In this document: positions 1-51,893 of the stretch, piece by piece
How positions within the stretch are numbered: the stretch's first letter is position 1
How the letters are laid out: every line of letters begins with the position of its first letter
From: Acetobacteraceae bacterium
GTDB taxonomy: Bacteria > Bacillota > Sulfobacillia > JAIMBG01
DNA length: 51,893 nucleotides
Assembly (NCBI GenBank): GCA_023511555.1
Contig: JAIMBG010000002.1
Span: 1 to 51,893 of the forward strand
Direction: 5' to 3'
Notes under the pieces: generated by a model
Databases searched by the model: none
Told to the model about the DNA's origin: nothing
Seen by the model: the letters and a program-made list of their open reading frames with translations, nothing else
Made by a program: the position numbers and the translations under genes

Positions 1-326
1 CCTTCATCATCCTGGACGAGGCCCAGAACACCACCCCCGAGCAGATGAAGATGTTCCTCACCCGCCTGGGGCTGGGCTCGCGGGCGGTGGTGACCGGCGA
101 CATAACCCAGATAGACCTCCCCCGGGGCAAGAGCTCCGGCCTGGAGGAGGTCAGGTTTGTCCTGCGCGAAGTGCCGGGGATAGCCTTCGTCTATCTCACC
201 GATCAGGACGTGGTGCGCCACGAGCTGGTCTCGCAGATAATCCGGGCGTATGAGCGCTACGAGGCGGAGAGGCTGGCGGGCCAGAACGCCCGGGCCGACG
301 GCGCGGGCGGGGAGGCGGAAGAGTGA
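1..326 (+). CDS. phoH: PhoH-family ATPase, C-terminal fragment (5' end outside window)
   Basis: In-frame translation from nt 3 reads [36 protein letters not shown] (PhoH Walker B region). Stop at 324-326. Synteny with ybeY, dgkA and era. Confidence 0.9.
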
Positions 327-2569
327 TGGTGGCGCGGCCGGGCCAGAGCCGCCTGGGCCCTTGGCTTAAGGCCCAGGTGAACCGCGACTCCCCGATGCGG
401 AGGGTGGCGTGGGGGTTTGCCTTTTTCCTGGGCCTGATGGTGCTGTTCTCGCTCACGCTCACGCCGGAGCACTACGACCTCAAGGTGGGCCAGGTGGCGC
501 CGAAGGACATCAAGGCGACCCGGTCCGTGGTGGACCGCTACGAGACCCAGCGGCTGCAGAAGCAGGCCGAGCAGGAGGTCAACGACGTCTACGAGCAGGA
601 TCCCGAGGTAGCCGAGGCGGTGGCCGCGGAGGTGGGAGGCCTGTTCGCCGCCATAAGGCAGTTCCGGGAGGAGGCCGACGGGGGGGGCGGCGGGGGCGGC
701 CAGCCGCCCGCCGGCAGTGCCCCGGCCGGCGAGGCCCCGGACGCCTCGGCCCGGCGGAAGCAGGCCCTGGAGCAGCTCCAGGGGCTCCCCGCCCTGGCCG
801 GCGTCCAGGACGCGGAGCTGGAGCTGCTGCTCGACCTGTCAGAGGAAGACCTCAGCCGGTTGGAGCAGGCGGCCCGTGACATCCTGCTCCGGGTCATGCA
901 GGCGGGGATAAAGGCGGAGGCTTTGCCCACCTTCCGCCGCCAGGTGGAGATAGAAGCCCAGGCGGCGGGGCTTCAGGGGGCGGAGCGGAACCTGGTGCAG
1001 GCCGTGGGCAAGAACCTGCTGCGGCCCAACATGCTGTTCAACCGGGAGGAGACGCTCAAGCGGCGGCGCCGGGCCGTGGAGGCAGTGGAGCCGGTGCGCA
1101 TCCTGGAGGGCGAGACCATCGTGGAGGAGGGCCAGCGGGTTACCGAACGGCACCTGGCCATCCTCCGCGACCTGGGATTGGAGCGCAGCCAGAGCGACGT
1201 CAGGGGCGTGGCGGGGTCCTGCTTGCTGTCCGCGCTCCTGGTGGGGCTGGGGGCAGCCTACCTGGTCCAGTTCGCCCCCGAGGTCGCAGCACGGGAGTCG
1301 CTCATACTGCTCACCGGCCTGATCGTGCTCTTGACCCTGGTTCTCGGGGCGGTGCTGTATCCGATCTCGGGCTACCTGGCCCCGGTGGCGGCCGGATCCA
1401 TGCTGCTGGCTATCCTGGTGAACCCCCGGGTGGCGCTGTTCCTGGCCGCGCTCATGGCCCTGGGGGTGGGCGTGGTCTCGGGCTGGGACCTCCGCTTCCC
1501 GCTGGTGGCGATGTGCGGGGCGACGGTGGGGGTGTTCCGGGTGGCCCGCGTGGGCCAGCGCTCCGACCTGGTGCGGGACGGGCTCCTGGTGGGGGCGGTG
1601 AACGCCCTGGCCGTGGTGATGCTGACACTGCTGCCCGGTGCGGCCCCGCTGTCCCAGCCCTCGGCCTGGAAGGACGTGGTCTGGGGGGCCTCGAGCGGCG
1701 TGTTCTCGGCGGTGCTCACCATAGGCTCGCTCCCGTTCTTCGAGCGCTACTTCGGCCTGATCACGCCGCTCAAGCTCCTGGAGCTGTGCAACCCCAACCA
1801 GCCCCTGCTCAAGCGGCTGCTGGTGGAGGCGCCGGGCACCTACCACCACTGCGTGGTGGTGGCCAATCTGGCCGAGTCGGGGACGGAGGCCATCGGCGGG
1901 AACTCGCTTCTGGCCCGAGCCGGGGCCTACTATCACGACGTGGGCAAGCTCAGACGGCCGTATTTCTTCATCGAAAACCAGTTCGCGGGCGACAACCCCC
2001 ATGACAAGATCTCGCCGTCGCTGAGCCTTCTCATCCTGACCTCCCACGTCCGTGACGGGCTGGAACTGGGGCGGAACGCCCGCCTGCCCGCCGCCGTCCT
2101 GGACTTCATCCAGGAGCACCATGGCACCACCCTGGTCTCCTACTTCTACAGCCGCGCGGCCGAGGAGGGGCAGGAGCCGGTGCCCGAGGACGCGTTCCGC
2201 TACGAGGGGCCCCGGCCCAGCTCACGGGAGTCGGCCCTGGTGATGCTGGCCGACTCCTGCGAGGCGGCGGTGCGCTCCCTGGGCAAGCCGAACCCCGGCC
2301 GCATCGAGGCCGTGGTGAGGCGCATCATCCAGGACCGTCTCACCGACCACCAGCTTGACCGCTGCGACCTCACCCTGCGCGACCTGGACACCATAGCCGA
2401 CGTCTTCGCCCGGGTGCTGACCGGGGTCTTCCACCCCCGGATCGAGTATCCCGACAGCGTGCTGAAGGAGATGCAGAAGCGCGAGGCCCGGCGGGCGGTG
2501 GAGGAACGTCCCCGGGGCGGGGGCGCGAGGGCCGGGGAACAGGGCGAGGGCCAGGAAGGAGAGGGATAG
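323..2569 (+). CDS. 7TM receptor with intracellular HD hydrolase domain (7TMR-HD, PgpH/YqfF-like)
   Basis: N-terminal extracellular region, then a multi-TM block, then the HD motif [11 protein letters not shown]...[19 protein letters not shown]. It occupies the position between phoH and ybeY, as yqfF does in Bacillus. ATG 323 overlaps the phoH stop. An alternative start is M at 395. Confidence 0.85.
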
Positions 2570-2574
2570 CAGGC

Positions 2575-3093
2575 GTGGGCGTGATCATCAGCAACCGGCA
2601 GTCAAAGGTGACCCCGGACGGCAGGCTGGTGGCGCTCCTGCGCCGCGTGGCCCACGCGGTCTTCGCTCAGGAGGGCGTCCCCGCCAGCGCGGAGGTGAGC
2701 CTGACCTTCGTGGACGACGCAACCATACGCCTGTACAACCGCGACTACCGGCAGGTAGACCGCCCCACCGACGTCCTTGCCTTCTCCCAGCTTGAGGGCA
2801 GGGAGCTGCGACCCCTGCTCGAGGTCCCGTTTCCGGCGCCTGCGGGCGTGCCTCCGGTTCTGCTGGGCGACGTGCTGATCTCGCTGGAGCGGGCGGCGGA
2901 GCAGGCGGCCGAGCGCGGCCACCCGCTGGAGGTGGAGGCGTCGCTCCTGCTGGTGCACGGCATCCTGCACCTCCTGGGCTACGACCACCGCCGCCCCGCG
3001 GAGGCGCGGGCCATGCAGCGCCGCGAGCGGCAGATCATGAAGGCGCTGGGCGCCTTGCCGGGGGACGGCGGCCGGGGGCGGGGGCTGCCGTAG
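2575..3093 (+). CDS. ybeY: rRNA maturation endoribonuclease YbeY
   Basis: Metal-binding signature HGILHLLGYDH; size is about 170 aa; GTG start; conserved position after the HD-domain gene. Confidence 0.9.
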   Translation: MGVIISNRQSKVTPDGRLVALLRRVAHAVFAQEGVPASAEVSLTFVDDATIRLYNRDYRQVDRPTDVLAFSQLEGRELRPLLEVPFPAPAGVPPVLLGDVLISLERAAEQAAERGHPLEVEASLLLVHGILHLLGYDHRRPAEARAMQRRERQIMKALGALPGDGGRGRGLP

Positions 3094-3134
3094 GGGCCGC
3101 CGGCGACGGGGCGAGGGGCCGGGAGGGGTGGCGG

Positions 3135-3635
3135 GTGGGACCGGAAGGGGCCGGCGGGAGGTCTTGCGGGCTCGGCCGGAGCTTCGGCGACGCGCTGGCC
3201 GGTGCGGCCCAGATCTGGCGCGGCCAGAGGAACATGCGCATCCACCTGGCGGTAGCCCTGGGGGCCGCCTGGGCCGGGTGGGTGCTGGGGTTTTCAGCTA
3301 TGGAGTGGGCGGTGCTGGCCCTGACGGTGGGGGCAGTCATGGGACTGGAGGCGCTGAACACCGCCCTGGAAACCGCGGTCGACCTGGCCTGTGGGGGCAG
3401 GGCCGAGCCGCTGGCCCGGCGCGCCAAGAATGCCGCGGCCGCCGGGGTCCTGGTGGCGGCGCTGGCGGCGGTGGCGGTGGGGGCCGCCCTGTTCGGCCCC
3501 CGGCTTGGCGTGGCGGGGGAGCGGCTGTTGTTTCGGCTTGCCTCACAGCCGTGGGCCATGGCGTTGTGGGCGGCGGGGTTTGCCGCGGCAGCGGCCTTTG
3601 CCCTGGTTCGCATCGGAGGTGACTCAAAGACGTGA
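3135..3635 (+). CDS. dgkA: diacylglycerol/undecaprenol kinase (DAGK_prokar family)
   Basis: Small 3-TM protein with NMRIHL..A....G......EW..L.L..G.V...E.LNTALE..VDL pattern. Conserved position after ybeY. The start is uncertain. Confidence 0.8.
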   Translation: MGPEGAGGRSCGLGRSFGDALAGAAQIWRGQRNMRIHLAVALGAAWAGWVLGFSAMEWAVLALTVGAVMGLEALNTALETAVDLACGGRAEPLARRAKNAAAAGVLVAALAAVAVGAALFGPRLGVAGERLLFRLASQPWAMALWAAGFAAAAAFALVRIGGDSKT

Positions 3636-4369
3636 AGGAAGGACAGGGCGGAAGGTCATTCTTTTCCTGGCTGGCCGGCACCCTGGGGGCGGGGCTCATC
3701 GTGCTGGTGCCCGTGGTGACGACGGTCTACCTGCTCTGGGTGCTCTTCCGCTTTGCCGACGGCCTTCTGGGCCGGTTCGTGGCCCCCTACCTGCCCTTCC
3801 CCATGCCCGGCCTGGGCCTGGCCCTGACGCTGCTTATCGTGCTGGGCTTTGGGCTTCTGGCCACGCACTTCATCGGCCGGCGGATCATCCGGGCGGCCGA
3901 GGCCGTGCTGATGAAGATGCCCCTGGTCCGGGGCATCTTCGTCACCATCAAGCAGCTTGTGGATGCGGTGGCCCACAACGAGAGAAAGGCGTTCCGACGG
4001 GTGGTCATGCTAGAGTACCCCCGCCCCGGGGTGTACTCCCTGGGGTTCATGACCGGCGAGGGCTTTACCGAGGCCCGGGAGCTGCTGAAGGAGAACCTGG
4101 TGTCCGTCTTCATCCCCACCACCCCTAACCCCACCTCCGGCATGATGGTGATAGTGCCCCGGAGCCAGGTGACCCTCCTCAACCTGTCGGTCGATGACGG
4201 CATCAAGCTGGTGATCTCTGGGGGGGTCATATCGCCGCCGGAGCGCCTGCAGGCCCCGGCGGACCGCGGGGAGCAGCCGGCCGGGCCGAGGCCTGACGGC
4301 AAACGCCTGCTCCAGCCCCGGGAGGAAGGGCCGGGGCAGGGCGGCGGAGGGGGGGTGGGGGCGCCGTGA
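3632..4369 (+). CDS. DUF502-family membrane protein
   Basis: Two N-terminal TM helices, then PLVRGIFVTIKQLVD, FRRVVMLEYPRPGVYSLGFMTGE and IPTTPNPTSGMMVIVP, which I recognise as typical DUF502 blocks. The start overlaps the dgkA stop. Confidence 0.75.
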   Translation: MKEGQGGRSFFSWLAGTLGAGLIVLVPVVTTVYLLWVLFRFADGLLGRFVAPYLPFPMPGLGLALTLLIVLGFGLLATHFIGRRIIRAAEAVLMKMPLVRGIFVTIKQLVDAVAHNERKAFRRVVMLEYPRPGVYSLGFMTGEGFTEARELLKENLVSVFIPTTPNPTSGMMVIVPRSQVTLLNLSVDDGIKLVISGGVISPPERLQAPADRGEQPAGPRPDGKRLLQPREEGPGQGGGGGVGAP

Positions 4370-5508
4370 GCCGCCGCCGGTTGAGGCGCGGCCTGGCGCT
4401 GGTCCTGACCCTGGCCTGCGGCCTGCTGCTCCCTCTGGCCTGTGCCCGCCCCGCCCCTTCCGGCCCTGCCCCCCCGCCCGGCTCGGGGGCCGAGCCTGCG
4501 TCCCCTTCGGAGCCTCCGGCGCCGGGGGCCGGGCAGCCCTCCCCGCCGGCCGGCGGTGGGCCGGCCGCCCCGCCTCCCGTGCCCCCGGGCGGCGCGCAGG
4601 CAGGGATTCCGTGCCCCCTCGACGGGGTGCCGGCCCCGCCGAACCGGGTGGACCAGGTGGCCCTGGCGGTGGTCCTGGACAACCACTCCGCCGCCCGGCC
4701 CCAGGCCGGGCTCAGCTCCGCGTGCCTGGTGTATGAGTTCCCTGTGGAGGGCGGCATGACGCGGCTGCTTGCCTTCTTCCTCCACGCCGAGGCGGCGGTG
4801 GTGGGTCCGGTGCGGAGCGCCCGGGACTACATGCTTGACCCCTGCCTGGAGACGGGGGCGATCCTGTGCCACATCGGCGGGAGCCCGCAGGCGTATGAGC
4901 GGCTGGCCCGGGTGAAGGTGCGCTCGCTCGATGACATGAAGGGGGCGGGCGCGTACTACCGGGTGTCCTACCGGCGGCCGCCCCACAACCTGTACACCGC
5001 CACGTCCGCACTGCGGCAGGCGGCGGCGGCCCGGGGCTGGGCCCGCCGCTCCGCGGGCGCGGCCTGGGGGCTGGCCCCCGGCCCGGCCGTCAGCCCCGCA
5101 ACGGGGGGGGAGCCTGCCGCGACGATATCCCTCCGGTACCCCGGGCCGGGGGAACCCTACCTGGGCTACCGCTACGACCCGCAGGCCGGCGTCTTCCTGC
5201 GGCTGGTGTCAGGCGAGCCCCAGATCGACGCTGCCAACGGCCAGGCCGTGTCGGTCGCCAACCTGGTGGTCCTGCGGACGGTCGTGACTCCGATCGCCGG
5301 CGACCCCGAGGGCCGGCTGAGGGTGCAGATGGTTGGGGAGGGCGAGGCCCTGCTGTTTCGGGGGGGGCAGGTGTTCAAGGGGCGCTGGTCGAAGGCGGCC
5401 CCTGCCCTGCCCACCCGGCTCTCCGGCCCCGCCGGCCAGCTTGTGCTGGGGCCGGGGCCGACATGGGTGGAGGTCGTGCCCGAGGAAGCTGTGGTGCAGT
5501 GGAGGTGA
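4366..5508 (+). CDS. DUF3048-domain lipoprotein (YerB-like)
   Basis: Signal peptide with Cys (LPLAC), then a Pro/Ala-rich linker. Further blocks are VVLDNHSAARPQAGLSSACLVYEFPVEGGMTRLLAFF and ARDYMLDP. The GTGA start/stop overlaps the upstream gene. Confidence 0.7.
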   Translation: MSRRRLRRGLALVLTLACGLLLPLACARPAPSGPAPPPGSGAEPASPSEPPAPGAGQPSPPAGGGPAAPPPVPPGGAQAGIPCPLDGVPAPPNRVDQVALAVVLDNHSAARPQAGLSSACLVYEFPVEGGMTRLLAFFLHAEAAVVGPVRSARDYMLDPCLETGAILCHIGGSPQAYERLARVKVRSLDDMKGAGAYYRVSYRRPPHNLYTATSALRQAAAARGWARRSAGAAWGLAPGPAVSPATGGEPAATISLRYPGPGEPYLGYRYDPQAGVFLRLVSGEPQIDAANGQAVSVANLVVLRTVVTPIAGDPEGRLRVQMVGEGEALLFRGGQVFKGRWSKAAPALPTRLSGPAGQLVLGPGPTWVEVVPEEAVVQWR

Positions 5509-5514
5509 GGGGGG

Positions 5515-5940
5515 TTGAGTGCTGAGGGCGGCATTGACCGTCAACGGCTGCTCGCGCTGGCCCGGCAGGCCCGGGAGAGCGCGTACGCGCCGTATTCCGG
5601 CTACCCGGTGGGGGCGGCGCTCCTGGCCAGGGACGGGACGGTGTACGCCGGCTGCAACCTGGAGTGTGCCTCCTACGGCCTCACCCTTTGCGCCGAGCGG
5701 GTGGCGCTGGGCGCGGCGGTGAGCGCCGGCCGCCGGGAGTTTCTGGCCATCGCCGTGGTGGCGGCTGGCCCTGTGCCCCCCAGCCCCTGCGGCGCCTGCC
5801 GCCAGCTCCTCGCCGAGTTCGGGGAGGGGACGCTGGTGATCGCCTCCAACCTGGAGGGCCACCTGTGGGAGGCCGCCGTGGGCCAGCTCCTGCCCGCCTG
5901 CTTCCGCTTCCCCGCCCCTCGAAGGGGGGCGGGGGGTTAG
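5515..5940 (+). CDS. cdd: cytidine deaminase
   Basis: Zinc motifs CAERVAL and PCGACRQLLAEF; about 140 aa; TTG start preceded by GGAGGTGAGG. Confidence 0.9.
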   Translation: MSAEGGIDRQRLLALARQARESAYAPYSGYPVGAALLARDGTVYAGCNLECASYGLTLCAERVALGAAVSAGRREFLAIAVVAAGPVPPSPCGACRQLLAEFGEGTLVIASNLEGHLWEAAVGQLLPACFRFPAPRRGAGG

Positions 5941-5943
5941 GCG

Positions 5944-6840
5944 GTGGCGGACGGGGGCTTTGTCTCCGGGTTCGTGGCCATATGCGGCCGGCCCAACGTG
6001 GGCAAGTCCACCCTGCTCAACCAGCTCCTGGGGCGGAAGCTGGCCATCGTGTCCTCCCGGCCCCAGACCACGCGCAACCGCATCCTCGGGGTTCTTGACC
6101 TCCCCGGGGCCCAGGTGGCCCTGCTCGACACCCCGGGGCTTCACCGGCCGCGCCACCGTCTGGGCGAGTATATGGTCCGGGTCGCGCTGGCCGCGCTTAA
6201 GCAGGTGGACCTCGTGCTATGGCTGGTGGAGGGCCTCCGCCCGCCGGGGCCGGGGGACCGGTACGTAGCCGGGCTGCTGCGCCCCCTGGGCCCCCGGGTG
6301 CTGCTGGTCGTGAACAAGATCGACCTGGTGCCGGCCGCGGTCGTACCGGGGGTGGTGGCGGAGTACGCGGCCCTGGGCAGCTTCGGCGGGGCGCTGGCTG
6401 TGTCGGCGCTCTGCGGCGCCGGCCTGGATGAGCTCCTGCGCGAGGTGGTGCGGCGCCTTCCCTCCGGCCCCCGCTACTACCCCGAGGGCACGGTCACCGA
6501 CCGGCCCGAGGAGTTCGTGGTGGCCGAGCTCATCCGGGAGCAGGCCCTGCTCCTCACGCATCACGAGGTGCCTCACGCCGTGGCGGTGGTAGTGGAGGAG
6601 ATCTCGGCCCGCCCCGGGGGGAGGGTGTACGTGCGGGCCACGGTATACGTGGAGAAGGAGTCCCAGAAGGGCATCCTCATAGGCAGGGGCGGACTCCGCC
6701 TCAAGGAACTGGGGCAGCGGGCCCGCGCCGAGATCGAGGCCCTGCTGGGCTCGCCGGTCTACCTCGACCTGTGGGTGAAGGTCAAGAGGGACTGGCGCCA
6801 GGACGTACACGCCATTGAAGCCCTGGGGTACCGGGAGTGA
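5944..6840 (+). CDS. era: GTPase Era
   Basis: G1 motif GRPNVGKSTLLN, DTPG, NKID, and a C-terminal KH domain (VYVEKESQKGILIGRGG). Follows cdd as in Bacillus. Confidence 0.95.
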   Translation: MADGGFVSGFVAICGRPNVGKSTLLNQLLGRKLAIVSSRPQTTRNRILGVLDLPGAQVALLDTPGLHRPRHRLGEYMVRVALAALKQVDLVLWLVEGLRPPGPGDRYVAGLLRPLGPRVLLVVNKIDLVPAAVVPGVVAEYAALGSFGGALAVSALCGAGLDELLREVVRRLPSGPRYYPEGTVTDRPEEFVVAELIREQALLLTHHEVPHAVAVVVEEISARPGGRVYVRATVYVEKESQKGILIGRGGLRLKELGQRARAEIEALLGSPVYLDLWVKVKRDWRQDVHAIEALGYRE

Positions 6841-6847
6841 CGGCGGG

Positions 6848-6867
6848 GGGCCCGCCCGGGCGGGCCC
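6848..6867 (+). terminator. perfect 20-nt GC palindrome just after the era stop (possible terminator hairpin, no U-tract)
   Basis: GGGCCCGCCCGGGCGGGCCC is its own reverse complement and lies 8 nt after the era stop. No T-run follows it. Confidence 0.3.
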
Positions 6868-6958
6868 GCGGGCGGCTGCCTGGCGGCGAGGGCAGGCGGA
6901 GGCGGGCGGAGCCCTTGGTGGTGGGCGGTGAGTGGAACCGTTCGGGACGGGCGGTCGG

Positions 6959-6987
6959 TTTACTGCCCGGCCAAAAACTGTTATAAT
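6959..6987 (+). promoter_or_regulatory. sigma-A type promoter with extended -10, upstream of deoC
   Basis: TTTACT (6959-6964), a 17-nt spacer ending in TGt, then TATAAT (6982-6987). It is a conspicuous AT island in GC-rich intergenic DNA, 90 nt upstream of the deoC start. Confidence 0.55.
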
Positions 6988-7077
6988 TAGTCACGTGGGA
7001 GGGCGGGCGGCCCCGGGCGGGGCGCGGCTGCCCTGGGGAGGTGGGGCGGGGCGGCGGCGCGCCGCTGCCCCAAAAGC

Positions 7078-7752
7078 GTGATACACAGCGCCTCTGAGCT
7101 GGCGGCCATGATAGACCTGACCCTTTTGAACCCCCAAACCACCCCGGCCCAGGTGGAGGCGATCTGCCGGGAGGGGCGGCGGTACGGGTTTGCCACGGTG
7201 TGCATCCCCCCGGCGTACGTGGCCCTGGCCGCCGCGGTCCTGGACGGCGGCCCGGTGAAGGCGGCCACGGTGGTGGGCTTCCCCCTCGGCTATGAGCCGT
7301 CCCGGATCAAGGCCTGCGCCGCCTCCGAGGCCGTGCGTCATGGGGCGGGGGAGCTCGACATGGTTCTGAACCTGGGGCTGCTCAAGGCCGGGCGGCTTGA
7401 GGCGGTGGAGGGCGACATTGCACGGGTGGTGGAGGCGGCGGGGGGCGTCCCGGTGAAGGTCATCCTGGAGTGCTGCTACCTCACCCGGGAGGAAAAGGTG
7501 GCCGCGTGCCACGCCGCCCGTTCGGCGGGGGCGCGGTTCGTGAAAACCTCCACCGGCATGGGGCCCCAGGGCGCGACGGTCGACGACGTGAGGCTGCTCC
7601 GGGAGACGGTGGGCAGCGCCATGGGGGTTAAGGCCGCAGGCGGCATCCGGGACCTCAGGACGGCCCTGGCCATGATCCAGGCGGGCGCGAACCGGCTGGG
7701 CACGTCCGCCGGGCTGGCCATCCTCGAGGAGATGCGGGCCTCTTCCGCCTGA
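7078..7752 (+). CDS. deoC: deoxyribose-phosphate aldolase
   Basis: Schiff-base lysine region FVKTSTG, then GVKAAGGIR and RLGTSAG. Size is about 224 aa with a GTG start. Confidence 0.9.
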   Translation: MIHSASELAAMIDLTLLNPQTTPAQVEAICREGRRYGFATVCIPPAYVALAAAVLDGGPVKAATVVGFPLGYEPSRIKACAASEAVRHGAGELDMVLNLGLLKAGRLEAVEGDIARVVEAAGGVPVKVILECCYLTREEKVAACHAARSAGARFVKTSTGMGPQGATVDDVRLLRETVGSAMGVKAAGGIRDLRTALAMIQAGANRLGTSAGLAILEEMRASSA

Positions 7753-7854
7753 CGGGGGCTGGCCCGCCGTCCGGTGGAGGAAGGCCGCGCCCGACCCGGC
7801 CGGGCGGGCCACATCAGCGCCGGGGCGGGGGGAAATGATAGGGAGGGCGGGCGA

Positions 7855-8739
7855 TTGGGGCTTTACCGCACCGAGGCCATCGTTCTCCGCGCCCAGCCCC
7901 TGGGCGAGGCCGACCGGCTGCTCACGCTGCTCAGCCGGGAGGGGGGTAAGGTGCGGGCCGTGGCCCGGGGTGCGCGCCGGGCCCGCAGTCGGCTGATGGC
8001 TGGCACCCAGCCTTTCACCCACGCCAGCCTCCTCCTGCTGAAGGGGCGGGAGCTGGATACCGTAAGCCAGTGCGAGATAAGGAACGCGTTCGGCGGCATA
8101 CAGGCGGACCTGGAGAGGACGGCGTGGGCGAGCTGCGCTGTGGAGCTGGTGGACGCGGCCCTGGAGGAGACCGGCGGGCAGGAGGCCGGGACCGGGCCCG
8201 GGGAGGTGTTCTCCCTCCTCCTTTCCGCCCTGGGACTGCTGTCCCGGGGCGAGGGCTCGGCGGACGCGGTGTGGCTGGCGTTCGCCCTGCGGCTGCTGTC
8301 GCTCCTGGGCTACCGGCCACGGCTGGAGGCGTGCGCGGCCTGCGAGCGGACCCCGGCGGGGGACGGCGAGGACTCCCTCTACTTCAGCCCGGCCCTGGGG
8401 GGCGTGCTCTGCGAGCGGTGCCGGGCCCAGGACCCGGCTGCCACCCGCCTCAGCCGGGGCGGGCTCATGGCGGCCCGCCAGCTCCTGGAGGGGGACATGG
8501 CCAGGTCGGGGCAGGTGCGGCTCGGCCCCGTTCTCCGGGGGGAGCTGGAGGCCCTCCTGGAGGGCCACCTGGCCCGCCACCTGGACCGGAGGCTGAGATC
8601 GCTCGAGTTTGTAAGAGCCATCCGGACCCAAAGCGGGGGCGATGGGGTTGGAGGAGCTGGAAAAGATCGACGCCGTGCGCAAGCGCGCGGGGGTGAGCTA
8701 CCGGGAGGCGAGGGAGGCCCTGGAACAGTCGGGCGGTGA
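7855..8739 (+). CDS. recO: DNA repair protein RecO
   Basis: [40 protein letters not shown] (OB fold) and the zinc motif CAACERTP...CERC. The ORF opens at 7774, but in-frame TTG 7855 follows GGGAGGG at good spacing. The 3' end overlaps the next ORF by 98 nt. Confidence 0.85.
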
Positions 8740-11700
8740 CGTGGTCGGCGCCCTCATCTACCTGGAGGAGAAGGGCAAGAGGTGGAAGGAGCGCATCCAG
8801 GTCAGGGGCGCCGAGGTGGTGGAGAAGGTGAAGGAGCTGATCCACCAGGGGAACGTCACCCGCATCCGGGTGAGGCAGGGCGACCGGGTCATCGTCGAGT
8901 TCCCGGTAACGGTGGGGGTGGTGGGGGCTCTGCTCCTGCCCGTCCTGGCCGCGCTGGGCGTTGTGGCGGCCATGGTCACCAACTGCACCATCGAGGTGGA
9001 GCGGGCCCCGGAGGGGGCGCCGCCGGCAGGGGAAGACGGCGGGGAGCCCGCCCCGGACAAGGGGCCCGGTGGCGAGGGGTGCCGGGCCGAAGGACCGGAC
9101 GGCGGGTGGCGGTCGGGCCACCTGGAGGAGACGTGCGGCCGCGCGGCCTGCCGAGGGGGGAGCCGGGAGCGGCCCTGCCGCCCCGCCGGCGCGGAGGGTC
9201 CGGTCCGGCGCGGGGGGCCGGCGGCCTTGCCGGGAGGAAGGGGGCGTGAGCCTTTGGGAAGGCGGCCTTCGGCCCCGGAGGGGAGGCCGGGGGATGAGCC
9301 CGTGGGCCTGCAGGGGATGATACGGCGCCTGGACAGGTTCTGGGAGGGCCGAGGTTGTGCCCTGCTCCTGCCTTACGACGTGGAGAAGGGCGCCGGGACG
9401 ATGAACCCGGCCACATTCTTCCGCGCGCTGGGGCCGGAGCCCTGGAGGGCTGCCTACGTCGAGCCCTCGCGCCGCCCCACCGACGGCCGCTACGGCGAGA
9501 ACCCCAACCGGGTGTTCCAGCACTTTCAGTACCAGGTGGTGCTGAAGCCCTCGCCCCCCGACGTCCAGCGGGCTTACCTCGACAGCCTGGAGGCCCTGGG
9601 CTTCAACCTTGCCGACCACGACCTGAGGTTCGTGGAGGACGACTGGGAGACGCCCTCGCTCAACGCCTGGGGGGTGGGCTGGGAGGTCTGGCTGGACGGG
9701 ATGGAGGTAACCCAGTTCACCTACTTCCAGCAGGTCGGAGGGTTCGAGGCCCGCCCCGTCACGGCGGAGATCACCTACGGCCTGGAGCGCCTTGCCATGC
9801 TGCTGCAGGACAGGGGCAGCTACTTCCAGGTGGCCTGGGGTCCGGGCTTGAGCTACGGCGAGCTGTGGCGCCAGAACGAGGCGGAGCAGTCCCGCTACTC
9901 TTTCGAGGTGGCCGACCCTGCCCGGCTGTTCCGCCTGTTTGAAGAGTATGAGGCCGAGGCGGCGCGGGCGCTGGACGCCGGCCTGGTGCTGCCGGCCTAC
10001 GACCAGGTGCTCAAGTGCTCCCACACCTTCAACCTGCTTGAGGCCCGGCGGGCGATAAGCCTGGCCCGGCGCACCGCGCTCCTGGGCCGGGTTAGGGCCC
10101 TGGCCCGGCGCTGCGCCGCGGCCTACCTGGAGCAGCGCGAGGCGGCGGGCTTCCCGCTCCTCAACTCCGGTGCCCGGGATGCGGCGGCCCCCGGCGCCGG
10201 AGACGCCGCCCCTGGAACCGGTGCAGCCGCTGCCGGGCCCGTCCCCCGCCGCGATGCGGCCGCTCCGGGTGCCGCTTTGGGGGCGGCGGCGTCCGCGCCC
10301 GGCGCCCGACCTGACCCTTCCCCCGACCATCCCCGCGACCTCCTCCTGGAGATAGGAACGGAGGAGCTTCCCGCCCGCTGGGTGCCGATGGCCCTGGACC
10401 AGCTCGCCCGCGAGGCGCAGGCGCTCTTTTCGCGGGAACTGCTGGAGCACGGGGAGGTGGCCTGCCTCGGCACCCCGCGCCGCCTGGCCCTGCTGGTCTC
10501 CGGCGTCGCCGGCCGCCAGCGGGACCGGGAGCTCAAGGTGAAGGGCCCCCCCGCCCGGGCGGCGTTCGGCGAGGACGGCCGGCCCACAGCAGCGGCTGAG
10601 GGGTTTGCCCGCAGCCAGGGTGTGGGCGTTGCCGACCTCACCGTGGAGGAGGTCTCGGAGCCGGGCAAGAGCGGCAGATACGTGTTCGCCCGACGGGTCG
10701 AGCCGGGGCGGCCCGCGCCCGAGGTGCTGGCCCGCGTCCTGCCGGAGCTCCTGGGCAGGCTGGAGTTTCCCCGCACCATGCGCTGGGGCGAGGGAGACTT
10801 CCCCTTCGCCCGCCCCGTGCGCTGGCTGGTGGCGCTCTGGGGCCAGGACGTGGTGCCGTTCGAGGCTGCCGGCTGCAGATCGGGCCGCACGACCCGCGGG
10901 CTGCGCTTCCCCGCCCCGCCTGCGGCCGGCCGGGACCGGGGGGCGGCCGCCGGGGATCGAGGTGCGGCCGGCTTCGAGGAGCTCATAGAGCTGGAGCACC
11001 CCGGGCAGTACCGGGAGCGCCTGGCCCGGGCCGGTGTAGTGGTGGACCCCCAGGAACGGCGGGCCCTGGTAGTGGAGGGGGTGACGGCGGCGGCGGCCCA
11101 GGTGGGCGGCCGGCCGCTGCTGCCGCCCGACCTGGTGGAGGAGGTCACCTTCCTGGTGGAGTGCCCCCGGGCGGTCCGCGGCAGCTTTGACCCGGCGTAC
11201 CTGGAGCTGCCGCCCGAGGTTCTGGTCACGGCCATGAGGTCCCACCAGCGCTACTTCCCCCTGGTGCGGCCGGGGCCGGGCCCCGAGGGATCCGGCGCCC
11301 CTTCGCCCCCGCCGGAGGCCGGGCCTGGCCCCCATTCCCTGGTGGCGGGCTTCTGCGCCGTGGCCAACGGCGGGCTGGATCCTGAGCTGGTCCGCTCCGG
11401 CCACGAGAAGGTGCTTCTGGCCCGGCTGGCCGACGCCCGGTTCTTCCTCGAGGAGGACCGCCGCCGCCCCCTGGAGGCGCGGGTGGAGGCTCTGAGGGGC
11501 GTGATGTTCCAGGAGGGGCTGGGGACGCTCTACGACCGGGCCCTGAGGCTGGAGGGCCTGGCCGGGCGGCTGGCCGGCTACCTTGACGGAGGCGAGGCCG
11601 TGGGCGGGGCCGCCCGACGGGCCGCCAGGCTGTGCAAGGCCGACCTCATCACCGCCATGGTGGGGGAGTTCCCCTCGCTTCAGGGGGTCATGGGCGGGAT

Positions 11701-12592
11701 CTACGCCCGGCTCGACGGGGAGGGGGAGGAGGTGGCCCGGGCCATTTACGAGCACTACCAGCCTCGCTTTGCGGGGGACGAGCCCCCCTCCACTGCGGCC
11801 GGGGCCCTGGTGGGGGCGGCCGACAGGCTGGACCTCCTGGCCGGATGCTTCATAGCCGGCATCCAGCCCACCGGTTCCGAGGACCCCTACGCCCTGAGGC
11901 GGCAGGGCTCGGGCCTGATCACGCTCCTACGCCGGCTCGACATGGAGGCGCCGCTCGGCAGGCTGGTGGCAGAGGCGCTCCAGGGATACGGACCGCTCCC
12001 CGGCGGCGGCCCTGCCGGGCAGGAGAAGGCGCTTCCGGCGCTGATGTCGTTTCTGGCCGACCGGATCCATACGCTCTTGGAGGAGGAGGGCTTCCGCTTC
12101 GACGTGATCCAGGCCGTGCTGGCCACTGGCAGCGACTCGGTGCCCCGCATCTGGGAAAGGGCCCGGGCCGTCTCCCGCCTGGTTGGCGAGCCCGAGGCCC
12201 TTGACGCCCTCGTCACCGTGTTCCGCCGCACGGCGCCGCTGTCCGGCGCCCGGGCCCAGGGGCTGGGGAAGACGCTGGAGCCGTACCTGGGGCCTGAGGC
12301 CGCCGCGCCGCCCGGAGTGGATGTGGGCCTCTTCCAGGACCCGGGCGAGGCCGAGCTTTACCGGGCGGCGCAAAGGGCCCGGGGGAAGGCGCTGCCGGCG
12401 ATCGCCGCCCGCGATTACGGGGCGGCGCTGGACGCCCTGGTGGAGATCCGGCCGGCCGTGGACCTGTTCCTGGACAAAGTGCTGGTCATGGCGGAGGACG
12501 CCCGAGTGCGTGCCAACCGCCTCAAGCTCTTGCACTCGATAGCCTGCCCCATCCTGGAGGTGGTGGACCCCGGCCGGCTGGTGGTGGCCTAG
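8642..12592 (+). CDS. glyQS: single ORF: DUF4342-like N-terminal module plus fused glycine--tRNA ligase alpha and beta subunits (GlyQS)
   Basis: Codons 1-125 ([37 protein letters not shown]...NCTIEVER) look like a UBA-like/DUF4342 protein. From about 9302, [17 protein letters not shown]...[19 protein letters not shown] is GlyQ. A Gly/Ala/Pro linker (about 10150-10330) leads into the GlyS N-terminus [14 protein letters not shown], which runs to the end. No stop occurs anywhere in frame. Possible internal starts are GTG 9302 and ATG 9317. Confidence 0.85.
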
Positions 12593-12612
12593 CCGGGACG
12601 GCACCGGGATGG

Positions 12613-15414
12613 GTGCGCAAGGGGGGCTGGGGGATGGAGGTCGGTGGAGGCTCCGGGCCTGGATGGGACAAGCTGCTCTATATGTTCGAGGAGGGCAACG
12701 CCCGCATGAGGCAGATTCTGGGCGGGAAAGGGGCCAACCTGGCCGAGATGACCCGCATCGGCCTGCCGGTGCCGCCGGGATTCACCATAACCGCCCAGGC
12801 CTGCGTCTATTACAGCGCCACGGGGTCGTTCCCGTCGGGCCTGGATGAGGCCCTGGACGACGGGATCAGGGCGCTGGAACGCCGCACGGGCAAGTCCTTC
12901 GGTGGCGAAGGTGAACCGCTCCTGCTCTCGGTGCGCTCGGGCGCGGCGGTCTCAATGCCTGGCATGATGGATACCATACTCAACCTGGGGCTTAACGACC
13001 GGACCGTCCGGGGGCTGGCCGGGGCCACCGGGGACCTGCGGTTTGCGCTGGACTGCTACCGGCGGTTCCTGACCATGTTCGGCAACGTGGTGCTCCGCAT
13101 CCCCCACGACCGCTTTGAAGACAGGCTCTCGGCGGAGAAGGCCCGCGTGAACGCCAGGTACGACGTGGACCTGGGGCCGGAGTCCCTGGAGAGGCTTTGT
13201 GGAGAGTACAAGCAGCTCATCAGGGCATCGAGCGGCTCGGACTTCCCCCAGGACCCGCGCCAGCAACTGGCCATGGCGGTGAGGGCGGTGTTCGAGTCCT
13301 GGAACAACCCCCGGGCCCGGGTCTACCGCCAGGTGAACCGCATCCCCGACGACCTGGGGACGGCGGTCAACGTGCAGTGCATGGTCTTCGGCAACACCGG
13401 GTCCGACTCCGGCACCGGCGTGGTCTTCACCCGCGACCCTGCCACCGGGGCCCGGGAGCTCTACGGGGAGTACCTCCCCAACGCCCAGGGCGAGGACGTG
13501 GTGGCAGGCATCCGAACGCCCCGGCCCATCTCTCAACTGGCCGGGGACATGCCCCAGGTGTACCAGGAGCTGGTGCGCCTCTGCGAGCTCCTGGAGCGCC
13601 ACTACGCCGACATCCAGGACATCGAGTTCACCGTGGAGCACGGCAGGCTCTACGTGCTCCAGACCCGCGCCGCCAAGCGCACCGCGGCGGCCGCGGTCAA
13701 GGCGGCCTGGGACATGGCCCAGGAGGGGCTGCTCAGCCGGGAGGAGGCGGTGCTGCGCGTCGATCCCGACCAGGTGGTGAAGCTGCTCCACCGCAACATC
13801 GACCCCCGGGCAAAGCTGGAGGTGCTCGCCACCGGCCTCCCCGCCTCGCCTGGCGCCGCCAGCGGCCGGGTGGTGCTGGACGCCGACCGGGCGGAGGAGC
13901 TGGGGCAGCAGGGCGAGCGGGTCATCCTGGTGCGGCCTGAGACCACCCCCGACGACATCCACGGCATCGTGGCCGCCCAGGGGGTGCTCACCAGCCGGGG
14001 CGGCATGACCTGCCACGCCGCCATCGTCGCCCGCCACATGGGCAAGCCCTGCGTGGTGGGCTGCGACGCCGTCAGGGTCGAGCCGGACTCGCGGGAGTTG
14101 CGCATAGGCGAACGACGCCTCCGGGAGGGCGACCTCATCTCCATCGACGGGGCCACGGGGCGAGTCATTCTAGGCGAGGTTCCCCTGGTGGAGCCCGAAC
14201 TCTCCCCCGAGTTCCAGGGCATCCTGGCCTGGGCCGACGAGTTCCGGCGGCTCAAGGTGCGGGCCAACGCCGACACCCCCCAGGACGCCCAGAAGGCCAG
14301 GTCGCTGGGGGCCCAGGGCATAGGGCTGTGCCGTACCGAGCACATGTTCATGGACGCCGGCAGGCTCCCCGTGATGCAGGAGATGATCATGGCCGAGACG
14401 GAGGAGGAGCGGAAGAGGGCCCTGGACAGGCTCCTTCCCATGCAGCAGAAGGACTTCGAGGGCATCCTCAAGGCCATGGAGGGCTACCCCGTGACCATCC
14501 GGCTCCTGGACCCCCCGCTCCACGAGTTCCTGCCCAACGTGGAGGAGCTGGCGGTGGAGGTGGCCAAGGGGCGCCTGCTCCTGGAACTGGAGGGCGGGGA
14601 CGCGGGTCCCAGCGGGGGGGCAGGTGCGGCCGGGGAGGGAGGGGCCCGGGTCGGGCGGAGCTCCCGGGCCATAAGCCCCGGCGACCTGGCCCGCAAGGAG
14701 GAGGTGCTGCGCAAGGCCAGGGCCCTTGCCGAGTTCAACCCCATGCTGGGGCTGAGGGGCTGCCGCCTGGGCATCGTCTACCCCGAGATCTACCACATGC
14801 AGGCCCGGGCCATATTCCTGGCCACCGCCGCGCTGCGCCGCGCCGGGATCGACGCCCGGCCGGAGATAATGATGCCGCTGGTGGGGCATCCCCGGGAGCT
14901 GGAGGTCACCCGGGCCCTGGTGCAGCAGGCCGCCGAGGAGGTGAGGCGGGAGACGGGGGTGGACGTGACCTGCCCCATCGGCACCATGATCGAGGTGCCG
15001 CGGGCCTGCGTCGCCGCCGACCGGGTGGCGGACCACGCCGACTTCTTCTCCTTCGGCACCAACGACCTCACCCAGACGACCTTCGGGTTCAGCCGCGACG
15101 ATGCCGAGGGCAAGTTCCTGCCCATCTACCTGGAGCAGGGGATACTGCGGGACAACCCCTTTGCCGTGCTGGACGGGGATGGGGTGGGCGTACTGGTGGA
15201 GATGGCCTGCCGCCTCGGCCGCAAGACGCGGCCGGACCTCAAGCTGGGCGTCTGCGGGGAGCACGGCGGGGAGCCACGCTCCATCGCCCTCTTCCACCGC
15301 TTCGGGCTGGACTACGTGAGCTGCTCTCCGTATCGCGTGCCCATCGCCCGCCTGGCAGCGGCCCAGGCGCAACTGCGGGAGACGGTGGGCGAGAGGGAGA
15401 AGGTGGGGGAGTAG
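12613..15414 (+). CDS. ppdK: pyruvate, phosphate dikinase
   Basis: GGKGANLAEM, catalytic His region GGMTCHAAIVAR, GLCRTEHMF and the C-terminal PEP-utilising TIM barrel (FFSFGTNDLTQ, CGEHGG). The start is either GTG 12613 or ATG 12634. Confidence 0.95.
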   Translation: MRKGGWGMEVGGGSGPGWDKLLYMFEEGNARMRQILGGKGANLAEMTRIGLPVPPGFTITAQACVYYSATGSFPSGLDEALDDGIRALERRTGKSFGGEGEPLLLSVRSGAAVSMPGMMDTILNLGLNDRTVRGLAGATGDLRFALDCYRRFLTMFGNVVLRIPHDRFEDRLSAEKARVNARYDVDLGPESLERLCGEYKQLIRASSGSDFPQDPRQQLAMAVRAVFESWNNPRARVYRQVNRIPDDLGTAVNVQCMVFGNTGSDSGTGVVFTRDPATGARELYGEYLPNAQGEDVVAGIRTPRPISQLAGDMPQVYQELVRLCELLERHYADIQDIEFTVEHGRLYVLQTRAAKRTAAAAVKAAWDMAQEGLLSREEAVLRVDPDQVVKLLHRNIDPRAKLEVLATGLPASPGAASGRVVLDADRAEELGQQGERVILVRPETTPDDIHGIVAAQGVLTSRGGMTCHAAIVARHMGKPCVVGCDAVRVEPDSRELRIGERRLREGDLISIDGATGRVILGEVPLVEPELSPEFQGILAWADEFRRLKVRANADTPQDAQKARSLGAQGIGLCRTEHMFMDAGRLPVMQEMIMAETEEERKRALDRLLPMQQKDFEGILKAMEGYPVTIRLLDPPLHEFLPNVEELAVEVAKGRLLLELEGGDAGPSGGAGAAGEGGARVGRSSRAISPGDLARKEEVLRKARALAEFNPMLGLRGCRLGIVYPEIYHMQARAIFLATAALRRAGIDARPEIMMPLVGHPRELEVTRALVQQAAEEVRRETGVDVTCPIGTMIEVPRACVAADRVADHADFFSFGTNDLTQTTFGFSRDDAEGKFLPIYLEQGILRDNPFAVLDGDGVGVLVEMACRLGRKTRPDLKLGVCGEHGGEPRSIALFHRFGLDYVSCSPYRVPIARLAAAQAQLRETVGEREKVGE

Positions 15415-15588
15415 AAGAGGGGCGGCGGGAGGGGAGGAAGGGCGGGGCGGGCCGCGGCCTCCGGTCTGCGGTCGGAGCCCCGGGGCGGAGGGCCGCCGGG
15501 GGGGGAGGCCCCACAGGGGCGGTCGGACGCTCTGCGGGGGCGCCGCCGAGGGCCGCCCCTTTCTGGGGGTCGGGGCAGGACGGGGTGC

Positions 15589-18159
15589 CTACCGGGGCCC
15601 CCGCCGGGTCATGCCCAGGGCGTGGAGGTAAAGGTCCGGGACCCGGTAACGGGTGCCGGCTTCGGTGGTACCGTATTCAGCGATGAGTCCGACCTCCAGT
15701 CCGAGCTGGGTGAGGGGGTCGTCCTTTTTCAGCGCGCCGGGGTCGGTGTGTGACTGTTGCAGGGACTTGAGCCTGTCGGCCAGAGGCTCCAGTTGAGGAA
15801 ATTCCTCCCACAGAGCCTGGAGGGCCTTCTCCGACACCTCGCCGAGGGAGCTCTCCAGGGCGCGTGGCCGCAGGATGCTGCGGAGGTAGGGGGTTCCCTT
15901 CTGCTCCTTCATCTCCCACTGTGTTGCCGCCGAAAAGAGCTGAAACAGGGCTCGGGGGCTGTGGTCCCCGCTGCCGTCGGCCAGCCGGTTCCACACCCAG
16001 TTCAGCGTAAAGCCTGAATGCACTCCCTTCATCCTTTCCCCAACCAGGAGGTTCCACACCCCACGGACGAACTCTTCCGGGGCCCAGTCAAACTCCGGCG
16101 GAAAGTACCCGAGCCGCTTCTCGACCAGGTTCCTGAACCTATCGCTCCGAAGCGCCTGCTTGAGGACCGTTCGGGCGTAATCGATCTTGTCGTCGTGCCA
16201 CAACAGCGTTACGCTCTGAGCGTCCAGGTGGCTCTTGTTTTGAAACCGCAGCCTGCCCCAGATGTCCTTTCTGAGCAGGACCTTGAACTTCAGCCGCCGG
16301 AGCTCCGGCGACCTCTCCAGGATGAAGCCCATCAGCCCTTCCAGGGCGGCATTCCGCTCCTCGGCGGTGCCCCAGGCTGCGTCGAGGCCGTCAAACAGGA
16401 GAAAGACGTCCCGCTCGGCCGCCGAATCGAGGGAATGGAGCCACATCCAGCCTGAGAGGCCGGCGTCAGGCAGCCGAAGCGCCCGACGGAGCGCGTCGAG
16501 GTAGATCTCCTCGCTGTTCACCAACCCGGGGCTGGAGAGGAGCTCGTTGAGGGGCTGCGGCAGCCCCACCCGTGAGCATTCCGGGATGCCGGAGCGGGCG
16601 AGGGCCAGAGGGGTGTAAACCGTCCAAAAGTCGCGCCACCGGCATTCGCCGGCCGGCAGGCCCTCCGCCACCTTCGAGAACACGGTCCGGCTGGGAACCC
16701 AGCGATACTGTCCCCGGAGTTTCTCCGGGCACATAATGACCGCCGCCGGCTTCCTGGCCCCTTCTAGAATCCACCGGAACAGGGCGGTCTTGCCCGTGCC
16801 CTTGCGCCCCAACACCAACAGCTTATCGGGAGACATCGCCTGCTCAAACACGTACGTCTTGACGAAGGTCTCGCTAAAGTCTTGCTGCGTCTCGGCGATG
16901 CCGGGAGAAAACTTAAGCGACTCCAGTATGGTTACCTTGTCCCCTATCAATTCCCCCTTGGGCTCGGGCGGAAGGAGGCTTTCGAACCAGTCCGCTATAG
17001 GCTGAAAGAGGCTCAGGGTGTGCTCGTCGGAGGTAAGGATGGAGTCAGACGAAGCCAGGGCCTCCCGGTAGGGAATGAGATGAATGCTGTCCTCAAGGTT
17101 CCGCGTCAGCCGGGAGTCGGACAGCCACTCCCTGAGCCGGTCTTCCGCCTTCCGCCTGTACTCCTCCATGTATCGCTCCGGCACGGGTGAGACCACGAAT
17201 CGCGGCTCGGGGGCGAGCCGCCGGCCTTCGACCGTCCGGCGGGAACGGGCCCTGGTTATGGCGCGGACCAGAGCCGCCGTGCCGGTGTAGGCCTGGGGGT
17301 GGGGGAAGAAGACCACCACGGCGATGTCGGAGAGGTCGAACAGGAGGGGGGCGCTAAGCGGCGTCAGACCCGTGCGAGCGTCGATCAGGACCACGTCGGG
17401 CTTAAACGGCAGGCCCTTGAGCCCCTCCATCAGGCTCTGAAGCGGGTTCCCCTCCTCGCGGTACCAGGCCTCAGGATCGACGAGCCTGAGCCGGCGGGCG
17501 TAGTCGGCGTCGATCCTGCCTGCAGGCAGGCAATACAGTTCATAGGCGTCAGTGAGCCTTATCACGTGCTGGGCTATGTCCGGCGACTCCCCCTGGTCCA
17601 GGGCCAGGAGGACTGAGAGGAGGCCCTGGCCTGCCGGGATACCTTCCTCCTTCCCAAAAAAGGACGGGAGGCCGGGGGCCTCCAGGTCCATGTCCACGCA
17701 CAGGACGGAGCGGCGGGCCCTGCTCGCCAGGCATAAAGCCGTGTACGCCAGGGCCGTCGTCCTGCCAACGCCGCCCCGCACGGAATAGAAGGTCCCCACC
17801 AAAGGAGGGTCAAGATCCGCCTCTGTGTCTGACAGAAAAGTGGGTTCCTCGGGCCGGGGACCCCTGGCCAGGGCCTCCGCCCACAACGGGAGGTCCTCAA
17901 CCTCCAGCTCTATGGGCAGCTTGCCGGCACTCTTCTGCTCCTCGGGGGTGAGCAGGTCCAGCCACTGGATCGGCAGATCCTCCAGCCCCTTGAGCGCAAC
18001 TCTCCGCCTCTCCGCACGGTCCAGGCCGTTGAAGTCCCGCGAAACCACCGCTATCCGCCAGCCAAAGAACGGATCGGCTTGTACGCGGAGGTCATCGATA
18101 GTCTTATTGCCGGCACGCATGTTAGCTTCTATGGCCTTGCGGACGCCGTCCCGGTCCAC
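15589..18159 (-). CDS. multidomain NTPase: N-terminal small domain, ParA/MinD-like module with RGGVGRT variant Walker A, and a second canonical P-loop NTPase with a C-terminal helical region
   Basis: GTFYSVRGGVGRTTALAYTALCLA...LCVDMDLEAPGL...VVLIDARTGL matches the ParA/MinD deviant-Walker layout, with K replaced by R at both lysines (nt 17755-17778). The second module has LLVLGRKGTGKTALF (nt 16786-16809) and Walker-B-like VFLLFDGLD. An alternative start at ATG 18120 lies 1 nt after the HEPN stop. Confidence 0.7.
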   Translation of the reverse strand: MDRDGVRKAIEANMRAGNKTIDDLRVQADPFFGWRIAVVSRDFNGLDRAERRRVALKGLEDLPIQWLDLLTPEEQKSAGKLPIELEVEDLPLWAEALARGPRPEEPTFLSDTEADLDPPLVGTFYSVRGGVGRTTALAYTALCLASRARRSVLCVDMDLEAPGLPSFFGKEEGIPAGQGLLSVLLALDQGESPDIAQHVIRLTDAYELYCLPAGRIDADYARRLRLVDPEAWYREEGNPLQSLMEGLKGLPFKPDVVLIDARTGLTPLSAPLLFDLSDIAVVVFFPHPQAYTGTAALVRAITRARSRRTVEGRRLAPEPRFVVSPVPERYMEEYRRKAEDRLREWLSDSRLTRNLEDSIHLIPYREALASSDSILTSDEHTLSLFQPIADWFESLLPPEPKGELIGDKVTILESLKFSPGIAETQQDFSETFVKTYVFEQAMSPDKLLVLGRKGTGKTALFRWILEGARKPAAVIMCPEKLRGQYRWVPSRTVFSKVAEGLPAGECRWRDFWTVYTPLALARSGIPECSRVGLPQPLNELLSSPGLVNSEEIYLDALRRALRLPDAGLSGWMWLHSLDSAAERDVFLLFDGLDAAWGTAEERNAALEGLMGFILERSPELRRLKFKVLLRKDIWGRLRFQNKSHLDAQSVTLLWHDDKIDYARTVLKQALRSDRFRNLVEKRLGYFPPEFDWAPEEFVRGVWNLLVGERMKGVHSGFTLNWVWNRLADGSGDHSPRALFQLFSAATQWEMKEQKGTPYLRSILRPRALESSLGEVSEKALQALWEEFPQLEPLADRLKSLQQSHTDPGALKKDDPLTQLGLEVGLIAEYGTTEAGTRYRVPDLYLHALGMTRRGPR

Positions 18160-18550
18160 GCCCCCACCTCCTGCCCCGCCTTATCCGAGTGTATATGTAG
18201 CCCATTAGGCGAGTTGCTCCTTGGTAGAGAGCCTCCTCGTCCACGCCCGGGGGCAGGCTCTTCTCATACCTCAGGGCGGGTTCCCAAGCTTGGACGAACT
18301 GGCGGAGACGCCCATGCAGATCGGTTCGCTTGAACCTTGACAGTTCCCACAGGCCGTTGAGGTTGTGGCCTCCATGCCCGCTGGTCGGGACGTCTCGGCC
18401 CAGAAGGGTCAGGTACCCTTTGAGGCAGCACTCCACGGCGTACCCGATCATGTAGACGGCGGCCGGGCCGCGGCCGTTGCTCTTCAAAACCTTCGCGTCC
18501 CTGCCCCGTTCGTGGGCGACCTCCACCCACTCAGCGGCGTTCTGGGGCAT
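18122..18550 (-). CDS. HEPN-domain protein
   Basis: Helical HEPN pattern AAVYMIGYAVECCLKGYL, then GRDVPTSGHGGHNLNGLW (candidate R-x6-H), ALRYEK and a C-terminal helix. GGAGG lies 8 nt before the ATG. The gene is tightly coupled to the downstream NTPase gene. Confidence 0.75.
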   Translation of the reverse strand: MPQNAAEWVEVAHERGRDAKVLKSNGRGPAAVYMIGYAVECCLKGYLTLLGRDVPTSGHGGHNLNGLWELSRFKRTDLHGRLRQFVQAWEPALRYEKSLPPGVDEEALYQGATRLMGYIYTRIRRGRRWGRGPGRRPQGHRS

Positions 18551-18799
18551 TCAATGGTTTTCCTCCCCCCGCCCTCCGGCTTCCCTGCCCCCCGCCAAAC
18601 GAGCGCCGCAACCGCGGCCGTTGCGACGCCTCCGATGTCATGGTGGGTAGCACAGCCAGCCTCCGGCCCTTGTATATGAATCGGTCACCCTGTGTCCCGC
18701 CGGCCAGACGCGGCGCCCTGGCACCCGAGGAAACCGAATGCTGCCCGTCGCGATTCAGGCCGGTCTGCCCCCTGAGGTGCCCGGCCTCCTTTCCCCTTC

Positions 18800-18828
18800 A
18801 TAATACCATAAAGGCGCCACACCTGGAA
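18800..18828 (-). promoter_or_regulatory. candidate extended -10 promoter for the HEPN-NTPase operon
   Basis: The minus strand reads TTCCAG, a 17-nt spacer ending in TGg, then TATTAT. This is the same TGGTAT(A/T)AT-type element seen at the tRNA and rnpB promoters. It implies a 5' leader of about 240 nt. Confidence 0.35.
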
Positions 18829-19002
18829 GGGCGGGGGTCGCCGCCCTTCGCCCTTGACCTCACCAGTACACTCAGGCTCTTACGCTGCCGGCGCCCACCG
18901 CTCCCTGAAATCGCCGTCCCCGCCCGACAGGGTTTCGGCGGGGCGGCGGCGAAAACCCTAGCGGGTTGGGGAGCGGGAGCATGCCTGGGGGAGGAAGGTC
19001 AA

Positions 19003-20250
19003 GTGAGGAGGGTCAGGCTGTTCCTCTGGCTGGCGCTGGCCGCCGTGCTTGCCGCCTGCCTGCGCGGCCCTTCCGTGCGCGCCGCCACCTTCAGCGTGAG
19101 GATCGAGCCGTTTAACCCCGCCTACGCCGTCACCCAACGGCTGGGCGGGTCCATCGGCCCCAACGATCCCGTGGGCCGGTGGGTCATAGACGTGACGGCG
19201 GAGGTCATGTCGCTGGACATTAAGGTTAGCACCCGCTCCTGGGACAGCATAAGGCTCCTGGTCCTCAGCGACGGCCGGGTGGTCGCGCAGCGGTCCGTCG
19301 ACCTCCGCAACTCTTACGGCACCACCCTGCGGTTCCCTCAAGAGACCTGGCACCGGGTGGAGATCGTCACCGACAACTCGGGCAACTGGATGGACGCCTG
19401 GGTGGACGTCACGGCGGTGGTCCGGGAAACCCGGAAGCTGGTGGGCTACCCCGAAGGCATCCAGCCGCGGCGGGCGGCCCTGGGAAGCACCCAGCAGATA
19501 AGGGTCAAGGTGTCGAACGTGGGCACGCTGGCCGTCGACCATCTCTGGCTGGGGGTAGACGTGTGCACCGCCGAGGGCGTGGTGGTGGAGGTTACCCGCA
19601 CCCCGGTCAGGCTGGAGGGCGGCATCGACTTCGGCCGCCAGCAGTACCGGGGGCTGGCGCCCGGCGAGTCCCGCGTGTTTTCGGCCCCCTACACCTTCAA
19701 GGTAAGCTCCGCGCCTTACAGCCACGTCTACCGGGCGGGGACCTACCTGCTCAAGTACCGGGCCTGGGAGGGCGTCCCCGGCGTGGGCACCCCCCTCACC
19801 CCCGTCCAGACCGGGATCCTGGAGCTGCTCCCTGCCCCCGCCCCGACCCCGCCTCAGCCTCCCGCCGAGCCGGGCCGGGAGGAGGTGGTGCTCTGGGTGG
19901 GCCGCACCCAGGCCTGGGTGGACGGACAGCCGCGGGTTCTGGACGTGGCGCCCCGGGTGGTTCAGGGCCGCACCCTTGTCCCGGTGAGGTTCGTGGCCGA
20001 GTCGCTGGGCGCCGCCGTGTCCTGGGATCCCGCCACGCAGACCGCCCGCCTGGTCGGGGGGGGCCACGAGGTCGCGCTGACCGTGGGCTGCATTGAGGCC
20101 AGGCTGGACGGGGCCCCCCACCGGCTGGAGGTGGCCCCGATGATCGTAAGCGGCCGCATGCTGGTCCCGGTCCGCGTCGTGGCCGAGGCCCTGGACGTTG
20201 CCGTGTCGTGGTCGGCGGGGGAGGGGAGGGTGACGCTGAAGCTGCCCTGA
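19003..20250 (+). CDS. secreted protein with tandem copper-amine-oxidase N-terminal (stalk-like) domains
   Basis: GTG 19003 follows GGGGGAGGAAGG. A signal peptide (RLFLWLALAAVLAACL) is present. The C-terminal repeats RTLVPVRFVAESLGAAVSWD and RMLVPVRVVAEALDVAVSWS are typical of Cu_amine_oxidN1. The ORF-track start at 18640 is probably an over-extension. Confidence 0.75.
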   Translation: MRRVRLFLWLALAAVLAACLRGPSVRAATFSVRIEPFNPAYAVTQRLGGSIGPNDPVGRWVIDVTAEVMSLDIKVSTRSWDSIRLLVLSDGRVVAQRSVDLRNSYGTTLRFPQETWHRVEIVTDNSGNWMDAWVDVTAVVRETRKLVGYPEGIQPRRAALGSTQQIRVKVSNVGTLAVDHLWLGVDVCTAEGVVVEVTRTPVRLEGGIDFGRQQYRGLAPGESRVFSAPYTFKVSSAPYSHVYRAGTYLLKYRAWEGVPGVGTPLTPVQTGILELLPAPAPTPPQPPAEPGREEVVLWVGRTQAWVDGQPRVLDVAPRVVQGRTLVPVRFVAESLGAAVSWDPATQTARLVGGGHEVALTVGCIEARLDGAPHRLEVAPMIVSGRMLVPVRVVAEALDVAVSWSAGEGRVTLKLP

Positions 20251-20253
20251 GGC

Positions 20254-20290
20254 GGCAGAGCGGGGCCGGTCGGCCTGCCCTTCTTGTCTG
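20254..20290 (+). terminator. possible intrinsic terminator after the stalk-domain gene
   Basis: An imperfect GC hairpin (GGCAG...GGCCGGTCGGCC..CTGCC) is followed by TTCTTGTCTG. Confidence 0.3.
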
Positions 20291-20339
20291 CGTCGGTTTC
20301 TCTGCCTTTCTTGATTCTGCGCCCGGGACGGGTTGGGGG

Positions 20340-21440
20340 GTGCCGTCTCTGGAGCCAGGCGCCGTTGAGTCCGGGCCCTCGGTCCGGGAGCTGACCGAGC
20401 GGCTGGAAGAGGAGACCCTGTCCGAGTATGCCCAGCGCAGCGCGCGCAGCCGCGGCCGCCGGCGGCCCGAGCCGCCCTGCCCGGTGAGGACCTGCTTTCA
20501 GCGCGACCGGGACCGCATCATCCACTCCAAGGCCTTCCGGCGGCTCATGCACAAGACGCAGGTCTTCATCTCCCCCGAGGGCGACCACTACCGCACCCGC
20601 CTCACCCACACCCTGGAGGTGGCGCAGATCGCCCGCAACCTGGCGCGGGGGCTGAGGCTCAACGAGGATCTCACCGAGGCCATCGCGCTGGGCCATGACC
20701 TGGGCCACACGCCTTACGGCCATGGCGGCGAGGCCGCTCTCAACCGCCTGCTTCCCGGGGGCTTCCGCCACAACGAGCAGAGCCTCAGGGTGGTGGACCT
20801 CCTGGAGGGGGGGGCCGGGCTCAACCTCACCTGGGAGGTGCGGGACGGCATCCTCAACCACTGCGGGGAGCTCAAGCCCGCCACCCTGGAGGGGATGCTG
20901 GTCAAGCTCGCCGACCGCATCGCCTATGTCAACCACGACATCGACGACGCGCTGCGGGCCGGCCTGCTTCGCCCCTCCGACCTCCCTCCCGAGTGCACAA
21001 CCGTCCTGGGGCAGACGCACTCCGCCCGCATCGCCACCATGGTCGAGGACGTCATCAGGGAGGGCCGGGGCAGGCCCCAGGTGCGCATGAGCGCCGCGGT
21101 GGAGGATGCAATGGAGGGCCTGAGGGCCTTCCTGTTCGGCCGCGTCTACGTGAACTCCCCCGCCAAACGGGCGGAGGGGAGGGCGCAGGCCCTGCTGGAG
21201 GCCCTGGTGCGGCACTACGCCGCCCATCCCGACCTTCTGCCCCAGTGGGCGCTGACCGCCGGCGGCTGGGAGCCTGCCCGCTCGGTGGACGAGCCGCTCC
21301 GCCCCATCGTGGACGAGCGTGACCGGCGGCTGCGGGCCGCAGCCGACTACGTGGCGGCGATGACCGACCGTTACGCCCTGAACCAGTACCGGGAGCTGTT
21401 CGAGCCCGAGCCCTGGGGCCGCGAGGGAAGAGGGGGCTAG
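20340..21440 (+). CDS. dgt: dGTP triphosphohydrolase-like HD-domain protein
   Basis: FQRDRDRIIHSKAFRRLMHKTQVF, HYRTRLTHTLEVAQIAR and LGHDLGHTPYGHGGE. GTG 20340 is in frame within the ORF that opens at 20208. Confidence 0.85.
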   Translation: MPSLEPGAVESGPSVRELTERLEEETLSEYAQRSARSRGRRRPEPPCPVRTCFQRDRDRIIHSKAFRRLMHKTQVFISPEGDHYRTRLTHTLEVAQIARNLARGLRLNEDLTEAIALGHDLGHTPYGHGGEAALNRLLPGGFRHNEQSLRVVDLLEGGAGLNLTWEVRDGILNHCGELKPATLEGMLVKLADRIAYVNHDIDDALRAGLLRPSDLPPECTTVLGQTHSARIATMVEDVIREGRGRPQVRMSAAVEDAMEGLRAFLFGRVYVNSPAKRAEGRAQALLEALVRHYAAHPDLLPQWALTAGGWEPARSVDEPLRPIVDERDRRLRAAADYVAAMTDRYALNQYRELFEPEPWGREGRGG

Positions 21441-21522
21441 GGCGACGTGCGGGGCCGGCGGGGCGCCTTGATCAAGCAGGATTTGGGGGGGCAACGGCGA
21501 AGACCTTTGTAGCCAAAGCAGG

Positions 21523-23518
21523 GTGATCGCTGTGGGAGGGGGCTACGGGGAAGAGGTCGTCGCCCGGGTCAGGGATCGGGTGGACATCGTCGGTCTCATC
21601 GGCGAGTACGTCCAGCTCAGGAAGGCGGGGAAGAACTTCGTCGGGCTGTGCCCGTTCCACCAGGAGCGGACGCCCTCGTTCAGTGTGTCGCCGGACAAGC
21701 AGATGTTTTACTGCTTCGGCTGCCAGGCCGGCGGTGACGTCTTTAATTTTTTAATGAAAAAGGAGAACCTGACGTTTCCCGAGGCCCTGGAGCTCCTGGC
21801 CCGGCGGGCCGGCGTCCCCCTGCCCCGGGCGGCCGATCCCGAGGCCCGTCGCAGGGAGGGCGAACGGGCGTCCCTGCTTGAGGCGCTGGAGGCCGCAGCG
21901 CAGCACTTCGTTCAGGGGCTGGCCGGGCCGGACGGGGCCAGGGCCAGGGCCTACCTGGAGCAGCGGGGCATCGGCGCCGCGGCGGTGCAGCAGTTCCGCC
22001 TGGGATACGCGCCCCCGGCGTGGGGGGGGCTGATCGAGTCGCTGGGGCGCAGAGGCTTCAAGCCCCCGCTGCTGGAACGGGCCGGGCTGGCTCTGCGTCA
22101 AACCGACGGGGGGTGGCGCGACCGGTTCCGGGACCGGCTGATGTTCCCTATCGCCGACCCCCGGGGAAGGGTGATCGGGTTCGGCGGCCGGGCCCTGGAC
22201 GAGGCGAACCAGCCCAAGTACCTGAACTCTCCGGAGACGCCGGTCTTCGCCAAGCGCCGCGCCTGGTACGGCCTGGACCGGGCTCGGGCCGAAATAGGCC
22301 GCCGCGAGCAGGCGGTGGTGGTCGAGGGCTACCTGGACCTGATTACCGCCCACCAGGCGGGCTTCACCAACGTGGTGGCCTCCCTGGGCACGGCGCTCAC
22401 CCCGGAGCAGGCCATGGCTCTGAGCCGGCTGGCGCCGCGGGTGGTGATCGCTTACGACCCCGACGCGGCGGGGGCCGCGGCCACGCTGCGCGGCCTGGAG
22501 CTGTTCCCCCGGTTCGGGGCCCGGGTGCTGGTGGCGGTGCTTCCCCGCGGGCTCGACCCCGACGCCCTCATTCGCGAGCGGGGCAAGGAGGCGTTCGCCG
22601 ACGCCGTGGAGCGGGCGCTGCCCCTGATGGAGTACCGGCTACAGCTTGAGGTGGAGTCCCGCGACCTGGGGACGGTGGAGGGGCGCGTGGCCGCCGTACG
22701 GGCCATCGTGCCGGTGCTGGCGGGGATGGAAGACGCCGTGGAGCGGGAGGGCTACCTGGCGCTGGCCGCGGCCCGGCTGGGGGTGTCCGAGGAGGCGCTG
22801 CGGGCGGACGTGGCCCGCTACCTCAGGCGGGCACCCTCTGGCGCAGCGGCGGATAGAATGGCAGCGGGGCGGAATAATATCATTGGGAAGCAGATTATAG
22901 AAGATTTTGCAAGTGGTGCCTCGAGCGCGGTGGCGGTGTCGGAGGTCGCGGCGGCGCGGGCCCGTGAGGCGGGGCCGCAGGCCCGGGCCGAGCGCGAGGT
23001 GCTCAGGCTGATGCTGCAGGACGAGGCCCTTGCTCGCTCTTTGCGGCCCGTGCTGGTGCCCCAGGACTTCGCCTCCCCCCACCACCGGCAGGTGGCCGAG
23101 GCGCTGTTCCGCGTCCTGGACTCGCCCGATCCGGCGGGGGCGGGCGTGGGTGGCTACGGGCCGCCCGCGGGGCGGGCGGACGCAGGCGGCGGCGCGGGGC
23201 GGGTAGAGGCCGGCACCGCGGTCGCGGCGGATCTGGCGGTGAGGGTGGCCCGGGTGCTAGGGGAGGAGGGAGCCGCCCTGGTAAGCGGCCTGGCCCTGGC
23301 AGGAGGGGAGGGCTATGCCGACGCCGCTGGGGCGGCGGCCGCGCTGGTGCGCCGGCTCAAGGAGCAGAGGCTCAAGGCCAGGATCGAGGGGCTGCGCCAG
23401 GCCATAGCCGAGGGCGAGCGCCGCGGTCAGCAGCCGGGGCCGGAGGTTCTGGCCGAGCTCCAGGCCCTGCTCCAGCAGCTGAAGGGCTCCCGAGGCGCGG
23501 CGGGGAGGGGGGAGTCGG

Positions 23519-23526
<8 letters not shown>
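21523..23526 (+). CDS. dnaG: DNA primase
   Basis: Zinc ribbon [30 protein letters not shown], the TOPRIM region EGYLDLI and a C-terminal helicase-binding region. It lies immediately upstream of sigA. Confidence 0.95.
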
Positions 23527-24607
<1,081 letters not shown>

Positions 24608-24739
24608 GGCCGCGCGACGGGGCCCCCTCGCCCGGTGCCGGGGGCGGGGGGCCGGTGCCGGCCGGCGGGAGGAAAAGGGGGGCGAGTCGGGGAATAATGC
24701 TCCCGTTACCAGGCGCCCTGGTGACAGGGAGTGAGGCGC

Positions 24740-25603
24740 TTGGGCCGCCGTCCGTACCTGCAGCTTCGGCTCGCCCTTAATCCCGGTGCCGGGCCCCCCC
24801 GCCGCCGTGGCCTGCGCTTCTGCTCGCTGGCCAGCTCCAGCACTTACGGAAACGCTTACTTGGTCGCCGAGCCGGGCGGCGCTGCCCTGTTGGTGGACTG
24901 CGGGGCGCCCCTGCGCCGCATCCAGGCCGGGCTGAAGGAGCGGGGGGTCGAGCCGGGACGCGTGGTAGCCGTGCTCTTGACCCACCGCCACGGCGATCAC
25001 ACCCGGGCTCTCTGCATCAAGATCCCCCTGCCCCAGCGCCTGGGGGTCCCGGTCTACGCCCCTGCCGGCGTGTGGGAGGAGGCCGAGGGGGAGTTCGGGG
25101 CCATGCCTCCCGCGCTGCGCCGGCGCATCGCGCCCGGCCGCCCGGTAAGAGCCGGGCCCTTCGTCGTCCGCGCGTTTGCCAAGCCCCACGACGCCCGCGA
25201 TCCGGTGGGCTTCCTGGTGGAGGCGGCGGGGGAGAGGCTGGCGGTGGCCACCGACCTGGGACGGGTGGACTCGGGCCTGACCTCGCTCCTCCGCGGCTGC
25301 CACCACCTCATCTTCGAGAGCAACCACGACCCCGAGCTGGAGTGGGCCTCCGGCCGCCCGCGCCACCTCATCCAGCGCATCCTGGGCGACCTCGGCCACC
25401 TGTCCAACGACCAGGCGGGCTCGGCGCTGGCCGCCATCGTCACCCGCCGCACCCGGACGGTTCTCCTGGCCCACCTCAGCATCGACTGCAACCGCCCCGA
25501 CCTGGCGCTGGACACGGTCTCCCGGTACCTGCGGCCGGCGGGCTACCGGGGAATTCTGGCCGCCGCCCCGCCCCGGGGGCCGTCGCCGTGGTATCCGGAG
25601 TGA
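24740..25603 (+). CDS. MBL-fold metallo-hydrolase
   Basis: LASSSTYGNAYLV, LVDCG and LLTHRHGDHTRAL (HxHxDH motif). The ORF opens at GTG 24731. In-frame TTG 24740 has better spacing from AGGGAGTGAGG. Confidence 0.8.
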   Translation: MGRRPYLQLRLALNPGAGPPRRRGLRFCSLASSSTYGNAYLVAEPGGAALLVDCGAPLRRIQAGLKERGVEPGRVVAVLLTHRHGDHTRALCIKIPLPQRLGVPVYAPAGVWEEAEGEFGAMPPALRRRIAPGRPVRAGPFVVRAFAKPHDARDPVGFLVEAAGERLAVATDLGRVDSGLTSLLRGCHHLIFESNHDPELEWASGRPRHLIQRILGDLGHLSNDQAGSALAAIVTRRTRTVLLAHLSIDCNRPDLALDTVSRYLRPAGYRGILAAAPPRGPSPWYPE

Positions 25604-25666
25604 GAGAGGCACCGGGTGGGTCGGGGGTTGGGCGGGCAAGACCGGGGACCGGCAGGAGGTGACACC

Positions 25667-26224
25667 TTGACCAGGCTTACCGTCAACGGCCGCGTGCTGG
25701 AGCTGGTGCAGGGCGACATCACGCGCTTTCGCGCCGACGCCATCGCCAACGCCGCCAACTCCATGCTGGCCGGCGGGGGCGGGGTGGACGGAGCCATCCA
25801 TGACGCGGGCGGGCCGGAGATAATGGAGGAGTGCCGCAGGATAGGGGGCTGTCCCACCGGCCAGGCGGTTGTTACCGGGGCGGGCAGGCTTCCCGCGCGG
25901 TACGTCATCCACGCCGTGGGCCCGGTGTGGTTCGGGGGCGCCCACGGCGAGGCCGAGCTTCTGCGCTCCGCCTACCGCCGGGTGCTGGAGCTGGCCAGCG
26001 AGCGGGGCTGCCGCACCCTGGCGCTGCCCTCCATCAGCACCGGCGCCTACGGCTACCCCGTGGACCAGGCGGCGCCCATCGCGCTGGGGGCGGTGGCCGA
26101 GCACCTGCGCGGCCCCACCTCGCTGGAGCGGGTTACCTTCGTGCTGTTCACCCGGGAGACCCTGGAGTCGTACGTGCGGGCGCTTCAGGCCCTGGCCGGG
26201 GCAGGCGGCGGGGAGAGGCGGTAG
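25667..26224 (+). CDS. macro-domain protein (O-acetyl-ADP-ribose deacetylase-like)
   Basis: LVQGDITRFRADAIANAANSMLAGGGGVDGAIHDAGG, VIHAVGP and LALPSISTGAYGYP. TTG 25667 lies 7 nt after AGGAGG. Confidence 0.85.
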   Translation: MTRLTVNGRVLELVQGDITRFRADAIANAANSMLAGGGGVDGAIHDAGGPEIMEECRRIGGCPTGQAVVTGAGRLPARYVIHAVGPVWFGGAHGEAELLRSAYRRVLELASERGCRTLALPSISTGAYGYPVDQAAPIALGAVAEHLRGPTSLERVTFVLFTRETLESYVRALQALAGAGGGERR

Positions 26225-26278
26225 CGGCGGCCGGCGGAGCCCTGAACGCGCCGGTTCGGCGGACGCCCTGGTCTGCGG

Positions 26279-27361
26279 CTAGGGCCCTCCCCCTTCACAG
26301 GTCAGCGCCCGTTCCAGGGCCTCCGGCGACAGATTGCCGCCCGACACGACCGCCACCACCCGGGAGCCGGGCGGCGCGTTTACCGCCCCGCTGAGCAGGG
26401 CGGCCACGGCCGCCGCGCCGGCCGGCTCGGCGACCACGCGGGCCTGGCGGAGAAGGAAGGCCACGGCGGAGAAGATGTCGGGGTCGGAGACCAGCGCCAC
26501 GCCGTCCAGATAGCGCCGGCACAGGGCGAAGGTCAGGTCGCCCGGCCGCCGGACGCGGATGCCGTCGGCCAGGGTGTCGAGGCGGTCCAGCTCCACGGGG
26601 CGGCCGGCCTCCAACGACCGGGCCAGCGACGGGGCTCCGGCGGGCTGTACGCCCCAAACGCGGGCGCCCGGGCAGAGCGACTTCACCACCAGCGCCACCC
26701 CGGCCGCCAGGCCGCCCCCGCCCACCGGCACCACCACCAGGTCCGGCGAGGGCAGGTCCTCCACCAGTTCCAGGCCGGCCGTGCCCTGCCCGGCGACGAT
26801 GTGCGGATGGTCGAAGGCGGGGATGAGCGCCGCACCCCGTTCCGCCGCCAGCTCCCGGGCCCGGGCGAAGGCCTGATAGTAGTCGGCTCCGGCCACCACC
26901 ACCCGGCCGCCGTAGGCTTCTACCCGGCGGCGCTTGTGGGGGCTGGAGAACTCAGGCATGAACACCGTGGCCGTGGTGCCCAGGCGTCGGGCGGCCAGGG
27001 CTACGGCCATGCCGTGGCTCCCGCTGGAGGCGGTCACCAGCCCGCCGGCGCGCTCAGCCGCATTGAGCTGCCAGGCGTAGTTCAGCGCCCCCCGGACCTT
27101 GAACGCCCCTGCCAGTTGCAGGCTCTCCAGCTTGAGGTGGACGGCGGCGCCGAGTTTCTCCGACAGCGCCTCGCAGGGGATGCAGGGGGTGTGGACCACC
27201 CCGCCCGCCCCCGCCAGCCGCTCCCGGGCGGCGTAGACGTCGGCAAGGGTGGGGCTGGGGCCGGTGGGGGCGGGGACGGCGCCGGGTCCCGGGGCTGCGG
27301 CGCCGGACGGCGGGTGTCCCCGGGGGGCAAAGTTCGGCGCGTGGCGGCTGGGATGCGTCAC
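26279..27361 (-). CDS. PLP-dependent threonine/serine dehydratase
   Basis: LKLESLQLAGAFKVRGALN (PLP lysine), SSGSHG and GGGGLAAG. GTG 27361 follows GAGAGGAGG. The longer ORF reaching 27658 runs antisense across tRNA genes and is rejected. Confidence 0.8.
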   Translation of the reverse strand: MTHPSRHAPNFAPRGHPPSGAAAPGPGAVPAPTGPSPTLADVYAARERLAGAGGVVHTPCIPCEALSEKLGAAVHLKLESLQLAGAFKVRGALNYAWQLNAAERAGGLVTASSGSHGMAVALAARRLGTTATVFMPEFSSPHKRRRVEAYGGRVVVAGADYYQAFARARELAAERGAALIPAFDHPHIVAGQGTAGLELVEDLPSPDLVVVPVGGGGLAAGVALVVKSLCPGARVWGVQPAGAPSLARSLEAGRPVELDRLDTLADGIRVRRPGDLTFALCRRYLDGVALVSDPDIFSAVAFLLRQARVVAEPAGAAAVAALLSGAVNAPPGSRVVAVVSGGNLSPEALERALTCEGGGP

Positions 27362-27457
27362 GGCAGGGGCCTCCTCTCTCGGGAGGATGATGGGGGCGGG
27401 GGCGCCCACCTTCTGAGGTTCTTCCCCAGGGCGGGGGCGGTTCCCTGCCGGCGGCCC

Positions 27458-27486
27458 TTCCGTACTCGAGGCCTTTGTGGTATAAT
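27458..27486 (+). promoter_or_regulatory. extended -10 promoter upstream of tRNA(CAT)
   Basis: TGgTATAAT (27478-27486) lies 16 nt upstream of the tRNA 5' end. The -35 hexamer is weak (TTCCGT). Confidence 0.5.
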
Positions 27487-27502
27487 GGTTGCGACGGAGG
27501 GC

Positions 27503-27577
27503 GGGCCCGTAGCTCAGGGGCAGAGCAACCGACTCATAATCGGCAGGTCGCAGGTTCGAGCCCTGCCGGGCCCACCA
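27503..27577 (+). tRNA. tRNA with CAT anticodon (elongator Met or lysidine-modified Ile2; not initiator)
   Basis: Acceptor stem GGGCCCG/CGGGCCC, D-arm GCTCAGGGGCAGAGC, anticodon loop CTCATAA, T-arm GCAGGTTCGAGCCCTGC, and an encoded CCA. A G1-C72 pair and the lack of a 3xGC anticodon stem argue against the initiator. Confidence 0.9.
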
Positions 27578-27600
27578 CAGACTTGGGGGGCGGCCGCCGG

Positions 27601-27629
27601 TTGTCAGCGCGCGCGGGACGCGGTATAAT
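27601..27629 (+). promoter_or_regulatory. consensus-like sigma-A promoter upstream of tRNA-Glu/tRNA-Val
   Basis: TTGTCA (27601-27606), a 17-nt spacer, then TATAAT (27624-27629). Confidence 0.6.
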
Positions 27630-27663
27630 GGTGGCGCAGCGGTGGCGCGGGGCGCCACCCGGC

Positions 27664-27738
27664 GGCCCCATGGTCTAGAGGTCAGGACACCACTCTTTCA
27701 AGGTGGTAACGGGGGTTCGATTCCCCCTGGGGCCACCA
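27664..27738 (+). tRNA. tRNA-Glu (UUC)
   Basis: Acceptor stem GGCCCCA/TGGGGCC, D-arm GTCTAGAGGTCAGGAC, anticodon loop CTTTCAA, T-arm GGGGGTTCGATTCCCCC, and an encoded CCA. Confidence 0.92.
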
Positions 27739-27744
27739 GCACGT

Positions 27745-27819
27745 GGGCGGTTAGCTCAGGGGAAGAGCGCTTGACTCACATTCAAGAGGTCGGAGGTTCG
27801 AGCCCTCTACCGCCCACCA
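27745..27819 (+). tRNA. tRNA-Val (CAC)
   Basis: Acceptor stem GGGCGGT/ACCGCCC, D-arm GCTCAGGGGAAGAGC, anticodon stem-loop CTTGA-CTCACAT-TCAAG, T-arm GGAGGTTCGAGCCCTCT, and an encoded CCA. Confidence 0.92.
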
Positions 27820-27828
27820 TGCGAAAGC

Positions 27829-27862
27829 GAAGCGCCGCAAGGGATTGCGGCGCTTCTTGTCT
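27829..27862 (+). terminator. intrinsic terminator after the tRNA cluster
   Basis: An 11-12 bp perfect stem, GAAGCGCCGCAA-GGGA-TTGCGGCGCTTC, is followed by TTGTCT. Confidence 0.8.
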
Positions 27863-27917
27863 CCTCCAGAGCTCTGGCCCGTCGCCTTTTGCAATCCATC
27901 TGCAAATCCCCCGCGGC

Positions 27918-28925
27918 TCAGGACAGCCGCATTATCTTGGTGAGAATACCGATGACCCGATAGACGGCTGCCAGGCTCACCACGACGAGGGCAACCCATG
28001 CTGCCACCACGCACCGGATCCAACAGCCGCCCCCTCCGGGATTGACTAGGAGGAGTAGCCCCGAGTATAGGGCGAGGAAGAAGGGAGCTCGGCTGCCGAA
28101 TGCAACGTACTCCACCAGCAGGTCGTAGTATGTGGAGGAGGCATTGACTTCGACACGCCTGACCTCACGAATGGTGTTCCTCATCTCCATCGAGACGAGG
28201 ACTGTTTGGGGGGTGGCCATAAAGCCGACTAGGATGGCGCTCACACTTATCGTGGGGTTCAGGAGCTTCTCGAGGATTCGCTGTTGCACGTGAAGGGGTA
28301 GCCAGCAGAGGCTGACGACGAACGCGCACCCATCGCCGTCCGTCCCCGGTAACCGTCTGCACGGTGACGGGCTGGTGCCACCACCCCGCCTCGGCCAGGA
28401 AGCTCCGGGCCGGCGCCACCGCGCCGCTCTCGTCGTGGCGCCACTCGCTCCACAGGGCCGAGGTGTGAGCACGGCCATCTCCCCCCGAGAGATGGCGCAT
28501 TGGGCCCACTCCTCGAGGGTGTCGGGCTCATCCACGTCGCCCACGCTGAGTGTGATCTCCGAGTCTTGCTTCTCGTCCACCACCTCGAAGGTCCACCCCA
28601 CGCCGGCATCCTCCCAGTTGGTCATAGCCCCGTCAAGCCACGACTTCCACTCCTCGGTTGCCCCGTCGCCGCAGAAGATCCTCAAGTGGCGCCGCGGCTC
28701 CCCCGTCCTGGCGTCCCTGGCCCACTCCCAGGACTCGTCCACGTGGGCCAGGACGATGATGGAGACCGGGAGCACCAGCATTGCAGCCACAAACGCTGCC
28801 CGGCACGCCTGGCGCCCGCGCCATGGACCACCAAAGCCACCTCCTGCAATTCTAGTGGGGTCATACGGCCGTTGTCCTCGGCTTATTGGCTCTTGCCCTG
28901 GGCCACGCTGCCTCTGTTCCATCAA
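27918..28925 (-). pseudogene. hypothetical membrane protein ORF with an apparent internal double frame switch (mosaic or degraded gene)
   Basis: The ORF is intact over 335 codons. Between about 28490 and 28340, third-position G/C is high in the alternative frame (GDGRAHTSALWSEWRHDESGAVAPARSFLAEAGWWHQPVTVQTVTGDG). The annotated frame there gives an R/P/G/S-rich, off-frame-like sequence. The C-terminal 120 codons encode hydrophobic helices. The region is visibly lower in GC. Confidence 0.4.
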
Positions 28926-29179
28926 GATTATCGCCCTACCCGCCGTGGTTTTCCCTGCCGGTCGTCGCGAGGCGACGAACAGCGGCCGGTCGCTCAGTCA
29001 GCTCCACCCAACGCGCGCCCCGCCCGTTACATAAAAGGGCCGGCCGGGGGAGACTTCTATACCTGGCGGCGGCCCTCCGCCTCCGCGGCCGCTGCGGGCA
29101 GCCTCCCAACAGGGCGTGTCCCGCCGGCCGCCCAAGCCTGCTCTCACGGAGGTGACCTTCGCTGAGCCGCGGGAGACTC

Positions 29180-30433
29180 GTGCTGATCGGCGCGGCCAGT
29201 GGCCTGGCCGGCGCGCTGGCGGCGGTCCTGGTGCTCTGGGGCGCCTGGATGCTCCACGTCTTGGGCCTGCTGCTGACCCGGGCCACCCCGCTCCTGGGCG
29301 CGCTGGCGGTCGTGGTGCTGGGAGTGCTGGGGGGCGTGGCCTTTGGGGCGCTCTATCCCTGGCGGGGAACGAACGGAAGGCCGGGCGGCCAGGCCCGGGG
29401 CGGTCCTGGGGGAGGCGAGGGCCCTTCAGAGCCGCAGCCCAGTCCCGGGGTCGGCCCGGGACTTCGGGCCGCCCGCGTCCCCCGGGCACTCAGCCCCTGG
29501 GCGCTCGCGCTCAGCGGCCTGCTGCTGGGGGCAGGCATGTGGCTCGTCGGCCCCCTGGTCCTGGTGCCCAGGGTTCTGGGCTTCCCGGCCTTTCCCGCGG
29601 CGCCCACGGATCAGATCGCCTCGCTGGGGGCGTTCCTGGCCTACGGCCTGGTGACGGCCTTCGCCTTTGGGGCCGGGGTGCTTTCCTCCCGGGCCGCGGC
29701 GGCCCAGCGGACGGCCTCCCTCCTGGCGGTAGCGGCGCTGGGGTGCCTCCTGGCCTCGGCGGGATCGACCTTCTTCCTCCTCCGGGGCGCCAGGGCCACC
29801 GACCCCGCAGCCCTGGACCTGCCCCCCGGCTACCGGGCCGAGGTCGTGGCCAAAGGCCTCACCTTCCCCAGCAGCCTGGAGGTGGCCCCCGACGGGACGA
29901 TATACGTGGCCGAGTCGGGGTTCGTGTACGGCCCCAAGACCACCGTGGCCCGGGTGCTCGCCATTTCCCCCCAGGGCAGCGTGGCTGAGGTGGCCCGGGG
30001 CTTCGAGGGGCCGATAAACGGGCTCGCCCTTCGGGGCGGTCGGCTGTATGTCTCCCACCGGGCGAAGATCACCGTCCTGGACCTGGCGGAGAAGGCAGGC
30101 GGTGCCGCGCCCTCCGTAAGCGCCCGGCGGGACCTGGTCTCCGGGCTGCCTTCCCTGGGTGACCACCACAACAACGACCTCAAGTTCGGCCCCGACGGAA
30201 TGCTGTACGTGGGCCAGGGCACGGCGACCAACGCCGGGGTGGTGGGCTCGGACAACTTCGTCTACGCCTGGGCGGCCCGCTACCCGGGCTTCCACGACGT
30301 GCCCTCGCGCGACTGGACGCTGGTCGGCCAGTCTTACCCCGACCTGGACCTGCGCACCCCGGACCCCGCCGACCGCGTGGAGACCGGGGCGTTCGCGCCG
30401 TTTGGGACCAGGCGGCAGCAACGCCATCCCTGA
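29180..30433 (+). CDS. membrane-anchored protein with a partial glucose/sorbosone-dehydrogenase-like beta-propeller
   Basis: The N-terminal half has multiple hydrophobic helices. The C-terminal half has LPPGYRAEVVAKGLTFPSSLEVAPDGTIYVAE, LRGGRLYVS and FGPDGMLYVGQG, which are typical GSDH-type propeller blades. Only about 200 aa of propeller are present before the stop. Confidence 0.55.
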   Translation: MLIGAASGLAGALAAVLVLWGAWMLHVLGLLLTRATPLLGALAVVVLGVLGGVAFGALYPWRGTNGRPGGQARGGPGGGEGPSEPQPSPGVGPGLRAARVPRALSPWALALSGLLLGAGMWLVGPLVLVPRVLGFPAFPAAPTDQIASLGAFLAYGLVTAFAFGAGVLSSRAAAAQRTASLLAVAALGCLLASAGSTFFLLRGARATDPAALDLPPGYRAEVVAKGLTFPSSLEVAPDGTIYVAESGFVYGPKTTVARVLAISPQGSVAEVARGFEGPINGLALRGGRLYVSHRAKITVLDLAEKAGGAAPSVSARRDLVSGLPSLGDHHNNDLKFGPDGMLYVGQGTATNAGVVGSDNFVYAWAARYPGFHDVPSRDWTLVGQSYPDLDLRTPDPADRVETGAFAPFGTRRQQRHP

Positions 30434-30486
30434 GACGGGGGTGCTGTGGCGGGTATCCAGGGCGGCTTGAGGGGCGGGGGGAGGTG

Positions 30487-32103
30487 TCACGGGGACTTCC
30501 GAGTCGGGTAAAGCACCAGCCACCCCCCCACCCACGCCATGTCGGGGCCTGCCAGCGGGTCTCCCGGCTCCAGCGGCCGCTTCAGCGCGAGATAGCCGGC
30601 GGGGGAGGGGCTCCAGTACGGGGCCGCCCAGGGGACGTCCCCGGCCCGTTCGCCGGTGGCCGCATCCACCAGCACGGGGCGGAGCAGGCCGCCTGAGGGG
30701 TCGGCGGCGCAGGCGCAGAGCTGGTCTTCGCCGATCCACTCCACGTAGTAAAGCCTCAGCCCCTGGGGCAGGGGCACCGCCTTCCCGGCCACGAAGTCCC
30801 ACAGGAGGCCCACCCCCGGCTGGCCGCCCTCGGCGGAGCTCTCCAGTGCCAGGTAGCGCCCCCCGGGGGAGAAGCAGAGCGGCAGACACACGGGGCCGGG
30901 GTCCAGGGGGAGGGCCTCGGTCTCAAAGCCTGGGGCGGAGGCCACGAGCACCCGGGACGGGCCGTCGTAGCTGACCCCGAACCCCGCCTCCCCCAGCGAC
31001 GCCCCGGCCACTGCGGCATAGGCCAGGCGGGAGCCGTCCTCCGACCAGGTCAGGCCCGCGGCCATCCCCCCGGCAAGGGCCAGGGCCGCGGTCGCGACCG
31101 GCTGAGGCGAGGCCAGGCTGCTGCGGGAGTATACGGTTATCGCCTGGCCGGCGCCGACGGGGTGCACGGCCTCCTCGGGGAACAGGGCCGTTTCGGCGTT
31201 GATGTGCAGCACCGCCAGCCACTCCGCGCCGGGCGCCGGGAGCGGGGCGAGGTACTGGCCCGGGACACTGAGCTCCCCCGCCACCGAGCCGTCGGGCAGC
31301 CGCACCAGCCTGAGCCCCCGGCCCTCCGTGGAGCCCGGCCCGTGGCGCACCGCCACCAGGGAGTCGTCGATCCAGGTCACATCCAGTCCCGCGTAGGGGA
31401 ATCCTCCCGGCGGGATGGCGGGGATCGGGGCCGCCCTCCAGCTCAGGGTGTCGTGGAGGAAGGTGCCTTGGGCGCAGAACCGAAGCAGCCATCTGCCTGA
31501 GGGAGAGAGCTGCAGGCCCTCGGCCGGGCCCAGGCACACCGGCTCCCCCTCCATAGGGACGTACCAGCCCGTCATTTCCTGAGGAGCCTCCCCGGCCTGG
31601 GGGTAGTGCAGGCTCACGAAGCCGGCCCCCTCCGGAAGGGGGTGCGGCCCGGCCGGCTCGCACTCCTGGGGGATGTCGCGGGCCCGGAACGCGCCGTCGG
31701 TGCCCAGGGTGAAGAACGCCTGAGAGGACCCGAGGTCTCCCCAACCCCAGGCCACCCCCGGGTTGACCCAGCCCACGGACCGGAGGTTGGCGAAGGGCCC
31801 CACCTGCCAGCGTCCCTCGACCAGCGCCGGGTGCAGTTCGGCGGCCGCCGCGGGGCCGGCCCAGCCCTTGTTCGGCGGGGCCGGGGCGCCCCCGTCCCCT
31901 GCAGGGGCCTCGCCTCCCGGAGCGCCCGCCCGGCCCTCCCCTGCCGGTGGGAGGGCCGGGCTCCCGCCGGCGGCGGGGGGCTTTTCCCCCGTCTTGTCCG
32001 CTGCGGGCGGGGCCGGGCGGCAGGAGGCAACAGCCACCAGCCCCAGGAGGAGCAGCGCCACCAGCACGGCGCCCCTTAGCCGCAGCCAGCCCTGTTTTGC
32101 CAT
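30487..32103 (-). CDS. lipoprotein with TolB-like/WD40-like beta-propeller repeats
   Basis: Signal peptide with lipobox (LVAVASC) and a Pro/Ala/Gly linker. Repeated SPSGRWLL, SEDGSRLAY and SPGGRYLAL motifs are characteristic of PD40/TolB-type blades. Confidence 0.6.
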   Translation of the reverse strand: MAKQGWLRLRGAVLVALLLLGLVAVASCRPAPPAADKTGEKPPAAGGSPALPPAGEGRAGAPGGEAPAGDGGAPAPPNKGWAGPAAAAELHPALVEGRWQVGPFANLRSVGWVNPGVAWGWGDLGSSQAFFTLGTDGAFRARDIPQECEPAGPHPLPEGAGFVSLHYPQAGEAPQEMTGWYVPMEGEPVCLGPAEGLQLSPSGRWLLRFCAQGTFLHDTLSWRAAPIPAIPPGGFPYAGLDVTWIDDSLVAVRHGPGSTEGRGLRLVRLPDGSVAGELSVPGQYLAPLPAPGAEWLAVLHINAETALFPEEAVHPVGAGQAITVYSRSSLASPQPVATAALALAGGMAAGLTWSEDGSRLAYAAVAGASLGEAGFGVSYDGPSRVLVASAPGFETEALPLDPGPVCLPLCFSPGGRYLALESSAEGGQPGVGLLWDFVAGKAVPLPQGLRLYYVEWIGEDQLCACAADPSGGLLRPVLVDAATGERAGDVPWAAPYWSPSPAGYLALKRPLEPGDPLAGPDMAWVGGWLVLYPTRKSP

Positions 32104-32145
32104 CTCAATCGCCTCCCCGGGCGTCCTCTGGACGAGGGTCGCCCC

Positions 32146-34500
32146 CTACCCCCCCTGCCCATCGGTGAACAGCATCGGCCCGATGGTGTAGGCTCGGATC
32201 CACTCCTGTTGGGGCGGGGCGGTGCCCGCCTTCAGCATCTTCCTCCAGGCCTCGTCCGTCAGGCGGTCGGTTATGGGGTGCTCGAACTCGTGGTAGGCGA
32301 ACATCGCCCCTCGGCCCAGGTAGAGCCGGCCCTCGAAGGGGAATATCACGTAGATGTGCTTGGCCGGGCCCACCCCCACCTCCAGGCAGCCGCCCCCGGA
32401 GGTGGCCACGTCGGCGATCACCGCCATGTGCCGGTCAGACTCTGAGATCAGGTTCCCCCAGTGGCCGTACGGCGAGACGGTGCGTACGGAGAGGCCCTCG
32501 ATCGTGCCGCCGAGGAGCATCAGGCGTTGCACCTCCTCCCGGCCGAGGGGGACCCCGGTGAGCTCCTTTACGGCCGCATCGCGGGCGAGCCCCAGCACCT
32601 CCCTGAACCCGGCCAGGACGGAGGCCATGTCCTCGCTCAAGAGCTTCCGTGAGGCCAGGCCGTAGCCCATCCGGTTCACCACCCAGTCGAGCCGCTGGTA
32701 GAACTCGGGCTCCGGCTCGACGTACTGGGGAACTATGTCCATGCCGTCTCCGCTCTCGGCGCCCACGCCTTTGCCGTAGAGTATGGTGGCGTGGCGGAGC
32801 TCGGACCAGCTTCCCAGGCAGGTCTCCAGGTCCTTGCTTGACCAGGCCTCTTTAAGCATGAAGGAGGGCATGCCCGCCGGCTTGGGCCCGATCAGGGGCT
32901 GGAGCGCCCACAGCCAGCCGTAGTACAGGTTCGACCGCCACGTGTCCTCCGGAAGGGTGGAAAACTGCGCCTTAAGCCGGGAGAACCTGGCCGCATAGTC
33001 GGGCCAGGCCTCGGCCTCGCGGTAGAGGTGGAACAGGAGGTGCTCGGCCCGGGCCGAGCCCAGTACCCCCAGCACGTCCAGGCCCCTGGGGAGGCGCCGG
33101 TGCGGCCAGGAGACAAGCTCCTGCATAATCTCGGAGTCGGGGATGTACCTCTGGCCCATGAACCTGAACTGCACCCCGGTGGGAATGCCAACGAGCACCT
33201 GCTTTATGCGCGGCTGGTTTTCGGGCTTGTCCATCTCGGCCACCAGCCGGTCGAGGCGGTCGCCGTCGGCCAGGGAGTCCGGCGGAGGCGACGGGCCCCA
33301 TATCGCCTCCATCATCCGCCGGGCATCGGCGACGCTGAGGTCGTCGGTCCGGCCCACGAAGAACACCGTGGGCTCGTAGATCTTGAGCCACAGGGCCTCG
33401 ATTTCGGGCCGTTCCAGGGCCCGGGCCATGAGCAGGGCCTGAATGAGCTGCTCGTCCGCCCTGGCGAGCGTGCCGCCGCGCAGGTACCGGGCGGGGAGCG
33501 GAGCCAGCCCGTACCACATCATGGCCCTGAAGTACCGCTCCAGCTCCGGCGAGCCGGCGTAGTGCCCGCGGGGGATGAACTGGGTGTAGTCCAGCTCGTA
33601 GGGGAACAGTGCCGAGGGGAGGCGACCTTCGTGGGCCCGGATGAGGGCGGCCTCGCTTTCCGCCAGGGCGCGGGCTTCCTCGGGGACGGCCGGGAGCGAG
33701 GCGTCGGGGAGCTCCAGAAGCTTCGAGGCCAGGGCGAAGTAGGCCACGTTCTTGAGCGCGGCCGACCTCACCGCCGGCGCCCTCGCCGCCTCCAGGTCGG
33801 CAAGACTCTGGGCAAGCATCTTCCGCGTGAGCTCCTCGAGGGATGGCGCGAGGAAGTAGCGCTCCGTGTCCCTTAGGGTGAAGTCGTAGATGAGGTAAAA
33901 GAGCTGAAGGAACACGTCGGCGGTGTAGAAGCTCGGGATTCCCCTGTAGGCGTTTCCCTCGTAGACGTAAAAGAGCTGCTCGTCCTCGCTCTGCGCCGCG
34001 AAGAACAGGTTCTCGGCCAGGAACGCGCGCTGCTCGGGGGAAAGCCCCCTGAACGCCGAGATGTTCTCCACGGTGGAGAGGTCCGCCGGGACGCTGTACG
34101 GCTTGACTTTGGGGGTGACCGCTACCGGGACGTAGCCCTGGGGACGCGTGAATCTAACCGTCCCCCCGTCCCGGGCCGAGACCTCCATCGCACCCTCTCT
34201 CTCCACCGCCGCGGCGGGGCGGGACCTCGCCTGCGCCCACTCGTCCTCCCAGGTGGATGGCCCGCCCGCCTCAGGCGGGGGTGCGCCCTCGCCCGGGGCG
34301 CCCCCGGGAGTCTCCGGCGGGCTCGCGGGCCCCGGGGCAGGCCGGCCTGGCGCGGACGGCCCGGCGGAGGGGCCGGCCCCCGGGGCGACCGGGCCAGCGG
34401 GGCGGGGCCTGCAGCCGAGCGGGCCGGCTGCCAGGACGGCGCAGAGGAGGACGGCCACTGCTGCCTGGAACCACGGCCTTACACTCGCGACGGATTTCAC
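32146..34500 (-). CDS. large secreted/lipoprotein, DUF3160-like
   Basis: N-terminal hydrophobic segment ending in LGC, then a Pro-rich linker and about 650 aa of globular sequence (FRGLSPEQRAFLAENLFFA, QLFYVYE). From memory this resembles DUF3160 proteins. GTG 34500 is better spaced from GGAGGTG than the ORF-track start at 34509. Confidence 0.5.
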   Translation of the reverse strand: MKSVASVRPWFQAAVAVLLCAVLAAGPLGCRPRPAGPVAPGAGPSAGPSAPGRPAPGPASPPETPGGAPGEGAPPPEAGGPSTWEDEWAQARSRPAAAVEREGAMEVSARDGGTVRFTRPQGYVPVAVTPKVKPYSVPADLSTVENISAFRGLSPEQRAFLAENLFFAAQSEDEQLFYVYEGNAYRGIPSFYTADVFLQLFYLIYDFTLRDTERYFLAPSLEELTRKMLAQSLADLEAARAPAVRSAALKNVAYFALASKLLELPDASLPAVPEEARALAESEAALIRAHEGRLPSALFPYELDYTQFIPRGHYAGSPELERYFRAMMWYGLAPLPARYLRGGTLARADEQLIQALLMARALERPEIEALWLKIYEPTVFFVGRTDDLSVADARRMMEAIWGPSPPPDSLADGDRLDRLVAEMDKPENQPRIKQVLVGIPTGVQFRFMGQRYIPDSEIMQELVSWPHRRLPRGLDVLGVLGSARAEHLLFHLYREAEAWPDYAARFSRLKAQFSTLPEDTWRSNLYYGWLWALQPLIGPKPAGMPSFMLKEAWSSKDLETCLGSWSELRHATILYGKGVGAESGDGMDIVPQYVEPEPEFYQRLDWVVNRMGYGLASRKLLSEDMASVLAGFREVLGLARDAAVKELTGVPLGREEVQRLMLLGGTIEGLSVRTVSPYGHWGNLISESDRHMAVIADVATSGGGCLEVGVGPAKHIYVIFPFEGRLYLGRGAMFAYHEFEHPITDRLTDEAWRKMLKAGTAPPQQEWIRAYTIGPMLFTDGQGG

Positions 34501-34600
34501 TGCATCCACCTCCTGGCGGGCAGGGCGTACGGGGCCAAAGCCCCGCCGCTAACGCGGCCCGATTGCCGGGATCGCTCCGGCAGCCCCAAATGCCTAGACG

Positions 34601-35470
34601 TCAGGACGGCGCCAGGGTTCCCGGCCAGACCCCGGGCGGGAGCGGCCCCGGCCGGCCAGCCGCAGGCCCGGCTTCCTCCGGCGGGACCGGGGTGTGGCTG
34701 AAGCTTCCCTGGCCGGGGAGCATGACCTTGCCGTCCTCAACGCACAGGCCTGCTACCCCCGGCCTTTGCGGGTCAAAGGTCGGCGCGGCGGGGAAGGTGG
34801 GCGAAAGCGCCTCGCCCTCGAACCCGAAGCCCGCCCAGCCGAAAGCGGCGACGTAGGCCCTGCCGCGCGGGGCGAGCATCAGCGCCACCAGCTCCGCCCT
34901 GCCGTCCCCGTCCACGTCCCCCGCCGCCAGGTCACAAAACGGGCCGGGCAGCCTGGAGCCCAGCCACTTGGGTACCAGCCGCAGCCGGCCGCCGCCTGTC
35001 TCGAGGTCGTACACGAAGGGCCGCGGGGCAGGGGAGGGGTCGAGCGCGGCGGGCTTCCACACCCCCACCAGGAGGTCCGTCCGGCCGTCGCCGTCGAAAT
35101 CGCCGGCGTCTACCTTCCACGGCCGCTTTCCCATGAGCCCCACGAACGCCAGGCGGGGGCGCAGGGGCTGCGGCCCCAGGGTCCAAAGCTGCAGCCACTC
35201 TCCGGTGGGGGGGCGGGCCCCTCCAGGCCCGCACCACAGGCCGGACTCCACCACCTCAGCCCGGACCGGCGTACCGTCGGCCAGGAGAAACTCGGCGCGG
35301 GCCATGGCGCTGCGTGGGCCGGGCCCGGGCAAAAGCGCCACCAGCAGCAGGCCGGCGGAGAACGCCGCGGCGGCAAGAACCGGGAGCAGAGCCCGCCAGG
35401 CCCTCCTGCCAGCTCCTTTCCGCGCCGTGCAGGCGGCGCCCCGCCTTTCTCCGCCCCCTGGCGGTGTCAC
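34601..35470 (-). CDS. membrane-anchored FG-GAP/VCBS-like repeat protein
   Basis: One TM helix (ALLPVLAAAAFSAGLLLVALL), then calcium-binding-type repeats DFDGDGRTDLLVG and GDVDGDGRAELVAL. GTG 35470 was chosen. The longer ORF reaching 35803 has an R/P/G-rich N-terminus that looks non-coding. Confidence 0.6.
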   Translation of the reverse strand: MTPPGGGERRGAACTARKGAGRRAWRALLPVLAAAAFSAGLLLVALLPGPGPRSAMARAEFLLADGTPVRAEVVESGLWCGPGGARPPTGEWLQLWTLGPQPLRPRLAFVGLMGKRPWKVDAGDFDGDGRTDLLVGVWKPAALDPSPAPRPFVYDLETGGGRLRLVPKWLGSRLPGPFCDLAAGDVDGDGRAELVALMLAPRGRAYVAAFGWAGFGFEGEALSPTFPAAPTFDPQRPGVAGLCVEDGKVMLPGQGSFSHTPVPPEEAGPAAGRPGPLPPGVWPGTLAPS

Positions 35471-35605
35471 GGCTCCCGACTCCCCACCCTTCCCCCCATG
35501 CCGTCCTAGAGTCCTAAAGTGAGGATTAGACGCTCTGCCCGGTTTTCCTGTGAAGCCCCCGCCTTTCCCCTGCCGTCGGCCCCGAGGGTGGATCCTGGCG
35601 GGGGG

Positions 35606-35634
35606 TGGTTCGGTCGCCTGCCGGCTGGTATAAT
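35606..35634 (+). promoter_or_regulatory. candidate extended -10 promoter upstream of the 35757 gene pair
   Basis: TGgTATAAT at 35626-35634 with a weak -35. It lies 120 nt upstream of ATG 35757. Confidence 0.4.
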
Positions 35635-35756
35635 GAGGCTGAAGGCGGTGATTGGCCTGCTGCAAACGGGCGCTTCGGGCGAGAAGCCCCGGGCCGGCCG
35701 AGCCTGGAGGCGGCCGGGAACGAGCTCCTCCGCTGTGGCGACTGGAGGTGGTAGGA

Positions 35757-36086
35757 ATGGCAACCAGGCTGCTCCAGTTCAGTCTTGGAGGCGGCGAGGT
35801 CATTCACGTGGAGGTGGAGGCGCCCCCGCCCGCGGCGGGCGTGTTCAGGGGGGCTCCCCCGCCCCGGGTCATAGAGGACACGCATAAGGCGTTCGACGCA
35901 GCCCTGGGGAAGATCAGGCCGGTCGCCGAGAGCCTCGTGGGGCACCTGCGGGGCATGCTCCACGCGCCCGAGGAGATAGAGGTCGAGTTCGGCGTCAAGA
36001 TGGACGCCGAGGCGGGCGTGGTCCTGGCCAGGTGCGGCATGGAGGCCAACCTGGTGCTGACGCTCACCTGGAGGAAGACGGAGTAG
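35757..36086 (+). CDS. small (109 aa) protein resembling trypsin-co-occurring-domain-2 / CU044_2847-type proteins
   Basis: ATG 35757 follows GGAGGTGGTAGGA. The N-terminus is LLQFSLGGGEVIHVEVE. The C-terminal signature is PEEIEVEFGVKMDAEAGVVLARCGMEANLVLTLTWRK. The family assignment comes from recollection of this signature only. Confidence 0.55.
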   Translation: MATRLLQFSLGGGEVIHVEVEAPPPAAGVFRGAPPPRVIEDTHKAFDAALGKIRPVAESLVGHLRGMLHAPEEIEVEFGVKMDAEAGVVLARCGMEANLVLTLTWRKTE

Positions 36087-36147
36087 GGTTGCGGGGCAGG
36101 GAAGACGCTGGCCGGGCGGTGATCCAGCCGGCCCAGGCCGTTAGGGG

Positions 36148-36741
36148 GTGGAGGCTGTGCATTCAGTCTTGAAGCTGTATCGCTTCGGCCGGGGGAGGAG
36201 GGGGAAGCCCCGCACCGCGTGGCGGTCCCTCCGAACAGGGGCGGCGGGCTTCCTGGCTGGCGCGCCCCTGGCGGTGCTCTTGCTCCTGGCCGTGCTGGCG
36301 GGGCTGGGAATCCTCGGGGGCGCCGCCGGCTGCCAGCGGCCCTCGAGCGGGGCGGCTTTGCCCCAACCCCGATTCGAACTCACCCTGCCCGTCGTCCCGG
36401 CGAGGGCCTTTGGCGAGGACGGCACGGCGGAGGTTCCCTGGACCGACCCCGCAATGAGAGGCTGGATCAACCAGGGGTTCCTGGCCTCGGCAGGGAGGGA
36501 GATAAAGGTACGGCTGGAGGGGAGGGTTCTGGGGCTCTCCGGCGGCACGGTGAGGGTCACCACCCGGGCAGCCGGCACCGAGCGGGAACAGGGGTCTTTC
36601 GACGTCGCGGCCGACGGCTCCTGGCTGGGCAGCGTCTGGCTTGACCGCCGGCTGCCGCCCATGGTGCTCAGGATGGAGGTAGACGTCCCCGGCGGCCCGG
36701 TGCTGGTCCGGCAGCTTAGCATAACCGGGCCGGGGGCGTAA
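36148..36741 (+). CDS. hypothetical membrane-anchored/lipoprotein-like protein
   Basis: Basic N-terminus, one TM helix ending in GGAAGC (lipobox-like), and about 135 aa of beta-rich ectodomain with no motif I recognise. It lies 61 nt downstream of the previous gene. Confidence 0.5.
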   Translation: MEAVHSVLKLYRFGRGRRGKPRTAWRSLRTGAAGFLAGAPLAVLLLLAVLAGLGILGGAAGCQRPSSGAALPQPRFELTLPVVPARAFGEDGTAEVPWTDPAMRGWINQGFLASAGREIKVRLEGRVLGLSGGTVRVTTRAAGTEREQGSFDVAADGSWLGSVWLDRRLPPMVLRMEVDVPGGPVLVRQLSITGPGA

Positions 36742-36959
36742 GAGACGCTGGGAGTATAGGCGCGGCGGGATTGGGTCCAGGCAGAGCCCCTGCATTCCCC
36801 ACGCAGGATTTCCTGCGCCTTCGGTGAAAGTAGTAGGCGGGGGCTGTCTGTCGGCGACCGGCCACGCCGAAGGCGGCTTCGGCCGCGGTCGGCGGCCTCT
36901 CACCCCGACGGCCGCAGCCAGCCTGCGGGTTCAGCTTTCTGAAGGCGAGGGATGGTGAC

Positions 36960-38111
36960 GTGGCTCAAGAGGCCCATGGGAGAGCCCCTGCCGCCCCGCT
37001 GGTCTCTGATGTCGTGGCGCTGATCGAGGAGCTGGCGCCGCCGGAGCTGGCCGAGCCCGGGGACCGCATCGGGTTTATGCTGGGCGACCCCGGCGCGCTG
37101 CTGACTCGCGTCCTTTTCGCGCTCGACCTCACCTCGGCGGTGCTGGAGGAGGCCGTCCAGGCCGGGGCGGGCCTGCTGGTGCTGCACCACCCGCCGCCCT
37201 GGGCGGTGCTGGACCGGGCCACCCTCGACCGGCCCGCCGGAAGGCTGCTCTGCGGGGCCGTCCGGGCGGGGCTGGCCGTCTACGTGGCCCACACCAACTG
37301 GGACTGGGCGCCCCGGGGGGTGGCCGATGCCCTGGCCCGCCGCCTGGCGCTGGCCGACCCCCGGCCCCTGGTGGTGGCGGGGACTCACCCCCACTACAAG
37401 CTGGTCGTGTTCGTCCCCAAGGGCTACGAGGACGCGGTGCGCGACGCCATGGCCGAGGCCGGGGCGGGGTGGATAGGCAAGTACAGCCACTGCACCTTCA
37501 TGGCCCCCGGCACCGGCACCTTCAAGGCCCAGGAGGGGGCCCAGCCGTTCCTCGGCCGGGTGGGGGAGCTGGAGAAGGCGGAGGAGCACAGGCTGGAGAC
37601 CATAGTCCCCCGAGCCGCCCTGCCCAGGGTGCTCCAGGCGATGAGGGCCGCCCACCCCTACGAGGAGGTGGCCTACGACGTCTATCGCCTGGAGAACCCC
37701 GGGGTGCCCTGGGGCCGGGGCCGGGTGGGCCGGCTGGCCAGGCCCTGCACCCTGGGCGAGCTGGCCGACAGGGTCAAGGCGGTCCTGGGCGTAGACCGGG
37801 TGCGCCTGGTAGGCGGCCCCGGGGTGGAGGTGCGCATCCTGGCGTGCACCCCCGGCCGATTGGTGCCCGGGGGCCTCGAGGCGGCGCGGGCCCAGGGGGC
37901 CGAGGCCCTGGTGGTGGGCGAGGCCAGGTACGCCGAGGTCTTGGAGGCTGCGGAGGCAGGGCTGGGCCTGATCGAGGCCGGTCATTACGCCACTGAGGCA
38001 GTGGGTCTGTCCGTACTGGCCTCCCTGGTCCAGGACCGGCTGGTGGAGCGGGGGTTTTCGGCGCAGGCGACGGTCTCTGCGGCGGGCAGAGACCCGGTCC
38101 GCTGCCTGTGA
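36960..38111 (+). CDS. Nif3-like dinuclear metal centre protein (YqfO/GTP cyclohydrolase 1 type 2 homologue)
   Basis: VVALIEELAPPELAEPGDRIGFMLGDP, LLVLHHPPPW, VAHTNWD, a PII-like insertion (YKLVVFVPKGYEDAVRDAM) and C-terminal EAGHYATE. Confidence 0.85.
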   Translation: MAQEAHGRAPAAPLVSDVVALIEELAPPELAEPGDRIGFMLGDPGALLTRVLFALDLTSAVLEEAVQAGAGLLVLHHPPPWAVLDRATLDRPAGRLLCGAVRAGLAVYVAHTNWDWAPRGVADALARRLALADPRPLVVAGTHPHYKLVVFVPKGYEDAVRDAMAEAGAGWIGKYSHCTFMAPGTGTFKAQEGAQPFLGRVGELEKAEEHRLETIVPRAALPRVLQAMRAAHPYEEVAYDVYRLENPGVPWGRGRVGRLARPCTLGELADRVKAVLGVDRVRLVGGPGVEVRILACTPGRLVPGGLEAARAQGAEALVVGEARYAEVLEAAEAGLGLIEAGHYATEAVGLSVLASLVQDRLVERGFSAQATVSAAGRDPVRCL

Positions 38112-38169
38112 GGGGCACGGCCGCTTGCGGCCGTGCCTTTCCGGTTGTTTGAGAGGGGGGGAAGGGGCA

Positions 38170-38901
38170 GTGGCCGAGGAGGGTCTTCAGGCCGAGCTGC
38201 TCCGGCTGCTCAGGCTGCAGGGCCTCGACAGCCAGAGGGACGCGCTTGCCGCCCGACTGGCGGAGCTTGAGTCCAGCCCCATCCCGGCCCAGCTCCGCGG
38301 GGAGGTGGACCAGGCGGTCGCGGAGCTTGAGGCCTCGAGGCAGGAGATAGCCACGCTCAAGCGCCAGGCGCGCTGGCACGAGCGCGAGGCCGACGCGGCG
38401 CGCGAGGAGCGCAGGGCGGTGGAGCAGCGGCTTTACGGCGGCGAGGTCCGCAGCCTCAAAGAGATGGAGCAGATGGAGAAGAAGATCCAGGCGCTGAAGG
38501 ACAGGGCGGGCCAGCTCGAAGAGCAGGCGCTCCTGGCCATGGAGCGCCTGGACGAGCTGGAGAAGGGCCTGGGGGCGCTCGAGGCGCGGGTTGCCGAAGC
38601 CAGGCGGCGCCTGGAGGAGGAGGAGGCGGAGCTCGCCCGCCAGGCGGCGGCCTGCCGGACGGAGCTGGAGGAGGCCAGCTCGAGGCGCGAGGCCCTGGCC
38701 GTCCAGGTAGACCCGGCTCACCTGGAGCTTTACGAGTACCTGCGGTCAAAGAAGGCCGGGCTGGCCGTGGTTGAGCTCAAGGGCGGCGCCTGCGGCGCCT
38801 GCCGCGTCGCCCTTCCGGTCATCCTCGCCAACCGGGTGAAGAGGGCCGAGGACCTCTGCCGCTGCGAGAACTGCGGCCGGCTGTTGTGCTGGGTGGGTTA
38901 G
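38170..38901 (+). CDS. coiled-coil protein with C4-type zinc ribbon (COG1579/DUF164-like)
   Basis: A long heptad-rich region ends in CGACRVALP...CRCENCGRLL. It is conserved as a neighbour of Nif3. GTG 38170 lies within the ORF that opens at 38125. Confidence 0.8.
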   Translation: MAEEGLQAELLRLLRLQGLDSQRDALAARLAELESSPIPAQLRGEVDQAVAELEASRQEIATLKRQARWHEREADAAREERRAVEQRLYGGEVRSLKEMEQMEKKIQALKDRAGQLEEQALLAMERLDELEKGLGALEARVAEARRRLEEEEAELARQAAACRTELEEASSRREALAVQVDPAHLELYEYLRSKKAGLAVVELKGGACGACRVALPVILANRVKRAEDLCRCENCGRLLCWVG

Positions 38902-38934
38902 AACAGTTGGCCCCGACTGGAGGCGGGTTTCAAA

Positions 38935-39570
38935 GTGCCCGAAGTCTTGATTTTCACCGATGGAGCTGCCAGGGGGAATCCCGGGGAGGCCGGGATCGGC
39001 ATCGTGCTGTGCAGCCCCGACGGATCCGTGGTGGCCGAGCACAGCGAGTACATCGGCCTCGCCACGAACAACGCGGCCGAGTACTGGGCCGTGATCCGGG
39101 GCCTCGAGGACGCCCGGGCCCGGGGCTTCAAGCGGGTCAAGGTCATAGGGGACAGCGAGCTTTTGATCCGGCAGCTCCAGGGGACCTACAAGGTCCGCAA
39201 CCCCGGGCTGAAGCCGCTCCACGCCCGGGTCGAGGCTCTGATGAGGTCCTTTGCGCAGGTGGAGCTGGAGCACCTCAGCCGCGAGAAGAACCGCCAGGCC
39301 GACCGTCTGGCCAACCAGGCCATCGACAGGGTGATTCGGGACAGCGTCGAGGCCGCCGCCCAGGTGGCTACCCTGGGGACGGCCCCGACCCCTCCCGAGG
39401 GGCGGGGCGAGGCCCCGGCCGGCGCACCGGGTGCCGGCGCTCCCGCCCCCTCGCGGCCGCCCCGGCGGCGTTGGTTCCGCCGGTATCGGCGCCCTCGGGG
39501 AGCCCGTCCCGGACGGATGCGTCGGACCCGGCGGGGGGCCCGGCCGGGCGAGGGTGGAACGACGGGCTAG
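38935..39570 (+). CDS. rnhA: ribonuclease HI-like protein with Arg-rich C-terminal tail
   Basis: IFTDGAARGNPGEAGIG, ATNNAAEYWAVIRGLE, GDSELLIRQL and NRQADRLAN (the DEDD catalytic pattern). The C-terminal 70 aa are Pro/Arg-rich. Confidence 0.8.
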   Translation: MPEVLIFTDGAARGNPGEAGIGIVLCSPDGSVVAEHSEYIGLATNNAAEYWAVIRGLEDARARGFKRVKVIGDSELLIRQLQGTYKVRNPGLKPLHARVEALMRSFAQVELEHLSREKNRQADRLANQAIDRVIRDSVEAAAQVATLGTAPTPPEGRGEAPAGAPGAGAPAPSRPPRRRWFRRYRRPRGARPGRMRRTRRGARPGEGGTTG

Positions 39571-39599
39571 GCGGGCCGGCGGGCGGGCCTGGGGATGCG

Positions 39600-39628
39600 T
39601 TGACAGGGGCGGCCGGGGGTGCTAAGAT
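39600..39628 (+). promoter_or_regulatory. consensus sigma-A promoter upstream of rnpB
   Basis: TTGACA (39600-39605), a 17-nt spacer ending in TGc, then TAAGAT (39623-39628). Confidence 0.6.
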
Positions 39629-39715
39629 AGGGCGTGGAAGCGGGCCCGGCGGGGCGCAGCGCGAGCTGCGCGGGACGCTCCGGCGGGAGCCTGGCCGGGG
39701 CCGTGGACGATGGAG

Positions 39716-40088
39716 GACTGGCAACCAGGCCGGGCGGCCGCGGGCACAGGTGCCGCAAGGCCGTGTCCGAGGAAAGTCCGAGCTTCGCAGGGCAGGGCGC
39801 CGGGTAACGCCCGGTGGGGGCGACCCCAAGGAAAGTGCCACAGAAACACACCGCCGGCCTCGCGCCCCGGGCGCGGGGCGGGCAAGGGTGAAATGGTGCG
39901 GTAAGAGCGCACCAGCGGCCGGGTAACCGGCCGGCTGGGTAAACCCCGCCCGGAGCAAGGCCAAATAGGAGGGGGATGACGCGGCCCGCCGACCCCTCGG
40001 GTTCGGCCGCTGGAGGGGCCGGGCGACCGGTCTCCTAGATTGATGGCCGCCCCAGACAGAACTCGGCTTACAGGCCTGGTTGCTGAAG
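39716..40088 (+). ncRNA. rnpB: RNase P RNA, bacterial type A
   Basis: Universal blocks are present: GAGGAAAGTCCGAGC (P4 5' strand), CACAGAAACA, GGGTGAAATGGTGCGGTAAGAGCGCACC, GGGTAAACCCCGCCCGGAGCAAGGCCAAATAGG and ACAGAACTCGGCTTA (P4 3' strand). P1 pairs GCAACCAGGCC (39721-39731) with GGCCTGGTTGC (40073-40083). The ends are approximate. Confidence 0.92.
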
Positions 40089-40136
40089 CCGGCAGAGGGG
40101 CCCGCCCCCCAGGAGGGGGCGGGCCCCCCGGCTTTG
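40085..40136 (+). terminator. strong hairpin terminator after rnpB
   Basis: A perfect 13-bp stem GGGGCCCGCCCCC-CAGGA-GGGGGCGGGCCCC is extended by AGCCGG/CCGGCT and followed by TTTG. Confidence 0.7.
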
Positions 40137-40199
40137 CCGGCTCGGGCGGCAGGACCGGCCGCTGCGGGCCGCGAAAGGGAGCCTGGGAGGTGAGGGGGG

Positions 40200-41372
40200 A
40201 TGTTAGCTGGCGCGGCGGGCGGGCGCAGAGCGGGCGCCGGGCGCGGTCTCAGGGGCGCCAAGGCGGAGGGCGCGGGCCTGGGGGTGCCTTTGCCGACGGA
40301 GCGCTTCGACCAGCGGCAGACGGTGTTCGCCAGGGCGCGGCGAGGGGAGCTGGGGGAGGCCGCGCTGGCCTGGGCCCTAAACGACGGGGTCCTGGAGTTC
40401 GACATTGCAGGAAACTGGGGCCTGGGAGCGGCGGCTTTGAGCCGGGCGGGGTTTGGCCTTGCCGGGGACCTGGAGTCCCTGCTGGACGGGCCCGTCGCGG
40501 CCCGGCGGGTGGCGGTGCCGGGGCCCCGGGCCATGTCCCGGGTCATCAAGGAGGTGGCCCGGTACCTCGGGGCAGACCTGGTCGGCGTGACCCGCTTCCA
40601 CCCTGCTTTCCTCTACAGCCACGACCAGGAAGGGCGCCCTCTGGCCAGCGACCATGCATTCGCCGTGGTCGTGGGACGGGCCATGGACTACGGCCACCTG
40701 CTCGGCAGCCCGGACCTGCCGTCCGGCGCCGCCACGGGCAAGGGCTACGCCGAGGTGGCTTTCATCGCTGCTTTCCTGGCCTCGTACATCCGGCGGCTGG
40801 GCTACTCTGCCCACGGGCACCGGAATCAGCGGGTGCTGCAGGTGCCCCTTGCGGTGAGCGCCGGCCTGGGGGAACTGGGCCGCTGTGGATTCGTGGTGTC
40901 GGCGCGGCTGGGGCCCCGGTTCCGGCTGGCCTCGGTGACCACCGACCTGCCGCTGGAGCCCGACCGGCCCGTCCGGCTGGGGGTAGAGGGTTTCTGCCGG
41001 GCCTGCCGCAAGTGTGCCCGGGCCTGCCCCTCGGGTGCCATCCCCGAGGGGAACCCGGTGGTGGTGCGGGGCGTGCGGCGGTGGCACATCGATGCCCTGC
41101 GCTGCTTCGGCTTCTGGGTCTCTCTGCGCGAGCGCTCGTACCAGTGCGCCCGCTGCATCTCCGCCTGCCCCTGGAACAAGCCTGACGCTCTTTACCATCG
41201 GGCCGCGGCCGGCCTGGTGCGCCGGGTGCCGGCCGCGTCCCGGGCACTGCTGTGGCTTGACGATGCCCTGGGGTTCGGGCGGCCGCGCCGGGCCGGAGGG
41301 GTGGGAGGAAAGGGAAGAGGTTCTGCGGACACTGCCGCCGGGGGCGGGGCCGCCCGCGGTCCCTGGTGGTGA
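40200..41372 (+). CDS. reductive-dehalogenase-family (RdhA-like) 4Fe-4S protein
   Basis: ERFDQRQTVF and IKEVARYLGADLVGVT, with two ferredoxin-type clusters: FCRACRKCARACPSGAI and CARCISACPWNKP. The start is uncertain; GTG 40284 is also possible. Confidence 0.6.
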   Translation: MLAGAAGGRRAGAGRGLRGAKAEGAGLGVPLPTERFDQRQTVFARARRGELGEAALAWALNDGVLEFDIAGNWGLGAAALSRAGFGLAGDLESLLDGPVAARRVAVPGPRAMSRVIKEVARYLGADLVGVTRFHPAFLYSHDQEGRPLASDHAFAVVVGRAMDYGHLLGSPDLPSGAATGKGYAEVAFIAAFLASYIRRLGYSAHGHRNQRVLQVPLAVSAGLGELGRCGFVVSARLGPRFRLASVTTDLPLEPDRPVRLGVEGFCRACRKCARACPSGAIPEGNPVVVRGVRRWHIDALRCFGFWVSLRERSYQCARCISACPWNKPDALYHRAAAGLVRRVPAASRALLWLDDALGFGRPRRAGGVGGKGRGSADTAAGGGAARGPWW

Positions 41373-41466
41373 GGAAGCCCTCGCGGCCAGCAGGCGTTGC
41401 GGGCGGCATCGGGGCAGGGCCGGGCATTTGGCCCGGCAACGGCTCTGATCCTGAGAACGGCCTTTA

Positions 41467-41670
41467 GACCCCGGACCCCGGGCCGGGGGGCGCAGCTAGA
41501 GTCTGGCAGCTAGCTCCTTTCTAACGGACGTGGTCGACCTCGACGATGCGCCAGAGCGGGTCCACCACCTCGAGGGTCGGAGGCGAGTAAGCGTCCACTG
41601 TCTCACCCCCCTTATCGGGGTTGTGGGGATCCTCCCGTGCAGCTCTGCCCCCGCCCGGGCGTCCGGGGTC
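41467..41670 (-). repeat. copy A of an approximately 200-nt duplicated cassette (inverted-repeat arms bracketing sORF A)
   Basis: The arms GACCCCGGACCCCGGG (41467-41482) and CCCGGGCGTCCGGGGTC (41654-41670) are complementary apart from 1 nt. The interior aligns with 42493-42693, including the SD sequence, the start codon and CTCGAGGGTCGGAG. Confidence 0.75.
41521..41598 (-). CDS. sORF A, candidate RiPP precursor peptide (25 aa: MDAYSPPTLEVVDPLWRIVEVDHVR)
   Basis: GTG start lies 4 nt after AAGGGGGGTGAGA (Shine-Dalgarno-like); TAG stop. It is a paralogue of sORF B, with synonymous differences at conserved residues. It is not in the ORF track because it is below the size cutoff. Confidence 0.6.
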   Translation of the reverse strand: MDAYSPPTLEVVDPLWRIVEVDHVR

Positions 41671-41767
41671 ATCTGCCTGCCAGGGCTGCCCTGTCTGCCA
41701 GGGCCGCCCGCTTTCAGCCCTTCTTGCTCGGCCTCCCTCCGCCTCGGGCCGGCCGCCGCCGGGGGCG

Positions 41768-42316
41768 TCATCCGGCCTCGGGCCGGTGCCACTTCTTGAG
41801 GAACCCCCCGAGTGCCCGGTACAAGGGCAGGAAGAGGACGGAGTTGATGCCGCTGTGGAGCAGGTTGAAGGGGACGATAGTGGGCAGGATCATGGGCACC
41901 ACAACCGCCCGGGGCACGCCCAGGTAGATGGGGGTCACGATGAGGTTGGCGGGGACCATGACCGCGGCACGGGCTATGATGCCGCAGGCCAGCCCCAGCA
42001 CCGCCCCTCCCCAGCTCGGCCTGCGCCGGTAGATCAGGCCCGCCACGCATACGAAGGCGCTGGCCGCGATGAAGTGCATCAACCCTCCCCAGGGCCCGCC
42101 CTTGCCGGTGATCAGCACGAACAGCGAAGCGGTGATCAGTGCCAGTACCGCTCCCACGCCGGGGCCCAAAGCGAAGGAGCCCATCACGATCGGCAGGTCC
42201 CCCGGCGAGTACAGCAGGAATGGGGCGGCGGGGAGGACGGGAAAGTGTACGGTCACCTCGAGCAGGAGAGACAAGCCGGCCAGGATCGCGGTGGTCGTAA
42301 GCTTGCGTGCGTTCAA
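41768..42316 (-). CDS. ECF-transporter S-component-like membrane protein (RibU/ECF_trnsprt-like)
   Basis: 182 aa with about 5-6 TM helices. HFPVLPAAPFLLYSPGDLPIVMGSFALGPGVGA, GGLMHFIAASAFV and IVPFNLLHSGINSV resemble the RibU-type substrate-capture subunit. TTG start lies 7 nt after AGGAGG. Confidence 0.65.
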   Translation of the reverse strand: MNARKLTTTAILAGLSLLLEVTVHFPVLPAAPFLLYSPGDLPIVMGSFALGPGVGAVLALITASLFVLITGKGGPWGGLMHFIAASAFVCVAGLIYRRRPSWGGAVLGLACGIIARAAVMVPANLIVTPIYLGVPRAVVVPMILPTIVPFNLLHSGINSVLFLPLYRALGGFLKKWHRPEAG

Positions 42317-42492
42317 GGCGCAACCTCCTAAGCGGCCCGGCCCCTGGGGACTTCCGCCGCGGTGTCCCGGGGCCCGGCGAAGTCGTTGGCATGCGGACGC
42401 GCCTTGCGGCGCGCCCTCGCGTGACCACCCGCCAATTCTACGCCGTACCGGGCGATTCCTCCTGGCAGGCTTTCGGGCCTGGGGGCCAGCCG

Positions 42493-42693
42493 CCCCCGGA
42501 CGCCCTGCAGGGCTACAAGCTACGTTGCGGCGGCTCCTTGACGTCTAAGGCGATATCACGTCGACCTGGACGCTACGCCACGAGGGATCAAGAAGCTCGA
42601 GGGTCGGAGCGACGTACGTGTCCACGTCCTCACCCCCCGCCGAGAAGTGTCCCACGCCTGCCGCATCGGCCCATCCCTGAGGGCGTCCGGGGA
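42493..42693 (-). repeat. copy B of the duplicated cassette (inverted-repeat arms bracketing sORF B)
   Basis: The arms CCCCCGGACGCCCTGCAGGG (42493-42512) and CCCTGAGGGCGTCCGGGGA (42675-42693) are complementary apart from a 1-nt bulge. The right arm starts 2 nt after the radical SAM stop codon. Confidence 0.75.
42545..42625 (-). CDS. sORF B, candidate RiPP precursor peptide (26 aa: MDTYVAPTLELLDPSWRSVQVDVISP)
   Basis: GTG start follows GGGGGGTGAGG; TAG stop. It lies 69 nt downstream of the radical SAM gene on the same strand. It shares MD.Y..PTLE..DP.WR.V.VD with sORF A. Confidence 0.6.
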   Translation of the reverse strand: MDTYVAPTLELLDPSWRSVQVDVISP

Positions 42694-42694
42694 C

Positions 42695-43987
42695 CTACGT
42701 TGGGCGGCTGGCTTGCACCGCGAGGATCATCTTGACGTATCCCCTCTTGAGGTCGTCCACCGACATGGTGTCGGTCTCACATGTAGGGCAGGTCAGCTCG
42801 TACCGCGAGAAGTCGTGCCCCAGTATGGTCACCCCCAGCTCCCGGGCCCGCTCCCGAATGGCGGTACCGGGGAAGGGGGTCAGCATGCTGACCGTGACCC
42901 GGTCGGGCCGGAGCGTGCGGATGAACTGGCAACTGGCCTCCAGGCTCTGCAGCGTCTCCCCCGGCAGGCCCACGATGAACGTCGCGTAGACCTCCAGGCC
43001 GGCCGCCTGGGCGTTGCGCACCGCCTCCCACGCCTGCTCCACCTTGATCCCCTTGGTGGCGCGGTCCAGCACCTCCTGGGTGCAGCTTTCGATTCCGACC
43101 AGCACCCCGGTGCAGCCGGAGTCCCTCAGCATCTCGGCGACCCCGCGCGTCAGGCTGTCGGCCCGGGTGTTGCAGGCCCACCGCACGCCCAGGCCGCTGG
43201 AGCCGAGCAGCCGGCACAGCTCCTCCAGGCGGCGGCGGCTGAGCACGAAGGTGTCGTCGCAGAACAGCACCTTGTTCACGCCGTAGTCGGTGCCCAGGGA
43301 CGCGATCTCTTCCACCACCCGACGCGGCGAGTGGGTTCGGACGCGGGTCCCCGAAAACGCAGAGGCTGAGCAGAACGTGCAGCCGAAGGGGCACCCCCGC
43401 GCCGACCCCACCAGCCCCTGCTGCTCCACGTCGTAGAGGTGCATGGGGAGCAGGTGCCGGGCGGGGGGCGGGAGGCTGTCGAGGTCGTGCACCGGCTCAG
43501 GTTGCGGGCCGACGGTGATCCTGCCGTTCCCCTCCCGGACCGCCAGGCCGGGACAGCCCGAGAGCGGCTCCCCCCGGTCCAGCCGCCGCACGGCCTCGAC
43601 GATCGCGGTCTCCCCCTCATAGAGGCAGACGGCGTCGGCCACGCCCGTGTCCAGAAGCCGCCTGTGCTCGAAGGTGGCGTGGTTGCCCCCCAGGATCAGG
43701 GCGGCCTCCGGCAGCAGGGCCCTGACGGTCCGTGCGGCCTCCACAGCCCCCGGCTCGGTGAACGACATGTTCAGTGAGATTCCGACCAGGCGGGGGGGAG
43801 GCTGAAGGTAGCCGGCTATGTCCCGGCCCGACAGCTTCATGACGGCCATGTCCAGGACGGAGGGGCGGGCCCCTGCCCTCTCGAGCACTGCAGCCAGGCT
43901 GGCCAGCCCCAGCGGAGGGGCGAAGCGGGATGAGGAATGGCGAAAGGCGTGATAAGGCCACGGCGGGTTGACCAGAAGCACTCTCAT
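42695..43987 (-). CDS. B12-binding-domain radical SAM protein
   Basis: N-terminal Rossmann-like cobalamin-binding-type region (RVLLVNPP...LGLASLAAVLERAG...LVGIS...ILGGNHAT), followed by the CxxxCxxC cluster motif GCPFGCTFCSA and a TIM-barrel core. Confidence 0.85.
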   Translation of the reverse strand: MRVLLVNPPWPYHAFRHSSSRFAPPLGLASLAAVLERAGARPSVLDMAVMKLSGRDIAGYLQPPPRLVGISLNMSFTEPGAVEAARTVRALLPEAALILGGNHATFEHRRLLDTGVADAVCLYEGETAIVEAVRRLDRGEPLSGCPGLAVREGNGRITVGPQPEPVHDLDSLPPPARHLLPMHLYDVEQQGLVGSARGCPFGCTFCSASAFSGTRVRTHSPRRVVEEIASLGTDYGVNKVLFCDDTFVLSRRRLEELCRLLGSSGLGVRWACNTRADSLTRGVAEMLRDSGCTGVLVGIESCTQEVLDRATKGIKVEQAWEAVRNAQAAGLEVYATFIVGLPGETLQSLEASCQFIRTLRPDRVTVSMLTPFPGTAIRERARELGVTILGHDFSRYELTCPTCETDTMSVDDLKRGYVKMILAVQASRPT

Positions 43988-44018
43988 GGCCCGCTCCTCC
44001 CGACCTAACCCGCGCTCA

Positions 44019-44372
44019 TTACTCGTCGGGCACCAGGAACTTGCCCTCTTTCAGGGCTTCCAGGAAGCGTTCCAGATCCCTTCGCAGAACGTCTTCAGGG
44101 ACGCGGGGGAAGCGCTGCGCCAGCCGGGCCAGCATGGCCTGGGGGGGAGTACCCCCGTCGCACATCTCCCAGACCATCAGGCCCACATCGTTCACCAGGC
44201 CGACGCGCCCCGAGACCAGGTCGATGAGGGCGGTCTTGCCCTCGTAGGCCACGGAGTCCACGTCGTCGCGCCGGCGGGGGCAGGCCGACCCGGCCCCGGT
44301 GCCCCCAGGGGCGGGGTCCGCCGGTGCCGCCTCGGCCGCTGAGCGGGCGGCTGTGTCTCCACCCTCCCCCAT
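44019..44372 (-). CDS. PqqD-family protein (stand-alone RiPP recognition element-like)
   Basis: ALIDLVSGRVGLVNDVGLMVWEMCDGGTPPQAMLARLAQRFPRVPEDVLRRDLERFLEALKEGKFLV fits the PqqD pattern. ATG 44372 lies 7 nt after AGGGGGTG. The ORF-track start at 44498 lies in AT-rich intergenic DNA. Confidence 0.75.
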   Translation of the reverse strand: MGEGGDTAARSAAEAAPADPAPGGTGAGSACPRRRDDVDSVAYEGKTALIDLVSGRVGLVNDVGLMVWEMCDGGTPPQAMLARLAQRFPRVPEDVLRRDLERFLEALKEGKFLVPDE

Positions 44373-44634
44373 GCTGGGCACCCCCTGCGGTTTTGCAGTC
44401 GTTCCCTGAGTGAATAATACGCTACAAATTAGGGCTTTCCTCCTGCAAAGGGAAAAAACTACATCGAAGCCTGCGCCTGGCGGCTTGTGGACGGCCACCC
44501 CCTCTGGGGCGCCTCTGTGAAGGACTCGCAGCCCCGGGCGTGGAACCTCTCCCCCGGGAGCCGGTTCACCATAGAGAGACTCGACGGCCGGTCACTGGCG
44601 CCCCCGTGGGGCGGCAGGGAAGGGGGGGTCTTAG

Positions 44635-45933
44635 GTGGGTGAAGGACGGCGGTGGTCAGGAGGGGGGCGGGCGGTCTGCGCCCTGTCCCTGGCGGTCTTG
44701 GTTTCGGTCCTGGCGTCCGCGCCGGCCGTTGCCGGCGGGGGGCTGGGGGCGGCCGCCGGGGGTGCCCCCCCGGCGGGGGGGGGGACGGCGGCGTCCTTCC
44801 CCCTCTCGCTGGACAGCGCGGTCGCCCTGGCGCTCGACTCAAGCCCGCGGCTGAAGGCGGCCGAGCTTGCCCTAAGCCAGGCCCGGACCGCGCTTAAGAT
44901 GGCGGAGGCGGCGGCCGACGACGCCCCGGAGGAGCCGCCGGAGGTGCCTTCCATCCCCGGGGTCCCTCTGCCGGCGGTGACCGTCCGGGACTACATCGAG
45001 CTCGCCAGGCTAAAGGAGCTTGGCCCGCGGCAGGCCAGGGCGGCCGTGGCGGTGGCGGAGGCGGCGCTCCACACCGCCGAGCTCGGGGTGCGCTTCGAGG
45101 TGGAGAAGGCGTTCTACGAGCTGATCAAGGCCAAGGGCCTTCTGGACGTGGCTCGGCTCGCCCTGCAGCGGGGGGAGAGGCAACTCGACCAGGCCAGGGC
45201 GTTCCTGGAGGCGGGGACGGTGGCCCGGACCGACCTTCTGGCCGCCGAGGTCGCGGTGGCCGGGCTGAAGGCTAACCTGGTCACAGCCGACAGGCTGTAC
45301 CGGTTAGCCATGATGAACCTCAATCGGGCGATGGCCTACAGCCTGGAAGCGGTATGGGAGCCGGCGGAGGGGGAGGGTGAGATCGGCGGGCTGGGCGTGG
45401 CGGCCCCTGGAGAGGGGTCGGGCGCGGAGGGCGGCGGCACAGCCGCCAGCGGCGCAGAGGCCGCGGAACAGCCCAACCTGGGGTCCGCCCTGGCCCTGGC
45501 GCTTCAGAGCCGCCTGGAGCTAATCCAGGCCCGCGAGGAGCTGGAGTGCCGCCGCCTGGACCATGACATACTGTCGAGGTACTACGCCTCCAACGTCTGG
45601 GAGCGCCGGCAGGCCGCTTACGCGGTCCAGTCCGCCGAGGCGTCGCTGCGTGAGAAGGAGTTGCAGGTGGAGTTCGAGGTCCGCTCCGCCTGGCTCAGCG
45701 TGGACGATGCCCGACAGCGCGTCGCGCTGCTGAACAAGGCCGTGGAGCAGGCCAGGGAGGGCCTCCGCCTGGCAGAGCTGCGCTATGCGGCAGGGCTGGC
45801 AACCAGCCTGGAGGTGCTCTCGGCCCAGGTCAGCCTCAGCCAGGCCGAGGCCCAGGTGGTCCAGGCCGCCTGCGACCTCAAGGTGGCCCTGGCGGCGTTC
45901 CGGCTGGCGGCAGCCTGGGGGGTGGCAGAGTGA
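44635..45933 (+). CDS. TolC-family outer membrane efflux protein
   Basis: A signal-like N-terminus, then two OEP repeats (LSLDSAVALALDSSPRLKAAELAL...; ...LEVLSAQVSLSQAEAQVVQAACDLKVALAAFRLA). Confidence 0.8.
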   Translation: MGEGRRWSGGGRAVCALSLAVLVSVLASAPAVAGGGLGAAAGGAPPAGGGTAASFPLSLDSAVALALDSSPRLKAAELALSQARTALKMAEAAADDAPEEPPEVPSIPGVPLPAVTVRDYIELARLKELGPRQARAAVAVAEAALHTAELGVRFEVEKAFYELIKAKGLLDVARLALQRGERQLDQARAFLEAGTVARTDLLAAEVAVAGLKANLVTADRLYRLAMMNLNRAMAYSLEAVWEPAEGEGEIGGLGVAAPGEGSGAEGGGTAASGAEAAEQPNLGSALALALQSRLELIQAREELECRRLDHDILSRYYASNVWERRQAAYAVQSAEASLREKELQVEFEVRSAWLSVDDARQRVALLNKAVEQAREGLRLAELRYAAGLATSLEVLSAQVSLSQAEAQVVQAACDLKVALAAFRLAAAWGVAE

Positions 45934-46916
45934 GCGCATTGCGCCGGGTCATAGCCGTCGTCCTTGTGACCGGCGTCCTGGGGGCGGTGGTGGCGGCCCT
46001 GGCCTGGCCCCGCCGGGCGCCCCAGTGGCTGGAGGCCTCGGGCACCGTCGAGGCCACCGAGGTGGCGGTGGGCGTCCAGGTGGGAGGCCGGGTGGCGGAG
46101 GTGCTGGCGGAGGAGGGGGCCGAGGTGGGCGAGGGCCAGCCGCTGCTCAGGCTGGACAGCCGCGCGGCGGAGCTCCAGGTGCGCCAGGCCCGTGCCGCCC
46201 TGGACGCGGCGGAGGCCTCCCTGGCCAACCTGCGGGCCGGGACCCGCTCCGAGCAGCTCCGCCAGGCCGAGGAGGCGGTCTCCCAGGCGCAGGCGGTGCG
46301 GGACCAGGCGGCCGCCAACCTGGAAACCGTCCGGTCGCTGCTGGCCCAGGGAGCCGCCACCCAGTCGCAGCTCGACGCCGCAGCCACCCAGGCCCGCACC
46401 TCTGAGGCGGCTTACGCCCAGGCCTTGGCACAGCTCGATCTGCTGCGGGCGGGGGCCACCAGCCACGCCTTGCGCATGCAGTCGGCCCAGGTGGAGCAGG
46501 CCAGGGCCGCCCTGGAGCTGGCGGAGCTGCATCTCGAGCAGACGACGGTGGCCTCACCGTCGAACGGAGTGCTGGTCTCGGTCGGCGTGGAGCCGGGGGA
46601 GGTGGTCCCGGTCGGTGCCGCCGTGGCCGTGGTGGCCGACCTTTCCCGGCTGTGGATACGGGTCTATGTGCCTGAGGCCGACCTGGGAAAGGTCTCGGTG
46701 GGCCAAAGGGTGAAGGTCAGGGTGGACGCCTTCCCCGGCCAGGAGTTCTCCGGCCGGGTGGCGTGGATTTCCAGCCGGGCGGAGTTTACCCCCAAGAACG
46801 TCCAGACCCGCGAGGAAAGGGTGAACATGGTGTTTGCCGTCAAGGTGGCGCTGGACGACTCGGGTGGCCGGCTGAAGCCGGGCATGCCCGCCGACGTGAC
46901 CTTCCCCGGCCAGTGA
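45930..46916 (+). CDS. HlyD-family periplasmic adaptor (YbhG-like)
   Basis: TM anchor, lipoyl-like GTVEATEVAVGVQVGGRVAEV...GQPLLRLD, a coiled coil, and a beta-barrel with SPSNGVLVSV and LKPGMPADVTF. The GTGA start/stop overlaps the TolC gene. Confidence 0.85.
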   Translation: MSALRRVIAVVLVTGVLGAVVAALAWPRRAPQWLEASGTVEATEVAVGVQVGGRVAEVLAEEGAEVGEGQPLLRLDSRAAELQVRQARAALDAAEASLANLRAGTRSEQLRQAEEAVSQAQAVRDQAAANLETVRSLLAQGAATQSQLDAAATQARTSEAAYAQALAQLDLLRAGATSHALRMQSAQVEQARAALELAELHLEQTTVASPSNGVLVSVGVEPGEVVPVGAAVAVVADLSRLWIRVYVPEADLGKVSVGQRVKVRVDAFPGQEFSGRVAWISSRAEFTPKNVQTREERVNMVFAVKVALDDSGGRLKPGMPADVTFPGQ

Positions 46917-46961
46917 GGGTTGGGCCCGGGCGGGTCGGCGGGCCAGGGGAGGTAGGGGAGG

Positions 46962-48377
46962 GTGGACAGAGGCCCCGCGGAAGGCAGTGCCCCGGCCGCA
47001 GGGGCGGCGGGCGCGCGGGCGGCCGGTGAGCCCAGGCTGTGGTCGCAGTACCTTCACCTGGGCAAGTACATATACTGGCTGGTTCTGGCTTCGGTGCTTA
47101 TCAGCGTCGGCGGCCAGCTCGAGGCGGCGTTGTTCCCGGTCTACTTTCAGGAACTGGGCGGCTCCCCTCGCGCGCTCGGCTGGTACATGTCCCTTACGCA
47201 CCTGCTCATCGGCGGGTTCATGATCCTGGGCGGGTGGGCGGCCGACCGCTACGACCGCCGCTGGCTGTTCGTGCTGGCCTCCGGCCTGGCCCTGGGGCGG
47301 TACGTAATGCTGGCCGCGTCGCCCAACTGGATATGGCTCTATCCGGCACTCCTGCTGCTGGTGGGGGCCTCGGTCCTCTCCAATCCGCTGTTCTTCAGCC
47401 TGACAGCGGACCTTTCGCCCCCGGGCCGGCGCGGGGCGGCGTTCGCCTTCGCCAACGGCGCGCTGTCGCTGGTGGGGGCGCTCACGCCGCTGGCGGGAGG
47501 GATCGTCTACCAGTTCAAGGGATTCAGGCTGCTGCTGTGGGCGTGCGCCGGCCTGGCGGCCGTGGCGGCCTACCTCCGCAGCCTGCTGATAGAGCCGCGC
47601 AAGCTGCAGGCCGGCGCCGTTCCAGCCAGCGGCGGGGCGGCTTCCGCCGCAGTCCCGAAGGGAGCGGGCGCGCCCATGGGAGCCGCGCCGGAGGGCCCCG
47701 GCGGGGCCCCTGCACGGTCGCCTGCCGGGCCATCCCGGCCGGGGCTGAAGGACCCCTTCCGGGAGGTGGGCCTGGCCATATGGCAGGCGGTCCACACTCC
47801 GGAGCTGGTGCTGGCCCTGGTGGCCCTGGGGGTGCTGTCGTTCGTCATCACCCTGGCCCAGGTCTACTACCCCCTCTATGCCCTAAACGAGCTCAGGCTT
47901 CCCGTGGGGTGGGTGGGGGGGCTTTACTCGTGGCAGTGCGTGGCGGGGACCCTGGCGGGGATGGCGGTGGGAGGGCTGCTGGTGCGCCGCCTCCACCTCT
48001 GCGTGGCCGGGTCGGCCGCGGCGGCGGCCCTGGCGGCCCTGGGCCTGGGTCTGGGAAGATCGCTGCCCTGGGCGTTCGTGGCGTTCGGGCTGGCGGGGGT
48101 GTGCAGCGGGGTGGCCATGCCCGCCTCGATGGTGTGGATCTCCGCCAACAGCCCGCCGGGCAAGATGAACACGGTGTACGCCGCCTTCCGCTGCGTGCTC
48201 ATCTTCGCCAACATGCCCGCACCCGCCTGCGGCGGGCTGCTCTGGTCGCGGTTCGGGCCCCAGGCGATGCTGCACGCCCAGTTTTGGCCCGCTGCGGTGT
48301 TTTTCGTAGGGTTCGCGGCGTTCCTGGGCCTAAAGCGTGGGCTTACTCCGAGCCGGGCACGGACTGGGGCGGCCTGA
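46962..48377 (+). CDS. MFS transporter
   Basis: About 12 predicted hydrophobic helices, an MFS loop motif GGWAADRYDRRW, and a long central loop. The start is uncertain. Confidence 0.75.
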   Translation: MDRGPAEGSAPAAGAAGARAAGEPRLWSQYLHLGKYIYWLVLASVLISVGGQLEAALFPVYFQELGGSPRALGWYMSLTHLLIGGFMILGGWAADRYDRRWLFVLASGLALGRYVMLAASPNWIWLYPALLLLVGASVLSNPLFFSLTADLSPPGRRGAAFAFANGALSLVGALTPLAGGIVYQFKGFRLLLWACAGLAAVAAYLRSLLIEPRKLQAGAVPASGGAASAAVPKGAGAPMGAAPEGPGGAPARSPAGPSRPGLKDPFREVGLAIWQAVHTPELVLALVALGVLSFVITLAQVYYPLYALNELRLPVGWVGGLYSWQCVAGTLAGMAVGGLLVRRLHLCVAGSAAAAALAALGLGLGRSLPWAFVAFGLAGVCSGVAMPASMVWISANSPPGKMNTVYAAFRCVLIFANMPAPACGGLLWSRFGPQAMLHAQFWPAAVFFVGFAAFLGLKRGLTPSRARTGAA

Positions 48378-48402
48378 GGGCGGCGGGGAGGGAGGTGAGG
48401 CG

Positions 48403-49359
48403 GTGGGGTTCGCCGGGCTCGAGGTGGAGGGGCTGGTGAAGAGGTTCGGGGGCGTCCCCGCCGTGTCAGGCCTTTACTTCTCTGTCGCCCCGGGGGAGGT
48501 TTACGGGCTTCTGGGGCCGGACGGGGCGGGCAAGACCACGGCCCTCCGCTGCCTGGCAGGGGTGCTGAGGGCGGATGCCGGGACGGTGAGGGTGGCCGGC
48601 TTTGACCTTCGCCGCAGTCTGGAGCGTGCCCGGGCAAACCTGGGGTACATGCCCCAGGGACAGGCGATCTACGGTGACCTCACGGTGGAGGAGAACCTCT
48701 CCTTCTTCGCCGCTCTCTACGGGGTGGGGCCGGAGTGGGCCGAGAGACGCCGGAGCCTGCTTGAATTCAGCCGGCTGGAGGAGTTCCGGCACCGGCTGGC
48801 GGCGCACCTCAGCGGTGGGATGAGGCAGAAGCTGGCCCTGTGCTGCGCGTTGGTGCACTCACCCCCCGTCCTGCTCCTCGACGAGCCCACCACGGGGGTT
48901 GACGCCGTGTCCCGACGGGAGTTCTGGCAGCTGATAGGGCGGCTCCGGGAGGCGGGGTCGGCCGTGCTCGCCACCACTGCCTACCTGGAGGAGGCGGAGC
49001 GCTGCAGCCGGGTGGGCTTCCTGCTGGGCGGCCGACTGGTGGAGGAGGGGGAGCCGTCCCGCCTCCAGGGGTCGCTCTGGGGCCGGCTGGTCAGGGTAAG
49101 AACCGGCCCCGGCCAGCTTCTCAGCGCCGCGGACCACCTGAGGAGGCAGCGCCCGGACTGGACGGTAAGGCTCGGGGCCGACGCACTGGTGGTCTTGCTC
49201 CCGGCGGGGGCCGGGGGTGCGGCCGCCGTGGAGGCGGTGGCGGCGGAGCTCAGGCGTGCAGGCTTGTCTGTAGCCGACGCGGGTCTTTCCGCGCCCCGCC
49301 TGGAGGACGCTCTCGCCGCAAGGCTCAGGACGGGGGGTGGGGGCGATGGCGGCCGTTGA
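48403..49359 (+). CDS. ABC transporter ATP-binding protein (first of two)
   Basis: Walker A GPDGAGKTT, signature LSGGMRQKL, Walker B LLLDEPTTGVD. GTG 48403 follows GGAGGTGA. Confidence 0.9.
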   Translation: MGFAGLEVEGLVKRFGGVPAVSGLYFSVAPGEVYGLLGPDGAGKTTALRCLAGVLRADAGTVRVAGFDLRRSLERARANLGYMPQGQAIYGDLTVEENLSFFAALYGVGPEWAERRRSLLEFSRLEEFRHRLAAHLSGGMRQKLALCCALVHSPPVLLLDEPTTGVDAVSRREFWQLIGRLREAGSAVLATTAYLEEAERCSRVGFLLGGRLVEEGEPSRLQGSLWGRLVRVRTGPGQLLSAADHLRRQRPDWTVRLGADALVVLLPAGAGGAAAVEAVAAELRRAGLSVADAGLSAPRLEDALAARLRTGGGGDGGR

Positions 49360-50191
49360 GGTCGAGGCGCTTAGCAAGCGGTTTGGGCGGTTCTTGGCCG
49401 TGGACGCGGTGAGCTTTCGTGTGGAGGAGGGCGAGATCTTCGGGTTCATCGGGCCCAACGGCTCCGGCAAGTCCACCACCATCCGCATGCTCTGCGGGAT
49501 TCTCACCCCCACCTCCGGCCGGGCAGCGGTGCTGGGCCTCGACGTCCAGCGCGAGCCGGAGGCCGTGAAGCGGCGGATAGGCTACATGTCGCAGAGGTTC
49601 GGGCTGTACACCGACCTCACCGTCCGGGAGAACCTGGAGTTCTACGCTGGGGTCTACGGGCTGGGCGCAGGTGAGCGGCGCCGCCGGGTGGAGGAGGTGA
49701 TGGCCGCCGTGGGACTGGGGCCCAGGGGGGGCCAGGTGGCCAGGGGACTGGCCACGGGATTCAGGCAGAGGCTGGCCCTGGGCTGCGCTCTGCTCCACCG
49801 CCCCCGCCTGCTCTTCCTGGACGAGCCCACCGCGGGCGTCGACCCCCTGTCCCGCCTGGAGATGTGGGAGCTCATCTACCGCCTGGCCGCGGACGGCGTG
49901 ACCGTGTTCCTTACCACCCACTACCTGGACGAGGCCGACCGCTGCCACCACCTGTGCTTCATAGAGCGGGGCCGCATCGTCGCCGACGGCACGCCTCACT
50001 CCCTCCGCCGCGCCCGCCTGGGGCGCGCCAGGGCGGGGGCCGGAGCGTCGGAGGGACGGGACGTCGCGCAGCCTGCCCCTGCGGCCGGCCCGCCCGGGTC
50101 CGAAGACGAGGTCTCCCTCGAGGAGGTCTTCCTGGGCTTCGTGACGCCGGGCGGCGGCGCCGGGGGCGAAGAGGGGGGCGGACCGCGGTGA
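49346..50191 (+). CDS. ABC transporter ATP-binding protein (second of two)
   Basis: Walker A GPNGSGKST, Q-loop, signature-like ATGFRQRLAL, Walker B LFLDEPTAGVD, H-loop TTHY. Overlaps the preceding gene by 14 nt. Confidence 0.9.
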   Translation: MAAVEVEALSKRFGRFLAVDAVSFRVEEGEIFGFIGPNGSGKSTTIRMLCGILTPTSGRAAVLGLDVQREPEAVKRRIGYMSQRFGLYTDLTVRENLEFYAGVYGLGAGERRRRVEEVMAAVGLGPRGGQVARGLATGFRQRLALGCALLHRPRLLFLDEPTAGVDPLSRLEMWELIYRLAADGVTVFLTTHYLDEADRCHHLCFIERGRIVADGTPHSLRRARLGRARAGAGASEGRDVAQPAPAAGPPGSEDEVSLEEVFLGFVTPGGGAGGEEGGGPR

Positions 50192-51321
50192 GCGGCAGAA
50201 GGCTATGGGCCATAGTGCGCAAGGAGTTCATCCAGGTGCTGCGCGACCGCGCCACCCTGATCATCATGCTGGCAATGCCCGTGGCGATGATGTTCATCTT
50301 CGGCTACGCCGTGTCCACCGACGTAGATCACATCGCCACCGCCCTCTGGGACCAGGACCTCACCCCCGCCAGCCGGCTCCTGGTAGAGAAGCTCCAGCAG
50401 TCCAAGTACTTCGAGTTCACCCACCGGGTGCGGTCGACGGAGGAGATGCGCCGGCTCATAGACGGGGGCCTGGTCAAGGCCGGCCTTATCATCCCCCCGG
50501 GGTTCTCCCGCCAGCTCCTGCAGGGCGAGACCGCCCAGGCCCAGGTGGTCATCGACGGCTCCGACCCCCTCGTGGCCGGCACGGCGCTCTCCACCGCGCT
50601 GTCGGTCGCCCAGGCCCACGGGGCGGAGCTTCTCGCCCAAAGGCTCGCCGCTGCCGGGCTGGGGAGCCGGGCCCAGCCGCCCATAGACCTGAGACCCCGC
50701 GTCTGGTACAACCCCGACCTGGTCAGTCTCCGCTTCAACCTGCCCGGCCTGGTGGGCGCCATCCTCCAGAACCTCACCATACTGCTCACCGCGTTCGCCC
50801 TGGTCCGGGAGAAGGAGCGGGGCACGGTGGAGCAGCTCATCGTGACGCCCGTCCGGCCCGCCGAGCTGGTGCTGGGCAAGCTCCTGCCCTATGTGCTCAT
50901 CGGGATGACGGAGGTGGCGTTCACGCTGGCGGTGGGGGTGCTGTGGTTCAGGATTCCGGTGACGGGCAGCGTGTGGCTGCTGTTTGCGCTTTCGCTGGTA
51001 TTCGTGCTGAGCGCCCTGGGCGTGGGCCTGTTCGTCTCCACTCAGGCCCAGAACCAGTTGCAGGCCATGCAGATGGCGTTTGCCTTCCTCCTTCCCAGCA
51101 TCCTGCTCTCGGGCTTCATCTTCCCTCGCGAGGCCATGCCCGCCGTGGTCCGGGGCCTGGGGTACGTCATCCCCCTCACCTACTTCCTCAAGGTGCTCCG
51201 CGGCATCATCCTGAAGGGGGTGGGGCTGGACCTCCTCTGGAGGGAGGTGGTGTTCCTGGGGGTGTATGGCGTGCTCATCCTGGCGCTGGCGTCGTGGAGG
51301 TTCAGGAAGAAGCTGGACTAG
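50188..51321 (+). CDS. ABC-2 type transporter permease (YbhS/YbhR-like)
   Basis: RLWAIVRKEFIQVLRDRATL at the N-terminus, a large periplasmic loop, then five C-terminal TM helices. The GTGA start/stop overlaps the ATPase gene. The ORF-track start at 49864 is an over-extension. Confidence 0.88.
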   Translation: MSGRRLWAIVRKEFIQVLRDRATLIIMLAMPVAMMFIFGYAVSTDVDHIATALWDQDLTPASRLLVEKLQQSKYFEFTHRVRSTEEMRRLIDGGLVKAGLIIPPGFSRQLLQGETAQAQVVIDGSDPLVAGTALSTALSVAQAHGAELLAQRLAAAGLGSRAQPPIDLRPRVWYNPDLVSLRFNLPGLVGAILQNLTILLTAFALVREKERGTVEQLIVTPVRPAELVLGKLLPYVLIGMTEVAFTLAVGVLWFRIPVTGSVWLLFALSLVFVLSALGVGLFVSTQAQNQLQAMQMAFAFLLPSILLSGFIFPREAMPAVVRGLGYVIPLTYFLKVLRGIILKGVGLDLLWREVVFLGVYGVLILALASWRFRKKLD

Positions 51322-51493
51322 GCGCCGGACGGGTCCTCAGCCGGGGAGGGCGACAGGGTATAGGCGATGGCCGCCCCCAGTCCCTGCAAGGCGGGCGCCC
51401 CGCGGACCCGAGGGTCCCCGGGGCGGCCCAGCGATTCAGCAACCCGCACCGCCCACGACGGCGCAGAGGGGCGGTGCCGCTCGGCCGGGACGG

Positions 51494-51583
51494 TTAGATT
51501 CCGCCGCCACCGCCGTCGCCCAGGACGAAGCCGACCAGGCTTACGATGGGAAGCAGCTGCTTCACCATGACGCGGAGCGTCAC
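51494..51583 (-). CDS. possible 29-aa hydrophobic sORF (MTLRVMVKQLLPIVSLVGFVLGDGGGGGI)
   Basis: GTG 51583 lies 6 nt after GGAAGGAGGTG, a very strong Shine-Dalgarno sequence. There is one predicted TM-like segment and a TAA stop. No homology evidence is available to me. Confidence 0.3.
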   Translation of the reverse strand: MTLRVMVKQLLPIVSLVGFVLGDGGGGGI

Positions 51584-51769
51584 CTGCGGCACCTCCTTCC
51601 CTGTAGTCTCAGGCCGCAGCCCCGCAGGTGGCACAGCCGGCATCCCGCCCCGGCGTGCGCCTGCGGCGGGGCCTAATCAACCCCTCCGCGCGATCCTGCC
51701 CGTTAGGAGTCAAGCTGGGGGCCGGCTCCTCAGCCCTGGCCGGATCCGGCCCCCGCCCGCCCAAACCCC

Positions 51770-51850
51770 GCGGGGCCCCCCCCCCCCGCCCGCCCCCCCC
51801 CCGCCCCCCCCCCGCCGCCCCCGCCCCCCGCGGGGGGCCCGCCTCGGCCT
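51770..51850. repeat. C-rich low-complexity tract (runs of C interrupted by G)
   Basis: CCCCCCCCCGCCCGCCCCCCCCCGCCCCCCCCCGCCGCCCCCGCCCCCCGCGGGGGG. The homopolymer runs are prone to slippage or assembly error. Confidence 0.6.
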
Positions 51851-51893
51851 CCCCCGCGGCCGCGCGCAACAGAGCCTCCACGGCCCCGCGCGG

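Follow-up and report, generated by a model that had tools for sequence, protein, structure and literature searches.

A HEPN gene overlapping the gene for a fused BolA-like, ParA-like and Sll1717-family NTPase in an Acetobacteraceae genome: a candidate conflict module distantly related to PDC-M28

The window analysed here, a stretch of 51,893 nucleotides from an Acetobacteraceae bacterium (GCA_023511555.1, JAIMBG010000002.1:1-51893), carries two overlapping genes on its minus strand, a HEPN ORF of 142 aa (18122-18550) and an ORF of 856 aa for a fused NTPase (15589-18159), both lying where a preliminary description of the sequence had put them. The HEPN ORF stops at a TAA (18124-18122), and the larger one could open either at a GTG (18159-18157), which gives an overlap of 38 nt (18122-18159, minus strand), or, as that description rightly pointed out, at an ATG 1 nt past the HEPN stop (18120-18118). 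We place the start at GTG 18159, with the genes overlapping, because the N-termini of homologues (M-x-x-x-[ED]-[IL]-[KR] in 23 of 23 aligned) are in register with the window's MDRDGVRKAIEAN, and because a Shine-Dalgarno AGGAGG inside the HEPN coding tail (18167-18172, minus strand) lies 7 nt upstream of this GTG. The overlap suggests that the two genes are translationally coupled. In other genomes, the two genes usually meet in a 4-nt overlap of the ATGA type or stand less than 20 nt apart.

The large protein (AF2 model pLDDT 84) consists of a BolA-like domain, a KGGVGR-type ParA/MinD-fold module and an Sll1717-family P-loop NTPase, in this order, the NTPase bearing a helical region and a C-terminus like a winged helix. 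Full-length homologues at 45-52% identity number more than 590, the family amounting to 293 representative clusters (50% identity clusters) at E <= 1e-30, and the homologue alignment is conserved over its whole length, with a mean column identity of 63%. The N-terminal domain, given about 105 aa and no name in the preliminary description, is indeed there and can be refined as BolA-like (residues ~1-80), followed by an acidic linker (to ~100; domain and linker at 17860-18159, minus strand) that ends with a conserved LPLWPEALAR motif. Its topology in the AF2 model, alpha-beta-beta-alpha-beta-alpha, matches that of BolA, and the profile of its family matches 11 BolA PDB structures (best 1V9J, E = 3.8e-4); the Pfam BolA model is hit below its gathering score in 6 of 17 members (best E = 0.0022). 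Aligned to 2KZ0, both BolA His positions fall on non-His residues of the family consensus (Arg, Gln). Names given to homologues by JGI include 'BolA-like / stress-induced morphogen'.

The first NTPase module (residues ~118-400; 16960-17808, minus strand) has a ParA/MinD/BcsQ fold. It matches NCBIfam NF047398, the KGGVGR-motif variant AAA ATPase, with 148.8 bits against a cut-off of 90 (residues 121-301), and its Foldseek matches are BcsQ, MinD, FleN, Soj and ParA (target TM 0.64-0.75), while it scores far under the cut-offs of the NCBIfam equivalog models for MinD, ParA and BcsQ. The motifs first quoted for it were all located, SVRGGVGRTT at residues 126-135, DMDLEAPGL at 156-164 and VVLIDARTGL at 256-265. 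Its P-loop reads RGGVGR (residues 128-133; 17761-17778, minus strand): a deviant Walker A of the form KGGxxGK[ST], with both lysines, is absent from the family, where the motif is RGGVGR[ST], the Walker-A lysine being arginine (xGGVGR) in 72 of 72 loci, and in the window protein the first lysine is arginine as well. The expression 'twin P-loop NTPase' thus holds for the second module, which is canonical, and not for this one, where every homologue carries the arginine. The switch-I-like D156-x-D158-LEAP and D260-x-RTG are invariant.

MinD/ParA-like domains of this lysine-replaced type, called predicted-inactive, recur in NTP-dependent conflict systems, also together with STAND ATPases (Kaur, Burroughs, Iyer and Aravind 2020; PMC7159879). 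The likeness extends to the ParA/MinD fold with an altered P-loop, to the association of a STAND-type ATPase with an effector (both putative in the window) and to the occurrence of these systems mostly in multicellular bacteria, but they are vWA-MoxR/VMAP ternary or peptide-processing systems, whose other components are absent at our locus. A further difference is that in the window family the nucleotide pocket is otherwise invariant, and because of this we favour retained ligand binding over a dead domain. A KGGVGR module was also seen fused to TIR inside a TIR gene cluster.

The second module (residues ~405-856; 15592-16947, minus strand) matches NCBIfam NF047389 (Sll1717) with 115.3 bits against a cut-off of 75, the best stretch aligning residues 581-799 to model positions 183-374 of 454; the KGGVGR and Sll1717 families that the preliminary description named are the actual NCBIfam matches, both above cut-off. 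Its Walker A, GRKGTGKT (residues 451-458; 16786-16809, minus strand; quoted earlier as GRKGTGKTA, 451-459), is canonical, and GxxGxGK[ST] was found in 71 of 71 loci. The Walker B, LLFDGLD (residues 587-593; 16381-16401, minus strand; within the quoted VFLLFDGLD, 585-593), is followed downstream by invariant FK-x-LLR-x-DIW, NKSH and GERM-x-G, and in the AF2 model helical domains and then a C-terminal helix with a beta-hairpin (815-839) close the module. The patterns hhhhDGLD and LLR-x-D may be read as resembling the Walker B and sensor 1 of NACHT. No PDB sequence relative of the module was found, and its Pfam matches are sub-threshold and confined to the P-loop (AAA_16 in 9 of 9, ORC-CDC6-like in 8 of 9, NACHT in 5 of 9, nSTAND3/5), from which it can be assigned, provisionally, at the level of AAA_16/STAND.

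The HEPN assignment of the small protein was upheld by both profile and fold searches. It passes Pfam PF05168, the classical 'HEPN-T' (28.4 bits, GA 22), in an alignment limited to residues 6-66, and the same model is matched by 32 of 40 family members (best E = 2.3e-9), among which no other HEPN family is matched consistently. The AF2 model (pLDDT 82) finds classical HEPN structures in all of its top six PDB matches by Foldseek (1WOL, two chains of 4NQF, 2HSB, 1UFB and 1O3U; prob 1.0, TM 0.57-0.68), so that the predicted four-helix HEPN fold is solid. E40 (18431-18433), K44 (18419-18421), H62 (18365-18367) and R94-Y95 (18266-18271), all on the minus strand, are invariant across the family, R15 is almost so, and the C-terminal tail is Arg-rich and basic. 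The five invariant polar residues persist even between clades at 15-20% identity, which may be taken as the sign of a functional site. A positionally conserved Rx4-6H, on the other hand, is absent among the 40 members: the 'R..H motif' that the preliminary description would have mutated did not survive comparison, as R52-x6-H59 is idiosyncratic to the window, and the family has no conserved His at positions +4 to +8 after the invariant R94. An Arg stands 4-5 residues ahead of the invariant H62 in 13 of the 40 members. Because the canonical motif is not conserved, we can only infer a role of this HEPN as an RNase effector, and its activity is uncertain. AbiV was considered as a precedent for a motif-less HEPN and rejected, since it carries Rx5H.

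The preliminary description took the two genes for a tight operon and staked its proposal on their co-conservation in other genomes. Besides the 38-nt overlap, 69 of the 72 informative loci (i.e., those having upstream DNA) carry a HEPN homologue directly upstream in the same orientation, the pairing extends to a clade with no more than 27-30% identity in the NTPase, and the pairwise identities of the two proteins correlate (r = 0.91, Mantel p about 0.001; within the main clade, r = 0.85). The two genes have no conserved third companion, the largest flank cluster occurring in 6 of 77 loci. The distribution is patchy: the pair turns up at 45-52% identity in 10 or more phyla, with at least 419 confirmed relatives among the genomes of 185,579 species, and many of its hosts belong to the filamentous cyanobacteria, mycelial actinomycetes or myxobacteria. 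In the window, it forms a compositionally atypical insert (15589-18550, no strand assigned; GC 0.64-0.65, GC3 0.76-0.82 against GC3 0.88-0.93 in all flanking genes) between ppdK and a cluster of a wall-protein gene, an HD-dGTPase gene and dnaG, with glyQS also nearby. The patchy distribution, the low GC3 and the insertion among housekeeping genes indicate that the pair is horizontally acquired and mobile; att-like repeats, a tRNA or an Rfam element were not found at the insert borders. A defence-island setting did not emerge: across loci, the nearest neighbours are mostly housekeeping genes, with TA- or defence-like genes making up no more than about 5-8 of 120. Copies of the fused family are absent from 50,697 phage records, and 72,556 plasmids yielded a single one of full length.

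Its relatives do occur in phage and defence contexts, which agrees with the defence character first proposed. The window modules match the HMMs of PDC-M28, a phage-defence candidate of PADLOC with genes A>>B>>C and 121 RefSeq instances (Payne et al. 2024, 'guilt by embedding'), with 24.9 bits for A (E = 5e-6), 84.5 for B and 63.9 for C, each over partial coverage, whereas for genuine members, aligned over full length, the values are 76-88, 322-332 and 447-456 bits. Both have homologous modules in identical order (HEPN-like A, KGGVGR ParA-like B, Sll1717-type P-loop C) and overlapping gene junctions, and share the signature residues R/ExxxK/GH/RY in A, KGGVGR with DLDLEAP (D-x-D-LEAP) in B and GxRGxGK[ST] (GxxGxGK[ST]) in C. 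They differ in that B and C are a single ORF, of 856 aa in the window, throughout the fused family, in the P-loop of the window (RGGVGR versus KGGVGR) and in its Walker B, LLFDGLD, which a pattern search did not find in PDC-M28C. They also differ in location: the genuine members located here lie in proviruses by integrases (in IMG/VR proviruses the three-gene form adjoins an integrase or a Rha regulator), the fused family being mostly chromosomal with housekeeping surroundings. Because the window scores far below true members, the pair is, as far as profiles and motifs go, a fused distant relative of this candidate. PDC-M28 was one of 145 PDCs released as candidates and lay outside the set assayed later, in which 4 of 8 other PDC/HEC candidates protected against phage (PMC12881386); this success rate serves as a prior for candidates of the class.

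The preliminary description knew of no functional characterisation of a HEPN paired with such an NTPase. The pairing itself is not unprecedented, being recorded in PDC-M28 and in a dyad of HEPN (MAE_18760 family) and ParA/Soj predicted in 2013 as a TA system (Anantharaman, Makarova, Burroughs, Koonin and Aravind; PMC3710099), both computational predictions. By description, on which alone the two are compared, the dyad is also a two-gene unit of a small HEPN gene adjoining a gene for a SIMIBI/ParA-fold ATPase. MAE_18760, however, is listed with Rx4-6H ('Yes') and several N-terminal fusions, whereas the window HEPN family is of the PF05168 type and does not conserve this motif, and a second P-loop NTPase and a BolA-like domain go unmentioned in PMC3710099. 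The MNT-HEPN pairs (type VII, HepT/MntA-like) are similar in that a HEPN partner is regulated (putatively so in our pair) by an adjacent nucleotide-using protein; they differ in their nucleotidyltransferase, absent at the window locus, and in HepT's Rx4HxY motif, missing in the window HEPN family. The large protein resembles anti-phage NTPases of the Avs/STAND kind in that a P-loop module, here a putative switch, is followed by helical domains towards the C-terminus, but it stays below the threshold of every Avs and STAND Pfam model, and the candidate effector is encoded by a gene of its own instead of being fused to the N-terminus.

Domain anatomy, conserved residues, obligate pairing, co-divergence, horizontal mobility and homology to PDC-M28 are established here. 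We read the pair as a two-gene conflict module, complete in itself and spread by horizontal transfer, that would belong with abortive-infection or TA systems, ATP-switched and with HEPN as partner and output of the large protein, and give this reading a probability of roughly 0.55. It is suggested, at the level of sequence, by the obligate pairing, co-divergence, autonomy and mobility of the genes, by their defence-type relatives and precedent and by the invariant HEPN residues, whilst an anti-phage role and every mechanistic step below go further than these. The second module, with its canonical Walker A and B, would bind and hydrolyse ATP and so undergo a conformational or oligomeric change; the first, with arginine for the Walker-A lysine in an otherwise invariant pocket, would bind nucleotide with little or no turnover and act as a dimerising scaffold, not a motor. 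A trigger could be sensed by the BolA-like domain or by the C-terminal helical/winged-helix region, and a HEPN dimer, held or regulated by the NTPase, might then bind or cleave RNA via a non-canonical site (H62, R94, Y95, E40, K44) and cause growth arrest. Counting against the conflict reading are the absence of Rx4-6H, the housekeeping neighbours and the rarity on phages and plasmids. The conservation along the whole length is atypical of arms-race sensors and fits a conserved cellular role too, and the STAND assignment of the second module draws on sub-threshold P-loop matches.

An addiction-type TA pair, where HEPN, as an RNase or RNA binder, would be constitutively toxic and the ATPase an antitoxin, with no dedicated phage sensing, seems unlikely, although it is what was predicted for the HEPN and ParA/Soj dyads. 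The ATPase would neutralise by nucleotide-dependent conformational change or phosphorylation, and the pair would stabilise itself or mobile DNA. This would suit the tight overlap, the co-inheritance and the single scattered copies amid housekeeping genes, also beside other TA genes such as PIN, PhdYeFM/YoeB and FitA, and the 2013 work remarks that motif-less HEPN proteins can still be toxic (PMC3710099). An 'antitoxin' of 856 aa and three domains, one of them a canonical second NTPase, and with a putative sensor region nevertheless far exceeds the needs of neutralisation, the HEPN is of PF05168 and not of MAE_18760, with its listed Rx4-6H, and the split relatives occupy integrase-proximal provirus sites typical of defence cargo. 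In MNT-HEPN pairs the antitoxin gene usually comes first. The HEPN-first order found here is the opposite.

A cellular regulator, in which an inert HEPN serves as RNA-binding subunit of a BolA-like/ParA-like/NTPase scaffold for stress, RNA metabolism or shape and positioning, mainly in bacteria with complex lifestyles, is rather improbable. A module this rare and patchy, compositionally foreign in the window, with neighbourhoods not conserved and homologous split systems on proviruses beside integrases, hardly behaves in that way, and neither the two BolA histidines nor the ParA-like P-loop lysine are kept, even though morphogenesis and positioning are what the BolA and MinD/ParA folds are chiefly known for. 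What does speak for it is the high full-length conservation, the lack of Rx4-6H, the often filamentous, mycelial or myxobacterial hosts and the housekeeping surroundings, including groES-groEL, whose adjacency recurs in cyanobacterial copies. That the NTPase is instead the effector, acting on nucleoid, membrane or division via its ParA/MinD-like module with HEPN as sensor or RNA-binding regulator, is very doubtful: MinD/ParA-like domains have been classed with cell-division-related effectors (Kaur et al., PMC7159879), and a HEPN with a conserved pocket and a basic tail in place of the canonical catalytic motif suits RNA binding, but HEPN partners in conflict systems are overwhelmingly effectors (PMC3710099), and the second module bears the hallmarks of a switch and not of a toxin.

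Returning to the conflict module, it is tempting to speculate that the pair is the founding example of a widespread immune or growth-arrest module of bacteria with multicellular lifestyles, where a P-loop switch works in cis with an Arg-substituted, non-hydrolysing ParA-like dimeriser and a BolA-like adaptor, and HEPN acts via a non-canonical site. This remains tentative and is probably too bold; if true, both the logic by which this HEPN effector is regulated and the role given to the ParA fold would be new. Prokaryotic immunity depends centrally on HEPN effectors and P-loop switches, and here a large family (more than 590 full-length homologues, 293 clusters, at least 10 phyla), inherited as a pair, offers mutable targets in the invariant Lys-to-Arg ParA-like pocket beside a canonical P-loop in one chain, and in a HEPN with five invariant polar residues and no Rx4-6H. 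Defence against phages or plasmids by the pair would validate PDC-M28 and its much commoner fused relatives, which may escape calling rules requiring three separate genes. It would also reveal a role of 'inactive' ParA-like domains in conflict systems, and add a defence system characteristic of cyanobacteria, actinomycetes and myxobacteria. Should the pair prove to be a cellular regulator instead, that would advise caution in taking every combination of HEPN and NTPase for an immune system.

Among close relatives, forms that looked split were rejected, as their genes are contig-cut or truncated. Copies with a truncated NTPase and an intact HEPN exist in metagenomes.

The two ORFs of the preliminary description are confirmed, both on the minus strand (HEPN, 142 aa, 18122-18550; NTPase, 856 aa, 15589-18159), every motif quoted there is present in the window proteins, and the junction reads as described: the HEPN stop codon TAA (18124-18122) is followed by one base and then by an ATG at 18120, the alternative being a GTG at 18159 that makes the NTPase ORF overlap the HEPN ORF by 38 nt. 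All 24 full-length homologues aligned (24/24) begin M-x-x-x-[ED]-[IL]-[KR]..., in the same register as the window's MDRDGVRKAIEAN, and a Shine-Dalgarno site, AGGAGG, lies 7 nt 5′ of the GTG within the HEPN tail; on both grounds the ATG is ruled out and the predicted NTPase start is settled at GTG 18159. Both genes have a GC content of 0.64-0.65, against a window average of 0.72, and a GC3 of 0.82 (NTPase) and 0.76 (HEPN), against 0.88-0.93 in each flanking gene, these being, to one side, glyQS and ppdK and, to the other, genes for a Cu-amine-oxidase-N wall protein and an HD dGTPase-like protein, and dnaG. No att-like or att repeats, tRNA, integrase or Rfam element/ncRNA were found at the borders of this insert, and neither a sigma-70-like/consensus promoter nor a convincing terminator was detected there.

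The fused NTPase belongs to a large family: full-length homologues number over 590, at 45-52% identity, and 293 representative clusters match at E <= 1e-30. Its hosts include Cyanobacteriota, Chloroflexota, Dormibacterota, Planctomycetota, Magnetococcales, Actinomycetota (Streptomyces, Frankia, Kitasatospora, Micromonospora), Myxococcota (Sorangium), deltaproteobacterial lineages (Desulfobacteraceae, Desulfobulbus), purple sulfur Gammaproteobacteria, a Paenibacillus and one MAG labelled archaeal. The co-conservation of the two genes, on which the preliminary description turned, is borne out: across 77 loci, each from a different species, a same-strand HEPN homologue lies directly upstream of the NTPase in 50 when a single sequence is used for the search and in 69 when a profile is used, or 69 of the 72 loci having upstream DNA, the exceptions being L013, L022 and L046. 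Profiles were required for the HEPN protein, a single-sequence search of the word-indexed database being too weak (two matches). The pairing extends to a clade of cyanobacteria in which NTPase identity is as low as 27-30%, and the junctions in other genomes are typically 4-nt overlaps. The partners co-diverge, their pairwise identities being strongly correlated (r = 0.91, Mantel p ~0.001; r = 0.85 inside the main clade), with the HEPN protein evolving faster than the NTPase (mean identity 35% vs 45%). No third conserved component emerged from the 77 loci, the largest flanking cluster being present in six (6/77), and the genes next to the pair are, for the most part, unrelated housekeeping ones; toxin-antitoxin- or defence-like ones amount to some 5-8 of 120 (four PIN, three AAA_15/21 ABC-ATPases, one PglZ and two integrases). 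The fused form was absent from the phage records searched (0/50,697) and occurs full-length once on a plasmid, in Nostoc. What the loci show is an autonomous, co-inherited and horizontally mobile two-gene unit.

Some loci deserve separate mention. In five cyanobacterial ones (L066, L067, L069, L072, L077) groEL/groES lie 0.7-4 kb upstream of the pair, and in Gloeothece verrucosa (L078) groES-groEL lie just downstream (13338-15412); this adjacency is seen in cyanobacteria of both the main and the divergent clades, and might reflect either shared synteny or a site of recurrent insertion. In the same G. verrucosa locus (9818-12616 and 12637-13086) the gene called 5′ of the NTPase is only 55 aa long, possibly a decayed HEPN, and on its other side the NTPase is followed by a gene of Prok-JAB deubiquitinase-like type. 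In two metagenome contigs (L084, 2668-4439; L085, 169-1940) an intact HEPN gene precedes an NTPase truncated just before the second P-loop, ending ...FVETVVPGF* with no coding sequence after it; the pair in the first of them adjoins a FitA/PIN toxin-antitoxin pair. If these truncations are real, the HEPN protein is tolerated without the second NTPase module.

The large protein, whose AlphaFold model is confident (mean pLDDT 84), has three parts. Residues 1 to about 80 form a putative BolA-like domain of alpha-beta-beta-alpha-beta-alpha topology, which a single-sequence PDB search was too weak to find; the family profile matches 11 BolA structures (best 1V9J, E = 3.8e-4), and the Pfam BolA score stays sub-threshold. 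An Fe-S role, hinted at by BolA and by Mrp/NUBPL-type Pfam matches, was rejected, there being no CxxC among the conserved residues and non-histidine residues at both aligned BolA histidine positions. Sister families of fused ParA-like and P-loop NTPases (P0346-P0403) match the profile only from position ~115 on, and their differing N-termini (50-135 aa) contain no recognisable Pfam domain. Since these N-termini differ, the N-terminal domain of such proteins appears to be exchangeable.

The preliminary description had proposed two P-loop NTPase modules, and had named the KGGVGR and Sll1717 families; both NCBIfam models are passed, at 148.8 bits (cut-off 90) by a ParA/MinD-fold module at residues ~118-400 and at 115.3 bits (cut-off 75) by an Sll1717-family module at ~405-856. 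Both modules are present, and the P-loop of the second is canonical, GRKGTGKT being kept in 71/71 loci and followed by a Walker B of the form hhhhDGLD, but in the first the Walker-A lysine is arginine in all 72 scorable loci (RGGVGR 47, KGGVGR 25). This first module superposes on BcsQ, MinD, FleN, Soj and ParA (target TM 0.64-0.75), and its D156-x-D158-LEAP and D260-x-RTG are invariant in the homologue alignment; the universal arginine and these invariant motifs therefore indicate a pocket that is altered yet under strong selection. Among Pfam models the second module matches only AAA_16, ORC-CDC6-like, NACHT and nSTAND ones, all sub-threshold and confined to the P-loop; a PDB search returned no sequence relative of it, and its C-terminal end is modelled as helical domains with a winged-helix-like element. 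As read from these alignments, the NTPase combines one altered with one canonical nucleotide pocket.

The HEPN claim of the preliminary description withstands profile searches, the window protein scoring 28.4 bits against a Pfam gathering score of 22 (PF05168), which 32 of 40 family members also match. With the family profile the classical HEPN structures 1WOL and 1UFB come up as weak matches, and the six best PDB matches of the AlphaFold model (pLDDT 82) are all classical HEPN proteins (probability 1.0, TM 0.57-0.68). Because of these sequence and model matches the predicted fold is secure. The active site, unlike the fold, is not secure on the alignment. The 40 HEPN partners, some only 15-20% identical, do keep a conserved polar site, with E40, K44, H62, R94 and Y95 invariant and R15 nearly so. 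In the aligned segment of TT1696 the sequence is R-Y-P-D-A-H (Rx4H); the family alignment has no conserved histidine after R94-Y95, and no positionally conserved R-x(4-6)-H was found among the members compared. R52-x6-H59, plausible-looking as the canonical catalytic motif, is peculiar to the window protein, and an arginine stands 4-5 residues N-terminal to H62 in 13/40 members. Main-clade members also bear the strongly basic C-terminal tail. That motif-less HEPN proteins can still be toxic was remarked in 2013 (PMC3710099), and is a hypothesis. AbiV, considered as an earlier case of an RNase with an ‘alternative histidine’, was dropped, its paper showing a functional Rx5H.

The closest catalogued system is PDC-M28, a cassette of three genes found 121 times in RefSeq, put forward on the principle of ‘guilt by embedding’ (Payne et al. 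2024), released untested and not among the candidates tested later (PMC12881386). Its PADLOC A, B and C models match the HEPN protein and the first and second NTPase modules respectively. We found genuine PDC-M28 in IMG/VR proviruses (L087, L088, L092, L096) as three overlapping genes that score, along the whole length of the models, 76-88, 322-332 and 447-456 bits and adjoin a phage integrase or a Rha regulator. In each of the three modules it has the same signature residues as the fused family; judged by these likenesses, the pair is a homologue of a defence candidate carried by proviruses. The window proteins, however, reach only 25, 85 and 64 bits with partial coverage, against the full-length genuine scores, so the window system is, by sequence, a distant relative and not a member; it is also a fused one, B and C being separate genes in PDC-M28 and one polypeptide here. 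Close ‘split’ relatives (B-only or C-only) from the representative search fell away on inspection: P0300 is cut by the contig start, and P0288 is truncated and lacks a C module downstream. The first ~120 residues of a genuine PDC-M28B (L096, 1448-1840) have the pattern ...AILRDAEGSLTLILRKDI...GTPEELFDES, which recalls, by eye, the ...DLRVQ...WRIAVVS...LTPEEQ of the fused family's BolA-like domain, and the two may be divergent homologues.

A dyad of HEPN and ParA/Soj was predicted as a toxin-antitoxin system by Anantharaman et al. 2013 (PMC3710099). Its HEPN family is tabulated as keeping Rx4-6H, whereas the window's lacks it and falls in PF05168, so that the two may or may not be one family. 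Kaur et al. 2020 (PMC7159879) described, for NTP-dependent conflict systems of multicellular bacteria, MinD/ParA-like domains predicted to be inactive, some of them carried by STAND ATPases. On plasmid pSchITTGS70c of Sinorhizobium chiapasense (L082, 4989-7193) a 734-aa ‘TIR domain-containing protein’ has a KGGVGR-type ParA-like module, and the cluster in which its gene sits includes a UvrD-like helicase and two or more further genes with TIR domains; on the MOBP-mobilisable plasmid p001 of Aeromicrobium yanjiei (L081, 4962-8363) a standalone Sll1717-type ATPase (494 aa), without ParA-like module, has an AbiEi-domain gene on one side and a hypothetical gene (623 aa) on the other. In the literature nothing relevant was found on PDC-M28, KGGVGR or Sll1717 in the sense used here, and the 2026 STAND survey does not cover the fused family. 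The pairing, called uncharacterised in the preliminary description, is so in that no characterisation was found, but it has precedents, being the fused version of a candidate that is catalogued and untested, and likewise of the dyad predicted in 2013.

That the pair is a conflict module is the reading we favour, at a probability of about 55%; the original proposal is partly supported, the pair being real, co-inherited and related to PDC-M28, but not unprecedented. The second NTPase module would act as an ATP-driven switch and the first as a nucleotide-binding dimeriser with little turnover, a trigger might be sensed by the BolA-like or C-terminal domains, and the HEPN protein would arrest growth by binding or cleaving RNA. 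A plain addiction toxin-antitoxin pair is the best-placed rival, and an unlikely one. Somewhat less likely still is a non-conflict cellular regulator, in whose favour speak the high conservation, the housekeeping genes around the pair and the lack of the HEPN catalytic motif. That the roles are reversed, the NTPase being the effector, is doubtful. Three new points lend themselves best to testing: the ParA-like pocket with its universal Lys-to-Arg change, in cis with a canonical P-loop; the BolA-like domain; and the non-canonical HEPN site.

Elsewhere in the window, an uninterrupted 1316-aa frame (8642-12592, plus strand) joins DUF4342 (aa 46-121), GlyRS alpha (223-500) and GlyRS beta (567-1161), and is either a fused glyQS with an in-frame upstream gene or a genuine triple fusion. 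GC content dips at 28001-29000 (0.65), just downstream of a tRNA-Met/Glu/Val cluster (27503-27819), and at 32001-34000 (0.68), against ~0.72-0.75, and these may be additional acquired segments. A bacterial RNase P RNA of class A (274 bits) lies at 39722-40086 on the plus strand.

Follow-up and report, generated by a model that had tools for sequence, protein, structure and literature searches.

Here, we describe a locus within a 51,893-nucleotide stretch of DNA (hereafter the window) that we consider, at a probability of about two in three, to be a minimal leader-dependent radical SAM (rSAM) RiPP cassette, with a lasso-type leader and chaperone and no lasso protease or cyclase. Its product is most likely a chemically modified peptide, uncharacterised but not of a fundamentally new kind. 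A sequence-only reading had proposed a RiPP-like cassette of a PqqD protein, a B12-domain rSAM enzyme and small precursors; that core survives the refutation tests set for it, and its side claims are corrected below. The coordinates proposed for five minus-strand features were all confirmed (Table 1).

Table 1. Features of the putative cassette and the divergent operon
Feature	Coordinates	Strand	Description
PqqD-family gene	44019..44372	(-)	117 aa; discrete; putative RiPP recognition element (leader-peptide chaperone)
rSAM gene	42695..43987	(-)	430 aa; class-B type; N-terminal B12-binding-like Rossmann domain and rSAM core
sORF B	42545..42625	(-)	26 aa; putative precursor peptide
ECF-S gene	41768..42316	(-)	182 aa; RibU-like ECF transporter S component; between both peptide genes
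sORF A	41521..41598	(-)	25 aa; putative precursor peptide, paralogue of sORF B
Efflux operon	44635..51321	(+)	TolC-like OEP, HlyD, MFS, two ABC ATPases, ABC-2 permease; divergent

A peptide gene follows the radical SAM gene in three lineages

A word-index search of 5.8 billion proteins returned only four close relatives of the rSAM enzyme, from two metagenomic lineages and at 47–53% identity, the nearest being P0003 (53%), P0002 (50%) and P0004 (48%). P0003 and P0002 are orthologous to the window enzyme, and each is followed directly by an sORF of 24 residues: the L001 group reads MFS-MFS-PqqD-rSAM(P0003)-sORF-rSAM(P0004)-MFS, and L009 reads rSAM-MFS-rSAM(P0002)-sORF, its contig ending where PqqD would be. 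sORF B likewise lies directly downstream of the window rSAM gene. All three lineages keep the order of rSAM then sORF, and PqqD precedes the pair in both lineages whose sequence covers that region. Conserved sORFs beside homologous rSAM/PqqD pairs, on which the sequence-only reading had staked its proposal, were found in both metagenomic lineages, with PqqD visible in one.

The two window peptides, sORF B (VDTYVAPTLELLDPSWRSVQVDVISP; start-corrected from V to M, DTYVAPTLELLDPSWRSVQVDVISP) and sORF A (VDAYSPPTLEVVDPLWRIVEVDHVR; start-corrected, DAYSPPTLEVVDPLWRIVEVDHVR), begin with GTG codons placed 6–7 nt downstream of GGGGGGTGAG, a strong ribosome-binding site, and are 68% identical in DNA between unrelated flanks. 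Their GC content by codon position is coding-like (0.77/0.35/0.88 in sORF A and 0.67/0.41/0.74 in sORF B), a pattern absent from the intergenic gaps. sORF A is parted from the enzyme genes by an unrelated transporter gene. All four sORFs (two in the window, one each in L001 and L009) encode 24–26 residues with a strong SD 6–7 nt before the start, and they share the ungapped pattern Y-x-x-P-x-x-[DE]-Φ-Φ-x6-[VF]-[EQ]-Φ. YxxPxL occupies residues 4–9 of both window peptides (YSPPTL and YVAPTL), and the triad at positions 16–18 counted from the Tyr is V-E-V in sORF A and V-Q-V, F-Q-L and V-Q-I in the other three. What follows a lasso-type 17-residue leader is a tail of 3–6 residues (VDHVR, VDVISP, LKA and IHW). 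The search motif first suggested for these peptides, MD.Y..PTLE..DP.WR, proved to be window-specific; what is conserved is Y-x-x-P-x-x-[DE]-Φ-Φ ... [VF]-[EQ]-Φ. Nor are the peptides unusually short, as had been claimed: 24–26 residues fit PQQ-type logic, and PqqA is of similar size.

A six-frame search of 1.53 Mb gave no false match to the full motif, which was defined post hoc, and 200 shuffled windows gave none either. Pairwise likeness between the window peptides and those of L001 and L009 is weak (ungapped scores of 9–26). The best pair, sORF B and the L009 peptide, has an ungapped BLOSUM62 score of 26, a value reached by a fraction of 9e-6 of null positions; its significance depends on limiting the search to the ~745 same-strand positions downstream of rSAMs, where ~0.007 matches at that score are expected. 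When all loci were scanned without bias, the L001 and L009 peptides were not the top matches for the window peptides, and the similarity between the peptides of the window and those of the orthologous loci is only motif-level.

That weak likeness, the separation of one sORF from the enzymes by a transporter gene and a locus that has neither protease nor cyclase could suggest that the sORFs are not substrates at all, but chance ORFs or cis-regulatory leader peptides beside a PqqD/rSAM pair acting on another molecule, or else the remnant of a decaying lasso cluster. We regard this as very improbable. Four sORFs in three lineages keep the same position, length, ribosome-binding site and ungapped motif next to enzymes that have diverged by ~50%, the sORFs have coding-type GC by codon position, and their motif is exactly the YxxP-type leader motif that RREs of the closest type are known to bind (PMC12710340). 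The enzyme ORFs of the locus are moreover all intact, and the search for riboswitches and attenuator-like structures found none.

More distant rSAM relatives (36–38% identity) are also paired with PqqD, and two loci have YxxPxΦ peptides. L130 has a PqqD gene nearby and the peptide MPYIKPAL...; in L137 the peptide MNKQEYVTPSIATVKDLSSFNIKIVIIVTG, with an I/V-rich tail, lies between two PqqD genes, and ABC and ABC-2 genes directly follow the PqqD/rSAM pair. L136 holds a PqqD-fused B12-rSAM plus further rSAMs, L014 two PqqD/B12-rSAM pairs, and L041 a B12-rSAM, 32% identical to the window enzyme, inside a genuine lasso cluster. No PqqD was found near three other rSAM relatives (37–42% identity). 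The P0039 relative in L133 has sugar-modifying neighbours.

Putative lasso-type recognition outside a lasso cluster

The PqqD-family protein matches PF05402 at 47.9 bits (cut-off 23.4, E=1.7e-12, model positions 4–66 of 67) and is 48% identical, N-terminal extension included, to the PqqD ahead of the orthologous rSAM in L001/L004. Its ATG at 44372, preceded by GGGGGTG, is favoured over an upstream GTG at 44498 because the alignment with the orthologue begins at 44372. None of the NCBIfam PqqD subtypes reached its cut-off, with TIGR03859 (PqqD) at 25.3 bits against 46 and NF033530, for the lasso comparison, at 23.8 against 70. A single-sequence AF2 model (pLDDT 57) was too poor for a reading of the RRE fold, a winged helix with three helices and a three-stranded sheet. 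By sequence search, the sole solved relative is the lasso RRE TbiB1 (5v1u, E=0.01, residues 36–111 aligned); together with YxxPxL in the adjoining peptides, this match lends indirect support to a putative RRE role.

The locus shares with the lasso pair TbiA/TbiB1 a YxxPxL segment near the precursor N-terminus and a discrete PqqD-family protein of ~90–120 aa, here a putative RRE. Experiments have characterised YxxPxL/YxxP as the sequence by which lasso leaders are recognised (PMC10368454, PMC12710340). In window-type peptides, the residue conserved at 16 positions from the Tyr corresponds to leader position −2, where some lasso precursors carry Val or Ile (PMC10368454). We nevertheless rejected a lasso peptide cluster. 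Neither a B2 leader peptidase nor a cyclase (PF00733) had a Pfam match among the scanned called genes of the 52-kb window, the B2 protein of L041 matched the window by tblastn at E values of at least 1.2, and the core falls short of a 7–9-residue macrolactam ring plus tail. With 3–6 residues past the position equivalent to −1 (5 in sORF A and 6 in sORF B), too few are left for a lasso fold to be attained. The sequence-only reading had likewise seen no lasso cyclase, protease or SPASM domain.

The radical SAM enzyme and its relation to cobalamin

The rSAM enzyme matches PF02310 (B12-binding) at 56.4 bits against 32.1 and PF04055 at 94.7 against 29.5. Its cluster motif is RGCPFGCTFC (C199-x3-C203-x2-C206), and with an N-terminal B12-binding domain and a CxxxCxxC core it has the domains that define class B. 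No SPASM domain was matched at E<=0.01 in Pfam, and no twitch domain. NCBIfam models all stayed below cut-off (BchE 176 bits against 481, HpnJ 164 against 578), and the third-best, the ApyD model NF050148, scored 157 against 750 over the B12 and rSAM core, at model positions 23–390 of 645. Two families were rejected by score: the proteusin/NHLP-type RiPP C-methyltransferases (TIGR03975, 96.6 bits against 281.85) and the AprD4 family diol dehydratases (NF033070, 128 against 500), the latter also for want of sugar-modifying neighbours. No curated non-RiPP family in NCBIfam fits; a firm placement in one would have counted against the sequence-only proposal.

In a Foldseek search with a confident AF2 model (pLDDT 95), AprD4 ranked first (TM 0.79), followed by TsrM, MgmA, CysS and TokK, and AprD4 was also the top PDB match by phmmer (E=1.9e-30). 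AprD4 is a cobalamin-free diol dehydratase with a sugar (aminoglycoside) substrate, and neither AprD4 nor ArsL binds cobalamin, although each has a Rossmann-like domain (PMC12931638). The enzyme had been tentatively placed in the cobalamin-binding class; its B12-binding domain stands, as domain homology only, and cobalamin binding and use by the enzyme are unproven. The same cassette might house an AprD4/ArsL-like, cobalamin-independent and non-methylating enzyme that carries out epimerisation, desaturation, C–C, C–S or C–O cross-linking, or rearrangement. We hold this to be unlikely, although AprD4 is the top structural match (TM 0.79/0.75), both enzymes are short, and B12-rSAMs in RiPPs also cross-link, as PbsB does (PMC12257519). 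The AprD4 phmmer alignment begins only at residue 166, and over the N-terminal domain it is the cobalamin enzymes TokK and CysS that align, GG motif included (GGNHAT at 100–105 against GGPHVP of TokK and GGPQVM of CysS); the Pfam B12-binding score and the low AprD4 NCBIfam score point the same way.

The two-domain fold is shared with MgmA/QCMT (PDB 9ccb) and AprD4 (PDB 6fd2) at TM 0.68–0.79. The target of C-methylation by MgmA is a glutamine of a polypeptide (PMC11796369), and window-type peptides hold a conserved Gln or Glu. However, identity to MgmA and AprD4 is only 21–25%, and neither uses an RRE or leader peptide.

Comparison with characterised RiPP systems

The combination had not been recognised as a described RiPP class, a statement that needs qualifying: B12-rSAMs are already established in RiPPs through ApyD (PMC10635010), MpcB (PMC10849626) and PbsB (PMC12257519), and ~300 discrete lasso-type RREs have been reported beside rSAM enzymes outside lasso clusters (PMC7470986). 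ApyD, which makes beta-methyltyrosine in aminopyruvatide, offers a precedent for a B12-domain rSAM brought to a ribosomal peptide by an RRE (PMC10635010), but it has ~645 residues and a fused RRE, whereas the putative RRE of the window is a separate gene. The window also has no MNIO, P450 or methyltransferase of that system, and its peptides have no C-terminal Asp or YLY motif. Clavusporin provides a comparable minimal set of short precursor, B12-rSAM (MpcB) and small obligatory partner (MpcC), with MFS transporters as beside the orthologous clusters; there, a B12-rSAM with a DUF5825 partner performs iterative beta-C-methylation on Val/Ile-containing targets (PMC10849626). In our locus the partner is PqqD, the leader is different and there is no S9 peptidase, differences in gene content that set the systems apart. 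Clavusporin hosts are Actinobacteria, and window-type cassettes occur in Bacillota-type or metagenomic hosts.

PQQ (PqqA/PqqD/PqqE) and mycofactocin (MftA/B/C) resemble the locus in having a single rSAM enzyme, a PqqD-type chaperone encoded on its own and a very short precursor; the enzyme here has a B12 domain in place of SPASM. PQQ biosynthesis itself was rejected, with no SPASM domain, TIGR03859 below cut-off, no neighbouring PqqB or PqqC and no E-x3-Y, the PqqA signature, in either window peptide; mycofactocin accessory genes and the C-terminal GVY signature are absent as well. By the same logic, the peptide could be a scaffold from which unlinked proteases, after modification of the triad or tail, release a diffusible small metabolite or a cofactor. 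The layout would suit this, as would the mere 3–6 residues past the leader and the neighbouring RibU-like vitamin importer and corrinoid reductive-dehalogenase homologue. We think it improbable: no PqqB/C/F or MftD/E/F-like gene is present, the rSAM carries no SPASM domain, the C-terminal tails vary, unlike those of PqqA or MftA, and neither the RibU-like nor the dehalogenase-like gene is conserved in orthologous clusters.

Proposed mechanism

For the preferred reading, a leader-dependent cassette that yields a modified peptide, we infer the substrate relationship, leader binding, modification site, chemistry, cobalamin use, leader removal and export. Y-x-x-P-x-L at residues 4–9 of the two paralogous precursors would be the recognition sequence, bound by PqqD as an extra beta-strand in the manner of RREs. 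PqqD would then present the rSAM enzyme with the C-terminal part of the peptide. The enzyme would cleave SAM reductively, and the resulting 5'-deoxyadenosyl radical would take hydrogen from an unactivated carbon of the [V/F]-[E/Q]-[V/I/L] triad or close to it. The triad lies 16–18 residues after the Tyr, a spacing that matches positions −2, −1 and +1 of lasso precursors. By analogy with PoyC, MpcB, ApyD and MgmA, our leading guess for the chemistry is C-methylation via methylcobalamin held on the N-terminal domain; a cross-link or a cobalamin-independent reaction may take its place.

Peptide chemistry of B12-domain rSAM enzymes has so far comprised methylation, cyclopropanation and biaryl coupling. 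We tentatively entertain, as a doubtful though conceivable extension, that a lasso-type leader/RRE module was captured by a clade of short B12-domain rSAMs to form an undescribed RiPP class, in which the precursor would be almost all leader, the substrate would be the triad plus the 3–6-residue tail, and the product an ultrashort modified peptide or peptide-derived small molecule bearing a new radical modification. Confirmation would mean that class-B rSAM enzymes outside lasso biosynthesis reuse the lasso leader/B1 recognition module, and the cassette would offer a three-gene, ~2 kb system for discrete RRE delivery of a peptide to a B12-domain rSAM. Class-B rSAM enzymes are hard to study and their peptide chemistry is still expanding; the system is made experimentally tractable by very short peptides in which conserved triad and recognition motif are a fixed number of residues apart. 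No concept is overturned, and orphan rSAM/RRE clusters are common in genome mining.

Neighbouring genes

The membrane gene first placed in the array is indeed an ECF-S component (PF12822, 71.6 bits against 30.7) and RibU-like (E=7e-24 against RibU, PDB 5kc0/5kbw), with a TTG start after TAGGAGGT; its place in the array is not conserved. L001 and L009 have no counterpart and carry MFS_3 transporters instead, so the gene is probably not core but a passenger or accessory. Since no NCBIfam subtype reached its cut-off, its substrate can only be inferred, and upstream of the gene we found neither an FMN nor a cobalamin riboswitch, nor any unusual RNA structure. The corrinoid reductive-dehalogenase (RDH) homologue is another gene found in the window and not in the orthologous clusters.

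Besides these RibU-like and RDH-like genes, the PqqD/rSAM pair neighbours the efflux genes. No protease or dedicated exporter is conserved across the orthologous loci, and the efflux-operon MFS and the MFS_3 genes of L001/L009 are not orthologues. The operon (Pfam matches OEP, HlyD_D23, MFS_1, two ABC_tran and ABC2_membrane_3) is separated from the PqqD gene by 262 bp of shared intergenic DNA, and it is a possible exporter for the cassette by putative association.

The cassette and its setting

We find that the locus is best explained, at a probability of about 0.65, as a minimal radical-SAM RiPP cassette dependent on a RiPP recognition element (RRE). Its five minus-strand features (41521-44372) lie at the coordinates at which the sequence-only reading had placed them. 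The PqqD gene scores 47.9 bits in Pfam (threshold 23.4), and the 430-aa radical SAM enzyme (rSAM) carries a B12-binding domain (56.4 bits versus 32.1) and an rSAM core (94.7 versus 29.5) with the motif RGCPFGCTFC; the Pfam scan gave no match to a SPASM domain in this enzyme.

The surrounding gene order (phoH, 7TM-HD, ybeY, cdd, era, recO, glyQS, ppdK, then dnaG and sigA, with three tRNAs, NIF3, RNase H and RNase P RNA further along) is typical of Bacillota, and the window, of about 72% GC, is a chromosomal segment. Within it the cassette forms a small minus-strand block surrounded by genes on the plus strand, flanked on one side by a reductive-dehalogenase-family gene and on the other by a divergent efflux operon (TolC-like OEP, HlyD, MFS, two ABC ATPases and an ABC-2 permease). 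None of the scanned called genes of the window encodes a lasso peptidase or cyclase, YcaO, LanB/C or a protease, and a promoter and terminator scan gave no signal above background.

The reductive-dehalogenase-family gene converges on sORF A and represents a second corrinoid-enzyme family in the window. Elsewhere, a 1316-aa ORF joins DUF4342, GlyRS alpha and GlyRS beta in one frame; this is a glyQS fusion or else a gene whose start was called too far upstream. Four large ORFs with coding-type GC have no Pfam match, and two of them sit in segments of lower GC (0.63-0.66).

Features of the window and of the loci compared with it (L-handles, loci; P-handles, proteins)
Locus	Feature	Position	Strand	Detail
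Window	PqqD gene	44019-44372	-	
Window	rSAM gene	42695-43987	-	
Window	sORF B	42545-42625	-	
Window	Segment after sORF B	42518-42544	-	AAGGAGC
Window	ECF-S gene	41768-42316	-	
Window	sORF A	41521-41598	-	
Window	Segment after sORF A	41499-41520	-	AAGGAGC
Window	Reductive-dehalogenase-family gene	40200-41372	+	TIGR02486 168.9 bits, cut-off 160.35; two 4Fe-4S motifs
Window	1316-aa ORF	8642-12592	+	
Window	ORF without Pfam match	15589-18159	-	
Window	ORF without Pfam match	27918-28925	-	
Window	ORF without Pfam match	29180-30433	+	
Window	ORF without Pfam match	30487-32103	-	
L001-L008, L091-L093	Orthologous cluster, one lineage			MFS-MFS-PqqD-rSAM(P0003)-[sORF]-rSAM(P0004)-MFS
L001	24-aa peptide	directly after P0003	same	MDVDYEAPVADIVEGDSANFQLKA
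L001	32-aa ORF and 735-aa rSAM	1-826	-	MDLRIEDFEIETLDDINASVVNDGSGGIGVCA
L009	Orthologous cluster, second lineage			rSAM-MFS-rSAM(P0002)-[sORF]; contig ends upstream, PqqD region absent from contig
L009	24-aa peptide	directly after P0002	same	MGEPYEAPVVDIVGNDTISVQIHW
L137	Distant cluster			rSAM, PqqD, 30-aa peptide MNKQEYVTPSIATVKDLSSFNIKIVIIVTG, PqqD, B12-rSAM, ABC, ABC-2
L130	Distant cluster			peptide MPYIKPALLPS..., PqqD, B12-rSAM
L136	Distant cluster			B12-rSAM with fused PqqD, 33-aa ORF, two more B12-rSAMs, SPASM rSAM
L014 (Pelotomaculum)	Distant cluster	5187-11301		SPASM rSAM beside two consecutive PqqD/B12-rSAM pairs
L041 (Syntrophomonas)	B12-rSAM inside lasso cluster	4898-9422		precursors read ...YETPSVVVYEDL...

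Paralogous peptide genes with a lasso-type leader motif

The two window sORFs encode paralogues, VDAYSPPTLEVVDPLWRIVEVDHVR and VDTYVAPTLELLDPSWRSVQVDVISP, each with a GTG start 6-7 nt downstream of GGGGGGTGAG. Their DNA is 68% identical while their flanks are unrelated, and in both the GC content is low at codon position 2 and high at position 3, a pattern like that of real genes of the same genome and unlike that of intergenic gaps.

The heptamer AAGGAGC also occurs only a few bases beyond the stop codon of each peptide gene and could be an RBS-like or a processing signal. A short hairpin follows it downstream of sORF A; the two intergenic regions carrying the heptamer fold no better than shuffles.

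Both peptides contain YxxPxL (YSPPTL and YVAPTL), the characterised recognition sequence at positions -17 to -12 of lasso-peptide leaders, where it is bound by the discrete B1 RRE (PMC10368454, PMC12710340). Among solved proteins, a sequence search with the window PqqD detects a single one, the lasso RRE TbiB1 (E=0.01), aligned over approximately the whole domain; a single-sequence structure model of the PqqD was of low confidence. Setting the Tyr at -17 puts the conserved [VF]-[EQ]-Φ triad at -2, -1 and +1, and some lasso precursors have Val or Ile at -2 (PMC10368454).

However, no gene for the leader peptidase B2 or the cyclase was found among the scanned genes of the window, and the peptides have only 3-6 residues after the first two positions of the triad; the locus is therefore not a lasso system. 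It resembles instead a leader and RRE module of the lasso type, joined to a different enzyme. An RRE-Finder survey recorded about 300 discrete lasso-model RREs adjoining rSAM enzymes outside lasso clusters (PMC7470986).

Every type of component has precedent (discrete PqqD RREs, B12-rSAMs in RiPPs, precursors of about 25 aa), so the locus is not categorically new. Specific to it is the joining of a YxxPxL leader of the lasso type to a stand-alone PqqD and a short rSAM with a B12 domain, with 3-6 residues left after the leader. No curated NCBIfam family matched the YxxPxL/PqqD/B12-rSAM combination, and we found no such class described in the open-access literature.

Orthologous loci carry a peptide gene of similar pattern

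A word-index search of 5.8 billion proteins yielded just four proteins closely related to the rSAM (42-53% identity), all metagenomic. Pairwise identities assign P0002 and P0003 as orthologues of the window enzyme, and P0004 and the first rSAM of L009 as a second paralogue. The proposal of a RiPP-like operon implied that homologous rSAMs elsewhere should adjoin an sORF, and in both lineages a 24-aa same-strand ORF lies directly 3' of the orthologue, with an ATG start and a strong ribosome-binding site, TAGGAGGTG or AAGGAGGTG. The L001 PqqD is 48% identical to that of the window, N-terminal extension included.

Aligned without gaps from the Tyr, the two window peptides and those of L001 and L009 share Y-x-x-P-x-x-[DE]-Φ-Φ-x6-[VF]-[EQ]-Φ, which has no other match in six frames of 1.53 Mb and none in 200 shuffled windows. 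Because this full motif was derived post hoc, the peptides were also scored generically. Ungapped BLOSUM62 scores of the window peptides against those of L001 and L009 were 9-26, values reached by fractions of 1.4e-3 down to 9e-6 of 2.09 million null positions. In an unbiased BLOSUM scan of all loci with the window peptides, the L001 and L009 peptides were not the top matches; we thus make no claim of sequence homology on score alone, and significance hinges on position. Downstream of the two orthologous enzymes there are only about 745 positions on the same strand, for which about 0.007 chance matches are expected at the best score, and ORF length, RBS and a Tyr at residue 4 or 5 are further independent coincidences. 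We take conservation of the peptide across lineages to be real, with moderate statistical support.

Searches from the PqqD side added little. A PqqD-only word-index search matched the query alone, and a profile added the already known L004 orthologue and two weaker matches, P0123 and P0126, which lie in unrelated contexts. A metagenome scan with this profile found rSAM partners in the L001 lineage only, and when genome contigs were scanned with the rSAM alignment, none of the matches listed exceeded 38% identity.

L001 also holds, roughly 7 kb away from its orthologous cassette, a different, second RiPP-like pair, in which a 32-aa ORF adjoins a 735-aa rSAM with a faint B12-binding match.

The ECF-S gene of the window (71.6 bits versus 30.7 in Pfam) encodes a RibU-like protein (E=7e-24 to RibU structures) and has a strong RBS of its own; no FMN or cobalamin riboswitch was found upstream, even at E<=5. 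The orthologous clusters have MFS_3 transporters and no RibU-like counterpart, and we treat this gene as a passenger or accessory rather than a core part. A shared exporter was rejected: the MFS_3 genes of L001 and L009 are not orthologues of the MFS in the window.

The radical SAM enzyme

The window rSAM falls below the cut-off of every curated NCBIfam model, the best partial matches being BchE, HpnJ, ApyD, PhpK, HpnR and AprD4. A confident AF2 model (pLDDT 95) retrieved AprD4 first in Foldseek (TM 0.79/0.75, 25% identity), followed by TsrM, MgmA/QCMT, CysS, TokK and OxsB. Since AprD4 does not bind cobalamin (PMC12931638), cobalamin dependence of the window enzyme cannot be assumed from its best structural match. 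The phmmer alignment with AprD4 covers residues 166-416 only, and the N-terminal domain, including an invariant GGNHAT, aligns instead with TokK and CysS, which are cobalamin enzymes; both observations point towards possible cobalamin use.

B12-rSAMs C-methylate ribosomal peptides and proteins (ApyD, PMC10635010; MpcB, PMC10849626; MgmA, PMC11796369), and one, PbsB, catalyses biaryl coupling (PMC12257519). By analogy with these known reactions, we tentatively take C-methylation close to the conserved triad to be the likeliest single chemistry, at somewhat less than even odds, with other radical outcomes possible.

The wider family

The four close relatives had suggested an extremely rare family, an idea ruled out by a full HMMER search of 1.84 billion representatives, which revealed an unbroken series of proteins, each about 440 aa long (P0142-P0284), at 300-440 bits and 35-38% identity. 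PqqD accompanies three of the six relatives inspected; it is absent near three others at 37-42% identity, one of them in a sugar-modifying context. The clade is therefore frequently, not always, peptide-associated. In the L014 cluster we looked for a YxxP peptide and found none. The lasso-type cluster of L041 has a B1 PqqD, B2 and, on the opposite strand, two precursors with YETP/YDTP leaders; its 473-aa B12-rSAM is 32% identical to the window enzyme and may tailor a lasso peptide.

Several further matches (P0139, P0140, P0145 and similar proteins) are 1800-2600 aa long with up to seven tandem rSAM-profile matches; they represent either giant fusions of several rSAM units or artefacts of gene calling.

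Follow-up and report, generated by a model that had tools for sequence, protein, structure and literature searches.

A long-range helix brackets duplicated precursor-like sORFs behind a radical SAM gene and is probably a conserved RNA device

How might a peptide-modifying pathway set the supply of its precursor when the precursor gene lies behind the enzyme gene? In RiPP pathways the precursor peptide is required in far greater amounts than the enzyme, and the known solutions place the precursor gene first and an attenuating hairpin next. The question is raised by a minus-strand operon in contig JAIMBG010000002.1, within the stretch of 51,893 nucleotides that was analyzed as a whole (the window). 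The operon runs from a PqqD-like chaperone through a B12-binding radical SAM enzyme, sORF B and an ECF transporter S-component (ECF-S) to sORF A. Here the candidate precursor is downstream of the enzyme and enclosed by a helix, and this helix has persisted both through a duplication and across distant relatives. The genes and their ribosome-binding sites are as follows.

44019..44372, minus strand: PqqD-like peptide chaperone (RRE), first gene of the operon (Pfam PF05402 PqqD, E = 3.5e-12)
42695..43987, minus strand: B12-binding radical SAM enzyme, 430 aa (PF02310 and PF04055)
42627..42638, minus strand: Shine-Dalgarno region of sORF B, GGGGGGTGAGGA, inside the loop, read from the sequence
42545..42625, minus strand: sORF B, GTG start, 26 aa, MDTYVAPTLELLDPSWRSVQVDVISP
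42317..42491, minus strand: 175-nt leader from the copy B helix to the ECF-S start codon, carrying GCCUGCCAGG (42470-42461)
41768..42316, minus strand: ECF transporter S-component gene, 182 aa, between the two cassettes (PF12822, E = 1e-19)
41601..41611, minus strand: Shine-Dalgarno region of sORF A, GGGGGGTGAGA, read from the sequence
41521..41598, minus strand: sORF A, GTG start, 25 aa, MDAYSPPTLEVVDPLWRIVEVDHVR

The PqqD-like gene is called in the protein collection with 117 aa, and the mechanical ORF reaches 44498. Every one of its NCBIfam PqqD-family matches lies under its cut-off, and the top NCBIfam matches of the radical SAM enzyme, whose stop codon is a TAG at 42697-42695, are all far under theirs. 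A protein search for relatives of the PqqD protein returned the window's own protein alone; for the radical SAM enzyme only four relatives of at least 42% identity were found among 5.8 billion clustered proteins. The cluster, with its PqqD-like chaperone, its B12-binding radical SAM enzyme and its acidic peptides of 24-26 aa, is almost unique in public data. Three sequencing runs match the locus, all of them DNA from a hot-spring metagenome, and their contigs are identical to the window with zero variants.

The sequence-only reading of this DNA had called the sORFs precursor-like, a description that agrees with what surrounds and what composes them. The PqqD-like and B12-binding radical SAM genes adjoin them, and the leader motif Y..P.[LVAI][ED][LVI][LVI] is common to all four sORF types (two in the window and two in the related clusters described below). 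Six-frame translation of the window and of 170 loci finds this motif in these sORFs alone; it appears to resemble the YxxPxL leader motif of lasso peptides. The encoded peptides are acidic, have no hydrophobic stretch and measure 24-26 aa across the cluster types. Judged by their PqqD and radical SAM neighbors and by the conserved leader motif, the sORFs may be regarded as candidate precursors of an RRE-dependent RiPP. Each start codon is preceded by the same layout in all four cassettes, GG(A/G)GGTG(A/G) followed by 4-5 nt.

Each sORF of the window lies between two complementary arms, which on the sense transcript are the following.

42660..42694, minus strand: 5' arm of the copy B helix, directly after the radical SAM stop, with the core CCCCGGACGCCC at 42692-42681
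42492..42531, minus strand: 3' arm of the copy B helix, beginning 13 nt past the sORF B stop
41641..41670, minus strand: 5' arm of the copy A helix, with the core CCCCGGACGCCC at 41668-41657 and G41660 bulged
41467..41497, minus strand: 3' arm of the copy A helix, beginning 23 nt past the sORF A stop

Minimum free energy (MFE) folding and a helix walk gave 34 pairs for copy B (42694-42660 with 42531-42492), four of them G.U; the copy A helix comprises 27 pairs (41670-41641 with 41497-41467). Both are broken only by small bulges or internal loops, and the loops that they enclose measure 128 nt in copy B and 143 nt in copy A. The inverted arms are real, and the observation is stronger than first described. 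Their positions had been given correctly: in copy B a core of 13 nt with 100% complementarity (42494-42506 / 42680-42692) extends through a one-nucleotide bulge to 42493-42512 / 42675-42693, and in copy A the segments 41467-41489 and 41648-41670 are 87% complementary over 23 nt, with one bulged G. The inverted repeat had been put at 16-17 bp, about half the length of the helices, and the loop at 160-170 nt, which is longer than either loop. The copy B arm had also been placed 2 nt after the radical SAM stop codon; it is indeed near the stop, but the helix starts 0-2 nt after it, with G42694 already paired. Folding of both cassettes bears out the proposal that the arms would close the Shine-Dalgarno region and the sORF on the minus-strand RNA.

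The long-range helix is present in the MFE structure of both cassettes (z = -3.6 and -3.1 against shuffles). Folded in silico in a 1.45 kb context, the core retains a pair probability of 0.68-0.90 in copy B and of 0.97-1.0 in copy A from 37 to 75 C. Cross-pairing of the arm cores between the copies (B 3' with A 5', B 5' with A 3') was considered as well and set aside, its probability being about 0. When each 30-nt segment of the contig was compared with the stretch 130-250 nt downstream on both strands, the two cassettes took ranks 1-3 among 20,654 long-range windows. The flank-flank duplex energy has z = -3.8 for copy B (0/1000 dinucleotide shuffles as good) and z = -3.6 for copy A (1/1000). 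At 70% G+C duplex energy is a poor statistic, because random 60-70-nt flanks of equal composition reach duplexes of about -53 kcal/mol, and the length of the longest contiguous helix was therefore used too. By this measure the perfect flank helices exceed those of shuffles with P = 0.001 for copy B and P = 0.019 for copy A. The helices have no match in Rfam at gathering thresholds anywhere in the window, and a permissive search (E up to 5) over 41300-42800 returned chance-level matches only, which assign them to no known family.

Do these helices occur elsewhere? When genomes and metagenomes were scanned with the radical SAM alignment, the L004/L092 and L010/L094 lineages alone were added, everything else being at most 38% identical. 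Only two related cluster types were found, L004/L092 and L010; their radical SAM enzymes share 50-53% identity with that of the window. In both, a homologous sORF directly follows the orthologous radical SAM gene (MDVDYEAPVADIVEGDSANFQLKA in the L004/L092 type and MGEPYEAPVVDIVGNDTISVQIHW in L010), and there is one helix per sORF (TGTGGGGCGCGCGGGG with CCCCAGTGCGCCCCACA; TGGGCGCGCGCCG with CGGCGCGCGCCCA). These helices begin 2-4 nt past the radical SAM stop, enclose 146-149 nt and comprise 17 pairs in L004 and 13 in L010; the sequence of their arms is unrelated to, or partly changed from, that of the window arms. At distant radical SAM loci (37% identity or less) no comparable bracket was found, the top matches being intracoding and enclosing no sORF. 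Locus L011 has no adjacent sORF, and L014 (Pelotomaculum), with PqqD and radical SAM genes, differs in layout and contains masked stretches.

Comparison of the cassettes reveals compensatory changes, which the sequence-only reading had proposed to look for in relatives. In a MAFFT alignment of six cassettes the arms of the two subfamilies fall in different columns, so pairs were compared by their rank from the outer end. Between copies A and B, outside the shared 12-nt core, both sides of the pair at rank 2 have changed (U.G versus A-U), ranks 15-18 read UA, CG, AU, GC in the one and GC, GC, GC, CG in the other, and the inner helices are wholly different in sequence and paired in both. L004 and L010 differ by a matched one-pair indel (GGGG/CCCC versus GGG/CCC) and by two G-C pairs that have become C-G, and a G.U pair of L004 is G-C in L092. 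This evidence comes from four cassettes that are not independent, A and B being paralogues and the arms of L004 and L010 partly homologous. In these comparisons pairing has been kept through compensatory changes, as is expected of a conserved structured RNA. Because the related clusters keep the stem with different arm sequences, the bracket is probably a conserved RNA device that controls the cutting out, the stabilizing or the translating of the precursor message.

Complementarity might also have arisen by chance in G+C-rich intergenic DNA and been inherited, without function, by duplication and descent. Perfect long-range helices of at least 10 bp occur about once per kb, and those of at least 13 bp (three in the window against 0.87 in shuffles) are not rare on a contig of 70% G+C. 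By duplex energy, the flanks of L004 and L010 do not surpass shuffled flanks of high G+C (z = +1.0 and +1.3), which themselves reach the -53 kcal/mol given above; the whole-cassette fold of L004 has z = 0.14, and its stem is absent from the top eight long-range duplexes at that locus. On the other hand, no long-range duplexes of the contig are more extreme than copies A and B, and the flank pairs exceed shuffles in perfect-helix length in 5/5 cases (P = 0.0045 for L004, <0.0005 for L092 and 0.001 for L010, giving a range of <0.0005 to 0.019 with the window copies). The pairing has moreover outlived extensive sequence turnover in which both sides changed, and we regard chance as a highly improbable origin.

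Might the arms instead matter as DNA, with no role in RNA, either as mobile or recombinogenic ends (MITE- or attC-like) or as a by-product of duplication under gene conversion? The unit was duplicated with its arms within 1 kb, the arm cores are identical between the two copies, and terminal inverted repeats around about 150 bp have a MITE-like geometry. Duplication of the whole structured unit, as first proposed, is well founded: two 79-nt cores 1027 nt apart are 73% identical, and the arm cores are 1024 nt apart. The proposal of a mobile or recombinogenic mini-cassette, offered as a possible role, is not supported. Further copies of the sORF or the arms are absent from the 52 kb window and from the 170 loci, and the orthologous clusters keep the bracketed sORF in its position after the radical SAM gene with different arms. 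The non-Watson-Crick positions in the helices are G.U on the sense strand five times and A.C once, which argues for RNA rather than DNA, and in 4/5 cassettes the fold of the sense strand is better than that of the antisense strand by 7-16 kcal/mol. Between about 36.9 and 48.4 kb the annotated genes belong to the RiPP operon, to an efflux operon or to housekeeping functions, with neither integrase nor transposase among them, and arms of 13-34 nt would be short for efficient gene conversion. An explanation at the level of DNA is the least probable of those weighed here.

The arm motif was also compared with known repeats. CCCCGGACGCCC has three exact matches in the window, all of them in the cassettes, and seven with one mismatch against 5.2 expected; the concern that it could be a generic REP-like repeat is thus not borne out in 52 kb. 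REP/BIME elements and MITEs are likewise G+C-rich intergenic inverted repeats, with arms around roughly 150 bp. In contrast to them, the three exact cores here stand at one locus, the arms vary between lineages and the interior encodes a conserved peptide; a dispersed repeat was rejected, since within the 52 kb the exact cores are found at two cassettes only and one-mismatch matches are at chance level. An integron attC site was rejected because the arms contain no R-box (GTTRRRY / RYYYAAC), the ORF is enclosed by the helix, whereas an attC site of 57-141 bp lies downstream of its cassette ORF, and the neighbors are the housekeeping, efflux and RiPP genes named above. Retron msr-msd a1/a2 pairing likewise closes a unit of about 150-200 nt on the RNA with a long-range stem. 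A retron was nevertheless set aside, as there is no adjacent reverse transcriptase (the sole RVT_3 match is an RNase H protein at 38935-39570) and the interior is a conserved coding sORF.

Given an RNA device, the helix could act on translation, either by masking and exposing the Shine-Dalgarno site (for example as a thermometer) or by coupling to translation of the radical SAM gene, in which case a ribosome that finishes the radical SAM gene 0-4 nt before the 5' arm would have to melt the outer helix. In three of the four cassettes the 5' arm does start 0-4 nt past the radical SAM stop. In copies A and B and in L010, prediction puts most of the Shine-Dalgarno in local hairpins within the loop; its unpaired probability is 0.08-0.19, which in copy B is due to such a hairpin. 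Yet the Shine-Dalgarno sites lie 20-30 nt within the loop, outside the 5' arms and never in the long-range helix, the local hairpins that mask them vary between the cassettes, and in L004/L092 the site is predicted to be fairly open (0.27-0.51). In copy A the nearest upstream stop codon is that of ECF-S, 97 nt away; since its helix has been kept all the same, the bracket does not depend on a stop codon close by. In silico the helix stays unmelted to 75 C, which argues against a thermometer. Control of translation seems to us unlikely, if still a credible role.

The closest precedent for that role is the type I toxin mRNA (hok fold-back inhibition, aapA1 of H. pylori), in which 5'-3' closure governs a very small ORF, the pairing of the ends stabilizing the RNA and controlling its translation (PMC5416894). 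These RNAs likewise carry a very small ORF on about 200-250 nt with long-distance pairing of their ends. Their long-distance pairing sequesters the Shine-Dalgarno, which here lies outside the helix, and they pair a hydrophobic toxin with an antisense RNA, whereas the present peptides are acidic and belong to a PqqD / radical SAM operon. Assignment to this class was rejected: the Shine-Dalgarno is not sequestered, the peptides have no hydrophobic stretch and an antisense promoter consensus was not found, the sigma-70 scan having detected none on either strand.

A second possibility is that the helix acts in transcription, as a terminator or pause without a U-tract or as a Rho barrier, so that the precursor cistron would be insulated or read-through into ECF-S and the sequence behind it would be attenuated. 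In favor of such a role, termination in high-G+C bacteria often takes place at hairpins that lack a distinct U-run, and the 3' arm of copy A is the final element of the operon, 95 nt from a convergent gene. Structures beside precursor genes are familiar from other RiPPs, among them the hairpin between the A and B genes of lasso peptides and the terminators behind lanthipeptide structural genes. Such structures are presumed to set the precursor-to-enzyme ratio; in lasso clusters, hairpins or intergenic regions behind the precursor gene limit downstream expression and have been removed for heterologous production (PMC7549694). Those hairpins are local and stand downstream of a precursor gene that comes first in its operon, whereas in the present operon the precursor comes after the enzyme and has an arm of the helix on either side. 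The loops of 128-149 nt are far from the geometry of a terminator, no intrinsic-terminator consensus was detected in 41300-44700, and with neither a short loop nor a U-run the bracket was not classed as a RiPP terminator or attenuator hairpin. A ribosome on the sORF would, besides, hold the loop open while the 3' arm emerges, and in L004 and copy B a gene that needs expression follows within 25-175 nt. We therefore consider a role in transcription very unlikely.

The reading that we favor, and hold tentatively as a serious possibility, is selective processing and stabilization of the precursor cistron within the polycistronic mRNA. On the sense transcript, the helix would pair the region upstream of the ribosome-binding site with the region 13-23 nt past the stop, and selection would keep the pairing while the arm sequences drift. 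The 27-34 bp helix would be a target for a putative RNase III-type enzyme, an endonuclease specific for double strands, whose cut would release a discrete sORF message of about 170-200 nt. The 5' and 3' ends of this message would stay paired and thereby be shielded from end-dependent decay, so that precursor peptide could be supplied independently of the enzyme and transporter cistrons. A stem of this length and G+C content would stay folded at the growth temperature of a hot-spring organism. The cleavage, the stabilization and the effect on stoichiometry are steps that we infer.

Such selective processing would have known counterparts. Helices of 27-34 bp are long enough for RNase III-type enzymes, and RNase III processing stems form from the flanks of 16S and 23S rRNA. 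A length of 13-17 bp, as in the orthologous helices, is short for classical RNase III substrates, and a near-continuous helix of about 20 bp or more, typical of a processing stem, is seen only in copies A and B of the window. The present case also differs from rRNA in that the cleavage is putative and the enclosed unit is a translated ORF of 25-26 codons with its own Shine-Dalgarno rather than a stable RNA. Selective processing and stabilization by stem-loops is an established means of setting operon stoichiometry, with differential cistron abundance from one promoter as its outcome (PMC10667835). There, as in copies A and B, complementary flanks form a long helix (27-34 bp here) in a longer transcript. 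If the bracket does process or stabilize the precursor message, it would offer a compact and transferable RNA part for cistron stoichiometry that should work at high temperature, and a structural signature for mining unannotated precursor sORFs.

A more far-reaching version, which we consider distinctly unlikely, is that arms, ribosome-binding site and sORF form a portable precursor expression module, excised as a self-contained mini-mRNA that is nuclease-resistant and repeatedly re-translated. The paired 5' and 3' ends would provide both the resistance and the repeated re-translation, and duplication of the module as a unit would add new core peptides with post-transcriptional control retained. 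Were it true, it would constitute a previously undescribed control of precursor-to-enzyme stoichiometry for RiPP clusters in which the precursor lies downstream of the enzyme.

A further potential pairing concerns the gene between the two cassettes. GCCUGCCAGG in the 175-nt leader (42470-42461), a leader that matched no Rfam family even at E up to 5, has its complement at 41684-41675, just ahead of the copy A helix, and the two could bracket ECF-S with a helix of 8-10 bp. Helices of this length at this spacing are frequent by chance; the predicted probability of the pairing is 0.03 at 37 C and about 0.4 at 55-65 C.

The locus is encoded on the minus strand of a contig with 70% G+C that was recovered from a hot-spring metagenome. 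The genes of the operon and their neighbors are arranged as follows.

Features of the locus and its surroundings in the window
44372-44019, minus: PqqD-like peptide chaperone (PF05402), operon gene 1
43987-42695, minus: B12-binding radical SAM enzyme (PF02310 and PF04055), operon gene 2
GTG 42625 to stop 42545, minus: sORF B, MDTYVAPTLELLDPSWRSVQVDVISP, operon gene 3
42316-41768, minus: ECF transporter S component (PF12822), operon gene 4
GTG 41598 to stop 41521, minus: sORF A, MDAYSPPTLEVVDPLWRIVEVDHVR, operon gene 5
41521-44372, minus: extent of the RiPP cluster
ends at 41372, plus: ferredoxin-domain gene, convergent to the operon
44635-48377, plus: efflux operon (TolC-like outer-membrane factor, HlyD-family adaptor, MFS transporter), divergent from the RiPP operon
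39722-40086: class A bacterial RNase P RNA (Rfam, 274 bits)
27503-27816: cluster of three tRNA genes (Rfam)

The RNase P RNA identifies the host as a bacterium, and the efflux operon implies a diderm cell envelope. Together with the tRNA cluster, the RNase P RNA places the locus in a chromosomal housekeeping context and so speaks against its having come from a plasmid or phage. The efflux operon is a plausible exporter candidate for the RiPP product; the transporters in related clusters are of the MFS_3 type.

The cluster looks like an uncharacterised RiPP family, with a PqqD-like chaperone, a B12-binding radical SAM enzyme (for which every NCBIfam model stays below its cut-off) and acidic peptides of 24-26 amino acids that share the leader motif Y-x-x-P-x-[LVA]-[ED]-[LVI]-[LVI]. 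sORF A and sORF B are placed where RiPP precursors would be expected. Both carry a strong SD site, GGGGGGTGAG, 4 nt ahead of the GTG and have in common the pattern MD.Y..PTLE..DP.WR.V.VD, and in a six-frame translation of the window the motif Y..P.[LVAI][ED][LVI][LVI] is confined to them; they are thus real paralogous genes. The SD-like heptamer AAGGAGC recurs 3' of both stops, just ahead of the 3' arm (42533-42539 and 41513-41519, minus; 5 nt from the stop in copy B, 1 nt in copy A). No start codon follows either copy of it, and the heptamer is missing from the related loci L004 and L010.

The inverted-repeat arms that the sequence-only reading had proposed around each sORF are present in both cassettes. 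In copy B, which holds sORF B, 42494-42506 and 42680-42692 are perfectly complementary over 13 nt; copy A has 87% complementarity over 23 nt between 41467-41489 and 41648-41670. The unit is duplicated as a whole, as had been claimed, at a spacing of 1024-1027 nt. The arm motif is shared between the copies and, within the window, is not a generic repeat: the 12-mer CCCCGGACGCCC occurs three times in the window, at the cassettes only, and its one-mismatch matches there are at chance level. Folding of the minus-strand RNA retains the long-range helix within the minimum-free-energy structure of both cassettes (z = -3.6 and -3.1). The length first given for this enclosing helix was too short, as the real helices are about twice as long: 34 pairs in copy B (4 of them G.U; 42694-42660 with 42531-42492, enclosing 128 nt) and 27 in copy A (41670-41641 with 41497-41467, enclosing 143 nt). 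In silico, in a transcript context of 1.45 kb, core-pair probabilities are 0.68-1.0 from 37 to 75 °C, and the probability of cross-pairing between the arm cores of the two copies is about 0.

Since the contig is rich in G+C, chance complementarity has to be taken seriously: the window contains about one perfect long-range helix of at least 10 bp per kb, and 3 of at least 13 bp, versus 0.87 in shuffles. A long-range scan of 20,654 windows, which compared each 30-nt segment with the stretch 130-250 nt downstream on both strands, gave ranks 1-3 to the two cassettes. Shuffled sORF flanks produced an equally good duplex in 0 of 1000 trials for copy B and 1 of 1000 for copy A, and the longest perfect flank-to-flank helix exceeds shuffles at P = 0.001 and P = 0.019, respectively. 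All three tests pick out the cassettes. An origin by chance is judged very improbable. The whole-window scan also contains further very strong long-range duplexes (-55 to -56 kcal/mol) at about 4473-4718 (minus), 44731 (plus) and 21781 (plus).

A comparison with 5.8 billion clustered proteins yielded just four relatives of the radical SAM enzyme at 42% identity or above, and a search with the PqqD protein returned no relative apart from the window's own. These relatives form two lineages, each on freshwater-sediment-type metagenome contigs. In the first (L004 and L092; cluster at 3756-6819 in L004) the order is PqqD, radical SAM, sORF, second radical SAM, MFS; in the second (L010; 28-4150) it is radical SAM, MFS, radical SAM, sORF. 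In the window one enzyme accompanies two precursors; in the L004 type a single precursor accompanies two radical SAM paralogues. Each lineage has a homologous sORF (MDVDYEAPVADIVEGDSANFQLKA in the L004/L092 type, MGEPYEAPVVDIVGNDTISVQIHW in L010) with the same SD-to-start layout as in the window; it lies 3' of the gene orthologous to the radical SAM gene of the window and is bracketed by an inverted repeat, the arms of which are unrelated in sequence to those of the window.

Brackets in the related loci
L004: TGTGGGGCGCGCGGGG (from 5298) with CCCCAGTGCGCCCCACA (to 5479), 17 pairs, 146 nt enclosed
L010: TGGGCGCGCGCCG (4008-4020) with CGGCGCGCGCCCA (4168-4180), 13 perfect pairs and a G.U, 149 nt enclosed

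The 5' arm begins 4 nt (L004), 2 nt (L010) or 0 nt (copy B) after the radical SAM stop. The longest perfect flank helix exceeds shuffles in each locus (P = 0.0045 for L004, <0.0005 for L092, 0.001 for L010). The duplex energies of the shorter L004 and L010 helices are indistinguishable from those of shuffled G+C-rich flanks, and the whole L004 cassette folds no better than shuffles. It is for their position and recurrence, and not for their energy, that we take the orthologues as support.

The check for covariation in related loci proposed earlier brought out compensatory changes between copies A and B, L004 and L010, and L092 and L004, with pairs matched by rank from the outer end; these are four non-independent cassettes, hence no formal covariation statistic is given. 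Copies A and B retain a common core. Beyond it, rank 2 is U.G in copy A and A-U in copy B. At ranks 15-18 both sides differ (UA, CG, AU, GC versus GC, GC, GC, CG), and the inner helices are wholly different in sequence while pairing is retained in both. From L004 to L010 both arms lose one pair (GGGG/CCCC versus GGG/CCC), and two pairs switch from G-C to C-G; in L092 the T of a G.U pair of L004 is replaced to give G-C. In an unbiased arm-versus-arm alignment the non-Watson-Crick positions are five sense-strand G.U and one A.C, and the sense fold beats the antisense by 7-16 kcal/mol in four of five cassettes. Both observations point to an RNA helix formed by the mRNA strand more than to a repeat acting at the DNA level, and a DNA-level cassette is the reading to which we give least credence.

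Our best reading of the helix is that it brackets the precursor cistron post-transcriptionally. More specifically, we tentatively favor a model of selective RNA processing and stabilisation, in which a double-strand-specific nuclease would cut the 27-34 bp helix in the polycistronic RNA, and the freed sORF message, its ends still paired, would resist end-dependent decay, so that precursor message would build up above enzyme message. The analysis itself establishes that the helices exist, are exceptionally strong, withstand heat in silico and recur with compensatory change; cleavage, stabilisation and the shift in stoichiometry are inferred. This principle has been established in operons (PMC10667835), and in RiPP clusters the precursor-to-enzyme ratio is known to be tuned via RNA structures beside the precursor gene (PMC7549694). 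Stem-based tuning of operon stoichiometry is itself already known. We know of no earlier description of a RiPP precursor that lies downstream of its enzyme within a conserved long-range bracket duplicated as one unit, and our literature searches found none. The bracket sits in a nearly unique, uncharacterised PqqD/B12-binding radical SAM RiPP cluster.

A role in translational control, or in coupling to radical SAM termination, would fit the 5' arm adjoining a stop codon in three of the four cassettes and the predicted local masking of the SD site in three; but the cassettes do not conserve this masking, and in copy A no stop codon lies nearby, which leaves such a role unlikely. No terminator or attenuator consensus was found, and the loops measure 128-149 nt; on these grounds the usual terminator or attenuator is rejected. 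That the helix acts while the RNA is being transcribed, whether as insulator or as terminator, seems improbable.

Other identities were also rejected: a known RNA family (no Rfam match), a dispersed repeat (within the available DNA, from the confinement of the 12-mer), an attC site (R boxes absent; the helix surrounds the ORF instead of trailing it) and a retron (no adjacent reverse transcriptase; the RVT_3 match at 38935-39570 is RNase H). Closure of the 5' and 3' ends is already known for the small-ORF mRNAs aapA1 and hok, which resemble the cassettes in their very small ORF and paired ends (PMC5416894); a type I toxin mRNA is rejected, because the long-range helix does not include the SD site and the peptides are acidic.

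Between the operon end and the convergent ferredoxin-domain gene, a 7-bp G+C hairpin (GCCGGGC-ATTTG-GCCCGGC, 41419-41437) lacks a U-run on both strands and has a chance-level CRISPR-DR29 match in Rfam; it may be a bidirectional terminator. A G+C-rich leader of 175 nt (42317-42491, minus) runs from the copy B helix to the ECF-S start codon and matches nothing in Rfam, even with E values up to 5 allowed. The S component, adjoining a B12-dependent enzyme, could be an importer of cobalamin or another cofactor, controlled by a leader or by a riboswitch of unknown class. The sequence GCCUGCCAGG (42461-42470), which comes shortly after the 3' arm of copy B, complements CCUGGCAGGC (41675-41684), which comes shortly before the 5' arm of copy A, so the ECF-S cistron could be bracketed too, beside both cassette helices; this pairing has a predicted probability of 0.03 at 37 °C and of about 0.4 at 55-65 °C, and 10-bp helices at this spacing are frequent by chance (166 seeds in the window). 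On the RNA, two tandem 18-nt direct repeats, CTGCCTGCCAGGGCTGCC and CTGTCTGCCAGGGCCGCC (41673-41708), which are 89% identical, immediately precede the 5' arm of copy A.
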